Positions 1 through 64,000 of a DNA stretch of 64,000 nucleotides are shown here, one piece after another. Source of the DNA: Octopus bimaculoides (taxonomy: Eukaryota). Under the pieces are notes generated by a model. It was not told the DNA's origin, did not search any database, and saw only the letters and a program-made list of their open reading frames with translations. The stretch is taken from positions 160,671,571 through 160,735,570 of the forward strand of contig NC_068981.1 in assembly GCF_001194135.2 (NCBI RefSeq). The letters are read 5' to 3'. How positions within the stretch are numbered: position 1 is the stretch's first letter; each line of letters begins with the position of its first letter. The position numbers were made by a program, and so were the translations under genes.

Positions 1-275
1 CAGTGCTCCTGGACTGGCTCTTGTGCGGGTGGCACATAAAAGACACCATTTTGAGCGTGGCCGTTGCCAGTACCGCCTGACTGGCCCTCGTGCGGGTGAC
101 ACGTAAAAGCACCCACTACACTCTCTGAGTGGTTGGCGTTAGGAAGGGCATCCAGCTGTAGAAACTCTGCCAAATTAGATTTGAGCCTGGTGTTGCCATC
201 CGGTTTCACCAGTCCTCAGTCAAATCGTCCAACCCATGCTAGCATGGAAAGCGGACATTAAACGATGATGATAAT
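1..275 (+). mobile_element. RTE-LINE 3'-derived repeat / SINE (family A) with (GAT)n tail
   Basis: ...GGAAGGGCATCCAGCTGTAGAAAC...AACCCATGCTAGCATGGAAAGCGGACATTAAACGATGATGAT; near-identical copy at 60612-60826. Confidence 0.85.
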
Positions 276-613
276 CAGAGTAACCTTCATAATTTTATTG
301 AATTAGGTGCATATTTTGCCATAACAAGAAAATGTTACTATCAATCTATTTTATTCAGGGTAGGCAAGTGCCTACTTTGACTACCTAGGCGGCATGTCCC
401 TGATATATATCATCATCCATCTGTTTTCCATGTTAGTATGAGTTGGCCAGTTTGATGACAGGAGCTGGAAAGCTACCCAGGCTCCATTTGTCTGTTTTGG
501 TGTGGTTTCTATGGCTGCATGCCCTTCTTAATATTAACCACCTTACATGGTGCCGGCACAAGTGCTTTTTACATGGTGCCAGCACAAGTGTTTTTTATGT
601 GGCACCATCTTTA

Positions 614-1504
614 TACAAGGTCTGATCGATGGGTATCTGGACTGTTTCCATAGTAATGAAACTAAAGCATGCAGAGTAAAGCCACTTGGCACAGAATGAC
701 CTTGAACTTGGCTGTGCATGCGCACTAAGTTTTAACGTTCTAGCTCACTTCCGCTGTTTACAGCAGTGATTGGAAGGGAGGTGTGTAGTGTGTGATCATA
801 GCATTGACCATGACTGAGAAAGTTGTCATGGCAATAGCTGCTCAGAGGTCTATGCAAAGATGCAGAACGTATATGGAGAGGAGTATATGAGCTGCACACA
901 AATGTATGAGTGGGTCAGACATTTCCAAGGTGGCCGAAAAAAATGTTGATATTGTTGAACGTTCTGGGAGGTCTGCAACCAGCAGAGCTGAGAAAAACAT
1001 CACAGATGTACGTGCAGCTGTGAGGGGAAAATTGTCGAATCACTATCTGTAAGCTATCAGAGGATGTGCAGATTAGTTACGGTTCAGTTCAGTCCATTAT
1101 CACTTAAGATTTGGGTGTGAGACGCGTGTCTGCCAAGTTAGTGCCAAAACTGCATTCAGCTCACCAAAAAGACCCTCAGGTTTCAGTTGCACATGATCTT
1201 GATTGTGTCGAGAACTATGAAAACTTTTTGAAAACATTGTGTAGTCCTCTGAGCAGGTATCACCAAGCTTTTGGTAAAATTTGATGTAGATTTGCTGCTC
1301 AACTTTCTGTCACGGTCAATGCAACAATCACACGCAACACACCTTCTTTACAAGCACTGTTGTAAACAGTGGAAGTGAGCTAGAATGTTAAAATTTAGTG
1401 TGCATGCACAGCAAAGTTCATGGTCAATCTGTGCTAAGCGGCTTCACTCTGCATGCTTTAGCTTCATTACTATAGCAAAAAGTCCAGATACTTATTGATC
1501 AGAC

Positions 1505-1510
<6 letters not shown>
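614..1510 (+). mobile_element. Internally deleted mariner/Tc1 element with long TIRs
   Basis: TA-flanked ends (TA)CAAGGTCTGATC...GATCAGACC; about 170-bp inverted arms (616-790 vs 1340-1508); decayed transposase N-terminus VYGEEYMSCTQMYEWVRHFQGGR...ERSGR...LGVRRVSAKLVPK. Confidence 0.85.
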
Positions 1511-1539
<29 letters not shown>

Positions 1540-1756
1540 TTATTGATAAATAGATAGATATCACTTGCTATTAAAATGTATTATGTAAATGGAAATATAT
1601 TTTATATTGTTATCAGTAATTTTATATTTTGATATGTTTGGTAATGTCTCTCTTTTGTTTTAAAAGTTTTTAATGTTTATATAACTAGACATTTATTTTG
1701 AACTTTATTACAATAGCCTAATTCCACTGGCATTTGCTTGTTCTTGTAATTTTCAG

Positions 1757-4700
1757 ATTCATTCCATTACACTAAAAGAGGACGAAAACGCCCATTCCAT
1801 GAAGTAGACTGGGAGGTATGTATTAATTTTATTTAGCAGTCAGGCCCCAATATATAATTTCTTGTGTATTGAGATTCAGAATATTTTATAGAATTTTCGA
1901 AAATATCACCCTTATTATTATGGATCTTGTAAAAATGATCCATCTTTTTTTAATTTTGAAGCATCTCTCGTAATTATCTCATATTAAGCACCATTCGAGT
2001 GTCGTCATTGCCTGTCCTGCCTGACTGGCCTTCGTGCCGGTGGCACGTAAGAATCACCCATTACATTCTTGGAATGGTTGGCATTAGGAAGGGCATCCAG
2101 ATCAGATTGGAGCCTGGTACAGCTTTCTGGCTTGCCAGTCCTCAGTCAAACTGTTCAACCCATGCCAGCATGGAAAGCAGACGTTAAACAATGATGATGA
2201 TTAAGATGGCTGTTGTATGATCACTGATCCCTCACGTGCTTGATAAAGTATTGCATTTTATTATAAACTATGGTACATTATGGTTTGGTTTTGCTTCATT
2301 TTACTGAACTATAGTGAAATGGGTTTTAATTACCAAACAGTGAGTGATGAGTATTACTTTCCTTTCTCTAGCATTCATAACCAGACCAACTTTATGACTT
2401 TTGCAGACAGTCTTCACATTTGAAAGTATTTAGTAGTTAAAATGTCATAGCACAACTGCATGCACATTATCTACAAATGCTCGCTCTGTCTCTCTCTCTT
2501 ATATATATGTATGGATATATATATATCTATGTTGTGTTGTACAGATTCTATATTAACCCATTACCTACCAGTGATCTCATATGAGATCACTTAAAAATTA
2601 CAAATTTCGTAATTATCTGTCAATATTTACACATATCTAACCTTTTTGCTATATCTACTAGATATATTTCTCTGATATTCAAATGAGGTTTGCTAATTTT
2701 TCACCCAATATCTCACTTATTTCTATTTAAAATGTTATTTTGATCATTCCAGCGTGTTTCTAAGGCTGTTTTATGCTAGAAATCAAAGTTTCATTAAAAA
2801 ATTCCAGTTAATAGAATTATGGGAGGTAATGGGTTAATAAAAGAAGAAAGTAGACAGAAGGTGTGGTACTGTTTTATTAAGTATCATATTGTTTTAGTGC
2901 TTTCTTTCTTTATAGACCTTCTCAAAAATTCATGTTATAAACTATTTTCACCAACTTCTGACTACTTTCTACAAGCCAATATAACAGTTGGTGTCATGAA
3001 GTTTACAACTCACAGTAGAATGCTAAGTTCACTGTGGATCCACTACATGTTATTCAAGAATATTATTAGACTTAAGAATGCTTTGCTTCACAGAATTAAT
3101 GTTCTGCTAAGCAAACCATTATAATGTTGAAATAGAAGTAATGTTACTATCTTTGTTGCATGTTTTATTTAACATGCATCATCATCATCATCATCATCAT
3201 TTAATGTTCGCCTTCCATGCTACCATGAGTTGGACAGTTTGACAGCAGCCGGCCAAGTAGGAGCTTGTACCAGGCTCCTGTGTCTCTTTTGGCATGGTTT
3301 TTAATGACTGGATACCCTTCCTAACACCAACCACCCCACAGAGTGGGCTGAGTACTTTTTACATGGCACCAGTACAGGTGAGGTCAGTTTTGGCATGGTT
3401 TTTACAGCTGGATGCCATTCCAAATGCCAACCACTTCACAGTGTGGACTGGATACTTTTTTACATGATGCCAGCACTGGCAGGATCACCAAGTAACTTGC
3501 GAGACAAGGAAGGGGGCATTGGAGGAGGTGATCTTGTGCCAGATGATTAATTACTAAATCAAATGAAATTGAAGCAAAGAGAGGGCAATATTTTATGACT
3601 ATTGCAATAATGAAAATTAATTTTATTCTTGTAACATTTTCCCTTTCAGGAACCTGAAGATGAAAATAGAAAAAACAAAATGCGTAAAGTTCATGAACCA
3701 CAAATTACACTCGACTCAGAAGGTTTTAATTTAGGTAAATATGAATATAATTTTTGTTCTATAAAAATAGTCTTTTATTAAATTCATTTGAAATGTTATT
3801 CATAGAAATGATTACTATTGTTGATATCTTTCACATTGACTACTCTTTATGACTTGCAGATTTTATTACTGCCAAAGAAGAAGGTGAACCATCACCACCC
3901 TATGATACTAAAGATCCTTTGAACAAAGCAGTCTGTAAGTAAATGTTTAAATTATATTAGTTATCTGAAAATCATTGTATGTAATATTGGTTTCAAATTT
4001 TGGCACAAGACCAGCGACTTCAGGGGAAGGACTAAGTCAATTACATCAACCCCCAAAAGGATGAAACGCAAAGTAGACCTCAGAAAATTTGAACTCAGAA
4101 CATGAAGATGAACAAAATGCTGCCAAGCATTTTGCCTGGCATGCTAATGAGTCTTCTAGCTTACCTAATGGTATCTGATATACACTCAGTGGTTAGAGTG
4201 TCAGGCTCACAATCACGAGGTAGTGAGTTTGATTCACAGGCTGGGCTGCTTGTTGTGTTCTTGAATAAGACACTTTATTTCATGTTGCTACAGTTCACTC
4301 AAGTATATAGAAACTGAGTGAGAAGTTTAGGGATGATTATAGATTTATTGTTTTGATGAGGAGATGCACTGTATGACACATTTATTGGAAATTGCCTGAC
4401 TTTGAACTAGGTTCAGATCTAATTCTTATGACTGTGTATGTGTGTGAAGTAGGAGGAGATTAAATATTTACTCTGTCAGCTGATATCTTTGAAGTTAATT
4501 TTTCATAATATTCAAATATTTTCTTTCCCCTCAATAGTGAATCTGATGAGGATGATGAACTCCCTCTTACACAGCAGTATAATCAGCCCTCGAACTGGTT
4601 TTGTAGCTGCACTTATTGAAGAAGCAGTACGATGTGGCAGGCAATATTCTCGTCTTATTCTTCAATTCATGCCTCAAGGAATGGTAGGTTTTCAGTGTTA

Positions 4701-6180
4701 TTTTTTCTTAATTCTGAAGAAAACAAACATTATCAATATGTTGAAAAATAACCCCAGAATCACTTCATCAGAAGTGTTTATATCGACTCAACACCTTTAC
4801 TTTACAAATTGTATATTATTAATTTGTAGATTGTGTTTGTTTGATAATTACTATAATGCAATAAATTTTCATTTTATAACATTACATTTGAAATTCACGC
4901 TGACATCACTTAGAAAAAAGATTAAGTCCCACCATTCAACCTGTCTGACTCTTTCATAAAATGCTTGTAATAATCTGGCCAGACTAAAGTATCTCATCTA
5001 CCCTACATTATCTTTAATCCTTCACCAGTCACTTTACAACAGTGCACTGGGAACTGGTTACATTGCTAGTAATGGTTTCTTTAGTTCAGGAGGAATTTTT
5101 TTCTTTGAAGTTTGGAATAACTCTTGAGTTAATGCAGGCATTAAAGCAAATTAATATTTTTTCACTAGTCTAAAATTTGATTATTTTGTAAATAAATACT
5201 AGTTTATCCCTTTAGCATTCAGATTACACTGTCAGACATAATGTTTATTTATTCAAATTGGCTTGAATTAATCCTGCAGTATCTTACTGCTTCAAGATTT
5301 CATTGATGTGAGTGTGTATTTTTAGAATGACATTGTATGGTTGGTGTGAGAGGCCAAATCTGGTCTGCTTGAACATAAAACTGGTAGAGTATCTTGGTCT
5401 GATATGGCCAGTTTAAATACTAATGGGTTAAATCATTGAAAATGTAAAATTAATCACTCCAAATCCTTAGAGAGATTCAAACTTTGTATTGTTAAGTTGC
5501 CTTCTGCCATCTGATTGATTGATTGATAATATCTGTGACAATGTAAATGAAGCTATTTTTAGTAACTAAATGTTTAAGGTACTCGGTTCATAGCCTTTTG
5601 GGCATTGTTTTATAATTGTTAGATATATATAAAATGTTTCAGTCTCTATAGACAAGAATATCAGTACAAGTGAAAAATATAAACCAAAGCCTTTTAATGA
5701 ATATTGTTCCCCAAGAAAGGATTTAGAAATGAAGACAAAGAAACCTTTTCTTTTTTATACTTTTCAAACCAAAGGATGTCAGAATAATGGCTTTTTAGTC
5801 AGATACAAAGTTTTGGACTTACAGAAAAGAGGTAAAAAGAAGTTGGGACATGCATAACCTCCCTAAGCAAATTTGTACCTTAATTGAAAATGATTCAAAT
5901 TGGGAATCAAAACTAGTTTATGAATTGAATTTGCTAAGTAATTAGAAATTCACTGCAGTATCTGCCATTATAGAAATAGTTAAAATGAAGATTTCTTGAT
6001 TATTGATTGTTCTAACATTACTATAAACTTCCTCTGTTTCAGGTTACTCAGTTATTAAAATGTTTACCAGGATCTCTAACAAATCAACAAATTCTTTCTA
6101 TATGTGATTTATCCACCACTGTAGGACGTAAAGTAGCAGCTAAAGCAATATACCAAAATGCACAGATGAAAAAAGTATAA
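1757..6180 (+). CDS. MED24: Mediator complex subunit 24, 3' part (last 5 coding exons; gene starts upstream of window)
   Basis: AG/GT-bounded exons 1757-1815, 3650-3734, 3860-3934, 4538-4683, 6043-6180 join in frame: SFHYTKRGRKRPFHEVDWE-EPEDEN...KDPLNKAVLNLMRMMNSLLHSSIISPRTGFVAALIEEAVRCGRQYSRLILQFMPQGMVTQLLKCLPG...ICDLSTTVGRKVAAKAIYQNAQMKKV*. Matches the remembered human MED24 C-terminus (DPLNRVLANL...SVLQFMP...DLSLPLGRQVAAKAI). AATAAA at 6209-6214. Confidence 0.88.
1998..2200 (+). mobile_element. Family A copy
   Basis: Same core and ATGATGAT tail. Confidence 0.8.
3176..3545 (-). mobile_element. Family A / RTE 3' UTR copy, older
   Basis: (TCA)n followed by the reverse complement of the family A core. 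Confidence 0.7.
5204..5431. mobile_element. piggyBac-like MITE (TTAA-flanked, CCCTTTAGCATT TIRs)
   Basis: Consensus TTAA-CCCTTTAGCATT...AATGCTAAAGGG-TTAA from copies at 5204-5431, 6290-6482, 31477-31699 and 52829-53018. Confidence 0.7.
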
Positions 6181-6943
6181 AATAGCATATTTTTTTTTTG
6201 TTTTTATAAATAAAATTATTAAAAAATTTCCCTTGTCTGTTTTTATATGTTACATTATGATCATCATCTCTTTCATCATCATCATCATTTTAGCCCTTTA
6301 GCATTCACATTATTCTGTCAAAAGTAATGCGTATTTATTCACATCGTTTTGAATTAATCATGCATTATCTCATAGCTTTGAGATTTTGATGAGGCAACTG
6401 ATTGGTGTGAAAGGCCAGGTTTGGCCAGTTTGAACATAAATATTTAGGTTCCATATGGCTAGCTTAAATGCTAAAGGCTTAATGTCTACTTTTCCATGCC
6501 TGCATAGTTCAAATGCGAGTACATTGGGGACGAGTTTTTACAGTTGAATGCCTTTCCTGTCACCAACCCCATTTGTTTCCAAGTGAGGTAATAATCACTC
6601 AGTCTCTTGAACAACAAACAACCTGGCCATGTTTATGCTGGGAACTGGAAACTGAATGAGCATTTTCTTTACAAAGATCATTCAACATATCAAGTCAAGT
6701 TAAGAAACCCGGAGATGCTTTTGTGGTAGACTGCAATCGAATGACTGTTATGAAGGACTTTATTACAAACCAGCAGACAAGGGAAATATGAACTCCCACA
6801 AACACAAACATGTACATATTGTTATAAAGTTTGAGCTACAACAATGGTTTCAGTTCTTGTAATGACAACTGCATGTGTCAACACCTTATTTATTTCGTCT
6901 CTATTGTTTTGGATTTCCACCTCTGACTTCAAACAGCAAACAC

Positions 6944-7325
6944 CATCATCATCATCATCGTTTAACGTCTGCTTTCCATGCTAACATAGGTTGGACGATT
7001 TGACTGAGTACCGGTGAACTGGATGGCTGCACCAGGCTCCAATCTGATCTGGCAAGGTTTCTACAGCTGGATACCCTTCCTAACGCCAACCACTCCGAGA
7101 GTGCAGTGGGTGCTTTTACGTGCCACCAACACGAGGGCCAGTCATATGTAATACAAATGTATTTATTGATAATAAAATGATTTTCATTATCATCATCATT
7201 TAACATCTGTTTTCCTTGCTGGCATGGGTTGGATAGTTTGACTGAAAACTGGTAAGCTGCACCAGGTTCCAGTCTGATTTGGCATGGTTTCTACAGCTGG
7301 ATGCTCTTGCTAACACCAACCACTT
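6944..7325 (-). mobile_element. Two adjacent family A copies
   Basis: Reverse-complement cores at about 6944-7143 and 7190-7325, each preceded by (CAT)n. Confidence 0.8.
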
Positions 7326-7959
7326 CAAGATGGTACCTGATTCATAAGAAAGTACTAAAATCATATAGAAAGTCCTAGTTATAATAATTTTATTTTGTTA
7401 GAATGTTACTAAAATTATAAAGCCTGAACAATAGTTTTATTTGAAGAAAACTTCATGTGTCTGCACCTTTTTAACTGCTTCACCCACCCCCACCTTTAAT
7501 AAGGAGACATTTGATTTACTCCCCTGACTATTCATTACCAACTCTTCCCCTATGTATAGGTATGCAGTTTGAGTGTGCTCCTTTCCGGCATCCCACGCTG
7601 TTATGCATATGTATGTGTAAAGTATATGTTTGTGTGTAATGCATACATGAGATATATACTGGGGGAGTGTATGAAGACACCATCACTGTTTCTCCTTGAT
7701 GTTGCGTCCTCTTAGCTTCTTTTTTCCAGCTAGCTAGAACACCCCACTTCACCTTTCATCCTCTTCTTTCTTGCAGGTACTTGCCCTTGATAGTTTGTGG
7801 GATTGAGGGAAATTGTAATTCATTGAAATAGTAATCATTTAATTGGACATGTACAGGAGCCCTGGCAAGTGTTCACTCAATTTTTTTCCCTTTCAGATGC
7901 TAGCCACAGTACCCACAACTACTCTTCAGCTTTTCCTATAAGTACACGACTTTAGAGCT

Positions 7960-8560
7960 GCTATAATCAATACTGACTTAATGAAAGGTAGATCTGTTGA
8001 GATCTTGAAATTCTAGGGCAGGAGCATATAGATGTGTATTGTGTGCAATAGGTGAGATGGAAGGGGACCTCAGCTAGACTCCTCGTGGGCAAGGAACAAA
8101 GATAAAATTCTTTTGGGTGGACAGTAGTGATGGGATGGGTGGTGTAGGCAAACTTTTGGCAGAAAAACGTGATGATAGATTGACTGATGTAATCAGAGCA
8201 TGTGATAGGATAATTAAGCTGAGACTAATAATGTCAGATAAAGTACCAGCACCATCTTTGCTCATACGCCACAATCTGGACTGGCAGATAAACAGAAGGA
8301 CCAATTTTACAACACCCTTTTGCAGAATAACTCAGTAATGACCTTATTGTAGCTGGTGACTTCAACAGACATATTGGACAGCACCCCATTGGATTCCAGG
8401 GCTTACTTGGAGGTTACAGCTTTGTTTCTAGAAATGAGGAGAGAACAAGATAGCTGGTGTTCTGTAATGCAATTGAGTCAATGATCAGCAACACTAACTT
8501 CAGGGAACCAGCCAGCTAGCCACCTGATCAGCTATTAGTATGGTGCACATGAAGAATGTA
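7960..8560 (+). mobile_element. Decayed RTE LINE endonuclease fragment
   Basis: MKGRSVEI...IDVYCVQ*VRWKGTSARLL...FFWVDSSDGMGGVGKLLAEK...VIRACDRIIKLRL...LIVAGDFN, with stops and frameshifts. Confidence 0.75.
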
Positions 8561-8699
8561 CAACCCTTTCATAGGTTAGTGATTAGTGACTTCAGAAAAT
8601 AGAGACATATAGCATAGAGGACAATTGGATATATATGAATATGTTTTTCCATGCATCATCTTATGATGCACCTGGACATGTCATAAGTGATGTTTCCCA

Positions 8700-9200
8700 A
8701 GGACGTTAGGTGTTTCAGGTCTTTCAACATCTGACACCCTGACCCAGATGACCTATTTGGGATTGATCAAGCTCCAGTTTTGTCCAGTTAGCACTGCCAC
8801 TTCTATGGCTTGCACCTCTTGATCCACAACCACCCTGAGGAAACCTACTGCTTCCACAGCCAACTTGATAGCTGGCAAACTTTCTGTATCCCACCTCAAT
8901 GGGATCACACCTTGCTGGCCATTCATTACTTTGGCATCCTCCTCTTACTCTCATTTTCCTACTCAATATGTTTCTCCTAGGGAATGGAGGTTCAACAGAA
9001 CCACTTGCTTGGATGTTTCTAAAATCAGCACCATTTCCAGCCTTAGTGATGTTGAAATAACAGTTTCTCAGAATTTTGGCTGCTTCTCCAGACCAACTTA
9101 CTGCTCCTAATCTTTTGCCATTGCAAATAAGCCTGAAGTGGCATCTTATTCTCAGCATCCCTGACAAAGGTGATAAACTTCTTTGTTTTTGACAGAAGTA
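8700..9200 (+). mobile_element. Possible highly decayed CR1/L2-type LINE fragment
   Basis: GC-richer block with weak resemblance to the EN-RT linker (SQ..G.../PEV..SASDK). Confidence 0.3.
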
Positions 9201-10429
9201 CATACAATAACTAATCACATTTTAGTTGTATTAATCGCAGGTCAACAAAGCTGGGAAAAAGTGTTTGATTTCTCACCAGTTGTTTCGTTTTTGCTACTTT
9301 TATCTTTTTGTATCTCACAACATTTCTTTCTCTCAAATTTGGCTTTCTTCCCTTCCCCCATGTCTTTTAGTCTTCTTCCTTGCTCTTCTGTTCGCAACAA
9401 TTCGGTCAATCCCAGGTCATACACACAATCTCAAATATATTAGCAGATACACATACATGCGCACATATGCATGACTTGTTAATTTTGCATGCTCGTAAAT
9501 TAAGACAAGTGCATTTATGTCATAAATGAAATATTATCTTAATGATATTATTTCATTGACATCCTTAGCCAGTTAGTAATGGTGGAAACAAACAATTCGA
9601 CTTTCTATTGTCTGATTGTAACCTTACCTCATTAATGTTTATATTTGAGGCTCTGGAAATATACATTTAGAATATATAAATTTAACAGATACATTATTTC
9701 ATAAACAAGTTCTGGCGTGTTTTGACATAAGATTTATTTCAGTTGGAACACAGTTGTAACAAACAAACAAAAAACGAAAATAATAATGATAATAATTTCC
9801 TTTGAATAATAATAGTCCCAGATAACATTTCATATTGAAATCTGTGAATTGAATGAGTTTGTATGTTGTGGAATGAGAGGGAATCTCACGTTTCAGACCG
9901 GACAAAAGGTCAAACCGAAACAGGAATATCTCAGCAACTGAAATTATATTTTCCTTCAGCGAAAGTTGATTCTGAAATATCAAATTTCTCTTATCCCCAA
10001 GGCTTACCAAAACTCATAAACTTCAAACAAAAACGAGATAATGTTAAAAGGAAAGAATAAATATTTATAGTATAGAAAGCAAACACCTGTACTCATATAA
10101 GAGGAACACTAATATTATTATTTTTCTTATCAGATAACATTTCAAGTATGTTTAATTGTGTATTTTACTTGAATAGACGGACCATTTACATAATTCTTTG
10201 TTTGTTTATGTATTTTATTGTTTGCTCAAGGTATCAGGAAAGGATTTTATCAATGGTGATGGTGATTGCAATGACAATGATGATGATTTTTTTTATTTGC
10301 CACTAGAGGTACAATACAAAGACAGACATAAAATGTTGGGGTTCACTTAGAATTCAGTAATACAAAACTAAAATCATAAAATATAACTAAACATGGTATA
10401 AAACATTAACAAAAATATGATGATGATAA

Positions 10430-11535
10430 TGCAATTCTTCTGATGCTGGAGGACTTCCAGGGCCAATTGAAGAATTTCGCCATCCTGACTATCCTTGAAC
10501 ACCAAAGGTAAATGCCCTCTGTATTTGTTGTTCACCGCTCTCAACTACTTTTCAACAGATCCACTCTGGGACAGCACCCCACTCTCTACTCTCACTTTCC
10601 TTTCAGAGTGAAACCTGAAAAAGTCAATGAAGGTCTTACCAAAGAGGAAAGTCTCTCATGTTTTCAACTTTGTCCTCCACACAACTTTTTCACTACAGCT
10701 ACCAAACAGAGGAAAACTGCCAGGATGCTGGCAGAGCAATTATCACAACAGACTGGGCTGATGGCCAGATCTGTCTCATATACAACAGTAGCTGTTTGAT
10801 ATAACTCCATGAGTCAGCAATGCCAGGGCTCTAAACAAGTGCATGCTGGAGGCTTTTGTTTCTCTGCACACGTTTCAGACAGATCCATCTGTCTGTAACT
10901 GTAGAGTTTATCTCAGACTAGTCAGCATTGCCAGGCTAAAGACTTTTGAAAATAATTCATAGTAGTCTCTAACCTGACAGTTGCCTACTATATCTCCTTT
11001 GTCAGCATCTTTTCTCAGTAGCATTTCCACTTCCTGGACCACAAAGCTAAAATTTTTTCATTCAACTGCCAGTTGTAGTAGTCATTTGAGGTCACCAAAG
11101 AAGTTGAGTATGAATTCATAAAACTCAAAAGGTTGTCCATCAAAACCAGATGATTTGTACCTTGCATAACTGTTCATCATCTGCATTTCAGTGGCTGTTA
11201 TCAGCTTTTCACAATAACCTATGCATTCTGCCAAGAGCTATGGTGGGCCATCTTTGACCCATCACCTACCTTGAACAGTTGAATGAAGTGCTGCAGAAAA
11301 ACCACATGCATTTGCTTGGAACTAAGGAACACACACTCATCTTAATCAGTCAAAGACCAGATTGTAGCTTTGTTATCATGTTGTATCTCCTTGCAAATCC
11401 ATGTTAACTCGTCCTCATATATCTTCTCCACACTTACTCTCTGCACATACTTTACTATAGAGGTGAGAACAAACCATTTTGATTCTTGGATATTGTTTCT
11501 GGCCACAACATCTTTCTTTTAGAACTGGGGTGATT
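10430..11535 (-). mobile_element. Decayed L1/Tx1-clade LINE ORF2 fragment
   Basis: Minus strand KSSGFDGQPFEFY (compare KSPGLDGLP.EFY) and C-terminal FFRFHSERKVRVE. Confidence 0.6.
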
Positions 11536-12311
11536 CTAAGGACCTACTGTTGTCATTCCTTTCCAAAAACTCCCATCTTTTTCTCTTCTCCAACTTTGAT
11601 TCTGTTGTATAGAAAAATGTATGAATGTGGAGCTGAGCAGAATAGCGGATCAGCAGAATTATCAAAGTATCATCAGACAAAATGTTTTATATAATTTAGT
11701 TACACTTCTTTATGTTCTGAGTTCAATGGAATCAATAAAATGAAATATTAGTCTACTATTGGGGTCAATATAGTTGACTGACCTTTACCTCTGCCATGTT
11801 TCTAGACTTATGCCTAAGCTAGAAATTATTATTAATATTACTGGGAAGGAAATTTCCACACTGCAGTGACATTTCTTTATGATTAGTTGAGGTGTGGAGA
11901 ATTCATTTCCTTGCTATATGAGAAATGAAAAATAATATCATGATAATGTTCCACATAATTAATTTCATTTAGCTTTCTAATGTATGCTGCATTAGATATG
12001 TTAATATCAATAGTCTTTATCACTATGCATCTGGGTTTTTTTAATCTTGCATATCATTAGAAGAGACTAAATGGATTGCTCTCAGGAAAGGTATCATGCC
12101 ATAAAACACTGCCTCAAAAAATCTTTCTAACCCATACCAGCATAGAAAAGCAGATGTAAAAATAATAATAATGATAATCCTTTCTACTATAGACACAAGA
12201 CTTGAAATTGTGAGGGAGCTGGCTAGTCAATTAAGTTGACCCCAGTGTTTCACTGGTACTTAATTTATCGACCCCAAAAGGATGAAAGGCAAAGTTGACC
12301 TTGACAGAATG

Positions 12312-12342
<31 letters not shown>

Positions 12343-13394
12343 TGATGATGATAACAACAACAATAACAAAACAACAATGATGATGACAAAAGTGAATTAG
12401 TACAATGACCCACACAGTAATAAAATGATCATGGTTTCTTTTAAATAAATCAGTTTGTCTGTGAACTGTCCATAATAGGTAAAAACTACAGGTTTCACTT
12501 TGTGTGCATCATCATCATAATTCTCATCATCATCGTATTTGTTTTAAAATTGATTTCTTTATAACCAGTATAGTACTGGTGTAGTGACTAGAACAAAAAT
12601 GCTTTTAAATTAGTGGGTACCTAACCTGCTAATCTATACATGAGCACACCTGTCTACACAAATATCCTTTGAAAAGAAACATCACAGATGAAAAACATTT
12701 CTTCAAATTTCCAAATACAAAATCTTTGAATAAATGGAAGTGCCATTCAATAAAACTGTCAATTTATGTGTTACTTGTGAACTCACCTACAAATTCATCA
12801 ACCAGTCTTAACAAATAGTCTAGTTTTCAAGCCCTGACAAGTTCCAAATAGCAATTCTTCAACAGCACAAAGTAACGACATCAACATCTTATTTTGATAT
12901 ACAAAAGCTTATATATAACAAAAGGTTTTAGTGGGTCTGGCCATTAACTCATTGTTGGTAGTACACAGTGAAGGCTAAGTGATTATGGTATTCAACTCAT
13001 GATCATAAGGTGATGAGTTCGGTACCTGGTGGCACATGGTGTCTTTGAGCAAGACACCTTATTTCATGTTGCTCCTGTTCACTCAGCCAGCAAAAATGAG
13101 TTGTATCTGTACTTCAAAGGGCCAGCCTTGTTACATTCAGTGTATCACACTGAATTTTCCTGAGAATGTATAGGTACGTGTGTCTGTGGAGTGCTCAGCC
13201 ATCTTCATGTTTCATTGATTAGATCAGCTGGAACTCATGTTGTTGTAACTGATGGAATGTCAGTGCCAGTGGTAATAGACAATATTAATAGGCTGCATGT
13301 GAAGGTGAGAACCACTACACTAATGTAAGTTTATATTTGTTTCTGTACTTTTTTATTACTTGGAACATTTGCAGTTACATATGTTCCTTCATTG

Positions 13395-13921
13395 GACACT
13401 AAACTCTGCTTGTGAAGACCTCTTGAAGCAAGTGAAATCAAAATCAAATTCGATGACAGCACCGCATGACTGGCTTCCATGCTAGTGGAGCGCTAAGAGC
13501 ACCATCTGGGCATGATTGTTGCCAGGGCTGCTGACTGGCTCCTGTGCCAGTGGCATGTAAAAAGCACCATCCGAGCATGATTGTTACCAGCATCGTTTTA
13601 CTGGCACTTGTGCTGGTAGCACGTGAAAAACAACATTCGAGCAAGGTCGTTACCAGTACTGCTGGACTGGTTCTTGTGCAGGTGGCACGTAAAAACACCA
13701 TCTGAGCGTGGCCGTTGCCCGTACCGCCTGACTGGCCCTCGTGCCAGTGGCACGTAAAAGCACTCACAACACTCTTGGAGTGGTTGGTGTTAGGAAGGGC
13801 ATCCAACCATAGAAACCAAGCCAAATTAGACTGGAGCCTGGTACAGCCCTCTGGCTTACCAATCCCAGTCGAACATTTAACCCATGCCAGCCTGGAAAAT
13901 GGATGCTAAATGATGATGGTA

Positions 13922-13955
<34 letters not shown>

Positions 13956-13965
13956 GGATGATGAT
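13395..13965 (+). mobile_element. Long family A copy with internal tandem subunits
   Basis: 4-5 degenerate units GACTGGC..GTGCC.GTGGCACGTAAAA.CACC, then the core and a long (GAT)n tail. Confidence 0.85.
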
Positions 13966-15992
13966 ATGAACTACAACTGTTTGAATAAAATAGCATATAT
14001 GACATAGTTATTGTGATAGTTAAGTCTTTATTGCATAAAATATTTTAGCTAGTTATATGAAAATCATTCATGGTTATTATTAGTTAAAATAAATAGAGTG
14101 AGAAGACCTTATCATTAAACTGAATTCTATGTAGCACTTGAGGTTGTTAAGTTTGGGAATTAAATATATCACTTCTTTTATAAAATTAACCAAGCATATT
14201 TACTAATTTCTCTGTAGACTGAAAAGAAATGGACAGCTTTAATTGATTTCGACCCTTGTTGGGATCCACAGTTCTATATTGCACAATACACTGCTTTATA
14301 TTACCTTATATTATATTATATATTATATTATATATTATATCATTTTATACTATTTTGTTTTATATTACATTTGTTTATTTTAATTTTAATTTTATTTTGG
14401 TTTTTATTTCCAATTGCCCCAGTCTACTCAGCTATAAATGAGATCCACCAATAGTCGAGAAGTAAACCCTACAACAGGCTGGCATCCCAATCAGAGGTTA
14501 AGGTTGTCATCTCAGTCACTTATGCATCAGGGAAACCTGGTCAAGCTCTGGTCTTATGAGTGCCACGTCTCATGACAGACATATCCAAGATTAGAGCACG
14601 TAAAATAAATTGGCTTGTTGCCAGTTCTAGGAATTGAACCCTTGATATGTATTATGATTATGTGCTGAACACCCAAACCACAAGGTCATGCACTTTCATA
14701 TGTGTATATTATATGAGCAATATATCACTGCCATGATGCAAATGCATTACATCCCAATATTAATATTTTAAGAAAGCTTTTTTTTTTTTCAGTAAACAAA
14801 AACAGCAGAGCACTAGACAGCATTTAGTTTCATCATCCAAAGATTTATGAACACATTTTGTGTCAGCTTTGTCTTTCTTCAAAAGTTAAATAAGAATAAA
14901 AATAAATAAAATAATTTAGGCCTACAGGTAGACATAGATCACACTTTGAAGTAGAAACATACAAAAAAACTCCTGATTAAAATAGAAAGATCCAAACAAA
15001 AGTAGCTTCTAAATTAAAAAAAAAGAAGCAAAAAACAGTAAAAACTTACTAGAAATAGGTATTGTAAAACATTGGTGGGTGGGGTTATATTAGAAACATA
15101 GAATATTAAGATTAACTTGTCCATGTTAAAACATGTTGCCATTCCATTTCACACTGTTCACTGTAGATCTGACCACTTTATTTGCAGTTTATGTTTCCAC
15201 TGTTACTCCTGCTGTTTTTATATATGCTGTCAGCTATTAAATTACAAATTTCTGCAACTTTGTAATTATTAATTGCAACATTCAATACTCTTGCTAATTG
15301 TAACTTTCATTACTAAACTTAGTACTATTCCAACTTTTAAAATAGTTATTTACCAAATGCCTTTTAAAAGAAAAGAAAATGAATATTGCAATTACATCTC
15401 CGTTGTGATTTGCTGATAAGGAAACACTAATTAGAAGAGAAAATTTCTAATAATACTTTCATTGCTTGACAACAATTGCAATTCTGTCATTAACAAACAC
15501 TGTTACAAACTAGAATTACATAAGAATGACCAAGCCAAGGGAAGAATCTTTGCATGATCAGTTGACCTGCTAAAAGTGGCAACCAAGTCTCCTTCAAAAA
15601 CACTGGCTGTCTTAAACAATGGAAACATACATTGGATAAGGAAGTCCAAGATATATCATTTCTGGGAAAAGGATCAATGAAATTTTCATTTGGAATGCTT
15701 TTAACAATTTTTGCCCAGTTTCTAAAATAGAAACTATTTATTTCATTTTTAAATGACTGCAAAATTAATTGATTAAAAAAAAAAAAAATATCAATCATTT
15801 GATAATTTCACTATTTCCATTAAGTGGGACAAAATTATATTGGAAAATGTATACTTTTGTGATTTCTTTTAAGGCTTCAGTTAACTTTTCTAGACATGTC
15901 CAGTTCTTTTGAGAAAAGAACAACTGATAGAAAGCTGTGCAGTGTTGTATGACACAAGAATCTCTTAAAGAATTTTTGCCATTAATTGAACA

Positions 15993-16508
15993 ATGATTAT
16001 TGGACCCAAAGACTATTGTAAATTTAAAGTAAAGACTTTTTATGGACACACTGATGAGGTAAGCATTTTGTTTTCACTACTCTAATATTTTTGCTGTTAA
16101 TTTTAAGCCTATCTTTTATCTTTTACATGTTTGTTATTGGATTGTGGCCATGCTGGGGCACTGCTTTCTAGGGTTTTACTTGAAAAAATCGACCCCTGTA
16201 CTTGTATTTTTAAAAGTTTGGTATTTATTCTATCAGTCTCTTTTATTGACTCGAAATGCTAAGTTATGGGGGCATAAACAAACCAACACCAGTTGTCAAG
16301 TGGTAATGGACAGACACAAACATACACACACACACACACTCAACAGGCTTCTTTCAGTTTCTATCTACCAAATCCACTGACAAGACTTTGGTTGATTCAG
16401 AGCTAGAAGATACTTGCCCAAGATATATTATGTATATATACATATATTTAAGTGCGTGCATGTGTGTGTGTGTGTGTGTGCACGTGTGCATGTATGTGTG
16501 TTTGTGCA

Positions 16509-16543
<35 letters not shown>

Positions 16544-18557
16544 ACTTATAAATGACGAAAGAAACAGTATAGTGAAATTTATTTAACTATAAGAAAATTC
16601 AAATATCACAACAAGTTGTTTCATATCTTAAAGCTTGTAAAGATAGTCTATTTTATAATATTTAATAACTAGAAAAGCACTCAGAGAGCACAGACCTCCG
16701 CCAAAGCAGCTCATTTCCACCCATATACACGCATGCTGAATATCGCCCAATTTCCCAAACCAATGCCGGCAAAAACATAACAGAGATACTATTTTATCCT
16801 CTTCTCATACTTATCTTGACCATCATCATCATCAACACTATCTGTGCTTTCACCACAATCATTGTCAAAACTACGATCACCACAATCAGTTTCTTTACAC
16901 AGTTGAAAATCCATTACCTGATAGTCATGGGACTGAGATTGTTGCAGATTTTTGATTTTTCTAATTTCGGATTGCTTTATTAAAACCAGGTCTAAACACA
17001 ATAGCTTATAGACATACTCTGAATGTAGTTCTATATAAATTTTTGATAATTTTTTTTATACTTAAGACCATCAGAAATGTTAAGATATCAGCCTCTACCC
17101 ACGTTGTCATGCTTTGATTAAAAGGTTACAGCATAGATTAGATTACTTAGATAAGTTTCAGTCAAAGTTGACTCAGGCTATGTCTAATTTAATAGCACCA
17201 CCTGGAAGAGATACACAGTCAGCTCTGGGGAACCATAGCCCGTTCAAGCAGAGGGTTATTGTTTTCAGAGACATATCTAGGTGTGGGTGGCTTATCTGAT
17301 ATTTGTTGGGGGTAATCATCTATGGATCATTTGAATGCTGTGAAGTCACTTTCCTCCTTTATGTGTGTCTGGCACGATGTTGAAGCGAGCAGGGTCAATT
17401 GAGGTGAAATAGTTCTGTCATAGTGTTGTGATATGACACAAACATTTCTGTAGTGAACGGATGGCATGGGGTCCAAGCCTTGGACGAATTTTAAAGATGG
17501 GCAATGTTGATGGAATATTTTCCACATCATACAGATAATATAGAGCTCACAGCGGCGGTGGAGGGAGCAAAGCCTGAGCTTTTTGAGTCGATCCCAGTAG
17601 TCAAGGCTTGTCATGCCATCCTCCGCAGACCTCCGACAAGCAGCTCATTTTAAGATAGATACATGAGTAAAATTACTAATAGAGAAAAGAAAATAAACTT
17701 TTGAAACAGCAACGCCACCATAGGTTACGTGGAAAGGATGAACGTGAATTCAAGGGAGATAATCAAAGAACGTAACATTGTAATACTTCATGTAAAGTAA
17801 ATATAACAAATGAAAAATCCTTCAAGAATCCATAAAAATTCCTGGATCACTACCAAAATTTCAACATCTGTTTCTTGTGTCATTACCAACTTTTCTTGCA
17901 AGTTTCATCAAATACCTTTCACAACTTTTTGAGTTATTTTGCACACAGACGAACAAACCAATGCCGATGAAAACATAACCTCCTTCCTTGGCGAAGGTAA
18001 TAAATAAATTATCTACATATCTGCACTAATGCAAAAAAATCCCTTAAAACAATGCAGAAATTAAGCTACAGCTTCAGGTGAAAGAAAAATCTTACTAAAG
18101 TCTCAACATAATATTTCAAGAACACAAAGTCAATATTTAAATAGGACATTAAAAGTTATGGAAGACAGTAATAATAAAATAATCCTTTCTACTGTAGGCA
18201 TAGGCCTGAAATTTGGGGGAAGGGATTAAGTTAATTACATCACCCCCAATACTCAACTGGTACTTATTTAATCGAGCCCAAAAGGATGAAAGGCAAAGTC
18301 AACCTCAGCGGAATTTGAACTCAAAATGTAACAACAGGCAAAATACTGCTAAGCATTTTGCCTGGCATGCTAACGATTCTGCCAGCTTGCTGCCTTAAAT
18401 TAATATAAAATAATAAGATGATTGTCTAACAAATGGAATGGAATTTTATAACTTTATACACTCCTTATCGTTTTCTCTTGTATTGTACTATATATTCTAT
18501 ATGTTTTGTGGAATGATTGCTTAAGGAGCTTATTTTATGAGTGTTGCTGGATTACTT

Positions 18558-18607
<50 letters not shown>

Positions 18608-18667
18608 NNNNNNNNNNNNNNNNNNNNNNNNNNNNNNNNNNNNNNNNNNNNNNNNNNNNNNNNNNNN

Positions 18668-18711
<44 letters not shown>

Positions 18712-20055
18712 TGTGTGTGTGTCATTATTCAGTTTATTTCAAGATTTCTTGCCAATAGAGAAAGAACTGGTTTCTAACCTAGATTCAAGGTTCCTTCATT
18801 GGAATTTCAACATCAACAACAGGGTATTTTGTTTGTATATATGTATGTATGTACAGATTTGTATGTTTTATGTATGTATTCTCATGCATATAGTTACATA
18901 TCTAGACATGTTGATATATGTTTAAATTATAAACTTCTGGAAAGTTTTACAAATTTTTACCGTTCCAATGATGGATTGGATCTGTAGTCCTTGAATTAGC
19001 TTTCTTCTTTCTGGTTTTGAGAAGCCTAATTTCTCAAGATTTGTATTTAGGCAGTGTGTTACATATCCCAGGGCACCAATAATTACAGGTATAAACCTGA
19101 ACTTGTAATCAGGATAGAGTAACTGCAGATTTCTCCATAGTTCAGCATAGGTGTTCTCTTTTCCACTCTTCATCAGTTTTATGTTAACATCTGCTGGGCA
19201 GCTAATTCCCACATCTGTGCACAGTTTCTCTATCCCAAATCATTATATCAGGTCTGTTGTGCTTACATTTTATTGAGCTCTTCACTAGTACATTCCACCA
19301 GTATTCCTTTTTATTATGAGTGGCTATGGCTTCTACCATACAGTGGGCTCTTATTTCTTTGTACTCAGGATTATCCTTCTGACAGATTTCATTATAGAGT
19401 GTCCTAGCTACGTGTGTATGTATATATGTATGTATTTATGTATGTATATTATAACATCATGATATTTTCTGCAATTCAGGTGAATTGCGTTGCTTTCTCC
19501 CCAGACTTTAAACTCATAGTAACTGGATCTGATGATAAAATTGTCAGAATATTCAACACAACAACCTGTGAATTACTCTACGAGGTAGAAGGACACCAAG
19601 GTAATAATTCTATATGTTGATTTTGTGTTCATAAAGGTACATTAGTGATGAAAAAGGAGTTGATTTAGCTGTTGTTGCCAGATGCATATTCTTTCTAATT
19701 AACGCACAAGTTTTATCTTTATATACACTATATGTAACATATGGTATAATTATAAACCGGGCAAATTTTAGCTATTTCTACCATGAACAACCTTAATCTA
19801 TTTTTGAACCTTATTGGGTTCTCATCAGAAGCATCTACATCATTCTGAAACAAGCAACCAAACTGTTTATATACTCAACAAATACAGCATTTACTCTATG
19901 AAGGAGTCCCTAATTTGCATACCGAAAGTGTTTAACACTCTATAAATACTAGCGGCCTGGTTTAACACTCTATAAATACCAGCTGTTGAGTGGATAAGCT
20001 ACTAACAAGCAAAAAATTTCAACTCCAAATAAACAAGTAATGGTTAGTATCACCA

Positions 20056-20109
<54 letters not shown>

Positions 20110-23100
20110 CACTACTACTACACCTGATTTCAAATTTTGGCACAAGGCCAGCAATTTTGAAGGGAGAGAAGAATTGATTACATTGATCCCAGTGCTTAAC
20201 TAGTGCTTGTTTTGGACCCTGAAAGAAATGAAACACAAAGTTGATCTTGATGGAATTTGAACTCAGAGTCAGAAGAAATGCGATTAAGTATAATGTCAAT
20301 GCTCCCACGATTCTGCTAGCTCACTGCCTAAACAATAGTAATAAAATCTGTAAAGTAGATAAATCCTTGTGTCATGAGGAAGAATGAATACTGCCATTTC
20401 AAAAAGAGACTCAAGAGCAACTGAGGTAAAAAATTGGACCTGGTGTTTGACTACTCTTTTACTCTTTTACTTGTTTCAGTCATTTGACTGCGGCCATGCT
20501 GGAGCACCGCCTTTAGTCGAGCAAATCGACCTCAGGACTTATTCTTTGTAAGCCTAGTACTTATTCTATCGGTCTCTTTTTGCCGAACCGCATTGGTTGT
20601 CAAGCGATGTTGGGGGGACAAACACAGACACACAAACACACACATATATATATACATATATACGACGGGCTTCTTTCAGTTTCCATCTACCAAATCCACT
20701 CACAAGGCTTTGGTCGGCTCAAGGCTATAGTAGAAGACACTTGCCCAAGGTTCCATGCAGTGGGACTGAACCCAGAACCATGTGGTTGGTAAGCAAGTTA
20801 CTTACCACACAGCTACTCCTGCGCCTACTAGTTCAGGAATGTTGAATTCAGTTTCATTGCAGGTTTACTGTTGTGTATTTGAACAGCACACTAAAGTATC
20901 ATGTATAGTATGTCCTGAGTAAGATATTAAGATTGAATTACATCCAACTCCCGCTTGGGAGTTTAGATGTCGTGGGGAGTATGGAGTTACCCCATAGTAA
21001 CCACAACTCCAAGGTGCTCTGGTTCAGAGTGGCAGTACCTGCCAAGAGCCCTGGTTATGGGCCAATAGTGGAAGATGTTCCTGTGGTTAAAATATAGAGG
21101 ACTTGGAGAAGAGTTAGCCCCTTCACATGTGTCACACACGTCCACTGGTTGGTGAATATGCTCTGGTGTCACACAAATCAGTCCCACTGCCTAAGAGTTA
21201 AATAAGACCCTAAGCTTCAAGAGTAAGCTTAGGAGAACAGCAAATAAACCAGCAGAAGGTAATAGGAAATCACCATTGTGTCTTTCCCCCAACTAAAATC
21301 ATGAATCTTCAGATTTTAGCATGAGAGGTCCTTGATTGCTGACATTTGTAGCCATGATGGTATGTGAAGAGAGACATCATAATCTAATAAAAACTAGAGT
21401 TAAATATGAGTCCTTTGTAAAGTTTAGATACACAAGAATTTATGGGGTAAAAGCTGCTTCAGTCCACCAGAAGTATTCTACTTTATGATGCCTAAATTGC
21501 GAGGAGTAAAAGCTCCTTAGGAGCTTAAACAACACAAATCATATTGCCAAATTCATTCACTAATTTCTCGTTTTTTTCAAACAGTGCTTATCTATAGTAA
21601 TATATTTCAATTCTGTCACTCCTAACTTACTCTAGTTTATGGAGTGAAATAATTCTAGAGGATTGAAGCAGGAATTTATGCAGGTTTTATTTTTTACCTC
21701 ATAAATTTTGTGTATGTCATGTGTCATTAAATGTCTTCTTACAAAACAGGTGTGGTGTGCTGGAGTTACGACAACTTTAACAATGTTAAATGGTTGGGCG
21801 ACGTTCCCTTACTTAAATCAGAATTTTGTAAATCAGTACCCCAGATGTTGCCTTTCAAACCAAATATTGATAGAATGATAAGAAAGAAATGAATGAATAA
21901 ACAAACAATATCATACATTTATAGCTGGAAGTTTGTTTAATTTAAAGGCGAATATTACTTCCGTAAAGTAAGCAAATATTGTAACTGTTGTAATTATATT
22001 TCTTTAGGTGCAATTCGATGTGTGGCGGTGTCACCAGACAATAAATTTATAGCCAGTGGATCGTATGATAAAGCCATTCAATTATGGAGAATAAGTGATG
22101 CAAATTTTTATAACAAACTTTTAGGTAAGAAAGTATTTTGGAAATTTTGAACAAATACATGTGTAAATCAATGGGTAATTTGCTTACTATCATCACAATT
22201 AGAAACTGAAAGGATTGATAAATTGTATACTAGAATCAGTAGCCATTCATGTAATTTTCCATGTCTGCATTCCCATAATTTTGATTCATCAGGATCTTCC
22301 AAATGGAAATGCCGGTACCATACGTTTGCTGACAATGACTGTCACTGCATCCAACAGTCTGCCTTCACCCAAAACTTACAACTCATATGGGAAAGGATGT
22401 TGCCAGGAATTAAGGTAACTGAAATACTTGGCTCAAGCAGTTGCCTTTCTTATATCAGTGTCTAAACCATCAGTACTTCATTCTTGTTGACACTGGAATG
22501 GGGGCGAGCATCTTACCATTTGCTCTGGTATCCAGTATCAAGAAACTGATTTCTGATATTACACTAGGCAGCTAACTATTCTCAGTATAGCACTACTTCT
22601 GTCAAGATAACTAACAGAGGATATCAGCTTGAATCCAACATTTTAACTAAGTCGACTCATCTGCTGAGTTGTAAATGAATCCACACTAGTGCTAACCATT
22701 CTCCAGCAAATAGCATGATCAAACGTCTTCCTCAACAGCTGAAGTCAGCTCTGAAGGTATATTCTGATAACAGGTAATGGCTTTAGAATCTCTTTTTTGT
22801 TCTATTGAGTATATGCTCAATTAAAGAGAGGATTTGATGTACATGAATCAAGCTACTTTACAATAATACTTTCATATTATCTAGTTGTGTGTGCTTCATT
22901 TCAGTATTTTCCAACTCCAGCAAAATTATTCACATCATCTGCAAGCCTACATTTCTAGTCTACCATCTACTATCATGGACAATCGCCACCCATGAACTGG
23001 CTGGCATCCACTAGTAATTTACATGTTTTTGTCTGAAAAGATTCAATTCTCTGCATTAAGAGGTAACAGCTCAATGAATATAGGATTACTATATAAAATC

Positions 23101-26100
23101 GATCAGCATGTTACAGGAGAGAATTGCAAGATGGATCCTTCAAGCCAAACCAACTGGCAGAGACCAAGGAGGAAATGAATGGATAATATCCATTGTCTCA
23201 ATCATACTTGGGAATCCAGCCAGAAAGTATAACGATGGTTGCTTCTGATAGGACACTATGGAGAAGGTACCCTCACAACTGTCCAATTAGTAATAAATGG
23301 AGAAGATGGATTGAAGTGTTGTCTGAATTGAGTCCATCTTCTTTGAAGTATTTCATCAGACTCCTAAGTAATTCATTCTTGATGTACATAAAAAAAAAAA
23401 AATGAAATCTGTCAGTCATAGATCAACTGAAGTAGGCTCATTTTGAGTAAAATATGACACCTAAATCAGTATCTCACCAGGTCAGTTTAACACCATCAAT
23501 ACATCCTTCTATTACAGTTTCTATTTCTACACCTGTTTTCTAAAACAACTCTTAGATTTCATATGCACTGATTAGTTGTAAATGTTGGTGAGTGAAGTAA
23601 TTCTTCTAGGTTTTAAGTGTATGTTTAGAATTTTAGGCTTTTGAACTTCTGAATGTCCTTAATAGAGTTTTTGAAGGAAGGAGTTAAAATCATAGTTCTG
23701 GTTGAAGGTGTATATTCTAGGTTTCTCATGTTCCTATTGTCTTTGTGTGGTTTTTAATGATTTAGTGATTATTTTCATGAAATGCTTGATAATGACTTTA
23801 ATTGCTATGGAAGAATATATTGTTTGATTTTTGTTGTTATTCATGCATTCTCCAAATTGGAATACACAACTAAACATGACTTCTCTATTTTTTGTAACTC
23901 TTAACTTTTTTTTTTCGATTACATGTCTTAAACAAAGAAGATGGCAACACTGCCAAAGAAAAATTTAGTTTAGGGTTTACATGAAGAAGAGAAATGATTG
24001 AAAAAAAATTGAATTTTCAAATTGTTTTTTCTACACAGCTATAATTTCCATTGTTTAAAACACAAAAAAGCTGAAAATGATTGATTTTCTAAATAGATTA
24101 AAAGCAAAAGGATCATCATCATTGTCATCGCTGCCACCACCACCATCAGCTGTTGGTTTGTTTACATTCCTGTAATCTAGCAGTTTGGCTAAAGAAGCCA
24201 ATAGAATAAGAACTGGGGTTGATTTGTTTGACTCAACCNNNNNNNNNNNNNNNNNNNNNNNNNNNNNNNNNNNNNNNNNAAACAAATAAACGAAAGATAT
24301 AATACTTTATACATTTCATACAATTTATATTTTTAAATTTCAAAATATGACAAGTAAAATATTTTAAAATTTCAACTGCAGGCCATACCAAAAGTGTTGA
24401 AGTGGTGATATTTTCTCCAGATTCAAATCTGCTATGTTCTGGTTCATGGGACAGATTAGCAATTGTTTGGAATTTAGAGGTAAGCATAAAAATTCACGTT
24501 ACATACAAAGGTTTGTTTTGTTGTGTGGGTGTATGCATGTGGTGTGTGTGGGTGTGTGTATGTGTGTGCATATGTGCATGTGAGGGGGTGTTCCACCTTT
24601 GGTCATGAATGACCATGGGATTGCACCTAGCTTTTCTTATCATCAAGTCACATGACCCAGTTGTTAACCAAATTAGTTGCAGGTATTGGTTGGTTTTAGC
24701 TGTCCAATCGTATGTTTGCAATAGAGTTTGTTCCCAACGAGGGAAAAAGCATTTTTACCTGTAGAGCCTACCCATGGTTATAAAAATACAAGTTTCTCCC
24801 ATTCTTAGTCTTTGAACCAGAGTGTGTGTGTGTATATGGTCATGTGTTTCCTTCTGATGGAAACACATGACCATATACACACACACACATGCATACTCAC
24901 AAAGACACATATGGAGACATACATGCATACATAACAGACACACGTATATAATCACATAAACCCATACACACTCAAACATGCACACATAAGGAGACAGAGG
25001 TACACACACACACATGAATATGCAGAATACATACATATGTGCATACACAAGCACACATGCACAAAAACAGATAAAAGAGAATGCAGCTCCAATAATGGAC
25101 AGAGTCAACATCCATTGACAAGGTTGAAAAAGCAATGAAATTTTTGGAAGAAAATGTATAATAAACGAATGGAAATCGAACCGGTGTGTGTATTAGATAA
25201 TATGGCATTAAGACAATGATTCTCCCCATACACAACAAAATTTGTTTCAACATACGAATTTACGTAAAGAATCTTGCAAACCAGATTAAAAAAAAAAAAA
25301 AAGAAGACGAAGTAGAAAAGAGGTAATTTCAAGAATAAATCGTCCTGGAAATTAAATTCATGGGAGGTAACTCTTGATAATTGCAACATATAGCGCTAAT
25401 GCTGGCTAAAATAAATTAAAATGAAAGAATTTTTAAGTGCTATTTTCTTTTTTACATGTGCTAGTGAAAACAAAAACGAACAAATATAAATAGTCGATAC
25501 AATTTGTAAAATAGCATAATTCGTGTGTTGTAAGGCAGTAGCATAGCTAGAGGAAGGAGTGAAACAGTTCTCTGCCCTGGGCGACTCTTTTATGAAGATA
25601 GCACTTTTGGATCTCCTGTAAAAGCTTGAATAAGCTTGCTTGTGGTCCTGGCAGACTCAAAGGCTGCAAAGTAGGCACACTCTAGTTAAGTCACTGCTGT
25701 AAGATAAAGGGAGTTAATCAAATGTGAGCACCATTAATTGAGAAGTTAACTTCATTAACTGTTAATCCATTAATCAAAAAGTTAACTTTGATAACCGTTA
25801 ATCAGTTAATTATTTCCTAATGTAATGGAAGTTATCGATAAACTGTTAACGTTAATTTTTATTAAAGAAAAAAAATTTTTTAAATCAGTTTTTGCTCTAA
25901 AACCACATAAAAACACCTTTAAAAAGTGCCAAAACTATAAAAATCCATTAACTTCAATTGAATTGAAGTCAATGGTAGTTAACTCAACTTGACTTCAGTT
26001 AAGTTAAATGTAACGGAAGTTAATTAGTCCTGATGACGATTTCCGAAGTTAACTTAAAAGTTAAATCGTTAACGAAAATGTTAACTTTGTTAATTAACGA

Positions 26101-29100
26101 TTAACGGTGTGGTGCCCAGGTTTAGAGTTAACCATATAAACTATTGCTTTTTGTGTAGTAAATTGTTAGTTTTTGGGAATGGAGCAAAGTAGTTAAAAAA
26201 CGAAACTCAGTAAACCATGTCAAATTGGCACTAATCCAACACTGAGGAACAACAGTTGGCATTTCCTTCTTAATAATGGCACAACTCTTAGTAACCTTTT
26301 TAGTGTTTCTGATCTGATTCTTTGATACTCTTAATATTAAAGCAAGTTATAAATATTCAACAACCTAGTCCTCAAATCATAGATGAAATTTGGAAGACAA
26401 AAGGATGAACACAACTCTATTTTTTTCTCTACATTACTATCTTTTAATGTATAGAAACATAACTATTATAAAATTAAAGAAGTGATTTTAAATTCTCAAT
26501 CGCAGAATAATGCTAATAATGTAGCCTGAACAGGATAAACTACCCCTATTTTGCAGAAAAAAGTGTAGGTGGCTAGCTGTGGACACGAACTCACATCCCC
26601 GTGTTATAAATCAGCTCACTTATTTTAACCTTTTGTCTTTTTCAGTTATGCCAAGCAATAATTCTGTTAACTGGACACAATGGACTGGTACAATCAGCTG
26701 CATTTTCAGCCACAACAAAATGGATAGTAAGTTGCATCTCTCTGCATATATATTTTATTTTTGATGCTTAGCCCCTGGTCAGTTCTGACTGATTAGTTCT
26801 ATGATCAAAAGTATACCAACAGAACTACCTCATCCTCTCAAACTTGCATTTTTAGGTCTATATTATCCCTTCATATTCAAGAAAGCAGAGTTATTTGAGA
26901 GAGATTTAATTGATATTTCAAGTAAGTGTCCACATTCATTTGTCTCTCTCTCTGTCTCTTGCACATACTATTAATAATGATTGTACTTTGACTTATTAGT
27001 ATGCTTGTTTACATGGAGAAGCAATGGCCCATAGGATCGCGGTTTCGATTCCAAGACCGGGCGTTGTGAGTGTTTATTGAGTGAAAACACCTAAAGCTCC
27101 ACGAGGCTCCGGCACGGGGATGGTGGCGAACCCTGCTGTACTCTTTCACCACAACTTTCTCTCACTCTTACTTCCTGTTTCTGTTGTGCCTGTAATTCAA
27201 AGGGTCAGCCTTGTCACACTGTGTCACGCTGAATATTCCTGAGAACTGCGTTAAGAGTACACGTGTCTGTGGAGTGCTCAGCCACTTGCACGTTAATTTC
27301 ACGAGCAGGCTGTTCCGTTGATCGGATCAACTGGAACCCTTGACGTAAGCGATGCAGTGCCAACACACACATGCTTGTTAACACAATTCAGATAAAAATA
27401 CTTCAATGCTACTTTGGCATGTGATCCACACTTTAAAGGGAGACTACTTTAGCTTACTTTTCAATTTCTAAAACCCTTAAGCGTTTGGTTAAAGATTTTT
27501 ACAATGGTGACCATGTCGTCATTGTGGTGGAGAAATGATGAAGAGATGAGAAAAAAACGATGAAATTTTGCCAACTTCTTGCTGCAAAGCTCATGGCTGT
27601 CAAACTTGTGTCATCTATGTGCTTATTTTAATTGTAATATTGTTTATTCTTGGCTTATTATTATTATTTACTAAGACATAAATGAAACATGGTTTTATTA
27701 TTATTAAAATAGTAAGAATTTTGAAAAATACATTTACAATGCTAAGTATGTACAAAAGAATTTTTAAAAATTTGAAAAGCAATTTGATAATAAAGATGAA
27801 ACATAAATTTGAATAATTTTATTCATGAATTGAGCATGCATCTGCTAGAAATGCAAGAGCATCTTAAAGGTTTTTAGAAATTTAAAACTAAACTAAAAAG
27901 TAGCCTAAAGTAATCACCCTTTAAATTGTAGATCACACACCAAAGTAGCCCCAGTACTTCTTTGTTTTAAAATACACACAGTTTATTATTGTTACATCAG
28001 TCACAACTAATCATTAACTGACTGATAATCTACTGATTGGAAAATTAGTAAATTTTATCCCCCCTTTTTGTCACTGTACTGTCCAGACAAAGTGATTTAT
28101 CTATCACTGTTAATAGTTTCCATGAAAGGTACAGTTCACTGTGTACAGAACAGAAGTGACTACTGTTTTATTATCTCCTATTCTTGAATTCTTCCTTTGG
28201 CTTGAATAAGGATCAACTAAGCTACTCCAATGTATTTTTACTTGAATCAATACATGGGGATGAAACTTCTATGTAGTGAGAAATTATGACAATATCTATT
28301 GTGTGCATGTAAATATATATTATCATGTACTGAAATCATTCTCATATTCTGTGCATAACAGATTGTTTATGAGGTTAGAGTGCATCTTATTTGTATATTC
28401 GGCCTGTATAGAACTAAGGAGGCTTGACTAATATCATGATAGTTTGGTTCTTAATCATGTGATTTCATTAACTTTGGTTTTAATCTACAACCATTTCTGT
28501 AGAAGATTAACTTGGTATTTTTTTTAATACTTCTTTGAATCATTAGACCGCAGCCATACTGGAGCACTGCCTTGAAGAATTTTTTATTGAATGAATTGAC
28601 CCCAGTACTTCTTCTATTGGTCTCTTTTGCTGAAGTTCTAAGGCCTACAATTGTAGGCCTCATTAAAAATGTTAATAAATTAATTTATATCCATTAAATC
28701 TCTCCATTTTCTTACTTAATGATATTTGATATGTATATTATACCTATTTTTATACTGAAGGTATATTTCTCAACAATATGATATATTAAACCAGTGTGAC
28801 TTGGATGAAACCATCTCCATAAGAGGTTTATGTCCTCAAAGTGACACCAACACCAGTTGTCAAGAATTGGTGGGTGACAAAGACACACATATGTCTATAT
28901 ATATATATATAATACAAAGAATATATATACATGTATACACACATATATGTACATACTTACATCTACATGTGTATATACATGCATATCAGGGTACAGGACG
29001 TTAGAACAATAAACCACAGACAACGGAACAAACACATAGGAAAACGGAAAGCCCCTTGGAATATCCCTTCATCAGCTGTCTCTATTCTATCCAGACGTTT

Positions 29101-32100
29101 CGAATATATATATATATATTGTGATCTATNNNNNNNNNNNNNNNNNNNNNNNNNNNNNNNNNNNNNNNNNNNNNNNNNNNNNNNNNNNNNNNNNNNNNNN
29201 NNNNNNNNNNNNNNNNNNNNNNNNNNNNNNNNNNNNNNNNNNNNNNNNNNNNNNNNNNNNNNNNNNNNNNNNNNNNNNNNNNNNNNNNNNNNNNNNNNNN
29301 NNNNNNNNNNNNNNNNNNNNNNNNNNNNNNNNNNNNNNNNNNNNNNNNNNNNNNNNNNNNNNNNNNNNNNNNNNNNNNNNNNNNNNNNNNNNNNNNNNNN
29401 NNNNNNNNNNNNNNNNNNNNNNNNNNNNNNNNNNNNNNNNNNNNNNNNNNNNNNNNNNNNNNNNNNNNATTTTTTCGGTAATTTTAAATGTCTTGCCCGC
29501 TTACACTTTGGTATTCCGCTGAATTTCGTTTTGAGAACAATTTAGGTCTTAGTAGACACAAGATGTGATCTATTTCTAGCACATTAAATGTCCACGTTAT
29601 ATATAAAACTATATATATATATATATATATACACAGGACCGCTTGACTGGCCTTTGTACCGGTGGCACGTAAAAGCACCCACTACACTCTCGGAGTGGTT
29701 GGTGTTAGGAAGGGCATCCAGCCGTAGAAACTCTGCCAAATAAGATTGGAGCCTGGTGTAGCCATCTGGTTCACCAGTCCTCAGTCAAATCGTCCAACCC
29801 ATGCTAGCATGGAAAGCGGACGTTAAACGATGATGATGATACACACACATACACATATATCCTTTACTCATTTCAGTCGTTAGACTGTGGCCATGCTAGG
29901 GTACCACCTTGAGGAATTTATTTTTTTCTTTAAGCCTGGTATTTATTCTACTGGTCTCTTTTGCTGAAGTTGTGGGGATGAAACACACCAACACCAGTTG
30001 TCAAGCAGTGGTGGTGGGCAAACATAGACACAAATATATATATATCAAATATTATTAAGTAAGGAAGTGGAGATTTAATGGATATAAATGAATTTATTAA
30101 CATTTTTAATAAGGGCTACAATTGTTTCAATTCACTCTCAATACAAATTACAAAATAAGTTTGCATTTTGAATATTTAGAGTAAAATATCTTCAGGGCCA
30201 ATAACATTAAGGCAACTACATGTTGATTAATTGATATTCTTCAACAGACTAAGTAGATGAAAATACGTTTAATTTGTGTGTGTGTGTTAATAATTTTATG
30301 TATATAATATATATATTTTTATAGTTAAATAAAATTATTAATACACACAAAAAAATTAAACGTATTTTCATCTACTTAGTCTGTTGGAGAATCTCAATTG
30401 ATCAACATGTAGTTTCCTTAATGTCTATTGGCCCTGAAGATATTTTACTCTAAATATTCAAAATGCAAACTTATTTTATTCTATAGGTTTGTAATTTGTA
30501 TTGAGTGTGAATTGAAACAATTGTAGGCCTTATTAAAAATGTTAATAAATTCATTTATACCCATTAAATCTCTCCATTTTCTTACTTAATGATATTTGAT
30601 ATTTATGATATACCAATTTTTATATTGAAGATATATTTCTCAACAATATGACTTGTCACATCCAAGTCACAACAAGTGTGACTTGGATGAAACCATCTCT
30701 ATAAGAGGTTTATGTATCCTCGAAGTGACTATATATATATATATATACAATGGGCTTCTTTCACTTTCGGTCTCACAAGGCTTTGGTTGGCTTAAGGCTA
30801 TAGTAGAAGACACTTGTCCAAGGTGCCACGCAGTGGGATTGAGTCTGGAACCATATGGTTAGGAAGCAAGCTTCTTACCACACAGCCATGCCTGCACTTA
30901 CAGGCCTTTGTTTGTACACACATAATTGTTTTATCTTGTTTTCTTAAGAATTACAAAAGATGTAAATGATTAAATTCCTTATAATTTTTTGCTTTGTTAA
31001 ATCTGCATTAAAGGCAACTGGATCTTGGGATTTTTGCATTCGAATTTGGAATTTGGATGAAGAATCTTCTAAAGAGAATGCATCTAATATGAACCAATTG
31101 TCAAAATCTGATTTGAAGAAAAAGAAGAATCTGAAAGCTGATGTATTCCCATTAAAACCCAAACCAAATCATCTTCTTCAGAAGCACAAAGGAAATGTTC
31201 ATACTGTGGCATTCTCTGGAAATGATGTACTGGTAAACATATTCAATGTAAAATCACTCAAACAGTATAAAAGTAGATTGAAATAAGAACAATTTATACA
31301 TTTCTGATGACAATAGTACAAATAAAATACAGAAGTAATTTCTTTTCTTTACTGTCAGAGCATGGTGGAGAAAAGGAAGTATAAAACCATGACTTGGGGT
31401 TTGTCCTTATACTAGTAACATCTTTGAATGCTTCCAACAGAATGGACTCCAGTAAAAAGGCACCCAGGGGCTAGAGTTAATCCATTAGCATTCAGATTAC
31501 TCTGTCAAATGTAATGCCTTTTATTCACATTGTTTAAAACTAATCAGGCATTATCTCCTAGCTTCAAGATTTTGATGATATAATTATTTTTAAAATGACA
31601 TTGTAGGGTAGGTGTGAGAGGCCAGATCTGGCCGATTTGAACATAAAACAGGTGGAATATTTTAGCCAGGTGTGGCTGGTTGAAATACTAAATGGTTAAA
31701 TCTGAAAATACTTTAGGTCTGTTCTCCTCAGTCCTCCCAATTAAACCACACAACACTTTGGTTAACTAAGTGGGATCAACTCTAGAAAAAACTACGTTAG
31801 TGAAGCAAACTTCTTATCTAGGAATTCTAATTTTGGCACAAGGCCAGCAATTTTAAGGGAAGGGGCGTGCTTATTACATCAACCCCAGTACTTGACTGTT
31901 ACTTTATTGTATTGACTTTGAAAGAATGAAAGGCAAAGTTGACCTTGGCAGAAAATCTAAAGAGCCAGAAGAAATGCTACTAAGCTTTTTGTCTGTGGTC
32001 ACAATTTTGCTGGCTCGTTGCCATAACTTGGTATGTATAATAAATGAATGACAATAACCTTGATGACAAATTGTAATTTTTTCCTTAATAAATCTATGCT

Positions 32101-33948
32101 TAGTATGGGTTATATATTTCCTAAGAAAGTTGATTTCTTCCTCATATTGGATAAACTGTCTCCATCATATATCCTCCGAACATACTTTTAGATTAAGTAA
32201 ATTAACCAATTATGCTTGTCTGGATCAGTGGTTCTCAACTGGGATCCATATAAGATTTTGTTGTTAAAAATTATGTGCAATAAATTGGTTATACTTCTAC
32301 AATACACAAAATATTTTAAGAATTTTTAAAATTACAATTCCTAATATTTAATTATAAAAATATAATTGGACTTTTTAAACCACTGAATAGCTATGGAGGT
32401 CCAGTTAATTAAAATATGAATCAGAGGCATCCATAGGCAAAAAAATTATTGAGAACCACTGGTCTAGATTATCAGGCTTGTAGTATGGACACACAGTCTT
32501 AGTTTAAATTCTCTGTGATTCTGATTCACTTTGCTTACAAAATATATACAGGTTGTTTAACATAAGGTCAGGCTCTGATGAAGCAAAGACATTCCACTTT
32601 TTTTTTCAGATATACTGTGTCTGGGACTACACTATCTAATGTATCTTTTTTTGTAAAGATATTTGAGAGATTTAACTGTTATTTTAGCAGGTCTAGAGAC
32701 TTCTTTGTTGTTTAACCTTAAGGTGGCCTTGATCAAGCTATGACTATCTTTTTCGTTTTTCAGGAATAACATAAATGTACCCAGGACAATATTATTCAAT
32801 TTGTCCTTTTTAAAGAGGTCTCAATTTTAGGAAAATTTGGTATGGTTAATTAGAGCTCCCTTCATTATCTCAAATATTTACCAGTGAAAAAACAAAAAGC
32901 ACACTAAATATAATGCCCCCGTGACAATTCAATGTCCTTAATTCTCTCATTTCTCATTGTGAAGGCAAGTGGTTCCTGGGACAAAACAGTATGCTTGTGG
33001 GATCCTCTGAAGGGTCAGCTACTACACTGTCTTCAAGGACATGATGGCTGGGTACAAGTTGTAGCATTTTCTCATGATAATCTCTATGTGGCAAGTGCAT
33101 GTGAAGATGACACCATACGAATTTGGGTTGTTGAAAATGGGAAATGCTGCAAGGTTCTTGCGGTGAGTCCATTAACCAGTTTACAGCAGTGCACCATCAC
33201 ACATTTTTCTTTTTTTCTATGCTATCCGTAAATAGAACAGGTCAGTAATGGATTTCAAACTCATCCGTTTCTGAAACTATTAAACATTTTCTGATCTGAC
33301 TAAATCTCACTATTTTTTGGTATCTGTAACTTTCCATTCATTATAATGGATGATACATCATTTTCACAAATCTTGTTGGGTAAATAGTTATTGTTTATCC
33401 ATGTTGGTATGAGTTAGACAAAACTTATTGATGCAGATTTTCTACAGCTGCTCCTGTCACTAATCCTCACTATGGTTGTGTGGCTACAAAGTTCACTTTG
33501 CAGCCACATTGTTCCATGCTCAAACCCTCTGTATGACACCTTACGAGTTTTGTCTTTAACCAACCAATGCCTTGAGTGGAACAGGTAAAACCCTTTGGCC
33601 TTTTGTGTATAGATAGTTCGGGTAAATCCCAGCTGTCTCTTCTGTGAAGCATATCTGCTTATTCCTTACATGTCTATATAACATGTAAATCTTTGATATT
33701 TACATAATTCCAGGTGGTAAACATGACAATTTCCTAAATTCACCTTCCATCAAGAAGCTTCAATCTTTTCTCTGTAAAATTTATTGATGTGGAGATATGA
33801 TTAAATAACACACAAGTATATTAACATATTCAATTGCTCTTTTTTGCAGGCTAAAACAGAAACAGTACAGCTGTGTGTTTTCACTCCACATGGTACTCTT
33901 TTAACATCAGGAACTAACAGTGCAACAGGTTCCTTCCACACACATTAA
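15993..33948 (+). CDS. WDR38: WD repeat-containing protein 38-like, complete CDS, 8 exons, 332 aa
   Basis: Exons 15993-16058, 19480-19600, 22008-22124, 24382-24479, 26646-26726, 31014-31232, 32965-33162, 33850-33948 (999 nt, phases consistent). [41 protein letters not shown]...[25 protein letters not shown]...[14 protein letters not shown]...[15 protein letters not shown]...[12 protein letters not shown]...[13 protein letters not shown]. Repeat-by-repeat similarity to remembered human WDR38. In-frame TGA just upstream of the ATG; AATAAA 33954-33959. Confidence 0.85.
16667..18003. mobile_element. Helentron-associated (HINE-like) non-autonomous elements, two pieces flanking a CR1 insertion
   Basis: AACTAGAAAAGCACTCAGAGAGCACAGACCTCCGCCAA start (16667), second CGCAGACCTCCG at 17624, and a CATAACCTCC..TTGGCGAAGGTAAT end at about 18000 (subterminal inverted CCTCCGCCAA/TTGGCGAAGG). 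Confidence 0.55.
17225..17623 (-). mobile_element. CR1-clade LINE 3' fragment
   Basis: [34 protein letters not shown]...[18 protein letters not shown], a typical CR1 ORF2 end. Confidence 0.8.
18167..18398 (-). mobile_element. tRNA-derived SINE (family B), central domain resembling Nin/Deu-type
   Basis: Minus strand: GGCAGCAAGCTGGCAGAATCGTTAGCA (A box)...GAGTTCAAATTCC (B box)...GCCTTTCATCCTTTTGGGCTCGATTAAATAAGTACCAGT...(ATT)n. Other copies at about 3990-4165, 12160-12310, 20120-20330, 31825-32023, 43360-43570, 43685-43815, 57760-57978 (-) and 54410-54632 (+). Confidence 0.8.
18557..18720. repeat. (TG)n microsatellite spanning an N gap
   Basis: Direct reading. Other SSRs: (AAT)n about 12311-12345, (TAC)n about 20057-20120, (AT)n 36558-36600, (ATT)n about 40012-40048, (CT)n about 49696-49770. 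Confidence 0.95.
18895..19410 (-). mobile_element. RLE-type (R4/Dong/NeSL-like) non-LTR retrotransposon 3' fragment
   Basis: [12 protein letters not shown]...[18 protein letters not shown]...[10 protein letters not shown]: PD-(D/E)xK restriction-like endonuclease. Confidence 0.8.
20455..20828 (-). mobile_element. tRNA-derived SINE (family C) with internal (CA/TA)n
   Basis: Minus head AGGCGCAGGAGTAGCTGTGTGGTAAG...GGTTCAGTCCCACTGC..CCTTGGGCAAGTGTCTTCTACTATAGC. Partial copies at 16128-16425, 28530-28640, 29860-30035, 30730-30900, 60905-61005 and 58372-58510 (+). Confidence 0.8.
22290..22900 (+). mobile_element. Heavily decayed Ty3/Gypsy remnant (protease and integrase pieces)
   Basis: LVDTG protease-like motif (about 22484-22500) and [20 protein letters not shown] (compare HPQANGMVERFHRQLKAAL). 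Confidence 0.55.
25718..26125. mobile_element. hAT-like MITE with dense GTTAAC/TTAAC subterminal motifs
   Basis: Ends GAGCACCATTAA / TTAACGG..GGTGCCCA; many TTAAC/GTTAA copies in both halves. Confidence 0.55.
27010..27365 (+). mobile_element. tRNA-derived SINE (family D)
   Basis: GATCGCGGTTTCGATTCC B-box-like head; shares CAAAGGGTCAGCCTTGTCACA...GTGTCTGTGGAGTGCTCAGCCA with 12955-13270; related head at 4180-4320. Confidence 0.7.
28990..29105 (-). mobile_element. Penelope-like terminal fragment
   Basis: Minus strand TCGAAACGTC...CAGCTGATGAAGGG motif pair typical of Penelope ends; abuts an N gap. Confidence 0.5.
29636..29840 (+). mobile_element. Family A copy
   Basis: Core plus GATGATGAT tail. 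Confidence 0.85.
30042..30602. repeat. About 560-bp near-perfect palindrome (foldback)
   Basis: Arms 30042-30300 and 30329-30602 are reverse complements, with scattered mismatches and one indel of about 12 nt. Confidence 0.95.
32226..32461. mobile_element. hAT (Charlie-like) MITE
   Basis: TIR CAGTGGTTCTCAA / TTGAGAACCACTG; 8-bp TSD GTCTGGAT / GTCTAGAT. Confidence 0.9.
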
Positions 33949-34477
33949 AGCAAAATAAAATTGTACAAAACATAAAATTACTTGTTCCTTATTGTTTCAG
34001 TCCACCACTCACACCCAACAAAAATCTCAAACTACAGGAAAATTCCCCTCTAGATCAATCGATACCCCACCACTTATTTTATATTTCTTGTACCTATCTA
34101 GAAAATAACTGCAAGAGGTCAAAATTTATAAAATAGATTATATAACACTATTTAAATAGATGTTAATTACACCTCCACACCAAAATCTGTGACCATGCGT
34201 TAATGTTATTTATTTCTATATGAAGTAATCAAAGTTTGAAACTGAACATTAAGTATGAAGAAAATTTGTCCAGACACCATTTGCATTAATTCATTTCACA
34301 GCTGCACACCCAATTAAATGGGAGAATGGTTTGACTAGGCAAGAAAACAGTTGAGTTGAACAAATGCAATGAAGAACCTCATTTTTACAATTTTGGTACT
34401 TCTCACATCAATTTAAGGAAAGGATGAAAATACAAAAGAACATTTTTTCCATTTCAATTTATTTTAAAAGAATACAT

Positions 34478-36551
34478 TTACTTCTTCTTGGCCACACCAA
34501 CAGTCCTACCACGACGACCAGTTGTTTTAGTGTGCTGACCTCGGACACGCAAACTAAAAACAGAAAAGAAAAGAAAAGTTTGTTACATAATCAAGACCAC
34601 ATTGTGATGTTCCAACAAGTAACTTCAAAACATCTGCATGAGAATTCTGACATTTCATAAATAAAAAGAAATCCACACTAGTCATTATTATTGCAGTATT
34701 AAGTTCATGTACTTCTTTTTGTGATGCCTGACCACTCAATATAGTTCAAACCATGCTAGATGTATGTCTCTAGAGAGGAAACACCCAAAACCTTGTTAAT
34801 CAAACAAACCAGGGGCATGAGATTCTATTCTTGCTTTCAGAACAAAATGATTTTTTTTCACCCCATTTAAGCAATGATTCTAAATTCCCCAATATAAAAA
34901 AAATGGATACAACTACCATGGCAAGCAGACTAACAATATTTAACAGATTTCTTCAAAATATCTGATTAAGTTCACTTATAGATAAGTCATCCATGTCAGC
35001 TAAACATATGCTATTTAGCAGTTGTATGCTGTCAACTTAATGTGACAGTCCCCTGAAGGGAATAATACTACACTACTGCATAAATCTGAGAGATTTAGAA
35101 ATGTATTATTTCATCATCATCATTTAACGTCCGCTTTCCATGCTAGCATGGGTTGGACGATTTGACTGGGGACTGACGAACCAGATGGCTACACTAGACT
35201 CCAATCTGATCTGGCAGAGTTTCTACAGCNNNNNNNNNNGGGACTGACGAACCAGATGGCTACACTAGACTCCAATCTGATCTGGCAGAGTTTCTACAGC
35301 TAGATGCCCTTCCTAACGCCAACCACTCTGAGAGTGTAGTGGGTGTTTTTTATGTGCCACCAGCACGAGGGCCAGCCCGGCAGTACTGGCAACGGCCACG
35401 CTCAAATGGTGTTTTTTTTTATGTGCCACATGCACAGGAGTCAGTCCAATGTTTTGTTCACATGCCACCGGCACAAGTGCCAGTAAGGCAAAGCTGAAAA
35501 TGATCACGCTGCTCTGGCAGTGATCCCGCTCGGATGGTGCTGCTAGCGCTCCACTAGCATGGGTGCCAGTCACTTTTACAGAACCAGACTCCCCCAACAC
35601 CCAATCTTAGCAACTACTTAGCATATCAGCAACATGCTATCTTAAAACATTTTCAATTAAAAATATACTGACCCCCAGAAATGACGTAGACCACGATGTG
35701 CTCTGATCTTTTTTAACCTCTCCAAATCTTCACGCAACTTGTTGTCAAGAGCATTTGCCATAATTTGGCTGTATTTTCCATCTTTGATGTCCTTCTGTCT
35801 GTTAAGGAACCAGTCTGGAATTTTGTACTGACGAGGGTTTGACATGACTGTTAAAACTCTATCAACCTGAAAAAAAAAAAAAAAAAAAAAAAAAAAACAG
35901 CATTATTAACACAACTCTGAAATAGAATAGTTGACATCAAAGTATAATTATGGAAAGGGCAGTATCCCCTCATGAACAGTTGTCAAATTCAATTTAGATG
36001 CAGGCAACTACACTGTAATGAAGTCAAATTACAAATTATCAAAAACTAAATCTTTGGTTCATGAATAACAGGATACAAAATGAAATTTACATTTTAAATT
36101 ATGAATTATATATACAAGGTTCCTTGGTATAAGCTTTCTTTATCTCTCCTTTTTAGCTTGCCTAAGATTTGTACTGCTTTCACCCCACTCATCAATCATA
36201 TAAATGTTTATTGTTGAAAACCTGGTCACATGGAGGCTCTGAATGTCATCAACATTTAACATCCATGTTCCGATGGATCTTTTCACCCACCAGCACTATT
36301 GAGGTTGGTTTATGTCAGTGGATAAGGGGAAGGAGACACAATGCATGTTCGTGTAGGGGAGCTACATAGCCACTCCAATTTTCTGGAAAAGGGTGAGAAG
36401 GGGAAAACATAAAATTCTTCATAGGAAAATCACAAAGAAAAAACTGGAATTCTTACCTCCTCTTCTGTCATTTCACCAGCACGTTTATTTAAATCAATAT
36501 TGGCCTTTTTACAAACTACATTGGCAAATCGTCGTCCAATTCCCTAAACAA

Positions 36552-36602
<51 letters not shown>

Positions 36603-37006
36603 CATAACAAAATTTATTAGAATTGAACGAACATTAAGCATCAAATCCAAAAGCGTTTTAGAGAGATGAAAGCAGCAAAAATTAAGTGAAGTGGCTGCAA
36701 ATTTCAAGCCTTACAAAACTCACCTTAATGGCAGTAATAGCAAACATCGACTTCCTACGACCGTCGATGTTCGTATTCATAATACGCAGAATATGCTGAA
36801 ACTTCTCTGGGATTACGAGCGACTGAAAGTAAAAAGAAAACGTGTAAATTTAATAATAGAGACGGTTGGATAAGTAGTATCCAATTCTTTAGTTTGGTAA
36901 ATTCGTAGCTTAAATCATTCCTTCTCATGTGGGATTTTAGAGACGCCGTTTTGGATTGCTTGTGTATGCGATTTATTACAAGCGTTCGCATGAATAGTTT
37001 AACCAT
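34478..37006 (-). CDS. RPS18: 40S ribosomal protein S18 (uS13), complete CDS, 5 exons, 152 aa
   Basis: Exons (minus) 37006-37004 (ATG only), 36822-36724, 36543-36457, 35866-35673, 34553-34478 = 459 nt: [152 protein letters not shown]. Minus-strand AATAAA at 34463-34458. Confidence 0.98.
35110..35580 (-). mobile_element. Family A copy in RPS18 intron 4 (spans a 10-N gap)
   Basis: Reverse-complement core and tandem subunits. Confidence 0.85.
36209..36378 (-). ncRNA. Candidate box H/ACA snoRNA in RPS18 intron 3 (sense to host)
   Basis: GC-richer block; 5' hairpin closed by AGTGG/CCACT, then H-box-like ACATAA (36315-36310); 3' hairpin TGAAAA/TTTTCA with internal pocket and CATGGA/TCCATG upper stem; ACA (36214-36212) 3 nt from the putative end. 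Confidence 0.45.
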
Positions 37007-38284
37007 GTAACGGAAGACTATATTAACAAATCATATCTTGATTAAAAACAATATGCAACACAAGACAAAATGTACGTGGGGAGCATTTTCATAACTGATA
37101 AATTGTAAAAAAAAAAGAAGATAGTAACCCATTTATATTGATCTATCAGAGGAGGGTGCTTCACACGACCTAAACAAAATTAATCGCGCTATTGGATTTT
37201 GTTCAATTGAAGATTACAGTCAATCAATAAAGGTGTTACAACGATTCCCTTTTTATTTCCCATACGAGGGAAATTCAGATGCTATTTTTAACAGATCGAG
37301 CGGTCCCCATAACCTCGAACTTCTTATTAATATGGCTTTCGTATACAAACAGAAACCATCATACAATTTTTTCTAAAGAATAAACAATACTTCAGATGTT
37401 TTAAAGAATGAAATATTTAACAAGGGCAGTACTGTTTGATCCAATTTAGTTATTCCACCCGACTATTCATGTATGAACGACGAAACGAAACTCTGCATGT
37501 TGCTAAAAAGGGACCACGACCTCCGAATTTTATGTGGTTTAAACGAAGTATTGTACATATTTAATTTTACAATTTATATTGGATAATATTAATATGGCAG
37601 GTAAAAGACCTGCTGGAAACTCAAACTACACTGGACTAATCAAAGGTTTTCTTTTAAAAAAGCACTAGAGAATGGTGCGTGGCAGTAGAATTACTTTCTC
37701 AGTTTTAATCTCTGACAGATTGATGTTGAATTTGTACAAGCTTTGTGGGTGGAAGCTTGAAATAACAGGATATTAGTAACTTGAAAACCAGAAATTTCTA
37801 AATCAAACAATAATTGCACCACGTGAAGAAATTGTGCTCCAAATACTTTACAAATTAATCTAATGCAATATTTCAGCTGTACGAAAACACCAGTTTTCTT
37901 TTAGTCAAAGAAATAAATTTTAGAGATTATAATTTCGATAAAAGGAAATATAAGCAATATACAATACAGTGAAGTAGATATATTTATCCAAAAATGGTAC
38001 ATTTTCGTTTGAAAATAAATTTATGGTAGACACATGATGGCTGGGACACAAATGTAAGGCGGTAATATTTTAAGTAATACTCAGTAATAAATAAACAATT
38101 GTTACCATAATATTGAATCTTGCACAAAATGGATATCAAATAGTAAATACGATGTTTTTCTTAAAGATGAATTCACTAAATTATTAAGATTATAAAGGAT
38201 AAAAGCAGAGATATATCGTAACACCAACTTACCATGGTTGCAGTTTACCGGAAAAGGAAGTTTGATTGTTCACGTGACTTAAAG
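37007..38284. promoter_or_regulatory. Putative bidirectional promoter region between RPS18 and VPS52
   Basis: 1278 bp between divergent start codons; visibly CpG-rich compared with gene bodies; ETS-like CCGGAA (38248-38253) and GGAAGT (38256-38261), E-box TCACGTGAC (38270-38278); pyrimidine stretch TCTTCC just before the RPS18 ATG. Confidence 0.65.
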
Positions 38285-40009
38285 ATGGATACCACAGCAG
38301 AAGACACGAATGGAGAAGAGGTGGGACAATAATTCTGTTTTGAAATATATGACTGCATTGCTTTATTGTGTTAAGTAGGATAAATTATATGTCCGTTATC
38401 GACATCTGTAAATTCTTGCAACTGAAATGTCTAAACACGTAGTCGTACGTAATGTGAATGTACATATAATGTTTTAATAATGATAATAATAAAAGAGTCT
38501 GTCAATTTGTTTGTCTTGCAATGTTAACTGGCGATAGCATTGGATGTAAATACTTATAAGTCATTTTAATTTTATTAATTGAAAATGATGCAATCAAAAA
38601 ATCCCTAAATTGTTTATGTATTGTTATCGTTTCAGTTAAAGACATACACTTTCATTTAATTGAAAGCGTGTTATACAAATGCTATGTTCTGAACTATAGT
38701 TTAAGATATTAAAATCAAGCGTTCGGGTATCTCATCACTTTTTTTTTATAGAGTAGAGTTTGTTTTAAGGAAAAATTAGTTGCTTTTTCTCATTGGCCCA
38801 GAAAGCCCTGTTTTTAAAAGCAAGGGGTTGGCTCTTTGTTTACGCAACAAACAGTTCTGATTGTATTATTAACAACACTGGTACGTTAAAAAAAACGTCT
38901 TTCACTTCCGATCCAAGACAAAATCGTTACCGCAGCTCGCGTTATCCATTACAACCACTTTCCACATAGCTTTCATTATAAAATGTGAAAAAGAAATAAT
39001 TGCATATAGAGCAGTGGTTCCTCACCTGGAAGTACCTGCAAACCCATGGGGGGGGGGGGTGAGGAGATGGCATTTCAGGATTGTATGACAAAGAGGGAGA
39101 GTATATACTTTATTAAAATTGCTTTTCAGAATAAAATTATTTGCTGAATCTTCAAAGTAACTTTATTTTATTGAACACTCACCGAAATTTATTATTATTA
39201 TTTTTTTTATATGTTTATAGAGAAAAATACATTTAATTCTTTAGAGATTACGACTGAGAGCCATGTCCTTGTTCCATTCGCCAACGGCATACTTATGTGA
39301 ATCTGGTTTTAGTTCTCGTTTCCTAATTAAACAAAACCTAGGAATTGTTTGATCGACAGCCAGACTTACGGGTCGTAAACAGGAAAAAAATTCCATGTTT
39401 TGATTAAAGTCACTAAATAAGTCATTGAATTTAATGTTAATTTAATATGGGATTGATGTAGTTAGCAAGATTCTTGACATGAACTCGTGCGTTGGAACAG
39501 ATTTTGTTGTATCTTGCGAGGGTCATTATGTCCAGAATAAACACACGCACTGTTTCTATTTCACTTCTTGTATTATTATTATTATTGAGTGAAAGAACAG
39601 TGCATACCATCAAAGTGACATTGGGGTGAAATATACCAGTATACCCATATTGATAAGGATACACCAGGCACATGCATCACAACTATATGTGCGCGACATA
39701 GTGATCTCATATCAAAATAAACAGCGCATGACCTTACAGGTGGGGGCAATTAGAATTTTCTTCAGGTTGAGAAGCCCATCCTACTCAAAAGATCTCTGAA
39801 TAAGGGTTGTTCAAGGATGTTGAACAAAACACCCATATTTCCAAAGGTGAATTATCCAAACCTCAAAAAATTCCTCTCAACACATGGCTATGATACTCTC
39901 CCACTACTTCTGCTTGTGATCAGAGATGCACATATCGTCAGCCACTAAGGGACTTGCTCAGCTGGTTAAGATCAAGCAACTGACAAGCAAATCTGTGGTA
40001 TTGAGCACA

Positions 40010-40046
<37 letters not shown>

Positions 40047-43000
40047 TACTTTTAATCTGCATATTTGTTACAATCACTCACCAAGACACACCCAGCATCC
40101 TAGGGTGAGTGAAGGATAAGAAATGTTGCAGTATGACTGAAAGCTTGGGCAGGGCAGGTGGCAGGGGCAGTAGTGAAATATCTTTACAACACATACATTT
40201 AAATTGATAGGGTTTTTCTAAGGATAAGGGCAGTAATTGTCAGCACAATCTTTTAGATTTCTCTGAGACATGGTTCTCCTGGGATATTATCTAGACGTTT
40301 CTGACACCTCTTTCTTATACCAAGGGTTCCCACAATAACAGGAACAGTTCTTGCTTTAAGAGGCCACATCTTTTGTAGTTCAATTTCCATGTCCTCATAT
40401 TTACTTAATTTGTCCAATTCCTATACAGATATATTTTTATCAGTGGGAACACTTACATCTATTAGTCTACAAGTATTTTCTTCTCTGTCCTTAATGACTA
40501 TGTCTGGTTGATTAATTCTGATCAAGCAGACCTATGATCAAAGGCACTCTAGCTATGATCATCATGTTTTAGTTGTATCCTATTTTAACACCTTAAAAAA
40601 AAGTGGTTTTAAAATACTTTTATTATTGAATATGTTGTTAACAATTGTTCATTAACACTATTTCTTCTGTTTATCGTTCATTAGCCTAGTGTGTTTGTAT
40701 GTACCATTCCTTAGCATCACCACTACCATATAGTATATCCTGCAACAAATACCAAGAATAGGCTGTTGTTCAATATTCTCATCTTATCTGCATGAATCCA
40801 TGTGGAGAAATATGTCTGGCTCTAGTGAACACACTTTTGGTTGTCCTATTTCTCCTGTAAAGGAACTGAGCATCATTTGTATTTTGAGACATAAAAATAG
40901 AAAGTTTGCTGGAATGGATTGTAAACAAAATAGAATTTTATTTACAATCTTTCCAGCAAGCCTTCTAACAATGTTTATTTTAAAATTTGCTCTTAAGTTT
41001 TTCCCCAGAACTGTCACCATCTAGTAGCACCATGTATATTTTCTTGCTTATCTGTGATTTGATCTACATTTATGCATGCTGATACATAGTGGAGCTTGTA
41101 AACTACAAAGTTATAGCTACAATCCTAAGTAGGTTAATGATTTCGATGAATAAAAGAAAAATTTGAAGATGAAGTAGAAATATATGTAGATCAGATTTGA
41201 GAGAACGTTAGATTTCGTAAGTTAGATGATGAATGTTTGGAATATATAGGCTGAATTTGTTGCGAAGCTGGAGAAGAAAAAAAAACCTGATGCTGAATTG
41301 ATAATGATTTTCATAAAAATAACACTGATGCAATTGAGTACAAAATAAATCTACTGTCTTTAACGAAGCTTTTCTAAGATATATTTTTATTCCATAGGGT
41401 CTTGGAAATTTTGATGTGGTCCCCAATCTTGGAGTTTTAGACCTTACTTCAGAAGATTTCCTCCTGGATGAAGTTGATTGTAAGTCTCTCTCTCTATATT
41501 GTTGTGTATTTATTTTCAAAGATTAATATATTATATCTTTGGATTTTGAAATTTTTGAAATTTTTAATTGATTATTTTCAAAACATGCATGCTGATGATG
41601 AACATTGCATTCATTTTTCCCTAGAAATTAATAATAAAGAAGTAAGAAGTTTTTAAAGTTATATAATTTTAGCCAATTGAAAGCCTCCATTGCTGACATA
41701 TTTTAAGTTGCAACTGTTATCTTGGAGATGAGCACAAACAAAGATGAAACCCTTATGTGGTTTCTCAACCTGCAAAAAAAAAATGTTGCAGCCAAATCTT
41801 CCTTAAACTACAAAATAACATCTGAAAAAACAAAATAAGCTGGAATTGGTTTGAATGCTATTGATCACAGATATACTTCATCAAAAATTGTATTTTTTTA
41901 GCCATTCATAATTAGAGTACCAATCCATCATAATATCGACCTAAATTCATACTGACTCTAAATATGGTTTTTATATGTAATCATGAACACATTGTATGTA
42001 TTAATGACAAACATATTCAGCATATTATATATATTATATATAAAATCATATGAATGATATTTAAAACTTATGCTACTCTTTTCTGTTTTACTTTTTGTAT
42101 AATTTGTGTTTTCAATTTTAATGAATTTTTATTCAAATATTTTAATATTTGTTACTTTCTAGTTCATATACAACAAAATCTGGAAGATGATATTGTAAAA
42201 GAAGCTTTGAAAACTGTGAGTAAATTCTGAAATTAATTTAAGAACCCTTCCATATTTCTTATTGGTGTTTCTATGTTGGACATCCCTAATCAGCTTTGTT
42301 TGAATACAACTTTTGTACAGAGATAAGTCAGGGCCATGTAGGGAAGAAAAATTCTAATTAATAATACTTATGTGGTGAATTTTAATTTGATCATGACAAA
42401 GTATGGATTTTGGTCTTATTAGACTGCCACTGCAAAGTGTAACTTACTTCATCCTCATCAAGATTAAACATTAGAGAATCATTATATTATGGAGATGTAT
42501 TTGCATGACAAGTGTTTTGATATGGGAATCGTGTGCTGAAAGTAAAATGATTGCAGTGTGGAAGACACATATTAACCATTCGGAAACATACAAAGACTGT
42601 TAACTTCACTTAAACCTTTATTGTGTGTGTGTGTAATAATAATAATAATAATCATCATCATCATTGTTTAACGTCCACTCTTCACACTGGCATGGGTTGG
42701 ACAATTTGACATGGAGCTGACTAGCAGGGAACTGTCTGGACTCCAGCTGTCTGTTCTGGCATGGTGTCCATGGCTGGATGCCTTTCCTAATGCCAACCAC
42801 GAGTATGCTGGGTGCTTTTCACATGCCACTGGCATTGGTACATTTATGCAGCACTGGCATGGGTACTTTTTATGTGGCACTGGCATTTGAAAGGACAAGC
42901 TTGAATTAGTGGAAGATGGCAATTTTACTTAGCTTGATGTGTCTTATCAAGTATAGCAAATTGCCTCTCCTGGTCCCTTGTCAATTCCTCGGTGATGCCC

Positions 43001-46000
43001 AGCGTCCAAAGATCCTTTCTTACCACTTCGTTCCACATCTTCCTGGGTCTACCCCTTCCACAGGTACCCTCCGCAATTAGAGTTCAGCACTTCTTTATGT
43101 AGCTGCACTCATCCATATGCATCACATGACTAAACCAGCATAGTCTTCCCTCTTGGTGTAATATGGTGTCAAAAATTATTGTCACTCCAAACTGCGAACT
43201 GGTCACTGTGACAGTGTAACATTATCAGTGACCAGGTTGCTGTTTAGAGTGAAGACAGTTTTGAAACCATATTACAAACAGTAAATGTTTAAGTGATGTT
43301 AACAGTTTTTATGTGTTTCTGAACGACCAGTATGTGTCTTCTATGCTGAATCAATATATTCATTTCAAATTTTGGCACAAGGCCAACAATTTCAGGGGAG
43401 GGGATATTACATTGACCCTAGTGCTCAACTGGTACTTATTTTATTGACCCCCGAAAGGATGAAAGGTAAAGTCAACCTTGGGCAGAATTTAAACTCGGAA
43501 TGTAGAGACAGATGAAATACCACTACACATTTTGCCTGGCACAGTAATGATTCTACCTTTCACTGCCTTGCTGATGTACTGTAATGTACATGAGTAAGCA
43601 TCAAAAACAATAATGTTTGAGAGAAATTATGATAATATGCATAAAAATAACAGTCAGGTTAGTTCTATCATTTAAAATTTTGATTTCAAATTTTGGCACA
43701 AGGCCAGCAATTTTGGGGAGGGGGTAAGTTGATTACATTGATTTCAGTACTCTGCTGGTATTTATTTTATTGACCCTGAAAGGATGAAAGGCAAAGTTGA
43801 CCTTGTCAGAATTTGCTATCATTTTTAACATAGTGAGGAAAAGAATTTTAATTAAAATTACTTACAAGATGAGAAGAAAGTGTTAAATCAACGATGAAGG
43901 TATCTGACTGAATGCTGAGGAACACTCTGAAAGTTCTACATGCTGAGGATACATATATTAATCAGTATGTTAATTTTAGTCAAATTTTAGTAATACTCTT
44001 CTTGTTACCTGTAGCTACCTCATTGATTGTCTACTATTTTAGATTCTCATTTTAAACACAGGAGAGAGTATATTGTAGAAGGTTTGATTGCTTAAATTTC
44101 TATTGATTTTGAAGTAGTCTGCATAAACATCAAGCAATGTATTTTGTATATAGTTGAGATAAATGTCATCTAGTGGAGAATGGTGATTGAATGGTGTTCA
44201 TTGCCTCTTGTACTTGATGGTTGCTATAATGGTAATGAAAACAATGAGGAAAGTACCACAAACATTGAAAACTATAGATGATGTTTCATTAAACTACTGT
44301 ATATAATACAATACTGTACACAATATCTCATACACATTGCTGATCAATGTGAGAAGGATGTAAGTGGCTGAATGACATATTAATTTGTTTTAATGTTTTA
44401 GTCAAGTTGGAAGCCAGTGACCTTATGACCCTTTACAGACCTTCCTCCCTCCCACCATACAGGTGGAAGAGAGGAGGGTCTCCTCAGATTGGAGACATGC
44501 TTATAACAGAGTGGACTTTTTTAAAGGTACTCAAGATGCCAGGTGGTGGTGTTGAACCAGATGACAGCTTAGGTCTATCCCTTAAGCAGGTCACAGTGAG
44601 ATTTGAACTCAGAAGACAAAGATGAGAGAGATATCACAACATTCCCTACTATGTATATATATATATAGCTGTCAACACACTGCCTAGTAGGTATCCCATG
44701 TATTAGCACTGATTTTGATTATTTAACTTACAGAGGGAAGAGCAGTTTTCATGACCTTTTTCAGTGCTTTCAAGACTGAAGGAATTTATTATCCTTGTGG
44801 ATTAATGCTTGCAACAGAGTGGTCTTCATTAGAGGTGCCCAAGGGCTAGGTGATGGTAGATGATGGATCCAGTCTACCAACCAAGAAAAATGAACATTTC
44901 ATTTATTGAGCTTCAACCAAATGTTAATAGCAAGGCCTTCTTTGATATGAGTCTATGATGGAGGACACCTGCCCATAGTTCTATGCAGAGATTGAACCCA
45001 AAACCACATAACTCTGAAGTGAATTTCTTAACCACACAGCCATATCTGTCCTTATGGATGTCTGCATCCCCCCCCCCCCAAAAAAAAACCCAGGCATCTT
45101 AGTACCAGTAGATTTACTCCTTTGTTTCAGTTATTAATTGTGCATAAAAACAGTATTTTATTTTTATCTTATAGGGTGTTGATCTCAGACAATATTCCAA
45201 GCAAATAGAGAAAGAATTATTAGAGGTTGAAAATGCTTCTATACAGGGATGTATCCTTTTCATGATATTGTATGTTTTATTTACATGATTTTCATTCTAA
45301 ACTGTTTTGTCAATGTTTAGACATAATAATGATGTTTGCTTGATATAATGATTTGGATATGTTGGCTGTATATTTTTTCTTACATTTTTACTTCCATTTA
45401 GATTAGGCAGCTTGGAAAAAAAATTAAACATTTGCTTTAATGGATAAAATAAATTTTTTGGCTCTACATCTAGGTGTCTATTGTATTACCAGACATTTCA
45501 GAATGGCACCTGTTGTTAAACCAAAGCAAGAAGTTATACATGCTCTGGTTAAGTGCACAATACAATGATTGTAGTAAAATTTGATTTCAAGAGCATAGGA
45601 TTTGTATCTTATCAAAATGTAAACGGTTCCTCTGTCATGAATTGAACTGAAGCTGCTTAAATGAAACCTAAAATCCCAACTCTTTGAGAAGCTGATACAT
45701 TTATGGTTAGATTTCTTTCTGTTGCCAGCCATGAAATGAAAGAAAGAAGAGGATATTTTGGTAATTTGGACACAACTTAGTCACTCTATTCACTTAACTA
45801 ACGATAACTATCTTGAAAAGAGAAAGGAGTGTCTATGTATAGTTAGGTTGACATTGAGATGAAAATCGACATTTATATTTGCTTGTGCATTTCAGCAATC
45901 TGCCAGTTTCAAAATGCATAAAGCATAAAGTTTTATACCATTTGAAATATGTAAAATATACTTATCAGACACCGTTTTATGGTGTAAGTTCTTTAATATT

Positions 46001-49000
46001 TATTATTTTTTTAAATAAAAATAGATATCAAATGAATTTTATTCTTCATTTAATATTATTGAAGGTATTTATTATTTTCTGAGAACTTTAGAGTCTTGAG
46101 TCTACCAAATGGCAAGTTGTGGTATTTATAATCCTCTAAGCAAATTAGTGAAGTTTGATAGATTAAAATAGTTCTAATGATAATTCAAAACCATGTTGCA
46201 GAATCAATTTTTTTGTGACGTTTGCCCTTAACTGCATTTAAAGATATTAAAGAGAGCCAAAATATTGCCAGTCTTCACAAACAGATAGCAGCATGTGATA
46301 CCATCCTAGAGGTAATTTCTATAATTTCCACACATATATTATTGATGTTTATTTCTTCACTTTTTTTATTTCTTGTACTTTTGCCCACACTGTGTAGTTT
46401 TGTGGGGTAATGATAAATTTAGCCATGGGTGAATGGTACTCCTTTATTCCAATTGATATAGTATTCTTCAGTATTCGACAACACATGACATCACACTATA
46501 AATGCAACTAGTAGATGTTACTTATAGAGCCTGCATTGAGCAAATACATCGTCAGACAATCAAAACAGAAATAAAATCTGATTGTCTGATGATATGTTTA
46601 CTCTATGCTGGCCCTACAAGTTTCATCAAGTAATTGCTTATCTATAGTGTGCCATCTTGTGTTGTTGAATACTAAAACATATAAAAATTGGCATAAAGGA
46701 GTGTCACATTCTATCCATGCTCTTTTCTCTTGCATACAACAGGGTGTACAAATGTGCTTTTCACACAGCTATAAGAGTTTGAACTCTTATTTCTAGTAAT
46801 AATTCTGCTTCTAGCACCCACAGTCACAATCAGTGATGACTAAATTTTTCCTATATGGCTTTGTATAGTGGCTAGCTGCTGACATTAATTTTTAGTATAC
46901 ACATTGACATCTTGCCAAATCAGCCATAAATTTATATGGTAAATATATATATTGACAGAGGAATTTAGCTGTTCCATCAAAGCAATGGAGTCCTAATTAC
47001 TGGATGAAAATATAGTCCTGTGATGTATCTTTGCTCATGGGGCAGTTATCTATCCTGTAAATGTATATAAATGTGCTTTTCGTGCAGCTATAAGAGTTTT
47101 AACTCTTATTTCTAGCAATAACTGTACTTTTAGCACCCACAGTTACAATTAGTGTTGACTGAATTTTTCCTATATGGCTTTGTATTGTGGCTAGCTACTT
47201 ACATTAATTTATATATATATATATAGGCTTGGTGATCAAGAGAGAAACAGAAAAGTTTCGGTGGTAGATGGGTTGTTTGGTGTCTGTTTTCCATATCTGA
47301 AAGACTGTTTGATTATTTATATTTACAACACAGAAAAGAGAGAAGACAAAACAGAGAAAAATAATTTCACTGGTTTATGAATCTTTAACTATTTCAATTG
47401 CAGAGGATGGAACAAATGTTAAATGGTTTCCAGGCTGATTTAAGTAGTATCAGTAATGAAATTCAAACATTACAAGAACAGTCGATTGCCATGAACATCA
47501 AACTCAAGAATAGACAGGTTAGTACCAATATTAGATTTCGATTTCCTTTTATTCATTTATAGTTATCAGTAACAACCGCAGCAATCTGAATTCCTTGGGT
47601 GCTGATTGGTGAATCAAAGTTTTGGCAGTTTTGCCTTGTCACCAGTGCAGTTCTGTCCTTCTACCAAACACATGTTATGCTGAATGACTCAATGACCTAT
47701 TTGTAAATAGATGTGATGTGTGGGTGCAGTCTGTTACAAGAAGCTGTGCAACACTGAAAACAAGTGTTTCGTTAATTTGAAGTATTGAGTAAACATTGTC
47801 CAATCAATGAAATGTGCAGTAGATTTGTGTGTTTCTTTCTAAGTGTGGGATGTCTCTCAGACATTTGCTGCTGTATAAGCTGGGGTAAGATTCTACATAT
47901 CTTACCTGCTATGAGGAGACATATTACAGAAGTAGGAAACATACTAAATGATCAGCTAATACATTTCCTATTTTGACTTTAGTGAAACCTGAAGTTAGTA
48001 AATTTATTAAAGAATTATTCAAGTATAATGAGTGTTGGATGTTATAAAATAAAATATTTACACTTGGTTTACAGCCTCATTTTCCTTTATAAATCTGAGG
48101 CCTTGTATTATATGTATAATAATTTGATAATGCAATGTTGTAACGTGGTTTTAATCATATTCATATATTTAGCATCATGATCTTCATTTTACATATGCTT
48201 TTCTATAATGGTATGGGTTGGATGGGTCATTAGGGTTCAGGTAAGTTTTTATTTTTATCATTGTTTGTTAAGTTTCATACTTGGTATGGTTTCTACTGCT
48301 GGATGGCCTTCTTATTACCAACTACTTTACTGAGTGAACTGGATGCATTTTATTATGGCACCAACACTAGAAAGGTGTCTTACCCAAGCAAAAGTAAAGA
48401 ATCTGTTCTCTCTACATTGTCTCCATTTATTCATTCCTTTCTTTCCCACACAACTTGGTGTGTAGAAAGGGGAATTTTTTTGCTAAATCACTGGTACTGT
48501 TGTGCATTACTATCTCTTATCACATAGGTAGCATGCTGTGAGAAAGGAGTTACAGAAGTGATAGGGTGGTAGAAGAGTAATAAATGAGAGACAGTGAGAG
48601 TATGATAGAGAGAATGATGGAGAGAGTAATGAAGGTCATAGTGAAACGAGAGAGAGAGAGAAAAGTATAAGATGAAGAGGAAGTGATAGGAACCTTTCTG
48701 AAGTTCTGTATGTAAATTCTTCATGCTACCTCAAACAATAATCCATTAAACATAACATTAATGTTTCAGGCTGTGCGGGGAGAACTGAGTCAGTTTGTTG
48801 ACGAAATGGTAATTCCTGAGAGTATGGTGTCGTAAGTAACTTACATACAATACATACATTTTACTCAAAGGTCAGTTTTTCAATCAAGAGTTCACGAACT
48901 AATCAATCTTGATCACTGTCATAGAATCTCTTGCAAGTAATCAATTCTTATAAGATGTAGGAAGGTGATTTCTGTACCTTTGCATCTAAGATTATTCAGT

Positions 49001-49726
49001 TTCACTATTCTTACAGTGTCTTTTTGTTTTTTTTAACCTTTCAACATAATTGAAATCTGAATGTTATTTTTCTGTGAACAGACATATCGTGGATACCCCA
49101 GTGACTGAGCGAGAATTTATGGAACAACTGAATGAATTGAATCATAAAATAAATTTTGTCAAGGAACAGTCGTTTAAAGAGGCTCGCTCTTGCCAGGATG
49201 TCCGTGATATTCTTGAAAAACTCAAGACTAAGGTATATTACTAAACTAATTAAAAGCATCTGACATAATTATTCATTTACATGTTGTGAATCATTGTTAT
49301 CGTTTTAAAACTCGCAAGTTTCTATTTTATTAACTATAACATATCTTACATTGATACATTGAAGAAGGATATAGTTGATTGAATCAACCTTTGTAGCAGG
49401 TATTTATTTATTGGGTATCAGAACAAGAAAAAGCAAATTGTGTGATATTATTTGAACTCCAAATACTATAAGACAGTATTAAATATTATATTAGTGGCAT
49501 TCCTCTGTGTCTGTCTCTGAATCACCTATTTTTAACTGTGACAAATAATAACTGTATTTATATTTCAACTATAACCATGTTGGGGGTGGGGTAATGTTTT
49601 GGAGGTACTCAATTTATCAGATTGTTTACCGGAGTTATGTCCCTTCCAAAGAATTATTCCTCCATCACTTCGAATTTAAATGCAACTAATGCAGCCTCTC
49701 TCTTTCTTTCTCTCTCTCTCTTTCTT

Positions 49727-49773
<47 letters not shown>

Positions 49774-52700
49774 GAGGCTTCGTACAATTTCTGTCAACCC
49801 AGCTCCATATATACACAACAGTAATCAACCTACCCGATTATGATATAAGACACTTGTCCAAGATGTCATGCGTTAGGATCGAACCGAGCACTATGTGATT
49901 ACGAAGCAAATTTCGTAAGTCATCTAAAGTTCTTTTATATTTTTAGGCTTTAAGCAAAATACGGGAATACCTTCTTCAGAAGATTTACTCATTTAGGAAA
50001 CCGATGACAAATTACCAAGTACCCCAAAACACTATGCTTAAATTCAGGTCGGTTGCTACCTTTTCTTTCTGTTGCATTTTTTTATTTATTTTTTATTTGT
50101 GGAAGTGTATTTTGTAACGAATATAGATTTGATATTGAGATAAATGTGGAGAATGGCAACGTCATTTGCAAAAAGTGTAGAATGTAAAAAAAAACATCAA
50201 TAAAATAATGTTTGGAATTTTTTTACTCCAAGGTATACGTAGGTAACTTACAAGTATTTAATTAGAAAAAACATTTAAAAAAAAAAATCCAATTAATTTT
50301 CATATANNNNNNNNNNNNNNNNNNNNNNNNNNNNNNNNNNNNNNNNNNNNNNNNNNNNNNNNNNNNNNNNNNNNNNNNNNNNNNNNNNNNNNNNNNNNNN
50401 NNNNNNNNNNNNNNNNNNNNNNNNNNNNNNNNNNNNNNNNNNNNNNNNNNNNNNNNNNNNNNNNNNNNNNNNNNNNNNNNNNNNNNNNNNNNNNNNNNNN
50501 NNNNNNNNNNNNNNNNNNNNNNNNNNNNNNNNNNNNNNNNNNNNNNNNNNNNNNNNNNNNNNNNNNNNNNNNNNNNNNNNNNNNNNNNNNNNNNNNNNNN
50601 NNNNNNNNNNNNNNNNNNNNNNNNNNNNNCCCCCCCCCCCCCAAGGAAAAATGATAACTTGAAAGCTTAGAAGTATCTAATTAGAAATGACATCAAAATA
50701 TTGCAAGAGTAGAAATCTCAAAGCAATGCTATTAGTAACCTATAATTCACTTTCGTTTTGGGATTTCAAGGAAAACATACTTCTCTTTTTTTTTTTTTTT
50801 TTGCATTCCCCATTTATTGGAAATTGCACTACAATTCTCCACACTTGCTGACATTTATAATGTAGAAGCCCTGTGTTTAGTGGCTATGAAGTATATGTTA
50901 ACACTCGCGGAGTTGTTTTGTTTCAATTCAGCGCTGATTGTATAGACCTATGATCAAAAAGCGTTCCAGTAATAACCATTTCGTATTTTATTCAGACACA
51001 ATATATCTATAAATATCTTATTCAGTATGTCCTTTTAGTTTGAAGATATTAAAGGTGTGCTTAGAAAGAGATTTTACTGCTATTTCTAGCAGGTGCAATT
51101 ACTACTCAAAAAATTATCTTGACCGGCGTACTAATTAGTAATTACGGAGTTGTGTCCCTTAATTATTTCTTTTTAGTGATATTTAGTGCCATACGCTTTA
51201 GCATAGCAAGGGAAGTCACTTAAATCACAGTTCACATTTATAACGGGGTTTGAAGACGAAGCAGTGTTGTTATTTACGCTCAACAAGTACGTGAGACAAT
51301 ATTGTATATGTATTAGTCTGTGTGAGTATATGTGTGTGTGTGTATATACATACTCTTTCACCTGTTTCAGTCATTTGACTGCGACCATGCTGGAGCACCG
51401 CCTTTAGTCGAACAAATCGACCCCAGGACTTATTCTTTGTAAGCCTAGTACTTATTCTATCGGTCTCTTTTGCCGAACCGCTAAGTTACGGGGACGTAAA
51501 CACACCAGCATCGGTTGTCAAGCGATGTTGGGGGGACAAACACAGACACACGAACATATACACACACATACATACATACATATATATATACGTATATACG
51601 ACGGGCTTCTTTCAGTTTCTGTCTACCAAATCCACTCACAAGGCTTTGGTTGGCCCGAGGCTATAGTAGAAGACACTTGCCCGGAACCATGTGGATAGTA
51701 AGCAAGCTACTTACCACACAGCCACTCCTGCGCCTATCCAGTAAATCATAAATCCGAAATAGAAACACACTCTAAGTTATAGAGCAGTAGAGTATATAGA
51801 TAAAGATAGATATGGCTGGTCTATTGGGTTACCCTGGGTATCACTTCCATAACGGCTGGTCTATAGTGTACTCTGCATTTCACGTCCATAAAGCATATAG
51901 CTTTACAGCATTTATTCAGACCCTAAAACCCGTTGGCCTTTGGCCTCTCTAGCCATAGGCTAATGGGTTTTAGGGTCTGAAGAAATGCTGTAAAGCTAAA
52001 CACTTTATGAAGTGAAACCCAGGGTAATCCCAAAGACTGGCCATTTCTATCTTTATCTATCTATCTATATATATTGACTTCAAAGTTAATTTTGTTACCT
52101 TCATCAGAAAGCAAGTAAGGTGAAACTTCGAAGTTACTGTCAATTTATTTTTCTCTTAAAATCCAAATAAATATGATGTATTCTTTAAATATATTGAGTG
52201 ATCCTTTCATTAATGTTTTACAATTATATATAATCTCATTTGGCAAATACTCTACTGAAAATTTATTTCAGTTGAACATTATAGGTATGTCTGTTTGTCT
52301 TGCTAGGTTCTTCAATGAATTCCTCATGAGCCATGAAAGACAAGTAGCCAAAGAAATTCGTGATGAATATGTGGACACTATGAGCAAAGTTTATTATTCT
52401 TATTTTAAAGGATACACAAGTCGACTCATGAAACTTCAGGTATTCCTTTATAGTTTATTATTTACATATTTAGCTAGCAAGATTTTTCAAAAATAATTAT
52501 CTTAAATGAAGGGAACTATAAATTCAGCTAATTATTAGAAGTTTTAGCTGATGAATATGAAAAAAGAGAGAGCTCATTATTTCATATGAAGTGTATAAAG
52601 AAATTATATTTTGTACTAGCAGTTAATTTCCATTTTTTTTTCATATCACTAATTTCTCTGATAACTTTTAGAAGAATCTACTAGTAGATACAGTGAACCA

Positions 52701-55700
52701 GACTACAGCTGTAGAGAGTAAAACCAAGACTTTAACACTATTCTGCATCACTTCATCAAAATTGACTTTTTAAAGGTGCCTAATCTTTAAAGAGCATTAT
52801 TTTCTGGCCTCAGTGGTTTAATAAACATTTAACCCTTTAGCATTTAAACTGGCCAAATATGTAATACTTGTAGCTTCAAGATTTTAATTATGCCATTCTA
52901 AAAATAAGCAATCATATCATTGAAATAATGATGATACAAGATAATACATGATTAATTTTTTAAAAAGTGTTTAAATAAATATTACATTTGATAAATCAAT
53001 ATGAATGCTAAAAGTTAAATAACAAAGACTATAGATGATTATTACATGTAATGACACTATTTATGATGGGTCATGTAACAGGCAGTTTGTAGTGAACATC
53101 ACTTAGGTTTTCTTATCTAGTTTACCCTCTCTGCTAATCCACAAGTCATATGATACTTTCAAGGAGAGAACTTCATTAGTGATCTCACTTGTAGAAGATG
53201 GGGAGCAAAAATCATGGTTTAGACTATTTTTAGAATTTCATTTTCTTAGAAGGGATTTTGTGATCATAGAATTAGTACTTTATGACAGGTTAATATTTCA
53301 AACTGAATGTATTTGCTTACATTTCTTTTACAGTATGAAGAGCTTGCAGACAAAGATGACTTGATGGGAATTGAAGATACAGCAAAGAAAGATATCCTTA
53401 AATTTCAATATTTGTAAATTTTATATTCATACATTCATTCATTCATTCATTCACCAGGGTGAATCTCTCCCTTGATTCTTGTTAACACCATCATCATCAT
53501 CATCATCATCATCATTTAGCACCTGCCTTCCATGCTGGCATAGAGTAAATGGTTTGATTGGAACTGGCAAGTTGAAGAGCTACATCAAGTTCCAGTCTAA
53601 TTTAGCATGGTTTCTACAGCTGGATGCCCTTCCTATCGCCAACCACTCCAAGAGTGTAATGGGAGTTTTTTATGTGTCACCAGCATGGGTGCCAGTCGTG
53701 TGACACTGGCATCAGCCATGACTATGATTTCACTTGGCTTGACGAGTCTTCTCAAGCACAGCATATCACCAAAGGTTTTGGTCACTAGTCATTGCCTCTT
53801 TAAGGCCCAACATTTGAAGATCATGCTTCACCACCACATTCCATGTCTTCCTGGGGTCACCTCTTCCACAGGTTCCCTTCACACTTAGAGATTGGCACTT
53901 CTTCACACAGCTGTCCTCATCTATACACATCACATGGTCATACTAGTGCAGTTGCCTCTCTTGCACACCACATCTGATGCCTCTTATGTCCAACTTTTCT
54001 CTCAAGATGCTCACACTGTCATACATGCACACTGACTTTGCACACCCAGTGAAGCATACTGGTTTCATTTCTTTCAAGTCTACGCATGTCCTCAGCAGTC
54101 ACAGCCCATGTTTCACTGCTGTGTAGCATAACTGTTCACACACAAGTATCATACAATCTGCCTTTCACTTTGAGGGAGAGGTCTTTAGTTACCAACAGAA
54201 GTAGGAGCTCTCTGAATTTTCCCACCCTGTTCTTATGCTAGCAGCTACACTCTCAGAACATCTCCCTTCTGCTACTGACTTGGTCACCTAGATAATGGAA
54301 ACTATCAACTATTTATTAATGCTGGCATTTGTTTCAAGTATTTTCTATACTCACCACTTTAAGGTTTTGTTGGTGAGCTGGGTTTTTTCGTCTTTTAGGT
54401 ACCTAGGTGAAATTTAATTAAGAATGCAAAGAGTCAGAGTAAATATCACAGGGCATCTGATCCAACATTTTTGCAATTTGTCTATCCACCATTCTTGAGT
54501 AGTAATTTTTTTTTTATCAACCTTTAAAGGATGGAAGGTAAAGCTGACCTCAGCAAGATTTGCAGAGTAATGACAAATATCACTAAGTGTTCTATCCAAC
54601 ACTCTAACAACTTTGCCAATTCACTGCCTTTTATGTTTTATATTGATTAATGTAATTAATTTAAGATGTACCATATTCGAAAGTAAGTCATTTCACATTG
54701 TCATGTCACTGAAATATATTTAAAAATGATTCCTTAATGTTCACAAGGTTTTTCTCTTCAAAGCCTTCTTTAAAGAACAGATCCACAGTGTTCACTGTAG
54801 GAGATAGAGGGGAAGTACTAACTACTCAGCTTGAAGCTCCTGTTATTGTCCCACATGCTGCTCAGAAAAATGAAACCCGGGTATGTCCCAGCTATAATTA
54901 ATATCTCCTTACTTTGAATAGTTCTTGTTGACTATGGCTATCCTACAAAGATAACTGATTGAATGCTTAAAACTCTTGAGATATCTTGTGACAACTGAAA
55001 ATGTTTTGGTTGCTTTTTCTCATGAGTTGTAGTGCATCTGAGCACTGTATACAGTAAGTTCATTCATTCATCAGGGTATTTGTCACTCCTAGAGGGATCC
55101 CTCTCTTGATTCTGGTTGACACCATCTATTAGGGTTTAAAGGGTTAAATGTAATGTGATTCCATTATAAAGACAATAAGGAGATTTACCTGCTATTGGTC
55201 AAACAATTGCATAAAAGTTCTTTCTGTTTATACTCTGTCAGAATTGGTAATTTATTTCCATTACACAGAGTTATGATTGTAGTCAAAGAGCTGAGGAACA
55301 GATTATTTGCTTTATTGAACCTACTTCAATTTAGATCCTATATATTATCTCTAACCCTTATACTTCAAATAAATAACATCATGGAGTTATTTCAGTTTAC
55401 TTCACTCTTCACCCTCAAAAACTTTGATTTGTATTTTCATCATCATTAAGCATCCCTTTTTTTCATTCTGGCGTGGGTTGGGTGGTTCAATATAAACTGA
55501 TGAGCCAGAAAGCTGCACCAAGCTCCAGTGTCCGTTCTGGCATAGTTTCTACTGATGGATGACATTCCTAGCAAGAACCACTTCACAGAGTGACAGAGTG
55601 TACTGGGTGCTTTTTTGTGGTACCTGCATTGGAGAAGCTGCCCACATACCCACAAAACTTCACCATGTACTAGTGAAGTCTGGTGAAGTTACCAAGACTC

Positions 55701-58506
55701 CTCAACTGAGTGGGGTATAGTATTGAGAGATATAAAAGTATGATACAAGGACAAGAGCTGGTGCCTTACTGAAGGGATGAATGATTTTCCTATCTGGAGA
55801 GAGAGAGAGAGAGAGAGAGACAGATGTGAGGTCAAAGTACAGGGTGAATATGAGAAAGAGAGAATAGGATAGAAAAATAGGAAAGGTGTACCTTCATTAT
55901 TATTTGTTTTACAGTGTTTGTGTTTCTTGTCGAGAGAAATGTTTTATAACATATATATATATATTTTATAACATTTTTATTTTTCTCTCCATCTTCTCCT
56001 TTAGTATACATTTGAAAAGCTGTTTCGCAGTCAGCACTACACTTTGATGGATAATTGTTGTCGAGAATATTTGTTCATTGTGGACTTCTTCATGGTATCA
56101 GTTGGAAGTACAGCAGCTCAGGAACTTTTCAATAGCATCATGGGGAAAACACTATCAATGTTTTTGGTATGTAGCTAGTTTTCTATTTCTTGACTTCAAT
56201 TCTACACATTCAACATTTTCTTTACCTACATCATCATCATCGTTTAACGTCTGCTTTCCATGCTAGCATGGGTTGGACGATTTGACTGAGGACTGGTGAA
56301 CCAGATGGCTACACTAGGCTCCAATCTGATTTGGCAGTTTCTACAGCTGGATGCCTTTCCTAATGCCAACCACTCCGAGAGTGTAGTGGGTGCTTTTACG
56401 TGCCACCGGCACGAAGGCCAGTCAGGAGGTACTGGCAATGGCCACGCTCGAAATGGTGTATTTTACGTGCCACCTGCACAGGAGCCAGTCCATATATATG
56501 TACTAGTTACTTCACAAGCCAGCAAAGGTGCCTCTGTCTATTGTAATGGGTAAAGTGAAATTGTTATCTGCCCATCTATGAAAAAGGACATTGATACATT
56601 GGATAATATAGTTCTAGATAGATTATGTCTAACAAAGACAATCATCATTGCTGGAATAGTTTTAATCATTGGGCAACATTATCAGGTGTAACCTAGAGCT
56701 AAACAACAATATTGTTTAGGTATTTAGTTTTTATTTGTCCATTTCTACATGCGATACAATTTCAATGGAAATACTGCAAATTGTCTGCTAAGAGAGATTT
56801 AAGACTTTCCAAATAAAATAATTCTATTGAAATATAGAAGGAACTGAAATGGTATGATATGTCTAAATTATGTGCTTGAGAAAAGAATTTGCGCAAATCA
56901 GAAAAATATCTAGCTCCAAATTTGGCCTCTTATAACTGCCACTTCTGTCATTATTTTCACACCTGATTTTTCCATGCTTGCATGAGTTGGGCAGGTCCTT
57001 CCAAGCATAGTGTCATGTCATTTATGACATTCCTATGTCACCTCCTTTGTGTACACACACACACACACACACATTCCTGCAGCCCAATGTCACTGTTCTC
57101 TCTCTCTCCTGTTCTCTCTCTCTCTCTCTCTCCCACTCACTACATTTCCCTTTCCCTCCCCTCTTCCCCTTTGCATTCATGTGAACTCCCTGCTTGTACC
57201 TACTGTCCAATTCTCTACCACTCCATTTACATTCACCTCCTTGTACCTTAAGAGTACACCCTAGATCATAGCCACCATTTCTCTCTCACTGGGGTAGCCA
57301 TGCTTCTCCTCTACAGCAAGACATCTGTTTCTGTCCCTCTATCATAGTTTAATCTCTCATCACCTGACACAAAGCCACCCCTCTCAGTTGAGGGATCACG
57401 GTCTTGGAACTTACTCAGTCACCTCGCCAGTGCTGGTGCCACATCCAAAAGCACCTTGTAGAAACCATGCCAAAGCAGACAGTAAAACTTGGTACAGTCC
57501 TCTGGCTTGTCAGCTCCTGTCAAACTGTCCAACCCATGCTAGTGTGGAAGATGGATGTTAAATGATGATGATATATATACCAATGAATTAGCAACAAGTT
57601 CATCAAAAACAAATTCTCAATTTTATATTGCTTGATACCCACTAGATCCTGTGAAAACCACCCAACCCATGCCAGCGTAGAAAATAGACATTAAATGATG
57701 ATGTGTGTGTGTGTATACACACATACATACAAATAGTCTCTTTCAATTCATTTATAAATACTCCTTTCTACTGGAGGTACAAGGTCTCAAATTTGTGGGG
57801 AGCAGGACTAGTCGATTACATTGACTCCAATGTTTCACTGGTACTTAATTTATCGACCCCGAAAGGATGAAAGGCAAAGTTGACCTCAGTGGAATTTGAA
57901 CTCAGATCTGAGCGATGAGTGAAATACCACTAAGCATTTTGTCCAGCGTGCTAACGATTCTGCCAGCTCGCTGCCTTAATTCATTTATAAATATCTTTTC
58001 TTTAAAAATTTTTCTATTGAACTATTTCTTATTCTGAAAACAAAAAAAAAAAAAAAAAAATTTAAGTATGTTTTTATTTTCTTTGTTGATTTTCTAAAGT
58101 TTTCTCCTGTAGTTATTTATTTTATGCACAAAATTTAATGCAGTAGTTTTCAAACTTTGAAATGTTATTGGCTAAGTGATTTGTCACTATTGCTTGATTT
58201 ACAGGAACAAGTCTATTATAGGCCTAAGAAAAAGGTAGGAGGCATGTAGGAGTAAATTTGTCATTATTGTCATTTGTTACCCCCAAGGCAGCCTCTAGTA
58301 AGCAAACTTGTCATGCAGGATGTTCTAGCTATGACTGTCTTGTATTTTTTGTTCTTGTAAACAAAGCATGGTGATATGTTAAGAAGTTCAGTTTACAACT
58401 TACATGGTTCTGAGTTTGATTCCACTATCCCTCATTTTGATAATATAGCTTTGGGTCAACCTAACCTAGTGAAATTTGATAAATGGAAACCATGTGCCAG
58501 CCTATT

Positions 58507-58541
<35 letters not shown>

Positions 58542-61350
58542 CCTTTAATTTACAAGTAGGAGGAAAAGTATTAATACTTGATATGTATAATAATTGTCAT
58601 TCATTTATCTGAAGTTGAAGCTTCCCTAAGTGAGTTTTGTAAAAAATGGAAACATGGAACTCAGAGTAGCAATGGAGGGAAACCCCATTTTCAAATAAAT
58701 AAATGTATTTGCTGGCACAAGCATGTTGTTACAAAGTTCCTTTTGCAAGTACATACTTGGTTCCAAGTTTGATCCCATTGCATGATACCATGAACAAATG
58801 TCTTCTACTGCAACCTTGGATGAGCATTGCTGTGACTGAAATTTGGTTGGCTAACCACAGTTCAATGACTGAAACCAGTAAAAGAATTGAATATCTAGGA
58901 TTAAATTATTTAAAGTGTTATGCAATAGCATAGAGGATCCCATTGACTTATTATCAGGGCTGGCCCTAGGGTTGCTGGCACCCTGGGCAAGCTGAACTTC
59001 AGTGTGTGCAAACTGATGGTTGTGGAAATTTCTTTGTCTTTGTCATGCCCTCCTTGGTGCCCCGGGTGACTGCCTGAATTGCTGGTACCTTGAGACGGTC
59101 CTGCTTATTACCATAATAGTAGTTGTTTAACTGCAGGTCAGCCTTGATTGAACAGAACTATGATCAGAGATCTTCCAGTCATGACTATCCTGTTCTTTCT
59201 TTGTCAGTCATGGTATCTATCTATATATATAAAGATGAGAATGTGTATCTGTCTGTGTGTGTGTGTGTGTGTGTGTGTCTGTCTGTGTGTCTGTCTGTGT
59301 GTGTGTGTCTGTCTGTGTGTGTGTGTCTGTCTGTGTGTGTGTGTNNNNNNNNNNNNNNNNNNNNNNNNNNNNNNNNNNNNNNNNNNNNNNNNNNNNNNNN
59401 NNNNNNNNNNNNNNNNNNNNNNNNNNNNNNNNNNNNNNNNNNNNNNNNNNNNNNNNNNNNNNNNNNNNNNNNNNNNNNNNNNNNNNNNNNNNNNNNNNNN
59501 NNNNNNNNNNNNNNNNNNNNNNNNNNNNNNNNNNNNNNNNNNNNNNNNNNNNNNNNNNNNNNNNNNNNNNNNNNNNNNNNNNNNNNNNNNNNNNNNNNNN
59601 NNNNNNNNNNNNNNNNNNNNNNNNNNNNNNNNNNNNNNNNNNNNNNNNNNNNNNNNNNNNNNNNNNNNNNNNNNNNNNNNNNNNNNNNNNNNNNNNNNNN
59701 NNNNNNNNNNNNNNNNNNNNNNNNNNNNNNNNNNNNNNNNNNNNNNNNNNNNNNNNNNNNNNNNNNNNNNNNNNNNNNNNNNNNNNNNNNNNNNNNNNNN
59801 NNNNNNNNNNNNNNNNNNNNNNNNNNNNNNNNNNNNNNNNNNNNNNNNNNNNNNNTGTGGGTGTCTGTCTGTGTGTGTGTCTGTCTGTGTGTGTGTCTGT
59901 CTGTGTGTGTGTCTGTCTGTGTGTGTGTCTGTGTGTGTCTCTGTCTGTGTGTGTCTCTGTCAGTGTGTGTGTCTGTCTGTCTGTGTGTGTCTCTGTCTGT
60001 GTGTCTGTCTGTGTGTCTGTCTGTCTGTGTGAATCCCTAAAACTCGAGAACTACACAACCGATTTCATTCAAATTTTACACATGCCTTACTTAGGGGCCA
60101 AACAAATTTCAAGTTCCTGCTTAATGCGAACCCAGAGCAATCTCTTATCTCCTCCACTATTGCAGTATTACGTGTCACTAGTGGAAAAATAACAACTCTC
60201 TATTGTAATGTCAGATAGTTTCACTATTAATACTGTAACTATTAAAGTGAAACTATTATTTCACATATATACATACATACATAGTCTGTCTCCCTAAAAC
60301 TCGAGAACTACACAACTGATTTCATTCAAATTTTACACATGCCTTACCTAGGGTCCATGTAGTGTCATAGGCCCCAAAAATTTTCAACTTCCTGTCTAAT
60401 GTGATCCACTATTTCAGTATTACATGTCAAAGTGGTACAATAACATTTCTGTATTGTAATGTCTGATACTTTCACTTTAATAGTTTCGCTATTAATACTG
60501 AAACTATTAAAGTGAAGCTATTATTTCACATACATACATATGTATATGTGTAGATGTATAGATATACATGTATATATATGTGTACATATATATGTATATA
60601 TATAGATGTATCGTCTGACTGGCCTTCGTGCGGGTGACACGTAAAAGCACCTACTACACTCTCTGAGTGGTTGGCGTTAGGAAGGGCATCCAGCTGTAGA
60701 AACTCTGCCAAATTTAGATTGGAGCCTGGTGTTGCCATCCGGTTTCACCAGTCCTCAGTCAAATCGTCCAACCCATGCTAGCATGGAAAGCGGACGTTAA
60801 ACGATGATGGTGATGATGATGATGTAATATGTACACATATATATATGCACATATATACATGCATATATTTATACGTATATATATGTACACATACATACAT
60901 ATATACATATACGAAGACACATGCCAAGTTGCCACACAGTGGGACTGAACCCAGGATGATGTGTTTTGGAACCAAGTTTCTTACCACACAGCTACACCTG
61001 CACCTATATATATATGTATGCATGTATGTCATCATCNNNNNNNNNNNNNNNNNNNNNNNNNNNNNNNNNNNNNNNNNNNNNNNNNNNNNNNNNNNNNNNN
61101 NNNNNNNNNNNNNNNNNNNNNNNNNNNNNNNNNNNNNNNNNNNNNNNNNNNNNNNNNNNNNNNNNNNNNNNNNNNNNNNNNNNNNNNNNNNNNNNNNNNN
61201 NNNNNNNNNNNNNNNNNNNNNNNNNNNNNNNNNNNNNNNNNNNNNNNNNNNNNNNNNNNNNNNNNNNNNNNNNNNNNNNNNNNNNNNNNNNNNNNNNNNN
61301 NNNNNNNNNNNNNNNNNNNNNNNNNNNNNNNNNNNNNNNNNNNNNNNNNN

Positions 61351-61381
<31 letters not shown>

Positions 61382-63856
61382 AGTTAGTGAGACCACTTAA
61401 TTTAGTCATTTTTCCTAAGCCAAGATGAATACAATTGTACTCTTGGAAGCTGTAGAGTCACCCGAGCATACAAAATGAGCGTTATTTATAATTCAATGGT
61501 ACAACACTGTAAAAGTTTGCTTTGAGATATACTTAGATTATGATTTCTGCAATGTGGTGCATAAATTGCCAAGTAAAGGAGAGGCATCTTTGCCTCTACT
61601 GACTCAATTGCAATGTGTTATTTTGAGTAAAGTTATTTGGTTGCAGACCTCCTTTGAGTCTTTTTATTATGACTGGCTCAGAGATAGTCCCCAGACGGTA
61701 ACATTGATTTCAAGGCCTTCCCAGATAAGTGACTGGTCATTCAAAGAGATTTATAAATTGCCAAGATCACTATGCCGATAGGTAACTGAACAGAATAAAT
61801 TTGCAAACTCCAGAGGTGACACTTTCATTTCCCCTTAGCCCTCACATCACACAGTTGTTAATGTTTATTTGAGTTGGGTCATGCCCTTCCAATTACTATA
61901 GATCCATAATGCATCTTACGACTGAGGAATCCTACATTGGGGAGTTGTAATGACTAGGGTAGGGTAGCTGACTGCTTATTGTGATCATTCGTCTTTTGGT
62001 TTCCTGTAACTTTGCTCTCTTTTACAAACCCAGTGAACATTCATATATTTACGATTTCAAAGAAATTTGAACAATAGATATAAGACCCAAGTTAAAAAAA
62101 AAGATTCCCAACAATTCAACTTCTCTGGTTGACTTTAATTCCCACATTTCAGAGCTCCATTTTTCAGGAGCAAAAACCTTTGAATAAGTTTCATAAGATT
62201 TGGATTTTGGAATCTGGGCATAAAGATGAGTAGTATGGGATAAATATGTCATGATTAGAATTTTTGTTAGGGTGTGTAAAGAAGGAAAGAACCCTCATTA
62301 AAATTCTTAATCTGCAATTTTGATGAAATTCAAATCATAGCTATTCCAGTTCATTAGAGAAAATATGAAAGAAATGTCTAATTCTTCAGTTCTATGTGAC
62401 ATGGTCAAAGCCTGGTATCTCTGCTAGTATTTAATATATCCTTCCTTTTTCTGAATCACTAAAGTTTGATATGAAGGAGATTTAGCTGCCATTTCTGTGA
62501 GATTGAGTATGTAGAGAATTCATCCCATTTCCAATAAAAACAACAAAAATTGAAAAGTACTGTCTTATGTTTTAAATTTTTTAATTGACTACTTTTTGTT
62601 AATTGTAGTTTTGAATTTATTTATTTATTTTCTCTTTCCAGAAACATATGGAAGTTTACACAAATGATTGCTTTGATTCTATTGCCATCTTTCTCTGCAT
62701 TCATATCATTAATCGTTATCGTACCATCATGCTTAAACGCAATGTACCTGCTCTGGAGAGGTTGGTTTCATTTTTACTTTATTTGTTGTCACATTACACA
62801 TTCAACAAGTTGTCTTGATTTTGTATCTTTCAACAGCACAACAACACAATCCTGAAAACAGTTTCTCATCTTGCAGTCAACAGCAACATGCAATTAATGA
62901 TTTTAAAGTCATTACAAATGCTAGGACTCACAATCTCTAATGAGCTTATGGCAACCTAATATAACACTTAAAACTGCATCTCAAAAGCTGGTTTTCCAAT
63001 GCAAGGCCAGGAAATTCTTCATCTTCATTTGATTTCTGGCCCTCTACAAAGCTCAAGTAAAACTCACAATGGACTCGTGCTTTTATATCTGAAATGTTAC
63101 TGCTGTTACATATATACATCCTAACCTGCATCCAAAAAGTAGCTAGGAATTCTAATTATATCATGGTCTTCATATACCAGAAGTTTATTTCTTGCTTTTC
63201 AGCTCTTGGCAATAGAGTTTTTTTGTTTTATTGAATCAGTTTACCCATGCAAGCATGACTAATTGGATATAAAGCTAGAAATATAGTGCTAATATATATT
63301 TTATCACATTCTTCTGGGTTAGTAAAATAACTAACTGTAATGTACTGGGAAAGTGTGGTAAAATTGATCTTGGTAGAGTTTGAACTTGGTATAACAAGTT
63401 ACTGAACTAGTAACAGTAAAAATCTAGTCTAATATTACATTAAATTCTACCTCTCTTCAATAATTACGCCCCAGGATCTCCACTCTTAGTTATTATTAAT
63501 TAATTGTTAAATGTGATATGATATCTGACAAGAAGAGGTGTAACATATTACTGGAATTAAAAACCGGATGAATAGAGAAGCTTGTCAAAGTAGATTTCCA
63601 CGACTCAATGTTAAATGAAAATGTTTTGTGTTTAACTACTTAATACCTTGTATAATATTTCATCAACAACTATATCAAAGACATTCTATATCATCATCAT
63701 AATCATGGTCTTTGTCATCATTCTTATTGAAGGTACTGGCAAACACTTCAGGACATAATGTGGCCAAGATTCCAATATATACTTGAACTAAATATTCATA
63801 GCGTTAAAGAATGTGATCCCCAGAAACTTGGACAAATTGATATCCGGCCCCATTAT
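38285..63856 (+). CDS. VPS52: Vacuolar protein sorting-associated protein 52 (GARP/EARP subunit), first 15 exons, 491 codons; continues beyond window
   Basis: Exons 38285-38320, 41398-41479, 42163-42215, 45175-45250, 46244-46311, 47404-47517, 48770-48831, 49082-49232, 49947-50047, 52307-52439, 53334-53391, 54747-54880, 56005-56166, 62642-62760, 63733-63856. Includes [79 protein letters not shown] and DIRPHY, all collinear with human VPS52. Exon 1 ([12 protein letters not shown]) is the least certain. Confidence 0.95.
39555..40010. repeat. Unclassified interspersed repeat flanked by (ATT)n
   Basis: GC-richer block bounded by (TAT)n tracts; shares AGTGATCTCATAT with 2570-2591. Confidence 0.4.
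40195..40535 (-). mobile_element. Second RLE-type (R4/Dong-like) LINE 3' fragment
   Basis: [27 protein letters not shown]...[11 protein letters not shown]...[10 protein letters not shown] on the minus strand. Confidence 0.8.
42650..43150 (-). mobile_element. 5'-truncated RTE LINE (ORF2 C-terminus plus family A-type 3' UTR)
   Basis: Family A tail contiguous with a decayed RTE ORF2 end ([13 protein letters not shown]...[14 protein letters not shown]-like on the minus strand). Confidence 0.7.
43157..43276. mobile_element. Small foldback MITE
   Basis: TGTAATATGGT / ACCATATTACA ends, inner CTGGTCACTG / CAGTGACCAG. Confidence 0.6.
45251..46243 (+). other. U12-type (minor spliceosome) GT-AG intron, VPS52 intron 4
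   Basis: 5'SS GTATCCTTTT (U12 consensus RTATCCTTT); branch-like GCCTTTAAC at 46224-46232, about 11 nt before the AG at 46242-46243. Confidence 0.85.
46750..47210 (+). repeat. About 140-bp diverged direct repeat
   Basis: 46750-46891 vs 47069-47210 (AAATGTGCTTTTC...ACATTAATTT). Confidence 0.85.
51355..51737 (-). mobile_element. Family C SINE, young full-length copy
   Basis: Nearly identical to 20455-20828. Confidence 0.85.
51796..52060. mobile_element. About 265-bp foldback MITE
   Basis: ATAGATAAAGATAGA..TGGC / GCCA..TCTATCTTTATCTAT ends; inner AGCTTTACAGCATTT..TTCAGACCCTAAAACCC / GGGTTTTAGGGTCTGAA..AAATGCTGTAAAGCT. Confidence 0.8.
53392..54746 (+). other. U12-type intron with AT 5' end and apparent AA 3' end, VPS52 intron 11
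   Basis: 5'SS ATATCCTTA after ...TAKK-G; branch site TTCCTTAAT 54730-54738; only an acceptor ending at 54746 (AA) restores the frame G|GG TTT TTC = [11 protein letters not shown]. Confidence 0.8.
53487..54312 (-). mobile_element. 5'-truncated RTE LINE inside the U12 AT-AA intron
   Basis: Minus strand, with frameshifts: [12 protein letters not shown]...[45 protein letters not shown], the RTE ORF2 C-terminus, running into a family A-type 3' end with (TGA)n tail. Confidence 0.85.
55436..55720 (-). mobile_element. Diverged family A / RTE 3' copy
   Basis: CATCATCATTAAGCATCCC...CCAAGCTCCAGTGTCC..GCATAGTTTCTAC.GATGGATG. Confidence 0.6.
56228..56490 (-). mobile_element. Family A copy
   Basis: Reverse-complement core, low divergence. 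Confidence 0.85.
57395..57572 (+). mobile_element. Family A copy (diverged)
   Basis: ...GTCAAACTGTCCAACCCATGCTAGTGTGGAAGATGGATGTTAAATGATGATGAT. Confidence 0.7.
57760..57978 (-). mobile_element. Family B SINE, near full length
   Basis: Same A/B boxes and CCTTTCATCCTTTCGGGGTCGATAAA core. Confidence 0.8.
58205..58234 (+). CDS. Candidate 30-nt cassette microexon of VPS52 ([10 protein letters not shown])
   Basis: TTGCTTGATTTACAG | GAACAAGTCTATTATAGGCCTAAGAAAAAG | GTAGGA; phase 0/0, no stop, inside phase-0 intron 13. Confidence 0.5.
58955..59103. mobile_element. hAT (Tip100-like) MITE
   Basis: CAGGGCTGGCCCTAGG / CCTTGAGACGGTCCTG ends; 8-bp TSD CTTATTAT / CTTATTAC. Confidence 0.8.
59218..60525 (+). 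mobile_element. Helitron-like non-autonomous element with (TGTC/TG)n array and internal tandem duplication
   Basis: TCTATATATATAAAGATGAGAATGTG start, long TG/TGTC array across a gap, duplicated CCCTAAAACTCGAGAACTACACAAC.GATTTCATTCAAATTTTACACATGCC units at about 60035 and 60292. Confidence 0.55.
60612..60826 (+). mobile_element. Young family A copy
   Basis: Differs from the copy at 78-272 at only a few positions. Confidence 0.85.
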
Positions 63857-63944
63857 GTAAGTTTTCATCTTCATTTTTGAAATTGTTTCTTTTATAATCA
63901 ACTTGAGAGATAAATCATACTACCCTAACCCTAACTGCAATATA

Positions 63945-63992
63945 TACGAGAGATGCTGAAAAGTTCCTGGCTTTAAGGGTATTGCGAAAGGC
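63945..63992 (+). mobile_element. Left end of a mariner-type element/MITE
   Basis: TA-CGAGAGATGCTGAAAAGTTCCTGGCTTT terminal motif. Confidence 0.55.
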
Positions 63993-64000
63993 ACACACAC

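Follow-up and report, generated by a model that had tools for sequence, protein, structure and literature searches.

The ribosomal protein gene RPS18 and the trafficking gene VPS52 of Octopus bimaculoides lie head-to-head with 49 bp (38236-38284) between their start codons, within the 64,000-nucleotide stretch of DNA analysed here (the window). The two genes are probably a genuine ancient divergent pair that originated in the bilaterian stem, shares a promoter region and has persisted through a scarcity of breakable DNA between them. The head-to-head arrangement proposed in the initial annotation is borne out: RPS18, with its stop at 34478, is encoded by the minus strand, and VPS52, with its ATG at 38285, by the plus strand. 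The 1278 bp that the annotation placed between the start codons shrinks to 49 bp with the RPS18 ATG at 38233-38235, the codon used by the models of three Octopus assemblies. Divergent orientation at this distance, with 28 nt from the VPS52 ATG to where RPS18 is predicted to initiate, falls well inside the spacing of less than 1 kb that defines bidirectional promoter pairs (Adachi & Lieber 2002; Davila Lopez 2010; Irimia 2012).

Anatomy of the two genes and their junction

RPS18 is an intact gene and not a processed pseudogene, having a complete frame and canonical splice sites. Spliced translation joins its 5 coding exons into a 459 nt frame encoding 152 residues, all introns being GT-AG. The encoded protein shows 100% identity to annotated Octopus RPS18 (P0001, Pfam PF00416 Ribosomal_S13) and, over residues 1-152, to PDB 9eho chain TT, and it matches vertebrate 40S S18 chains (u21409, 265 PDB entries; E=1e-88) with similarity along the full length of uS13. 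The RPS18 features, all on the minus strand, are:

34478-34553, minus: coding exon 5, with the TAA stop at 34478-34480 (spliced translation, AG acceptor)
34554-35672, minus: intron 4, 1119 bp, holding a repeat insertion and an assembly gap
35673-35866, minus: coding exon 4 (GT-AG sites, in frame)
36457-36543, minus: coding exon 3 (spliced translation)
36724-36822, minus: coding exon 2, beginning SLVIPEKF (spliced translation)
36823-38232, minus: intron 1, 1410 bp, making up most of the 37007-38284 interval initially annotated as spacer
38233-38256, minus: exon 1, one codon (ATG 38233-38235) behind a predicted 5'UTR of 21 nt, with a gtaagt donor (gene models)

The corrected anatomy thus gives RPS18 a first coding exon that is a single ATG beside the VPS52 start. 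The models in all three Octopus assemblies begin at the position equivalent to 38233-38235, and an intron directly after the RPS18 ATG is common to sponge, cnidarians and bilaterians. With the start codon at this position, the interval formerly regarded as spacer is RPS18 intron 1; within it, an alternative ATG|gtaaca donor at 38106-38108 is used by an annotated second isoform encoding the same protein. The original reading, in which RPS18 starts at 37004-37006 and a CpG-rich intergenic spacer of 1278 bp serves as promoter, is highly improbable. The ATG at 37004-37006 also has gt after it and CTTCCG before it, and would yield the same protein, but it is used by no gene model in the three assemblies and its donor (gttaaa) is weak, whereas the competing site at 38233-38235 combines a gtaagt donor with a TCT motif in a block that is invariant across the Octopus species, and its CTTTTCCGG-ATG|gt layout is common to three other phyla.

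The assembly gap at 35230-35239 sits in RPS18 intron 4, not between RPS18 and VPS52. The gap is bordered by an exact 61-bp duplication and lies within a dispersed-repeat insertion of about 600 bp (35018-35616); at least 10 other copies of this repeat occur within the window. The insertion is present in O. bimaculoides only, O. vulgaris and O. sinensis being without it, and intron 4, 1119 bp long here, is shorter in both (O. vulgaris 476 bp, O. sinensis 555 bp). Across the gap the neighbouring exons join in frame to give the protein identical to annotated Octopus RPS18, and the gap is without effect on the anatomy of the pair.

On the other side of the junction, tblastn with P0121 places 15 VPS52 exons in the window (83-100% identity), corresponding to residues 1-510 of a 722-residue protein; the gene runs past the window end, leaving the C-terminal 212 residues outside. 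The alignments cover the query without a break, so that the gaps at 50307-50629, 59345-59855 and 61037-61350 cost no exon. The product, a GARP/EARP subunit, carries Pfam PF04129 Vps52_CC and PF20655 Vps52_C and shares 70-74% identity with VPS52 of other invertebrates. The spacer and the VPS52 exons are:

38236-38284, no strand: inter-ATG spacer, putative bidirectional promoter core, invariant among three Octopus species
38285-38320, plus: VPS52 coding exon 1, phase 0, gtggga donor (N-terminus comparison, gene models)
41398-41479, plus: VPS52 coding exon 2 (tblastn with P0121)
42163-63862, plus: VPS52 coding exons 3-15, residues 57-510 (tblastn with P0121)
42165-42215, 45175-45255, 46246-46311, 47398-47517, 48746-48832, plus: exons 3-7, approximate, from alignments
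49071-49235, 49947-50048, 52305-52439, 53328-53399, 54749-54880, plus: exons 8-12, approximate, from alignments
56005-56166, 62636-62761, 63731-63862, plus: exons 13-15, approximate, from alignments

Comparison of N-termini favours a VPS52 start at 38285. The sequence from this codon (MDTT/AED) matches chiton and gastropod VPS52, and places 25 residues before the LDLTS anchor where other invertebrates have 18-30. Annotation in O. bimaculoides and O. sinensis (the 722-residue P0121) instead uses an upstream in-frame ATG at 38234-38236. The two start codons would then overlap within the palindrome CCATGG, and across RPS18 exon 1 the mRNAs of both genes would be antisense to each other. We regard this as unlikely. 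The upstream frame is open in all three Octopus species, although an open run of 17 codons would by our estimate arise by chance about 15% of the time, and the mere 28 nt from the predicted RPS18 start site to the VPS52 ATG make initiation of VPS52 upstream of 38234 physically plausible. Yet the 17 residues of the extension are read from the strand opposite the RPS18 5'UTR/TOP tract, are basic and unlike any other VPS52 N-terminus, and lengthen the N-terminal region to 42 residues; chiton VPS52 begins MDTT, and the O. vulgaris model takes the downstream ATG. The extension in the two models is thus a probable annotation artefact.

The junction is uninterrupted in the assembly, no gap falling between 35240 and 50306. 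A junction broken in long-read assembly had been named as a ground for doubting the pair; the independent assemblies of O. vulgaris and O. sinensis keep the same join (98% identity over 320 bp). This identity around the spacer compares with about 90% in the flanks, among three species too closely related for conservation to delimit functional elements.

Promoter elements and CpG content

Two sequence elements and a broader compositional domain mark the junction:

38248-38258, minus: putative TCT/5'TOP initiator followed by CCGG, TCCTTTTCCGG, unique in the window
38270-38277, no strand: palindromic E-box TCACGTGA, occupying -14 to -21 relative to the predicted start of RPS18, with 7 nt between its end and the VPS52 ATG
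36400-39000, no strand: CpG-undepleted domain reaching from the RPS18 5' part across the putative shared promoter into the beginning of VPS52 intron 1 (observed/expected about 0.6-1.5, ~30% GC)

The first element, TCCTTTTCCGG, occurs once in the window and was matched in 0 of 100 shuffles. Within it, TCCTTTTC at 38251-38258 fits the TCT consensus YYCTTTYY (PMC4102762), 21 nt upstream of the RPS18 ATG and at the position expected from orthologues, so that transcription of RPS18 is predicted to start at C38256, inside the pyrimidine tract 38250-38260. The layout of RPS18, CTTTTCCGG-N13-21-ATG|gt, recurs in Tubulanus, Anneissia and Glandiceps. The match to YYCTTTYY, the short predicted 5'UTR and the first intron straight after the ATG are all as in the TCT/5'TOP promoters of ribosomal protein genes (Parry 2010; Wang 2014), while the octopus promoter differs in that a gene outside translation has its start codon 28 nt away. 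The E-box is also the sole copy in the 64 kb, but at least one match to it arose in 29 of 100 shuffles, so that its position alone is notable. It was not found in the spacers of Pomacea, Tubulanus, Anneissia or Glandiceps, and beyond RPS18's own TCT-CCGG tract no intergenic element is common to the phyla compared.

The two genes likely share a putative compact bidirectional promoter, which a distance of 49 bp between start codons makes more plausible than one of 1278 bp. As an obligatory constraint a shared promoter is weakened by the tandem order of the two genes in a scorpion and by the head-to-head arrangement of RPS18 with other genes elsewhere.

Finally, the spacer had been called CpG-rich, a description that holds only in relation to the rest of the window. 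It is the least CpG-depleted part of the window, but it is AT-rich (GC 0.31) and no vertebrate-type CpG island. The CpG observed/expected ratio over 37007-38284 is 0.91, whereas the window as a whole has 0.305 and its 500-bp windows have a median of 0.22; 9 of the 10 highest 500-bp windows fall within about 36400-39000, and the ratio rises to 1.5 at 36.5-37.0 kb. A CpG island in the sense of Gardiner-Garden and Frommer has GC above 50% and observed/expected above 0.6 over more than 200 bp. The ratio of 0.91 over 37007-38284 exceeds the second of these values, whereas GC is 0.28-0.34 across 36.5-39.0 kb.

Distribution across animals and age of the pair

The survey comprised 13 loci, from three Octopus species, a gastropod, a nemertean, a crinoid, a hemichordate, a bovid, a scorpion, an amphioxus, two cnidarians and a sponge. 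The divergent pair is present in O. bimaculoides, O. vulgaris and O. sinensis, and RPS18 and VPS52 are likewise head-to-head in the gastropod mollusc Pomacea (79 bp), the nemertean Tubulanus (about 104 bp by our own reading, with exons extended by tblastn), the crinoid echinoderm Anneissia (251 bp) and the hemichordate Glandiceps (361 bp). At the Bos mutus locus the genes are also head-to-head, in the order VPS52, RPS18 and then a galactosyltransferase gene. In the scorpion they are neighbours but in tandem, an order for which a break must have fallen between the two start sites and been survived. At the amphioxus locus the adjacency is absent, and VPS52 was not found within +/-10 kb of RPS18 in Nematostella (tblastn check included), Clytia or Dysidea. 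At loci with a partner other than VPS52, RPS18 stands head-to-head to unrelated genes, namely Band_7, Rpp14, PMT and clathrin light chain.

In vertebrates the pair had been recorded before: VPS52-RPS18 is tabulated as a potential bidirectional promoter pair in 8 species including human and mouse (Davila Lopez 2010, PMC2871058, Tables S4/S5). Together with the Bos locus these tables confirm the divergent human adjacency that the initial annotation had stated. The same 2010 survey did not record the pair in Ciona, C. elegans, insects or Daphnia (PMC2871058).

An origin before the protostome-deuterostome split, also proposed in the initial annotation, is supported by the same divergent pair in two spiralian and three deuterostome phyla (Mollusca, Nemertea, Echinodermata, Hemichordata, Vertebrata), an adjacency kept in several distant metazoan lineages as in conserved microsyntenic pairs. 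Unlinked genes in other spiralians and basal deuterostomes would have spoken against such an age, and Pomacea, Tubulanus, Anneissia and Glandiceps all have the pair. Parsimony puts its origin most probably in the bilaterian stem, with a later loss in amphioxus and a rearrangement in the scorpion; with three non-bilaterians sampled, this dating is also compatible with an older origin followed by losses. Absence in amphioxus, the cnidarians and the sponge, and the missing records for Ciona, C. elegans, insects and Daphnia, would also fit adjacencies that arose convergently in several lineages or an artefact of assembly or annotation. We consider this exceedingly improbable: five phyla have the same partner in the same orientation, the start codons lying 49-361 bp apart, one specific neighbour has by our estimate a chance of ~1 in 10^4 per lineage, and three independent Octopus assemblies agree, with no gap near the junction.

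Persistence of the pair and its relation to known systems

Taken with the bilaterian-stem origin, the anatomy of the junction suggests how the pair may have endured. RPS18 would initiate at the TCT/5'TOP initiator (C38256), and with this start so close to the VPS52 ATG both genes must, we infer, share one promoter region. This region would be nucleosome-free and unmethylated in the germline, corresponding to the CpG-undepleted domain at ~36.4-39.0 kb, and the 5' ends of the two genes would abut or overlap with the single palindromic E-box between them. The pair would then persist mainly by offering almost no DNA between two essential genes where a breakpoint would spare both, and not through a mutual need of VPS52 and RPS18. 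The tandem order in the scorpion, the loss in amphioxus and the other partners of RPS18 argue for this lack of breakable DNA rather than for the need of a specific partner; with four unrelated genes found head-to-head with RPS18 elsewhere, the identity of the partner appears unconstrained. Such exceptions to the pairing are informative for the debate on why divergent pairs persist.

Alternatively, one shared element such as the palindromic E-box could drive both genes and couple ribosome production to endosome-to-Golgi trafficking, so that separation would itself be harmful. The very short spacer with its single window-unique TCACGTGA, the orientation conserved in five phyla and the tendency of conserved 5'-5' pairs towards co-expression (Irimia 2012, PMC3514665) are in keeping with such co-regulation. 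It is nevertheless doubtful, since the E-box is not conserved in the spacers of other phyla, the scorpion split the promoters yet kept the genes adjacent, and RPS18 has four other partners. Nor are uS13 and the GARP complex known to be functionally linked. A stronger version, with 5'-overlapping units in which VPS52 initiates in RPS18 exon 1 or intron 1 and one USF/MiT-TFE-type E-box TCACGTGA fires both, making the pair a bilaterian-wide unit that couples ribosome supply to endolysosomal trafficking, is very unlikely.

The octopus pair is a real but fairly ordinary case of an old unsplit pair. The genes are orthologous to those of the vertebrate VPS52-RPS18 pair at 6p21.3 in the extended MHC class II region and, as there, are head-to-head at very short distance. 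They differ in that the neighbour convergent with RPS18 is a generic WD40 gene, there being no B3GALT4-like gene, and in that the locus has no MHC context and consists of AT-rich DNA (31% GC) instead of a GC-rich CpG island. As a 5'-5' adjacency of two genes at <1 kb in distant metazoan phyla, the pair also resembles the conserved ancestral microsyntenic pairs (CAMPs) such as HSPD1-HSPE1, for which a shared or bidirectional promoter has been proposed (Irimia 2012, PMC3514665); the main text of that paper names neither RPS18 nor VPS52. HSPD1 and HSPE1 are functionally linked and their pairing reaches unicellular holozoans and fungi, whereas RPS18 and VPS52 are without a known functional link and their pairing is absent from the sampled cnidarians and sponge.

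The pair is known from its 2010 tabulation in vertebrates, and the octopus case extends a known class of conserved divergent pairs. It is one well-documented addition to the catalogue of those kept since the bilaterian ancestor, and it outlived the large-scale genome reshuffling of coleoid cephalopods.

Divergent genes and their start codons

RPS18 (minus strand) and VPS52 (plus strand) are divergent neighbours, as the initial annotation proposed and as the exon structures of both genes confirm. That observation is real but was mis-measured: the start codons lie 49 bp apart (38236-38284), not 1278 bp, and the longer spacer is almost throughout RPS18 intron 1 (36823-38232). Spliced translation gives the following coding exons for RPS18.

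38233-38235, minus strand, coding exon 1 (ATG only)
36724-36822, minus strand, coding exon 2
36457-36543, minus strand, coding exon 3
35673-35866, minus strand, coding exon 4
34478-34553, minus strand, coding exon 5

Every intron is bounded by GT-AG, and the 459-nt coding sequence encodes 152 residues that in a homology search are 100% identical to the annotated Octopus RPS18 protein (P0001; PF00416). All 152 residues also match chain TT (solved uS13) of PDB entry 9eho at 100%, so that a ribosome structure with exactly this protein sequence exists. Human VPS52 and RPS18 sequences served as probes only, and conclusions were drawn from database proteins. Three Octopus chromosome assemblies carry the RPS18 locus (O. 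bimaculoides, O. vulgaris and O. sinensis); the O. bimaculoides survey locus L001 (GCA_001194135.2, CM046601.1) matches the window at 100% identity across 18.6 kb and 4.7 kb (window position = 48109 minus L001 position).

The RPS18 ATG originally placed at 37004-37006 yields an identical protein, but is used by no gene model in the three assemblies and was rejected, as the gene models and the motif layout favour 38233-38235. In O. vulgaris the modelled gene begins at the corresponding codon; the models for O. bimaculoides and O. sinensis combine the same start with a second isoform, ATG|gtaaca at 38106-38108. This ATG|gt (tattATGgtaaca) within intron 1 is kept in all three species, and the isoform encodes the same protein. 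The first ATG has a consensus donor (gtaagt), and read-through past it reaches a stop after 19 codons. The second isoform most plausibly reflects read-through of the first donor and use of an alternative one.

Preceding the RPS18 ATG, TCCTTTTCCGG at 38258-38248 occurs once in the window, is matched in 0 of 100 shuffles and agrees with the TCT initiator consensus YYCTTTYY. As this consensus covers -2 to +6 (PMC4102762), the RPS18 start site is predicted at C38256, with a 5'UTR of 21 nt. The layout of CTTTTCCGG, 13-21 nt and ATG|gt recurs at the annotated RPS18 start of a nemertean, a crinoid and a hemichordate, and an ATG-only first coding exon is also found in a sponge, two cnidarians, a scorpion and a gastropod. 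Within RPS18, an A29 run (35870-35898) abuts the acceptor of exon 4 and a (TA)n run (36566-36602) lies in intron 2.

For VPS52, a tblastn search with the annotated 722-residue Octopus protein (P0121) identified 15 exons on the plus strand, spanning 38234/38285 to 63862. They encode residues 1-510 (PF04129, PF20655), the gene running past the window end, and query coverage is unbroken, with no exon missing at three gaps within the introns. Exon 1 (38285-38320, phase 0) splices in frame to exon 2 (from 41398). In O. bimaculoides and O. sinensis the VPS52 models begin 51 nt upstream of 38285, at an ATG (38234-38236) that overlaps the RPS18 ATG (38233-38235) on the opposite strand in a CCATGG palindrome. 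The upstream start adds 17 basic residues, MVAVYRKRKFDCSRDLK, which are the antisense of the RPS18 5'UTR. The VPS52 N-terminus is MDTT in a chiton and M-x-[ST]-x-A-[ED]-D in Pomacea, Pecten, Patella and Haliotis, while 18-30 residues precede the LDLTS anchor in eleven invertebrates, compared with 25 from 38285 and 42 if extended; in O. vulgaris the gene model begins at the downstream ATG. These N-termini, the residue count and the O. vulgaris model together favour 38285, the start first chosen, and the 17-residue extension is probably a longest-ORF artefact.

Composition and organization of the shared spacer

The spacer had been described as CpG-rich, which holds in relative terms: CpG observed/expected over 37007-38284 is 0.91, against 0.305 for the whole window and 0.22 for the median 500-bp window. 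It does not hold in the sense of a vertebrate-type CpG island, which we rejected because GC is only 0.31. Nine of the ten top 500-bp windows for CpG observed/expected in the 64 kb fall at ~36.4-39.0 kb, and 36400-39000, which runs from RPS18 exons 2-3 and intron 1 across the promoter into the beginning of VPS52 intron 1, is the sole strongly CpG-undepleted stretch (observed/expected ~0.6-1.5, GC ~30%). We infer a promoter-proximal domain spared germline methylation; in composition it resembles an AT-rich counterpart of an unmethylated promoter island. An Rfam scan of the whole window returned no matches; no known snoRNA or other RNA accounts for the CpG-rich RPS18 intron 1.

The predicted RPS18 start site lies 28 nt from the VPS52 ATG, a distance at which the two genes could not have separate nucleosome-free regions. 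VPS52 would then initiate either within these 28 nt or inside RPS18 exon 1/intron 1, the latter producing an antisense 5' overlap. The single occurrence of TCACGTGA in 64 kb falls in the spacer (38270-38277); as it is found somewhere in the window in 29 of 100 shuffles, only its position is suggestive. The Pomacea, Tubulanus, Anneissia and Glandiceps spacers lack it, and the intergenic comparison between phyla revealed no common element save RPS18's own TCT-CCGG tract/initiator. In the sponge Dysidea avara the RPS18 promoter (L014 ~9940-10000) carries, besides a second CACGTG, TCACGTGA upstream of a pyrimidine tract, CTTCCTATTCTTTC, an arrangement of E-box and pyrimidine tract like the E-box and TOP arrangement of octopus, although the partner gene is different.

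A conservation profile of the three Octopus species did not delimit the promoter, background identity being already 85-95%. In VPS52 intron 1, two blocks (38946-39045 and 39444-39543) have 97-98% identity across the three species versus 85-91% in their surroundings, with CCAAT-like and CTTCCG motifs (near 38790-38915) lying just upstream of the first. These blocks may represent a further regulatory element or an alternative promoter.

Distribution, age and persistence of the pair

RPS18 neighbourhoods were surveyed in the species tabulated below, where Octopus is the one cephalopod genus and Pomacea and Tubulanus are the other spiralians, with tblastn on loci L001-L013 as a control.

Table. 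Arrangement of RPS18 and VPS52, and alternative RPS18 partners, in the surveyed loci
O. bimaculoides, O. vulgaris, O. sinensis: head-to-head, 49 bp between start codons
Pomacea canaliculata: head-to-head, 79 bp between start codons
Tubulanus polymorphus: head-to-head, ~104 bp between start codons (annotated VPS52 model incomplete)
Anneissia japonica: head-to-head, 251 bp between start codons
Glandiceps talaboti: head-to-head, 361 bp between start codons
Bos mutus: head-to-head, galactosyltransferase gene next, as in the mammalian region
Centruroides vittatus (scorpion): adjacent in tandem, VPS52 start 5.2 kb downstream of RPS18 stop; alternative partner Rpp14 gene, 681 bp
Branchiostoma lanceolatum (amphioxus): not adjacent within 10 kb; alternative partner Band_7 gene, 240 bp
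Nematostella vectensis: not adjacent within 10 kb
Clytia hemisphaerica: not adjacent within 10 kb; alternative partner PMT gene, 358 bp
Dysidea avara (sponge): not adjacent within 10 kb; alternative partner clathrin light chain, 63 bp

The divergent pair thus occurs in other spiralians (Pomacea, Tubulanus) and in basal deuterostomes (Anneissia, Glandiceps). In Tubulanus (L009) the annotated VPS52 (597 residues) ends at 7785 without its N-terminal exons, which tblastn recovers up to 9638; its first exon is likely MADVDSSAVAD|gtaagt, with an ATG at 9894-9896, ~104 bp from that of RPS18. Weaker support for linkage comes from RPS18 and VPS52 matches on scaffolds of the same length in Physella (288 kb), Candidula (319 kb) and Aplysia (1.6 Mb).

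The same adjacency in molluscs, nemertean, crinoid, hemichordate and mammal upholds the earlier proposal that the pair predates the protostome-deuterostome split. Independent origins in five phyla are not credible given the same partner, orientation and spacing; parsimony favours a single bilaterian-stem origin, with losses afterwards and, in the scorpion, one local inversion. The human divergent pair is listed by Davila Lopez 2010 (PMC2871058), where VPS52-RPS18 is recorded as potentially sharing a bidirectional promoter in eight vertebrates only (human, mouse, Xenopus and five teleosts), in a study that also covered Ciona, C. elegans, three insects, Daphnia, Nematostella, partial Trichoplax and Monosiga. 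A literature search on RPS18/VPS52 (proto-MHC, microsynteny, bidirectional promoter) found nothing on deep conservation, and the accessible part of the supplements of Schmidbaur 2022, in which blocks require at least three genes, lists neither gene. Survival in a cephalopod had been judged notable; coleoid genomes are indeed strongly rearranged, yet 275 ancestral microsyntenic blocks are kept in Euprymna (Schmidbaur 2022), so survival of a pair spaced by 49 bp is expected. RPS18-VPS52 is a well-supported case of a known class, catalogued earlier for vertebrates.

As to what holds the genes together, the main rival explanation is selection for co-regulation of RPS18 and VPS52 in particular. At four loci (L004, L012, L014, L015) where VPS52 is not its divergent neighbour, RPS18 has another short-range head-to-head partner, and its promoter seems habitually bidirectional, with partners changing. 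These changing partners and the scorpion rearrangement point instead to a very small target for breakage between two essential genes as the probable main reason for persistence; a tiny breakable target has been proposed as a general explanation for 5'-5' conserved pairs (Irimia 2012; PMC3514665).

Integrity of the junction and remaining features

The RPS18/VPS52 junction contains no gap, and two other independent Octopus assemblies agree with it (O. vulgaris and O. sinensis, 98% identity over 320 bp). Between VPS52 exon 1 and the RPS18 ATG, both included, the sequence is near-invariant in Octopus, with a single change that is synonymous and falls in VPS52 exon 1. Among the seven N runs in the window, a gap in RPS18 intron 4 (35230-35239) lies 3 kb from the junction, between exons that splice in frame. 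The 61 bases before it are duplicated exactly after it, as is typical of an unresolved contig overlap. The gap falls inside an insertion of ~600 bp (35018-35616) absent from O. vulgaris and O. sinensis, intron 4 measuring 1119 bp here versus 476 and 555 bp, respectively. The insertion represents a dispersed repeat, of which the window has at least 10 further copies, including copies of 76-90% identity at ~10-272, 1986-2200, 6949-7141, 13663-13918, 29647-29839, 53503-53695, 56231-56492 and 60619-60813.

Convergent with RPS18 is a 332-residue WD40-repeat gene (24351-33948, plus strand), the two stops lying ~530 bp apart; gaps at 24239-24279 and 29130-29468 lie in or beside it. A PDB search returned generic WD40 matches only (WDR5, LIS1-like) and no link to WDR46, which lies near RPS18 in the mammalian (human) region. 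Within 1-24000, two short minus-strand reading frames (17327-17614 and 18922-19212) look like the C-terminal portions of retrotransposon reverse transcriptases, nothing else there being convincingly coding, and (GT)n flanks the gap at 18608-18667 on both sides (18540-18740).

What the first reader, a model, noticed from the sequence alone, without database searches (positions are those of the whole stretch)
53392..54747. VPS52 intron 11 is a U12 intron that is in frame only as AT-AA, with tandem AC/AA/AG acceptors
Seen: exon 11 ends ...GCA AAG AAA G, then ATATCCTTA (U12 5'SS); the 3' end reads TTCCTTAAT-GTTC-AC-AA-GG-TTT-TTC. Cutting after AC (54744) or AG (54747) shifts the frame. Only cutting after AA (54746) gives [14 protein letters not shown], collinear with human KKGFFSKPSLRSR. 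Established: U12 introns tolerate AT-AN ends, choose the 3'SS largely by distance from the branch point, and can miss by 1-2 nt. Inference: a rare AT-AA minor intron, where use of the adjacent AG would give an NMD-type frameshift and could limit GARP levels. The intron also carries an 800-bp RTE LINE.
Basis: partly seen in the sequence, partly recalled or inferred. Interest (0 to 1): 0.8.

Follow-up and report, generated by a model that had tools for sequence, protein, structure and literature searches.

The report
Octopus VPS52 AT-AA minor intron
Intron 11 of the Octopus VPS52 gene is an ancient minor-spliceosome (U12-type) intron whose last base has changed from C to A; this is a real but already well-known kind of splice-site variant, and its main practical effect is to trip up gene-prediction software.

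Summary
Exon 11 ends ...GCA AAG AAA G at 53391. The intron starts ATATCCTTA, a perfect U12 donor. A perfect branch box, TTCCTTAAT, lies at 54730-54738, followed by gttcACAAGG. Only a cut after AA (54746) keeps the frame.

The T5 run is not an assembly error: O. sinensis and O. vulgaris have the same acceptor. Argonauta, Sepia and a chiton have canonical AC. In Argonauta and Sepia the AC sits exactly where Octopus has AA, at the same 8-nt spacing from the branch box, so Octopus has a C-to-A point change of the terminal base.

The intron is ancient. Human VPS52 has a listed U12 AT-AC intron at the same codon position, and so does a skate. The bivalves Mytilus and Pecten independently carry AT-AA in this same intron. 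Nine Mytilus RNA-seq contigs show splicing exactly after AA, even though a G follows it.

RefSeq Octopus models already encode the AT-AA junction. AT-AA is the commonest non-canonical minor-intron type. The result is therefore a new member of a known kind, of low interest.

Nothing supports the idea that use of the adjacent AG limits GARP levels. No direct Octopus cDNA was available. The RTE label for the LINE-like fragment could not be verified.

The parts
53334..53391 (+). VPS52 coding exon 11 ([19 protein letters not shown] plus the first base of the Gly codon), phase-1 end
   Evidence: Pfam Vps52_C E=6e-17 on the exon 11+12 peptide
53392..54746 (+). Intron 11: U12-type, A-type minor intron with AT-AA termini, 1355 nt
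   Evidence: unique exact spliced solution; orthologous U12 introns in human, skate, chiton, bivalves and other cephalopods
53392..53399 (+). U12 5' splice site ATATCCTT
   Evidence: identical in all orthologs examined that retain a U12 intron here
53414..53415 (+). Cryptic GT that the old O. bimaculoides model ([14 protein letters not shown]) used together with the AG at 54746-47; probably an annotation artefact
   Evidence: P0136; the G is a C in O. sinensis and O. vulgaris
54730..54738 (+). U12 branch-point box TTCCTTAAT (CTCCTTAAC in O. sinensis and O. vulgaris)
54743..54744 (+). Upstream AC, out of frame, only 6 nt after the branch box; probably unused
   Evidence: every ortholog examined has 8 nt or more of spacing
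54745..54746 (+). Terminal AA of the intron; the last A is homologous to the C of AC in Argonauta and Sepia
   Evidence: ungapped 8-nt spacer in all three cephalopod lineages
54746..54747 (+). AG that overlaps the junction; its use would delete 1 nt and give GFSLQSLL*
54747..54880 (+). VPS52 coding exon 12 (completes Gly, then [44 protein letters not shown]); contains the T5 run at 54749-54753
   Evidence: the T5 run is identical in O. sinensis and O. vulgaris
53486..53718 (.). Dispersed ~230-bp repeat (SINE-like), more than 15 copies in the window in both orientations; flanked by (ATTC)7 at 53425-53453 and overlapping (CAT)9 at 53489-53515
53727..54314 (-). Antisense LINE-like 3' fragment (minus-strand translation ...[17 protein letters not shown]...); other copies in the window and in the O. 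sinensis locus
   Evidence: no Pfam hit, so the clade is unverified

Best explanation
The window is Octopus bimaculoides VPS52. Intron 11 (53392-54746) is an ancient phase-1 U12-dependent (minor-spliceosome) intron of the A-type. U11/U6atac recognise G|ATATCCTT and U12 pairs with TTCCTTAAT. The 3' cut falls at the conserved short distance after the branch box (8 nt after the box, 9 nt after the branch A), after AA at 54746. This joins ...AAG AAA G to GG TTT TTC and gives AKK-G-FFSS. The AA terminus arose by a single C-to-A substitution of the last intron base. That change occurred in the Octopus lineage after its split from Argonauta and before the O. bimaculoides / O. vulgaris-sinensis split. 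The minor spliceosome tolerates AT-AN termini, so the change was probably near-neutral. Shown here: the sequence, the frame, conservation across assemblies and species, and AT-AA use in the Mytilus ortholog. Inferred: actual use of AA in Octopus and dependence on the U12 spliceosome.
For: Only AT-AA is in frame. The donor and branch box match the U12 consensus perfectly and there is no polypyrimidine tract. Three Octopus assemblies share gttcacAA|GGTTTTTC, while the introns differ by about 6% between O. bimaculoides and O. sinensis/vulgaris. Argonauta has TCCTTAACattggtAC|GG and Sepia has TCCTTAACcaccaaAC|GT, so AC occupies the position of Octopus AA with the same 8-nt spacer. Ten Sepia-like RNA-seq contigs confirm the cut after AC. 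The skate and chiton introns are AT-AC at the same codon. Human VPS52 chr6:33267322-33267681 is listed as U12 AT_AC with GCAAAGAAAG|ATATCCTA...CATCTTAC|GATTCT (PMC8280824 supplements). The Mytilus genome reads G|ATATCCTTG...TTTCCTTAATttgaatcAA|GC, and nine RNA-seq contigs read GCCAAGAAAG|GCTTCTTC, an unambiguous AT-AA junction. Pecten is likewise AT-AA. The RefSeq O. bimaculoides and O. sinensis proteins read AKKGFFSSKPS. AT-AA is the commonest non-canonical minor-intron terminus (PMC10639083), and AT-AC/AT-AA switching between orthologs is documented (MSH3; PMC1557818).
Against: No Octopus transcript spanning the junction could be retrieved, so AA use in Octopus rests on the frame, comparative data and RefSeq models whose supporting evidence I cannot see. 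The 9-nt distance from branch A to the 3'ss is shorter than the 11-13 nt optimum reported for human (PMC3584512). The overlapping AG would lie at 10 nt, so some AG use cannot be excluded.
Confidence: 0.9

Rival explanations
1. Assembly indel: the true genome has T6 at 54749-54753, so a canonical AT-AC cut after 54744 is in frame (KKEGFFSS).
For: With T6 the AC acceptor would be in frame, and the protein tolerates length variation here (P0002, P0005, P0008).
Against: Three assemblies of three species (the window, GCA_006345805.1 and GCA_951406725.2) all show T5. The AC at 54743-44 lies only 6 nt after the branch box, shorter than in any ortholog (8-15 nt). The Octopus AA aligns without gaps to the AC of Argonauta and Sepia. 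All 15 coding exons in the window are intact and match XP_014791263.2.
Confidence: 0.01
2. The intron is removed by the major spliceosome as GT-AG, using the cryptic donor at 53414 and the AG at 54746-47. This gives [14 protein letters not shown], as in the older O. bimaculoides model A0A0L8I3E3.
For: The combination is in frame in O. bimaculoides and was annotated once (P0136).
Against: The donor context TTT|GTAAAT is weak, and the acceptor has no polypyrimidine tract. The donor G is a C in O. sinensis and O. vulgaris. The insert is absent from all orthologs and from the current RefSeq models. Perfect U12 signals are conserved from human to molluscs.
Confidence: 0.02
3. The closely spaced AC, AA and AG sites are used as competing acceptors. 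A substantial share of transcripts uses AG (or AC), is frameshifted and is degraded by NMD, which tunes VPS52 and GARP/EARP dosage.
For: The AG cut gives a stop after 8 codons, far upstream of the last junction. U12 3'ss selection is reported to be error-prone, and A-type introns are spliced less efficiently (PMC3584512, PMC8280824). The AG lies at a feasible distance of 10 nt from the branch A.
Against: The AA|G arrangement follows automatically from a terminal A in front of an exon that begins with G. It recurs in Mytilus and Pecten, and all nine Mytilus transcript contigs fetched use AA, although the look-up could only find in-frame products. Nothing marks the acceptor as under special conservation: the last 58 nt of the intron differ at 3 positions, like the intron average. 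There is no local RNA structure. No data exist on isoform ratios.
Confidence: 0.07

Closest known systems
Human VPS52 U12-type AT-AC intron (chr6:33267322-33267681; listed in the CENATAC datasets, PMC8280824)
   Same: Orthologous: same codon position and phase (GCA AAG AAA G|ATATCC ... |GA/GG TTC/TTT), A-type U12 donor, U12 branch box
   Different: The terminal base is C in human and A in Octopus. The human branch box is TTCCCTGAC, 15 nt from the 3'ss, against 8 nt here. The human intron is 360 nt against 1355 nt, and it carries none of the Octopus repeats.
Mytilus californianus and Pecten maximus VPS52 intron 11 (AT-AA)
   Same: Orthologous intron, same AT-AA termini, the same AA|G context, a short (9 nt) spacer; use of AA is shown by RNA-seq contigs in Mytilus
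   Different: Independent origin: the chiton, Argonauta and Sepia retain AC, so the C-to-A change occurred separately in bivalves and in Octopus
Human AT-AA U12 introns such as MSH3, RASGRP4 and FLJ21106 (Sheth et al. 2006, PMC1557818)
   Same: Same class (A-type minor intron ending in AA). MSH3 shows the same AT-AC to AT-AA switching between species.
   Different: Different genes. Octopus VPS52 has not been described individually in the papers I could search.
NAGNAG-type tandem acceptors of U2 introns
   Same: Closely spaced alternative 3' cut sites
   Different: Here the offsets are 1 and 2 nt, so they shift the frame. The spliceosome is U12-type, and no evidence shows that more than one site is used.

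Membership tests
U12-type (minor) spliceosomal intron | Extended 5' splice site consensus |RTATCCTT | tested here: met
   ATATCCTT at 53392-53399, directly after the last exon base
U12-type (minor) spliceosomal intron | Branch-point box TCCTTAAY close to the 3' splice site (human optimum 11-13 nt from the branch A) | tested here: met
   TTCCTTAAT at 54730-54738, 9 nt from the branch A to the last intron base. This is shorter than the human optimum but identical in Argonauta and Sepia, where the cut is confirmed by cDNA (PMC3584512).
U12-type (minor) spliceosomal intron | No polypyrimidine tract upstream of the 3' splice site | tested here: met
   ...gaaatatatttaaaaatgattccttaatgttcacaa is A/T-mixed with no pyrimidine run
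U12-type (minor) spliceosomal intron | Orthology to established U12 introns | tested here: met
   Same position and phase as the listed human VPS52 AT_AC U12 intron and as introns with U12 signals in skate, chiton, bivalves and cephalopods
U12-type (minor) spliceosomal intron | Removal depends on U11/U12/U4atac/U6atac snRNPs | not testable with these tools
   Needs a knockdown or an in vitro assay. O. sinensis is among the species analysed for minor-intron conservation in PMC10639083, and the same gene has a second U12-type intron.
A-type AT-AA subclass of minor introns | The intron begins AT and ends AA at the junction actually used in mRNA | tested here: inconclusive
   For Octopus: it is the only in-frame option, three assemblies agree, and RefSeq proteins match, but no Octopus cDNA could be obtained. 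For the Mytilus ortholog the feature is met directly by 9 RNA-seq contigs.
   Only a ~590-bp antisense 3' fragment with a LINE-like C-terminal motif is present. It is dispersed in Octopus loci, has no Pfam hit, and no repeat library was available to assign a clade.

The most novel reading that the evidence does not exclude
The C-to-A change at the intron's last base, which arose independently in Octopus and in pteriomorph bivalves and always in front of an exonic G, created a 1-nt AA/AG acceptor pair. The minor spliceosome partitions between the two, producing a conserved unproductive (frameshift/NMD) isoform that sets VPS52 dosage and couples it to minor-spliceosome activity. In coleoids, A-to-I editing of the terminal A might also modulate it.
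Probability: 0.05. Interest if true: 0.5.

Novelty: new member of a known kind. Interest (0 to 1): 0.2.

Why it matters
The biological importance is modest. The locus is a clean, well-polarised example of the terminal nucleotide of a very old minor intron drifting from AC to AA. It did so twice independently in molluscs at the same intron, which fits the view that AT-AN termini are nearly interchangeable for the minor spliceosome.

The practical importance is for annotation. The O. vulgaris annotation splits VPS52 into two genes at this intron: a 319-aa model that ends at an in-intron stop, and a 410-aa model with an invented first exon. The first O. bimaculoides annotation forced a GT-AG junction that inserts 8 spurious residues. 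Annotation pipelines for cephalopods should allow AT-AN minor introns.

Tried and rejected
1. Homolog search with the 64-aa junction peptide and with a 162-aa query. Both returned only fragments and did not retrieve the Octopus protein, so the word index appears to favour hits of similar length. They say nothing about whether Octopus transcripts exist.
2. Exact look-up of the acceptor-spanning [11 protein letters not shown]...SYN, intended as a test of the T5 run in independent read assemblies. It is not on record. The three genome assemblies replaced this test.
3. RNA editing or structure: folding of 54640-54860 gave z=+1.9, less stable than shuffled sequence, so no dsRNA around the acceptor would suggest ADAR editing of the terminal A.
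4. Hidden ncRNA in the intron: Rfam found nothing.
5. Pfam on the antisense LINE-like translation: no hit.
6. Motif enrichment: ATATCCTT and TCCTTAAY are not over-represented in the window. A second ATATCCTT at 62436 lies inside intron 13 and is a chance match.
7. Dietrich et al. 2005 and Levine & Durbin 2001 are not held in the library, so I cite them only through PMC8280824 and PMC3584512.
8. I first assigned the second human VPS52 U12 intron to the EIRDEY site in exon 10. That was wrong. The junction translates to I-R-D|Y-I and matches ENASIQ(G/D)|YI, which is Octopus intron 4.

Full report
**Observation.** The sequence is as described.
- Coding exon 11 (53334-53391) ends GCA AAG AAA G.
- The intron opens with ATATCCTTA at 53392.
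- Near its end lies TTCCTTAAT (54730-54738), followed by gttc-AC-AA-G-G-TTTTT-C.
- Exon 12 runs to 54880 and is followed by GTATGT.

Translation shows that a cut after AC or after AG runs into a stop within about nine codons. A cut after AA (54746) gives ...[31 protein letters not shown]....

I scanned all donor and acceptor pairs within a few bases. With the donor fixed at |ATATCCTT, no other in-frame pair has acceptable termini. An exact spliced alignment with the O. bimaculoides protein has a single solution: 53392-54746, phase 1.

The two motifs are not enriched in the window as a whole. The signal lies in their exact placement at the exon borders and in their conservation.

**Gene and organism.**
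- The exon 11+12 peptide hits Pfam Vps52_C.
- A 449-aa concatenate of the window's exon blocks hits Octopus sinensis VPS52 at 99%.
- The 90% cluster of that protein holds O. bimaculoides XP_014791263.2, O. vulgaris, Argonauta hians and Acanthosepion pharaonis proteins, plus four Logan transcript ORFs.
- The window's exons are identical to the O. bimaculoides protein, so the window is O. bimaculoides.
- Fifteen coding exons lie at 38234-63862, and all are intact. The gene runs off the window end.

**Is T5 an assembly error?** No. I fetched the loci of O. sinensis (GCA_006345805.1, L004) and O. vulgaris (GCA_951406725.2, L017). Both read ...CTCCTTAACgttcacAA|GGTTTTTCTCTTC, although their introns differ from the window's by about 6%.

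**Polarity and mechanism.** The table lists the sequence after the branch box in each species.

| Species | Branch box, spacer and junction | Termini | Spacer (nt) |
|---|---|---|---|
| O. bimaculoides (window) | TTCCTTAAT-gttcacAA\|GG | AT-AA | 8 |
| O. sinensis, O. vulgaris | CTCCTTAAC-gttcacAA\|GG | AT-AA | 8 |
| Argonauta | ATCCTTAAC-attggtAC\|GG | AT-AC | 8 |
| Sepia | TTCCTTAAC-caccaaAC\|GT | AT-AC | 8 |
| Chiton (Liolophura) | TTCCTTAAC-aatttgttAC\|GT | AT-AC | 10 |
| Pecten | CTCCTTAAC-acttcggAA\|GC | AT-AA | 9 |
| Mytilus | TTCCTTAAT-ttgaatcAA\|GC | AT-AA | 9 |
| Skate | GACCTTGAC-tcaccgctccAC\|GA | AT-AC | 12 |
| Human | TTCCCTGAC-tctgacccatcttAC\|GA | AT-AC | 15 |

- All donors are |ATATCC at the same phase-1 codon position.
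- The three cephalopod lineages share an ungapped 8-nt spacer, so the Octopus AA is a C-to-A substitution of the terminal base.
- The upstream AC at 54743-44 would leave a 6-nt spacer, shorter than in any ortholog.
- Ten Sepia-like RNA-seq contigs (L007-L016) read AAGAAAG|GTTTTTTT, which confirms cleavage after AC at that spacing.
- Nine Mytilus RNA-seq contigs (L021-L029) read GCCAAGAAAG|GCTTCTTC. Set against the genome, this places the junction unambiguously as ATATCC...TCAA|GC. AT-AA is therefore used in vivo at this very intron in a mollusc, with a G following it just as in Octopus.
- An unidentified eukaryote contig has a short U2-type GT-AG intron at the same position (L003). Another has lost the intron (L002). 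Both are the usual fates of minor introns.

**Annotation history.** The current RefSeq O. bimaculoides and O. sinensis proteins and the Argonauta protein read AKK-G-FFSS.

The older O. bimaculoides model (A0A0L8I3E3) reads [14 protein letters not shown]. This corresponds to a forced GT(53414)-AG(54747) junction. That GT is CT in O. sinensis and O. vulgaris.

The O. vulgaris annotation breaks the gene in two here. The upstream model stops at the in-intron TAA, 26 nt past the donor.

**What is known.**
- The supplementary datasets of PMC8280824 list human VPS52 chr6:33267322-33267681 as U12 AT_AC, with GCAAAGAAAG|ATATCCTA and ...CATCTTAC|GATTCT. It appears among introns scored after CENATAC depletion, with values 0.063, 0.262 and 0.199 that I read as control, depleted and difference.
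- AT-AA is the commonest non-canonical minor-intron terminus in animals and plants, and most non-canonical termini differ by one base from a canonical pair (PMC10639083).
- Sheth et al. list 3 human and 4 mouse AT-AA introns, including MSH3, which is AT-AA in human and AT-AC in mouse (PMC1557818).
- The review PMC3584512 states that non-canonical termini work, often less efficiently. It also states that the optimum distance from branch site to 3'ss is 11-13 nt, and that U12 3'ss choice is error-prone.

The class, the gene's minor intron and the evolutionary switching are therefore all known. The Octopus instance is a new member. It is implicit in RefSeq, but none of the papers I could search describes it.

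**The regulatory idea.** AG use would give GFSLQSLL*, a plausible NMD substrate. Nothing indicates that it is used or selected for.
- An AG overlapping the junction is unavoidable when a terminal A precedes an exonic G, and it recurs in Mytilus and Pecten.
- The acceptor region is no more conserved than the rest of the intron.
- There is no local RNA structure.

I put substantial AG/AC use at about 7%.

**Repeats.** Intron 11 contains (ATTC)7 and (CAT)9 microsatellites. It also contains a ~230-bp dispersed repeat with more than 15 copies in the window, and a ~590-bp antisense LINE-like 3' fragment. The whole intron aligns with O. sinensis and O. vulgaris, so the insertions predate their split. 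The Argonauta intron is about 840 nt. The RTE clade could not be verified.

**Verdict.** The missing piece is direct Octopus junction reads. The finding is a new member of a known kind, with interest 0.2.

Noticed in passing
window 45251-46243 (+): Intron 4 of the same gene is a second U12-type intron of the GT-AG subtype, phase 1: GGA T|GTATCCTTT ... tgCCCTTAACtgcatttaaAG|AT. The GTATCC donor is conserved in O. sinensis, Argonauta, Sepia, chiton, Pecten and Mytilus. It corresponds to the second listed human VPS52 U12 intron (ATT CGG GAT T|GTATCCTC). VPS52 therefore carries two ancient minor introns shared by human and molluscs.
   Followed up: partly
L017 1-6100 (O. vulgaris GCA_951406725.2): The deposited annotation splits VPS52 into a 319-aa and a 410-aa gene at the AT-AA intron. 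The upstream model ends at the TAA 26 nt into the intron. The downstream model starts with an invented MYHIR exon inside the intron.
   Followed up: yes
L019 10347-10547 (Pecten maximus) and L020 15641-16152 (Mytilus californianus): The orthologous intron is also AT-AA in two pteriomorph bivalves, whereas the chiton, Argonauta and Sepia have AT-AC. This indicates parallel C-to-A changes at the same intron end.
   Followed up: yes
window 53486-53718 and more than 15 other sites (e.g. 58-275, 6941-7143, 13709-13939, 56229-56437, 60617-60824): A ~230-bp dispersed repeat occurs in both orientations throughout the window at 70-80% identity and also in the O. sinensis and O. vulgaris loci. It is probably a SINE, and the inverted copies within one gene could form dsRNA.
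   Followed up: no
L004, L005, L006, L018, L019 first ~1 kb; L007-L010: A gene encoding a 152-aa Ribosomal_S13 (PF00416) protein lies head-to-head immediately upstream of VPS52 in cephalopods, chiton and scallop. Some Logan RNA-seq contigs join both genes.
   Followed up: no
L001 32907-33035 (Rhinoraja longicauda): The skate exon homologous to window exon 14 (KHMEVYTN...) matches on the opposite strand relative to exons 11-13, and the deposited skate VPS52 model has only 105 aa. This could be a local inversion, a misassembly or a paralogous fragment.
   Followed up: no
window 59856-60051 and 60513-60971: Long GT/CA-rich and TA/CA-rich low-complexity tracts inside intron 13 account for the GC-skew spike at 58-60 kb in the composition profile.
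   Followed up: no
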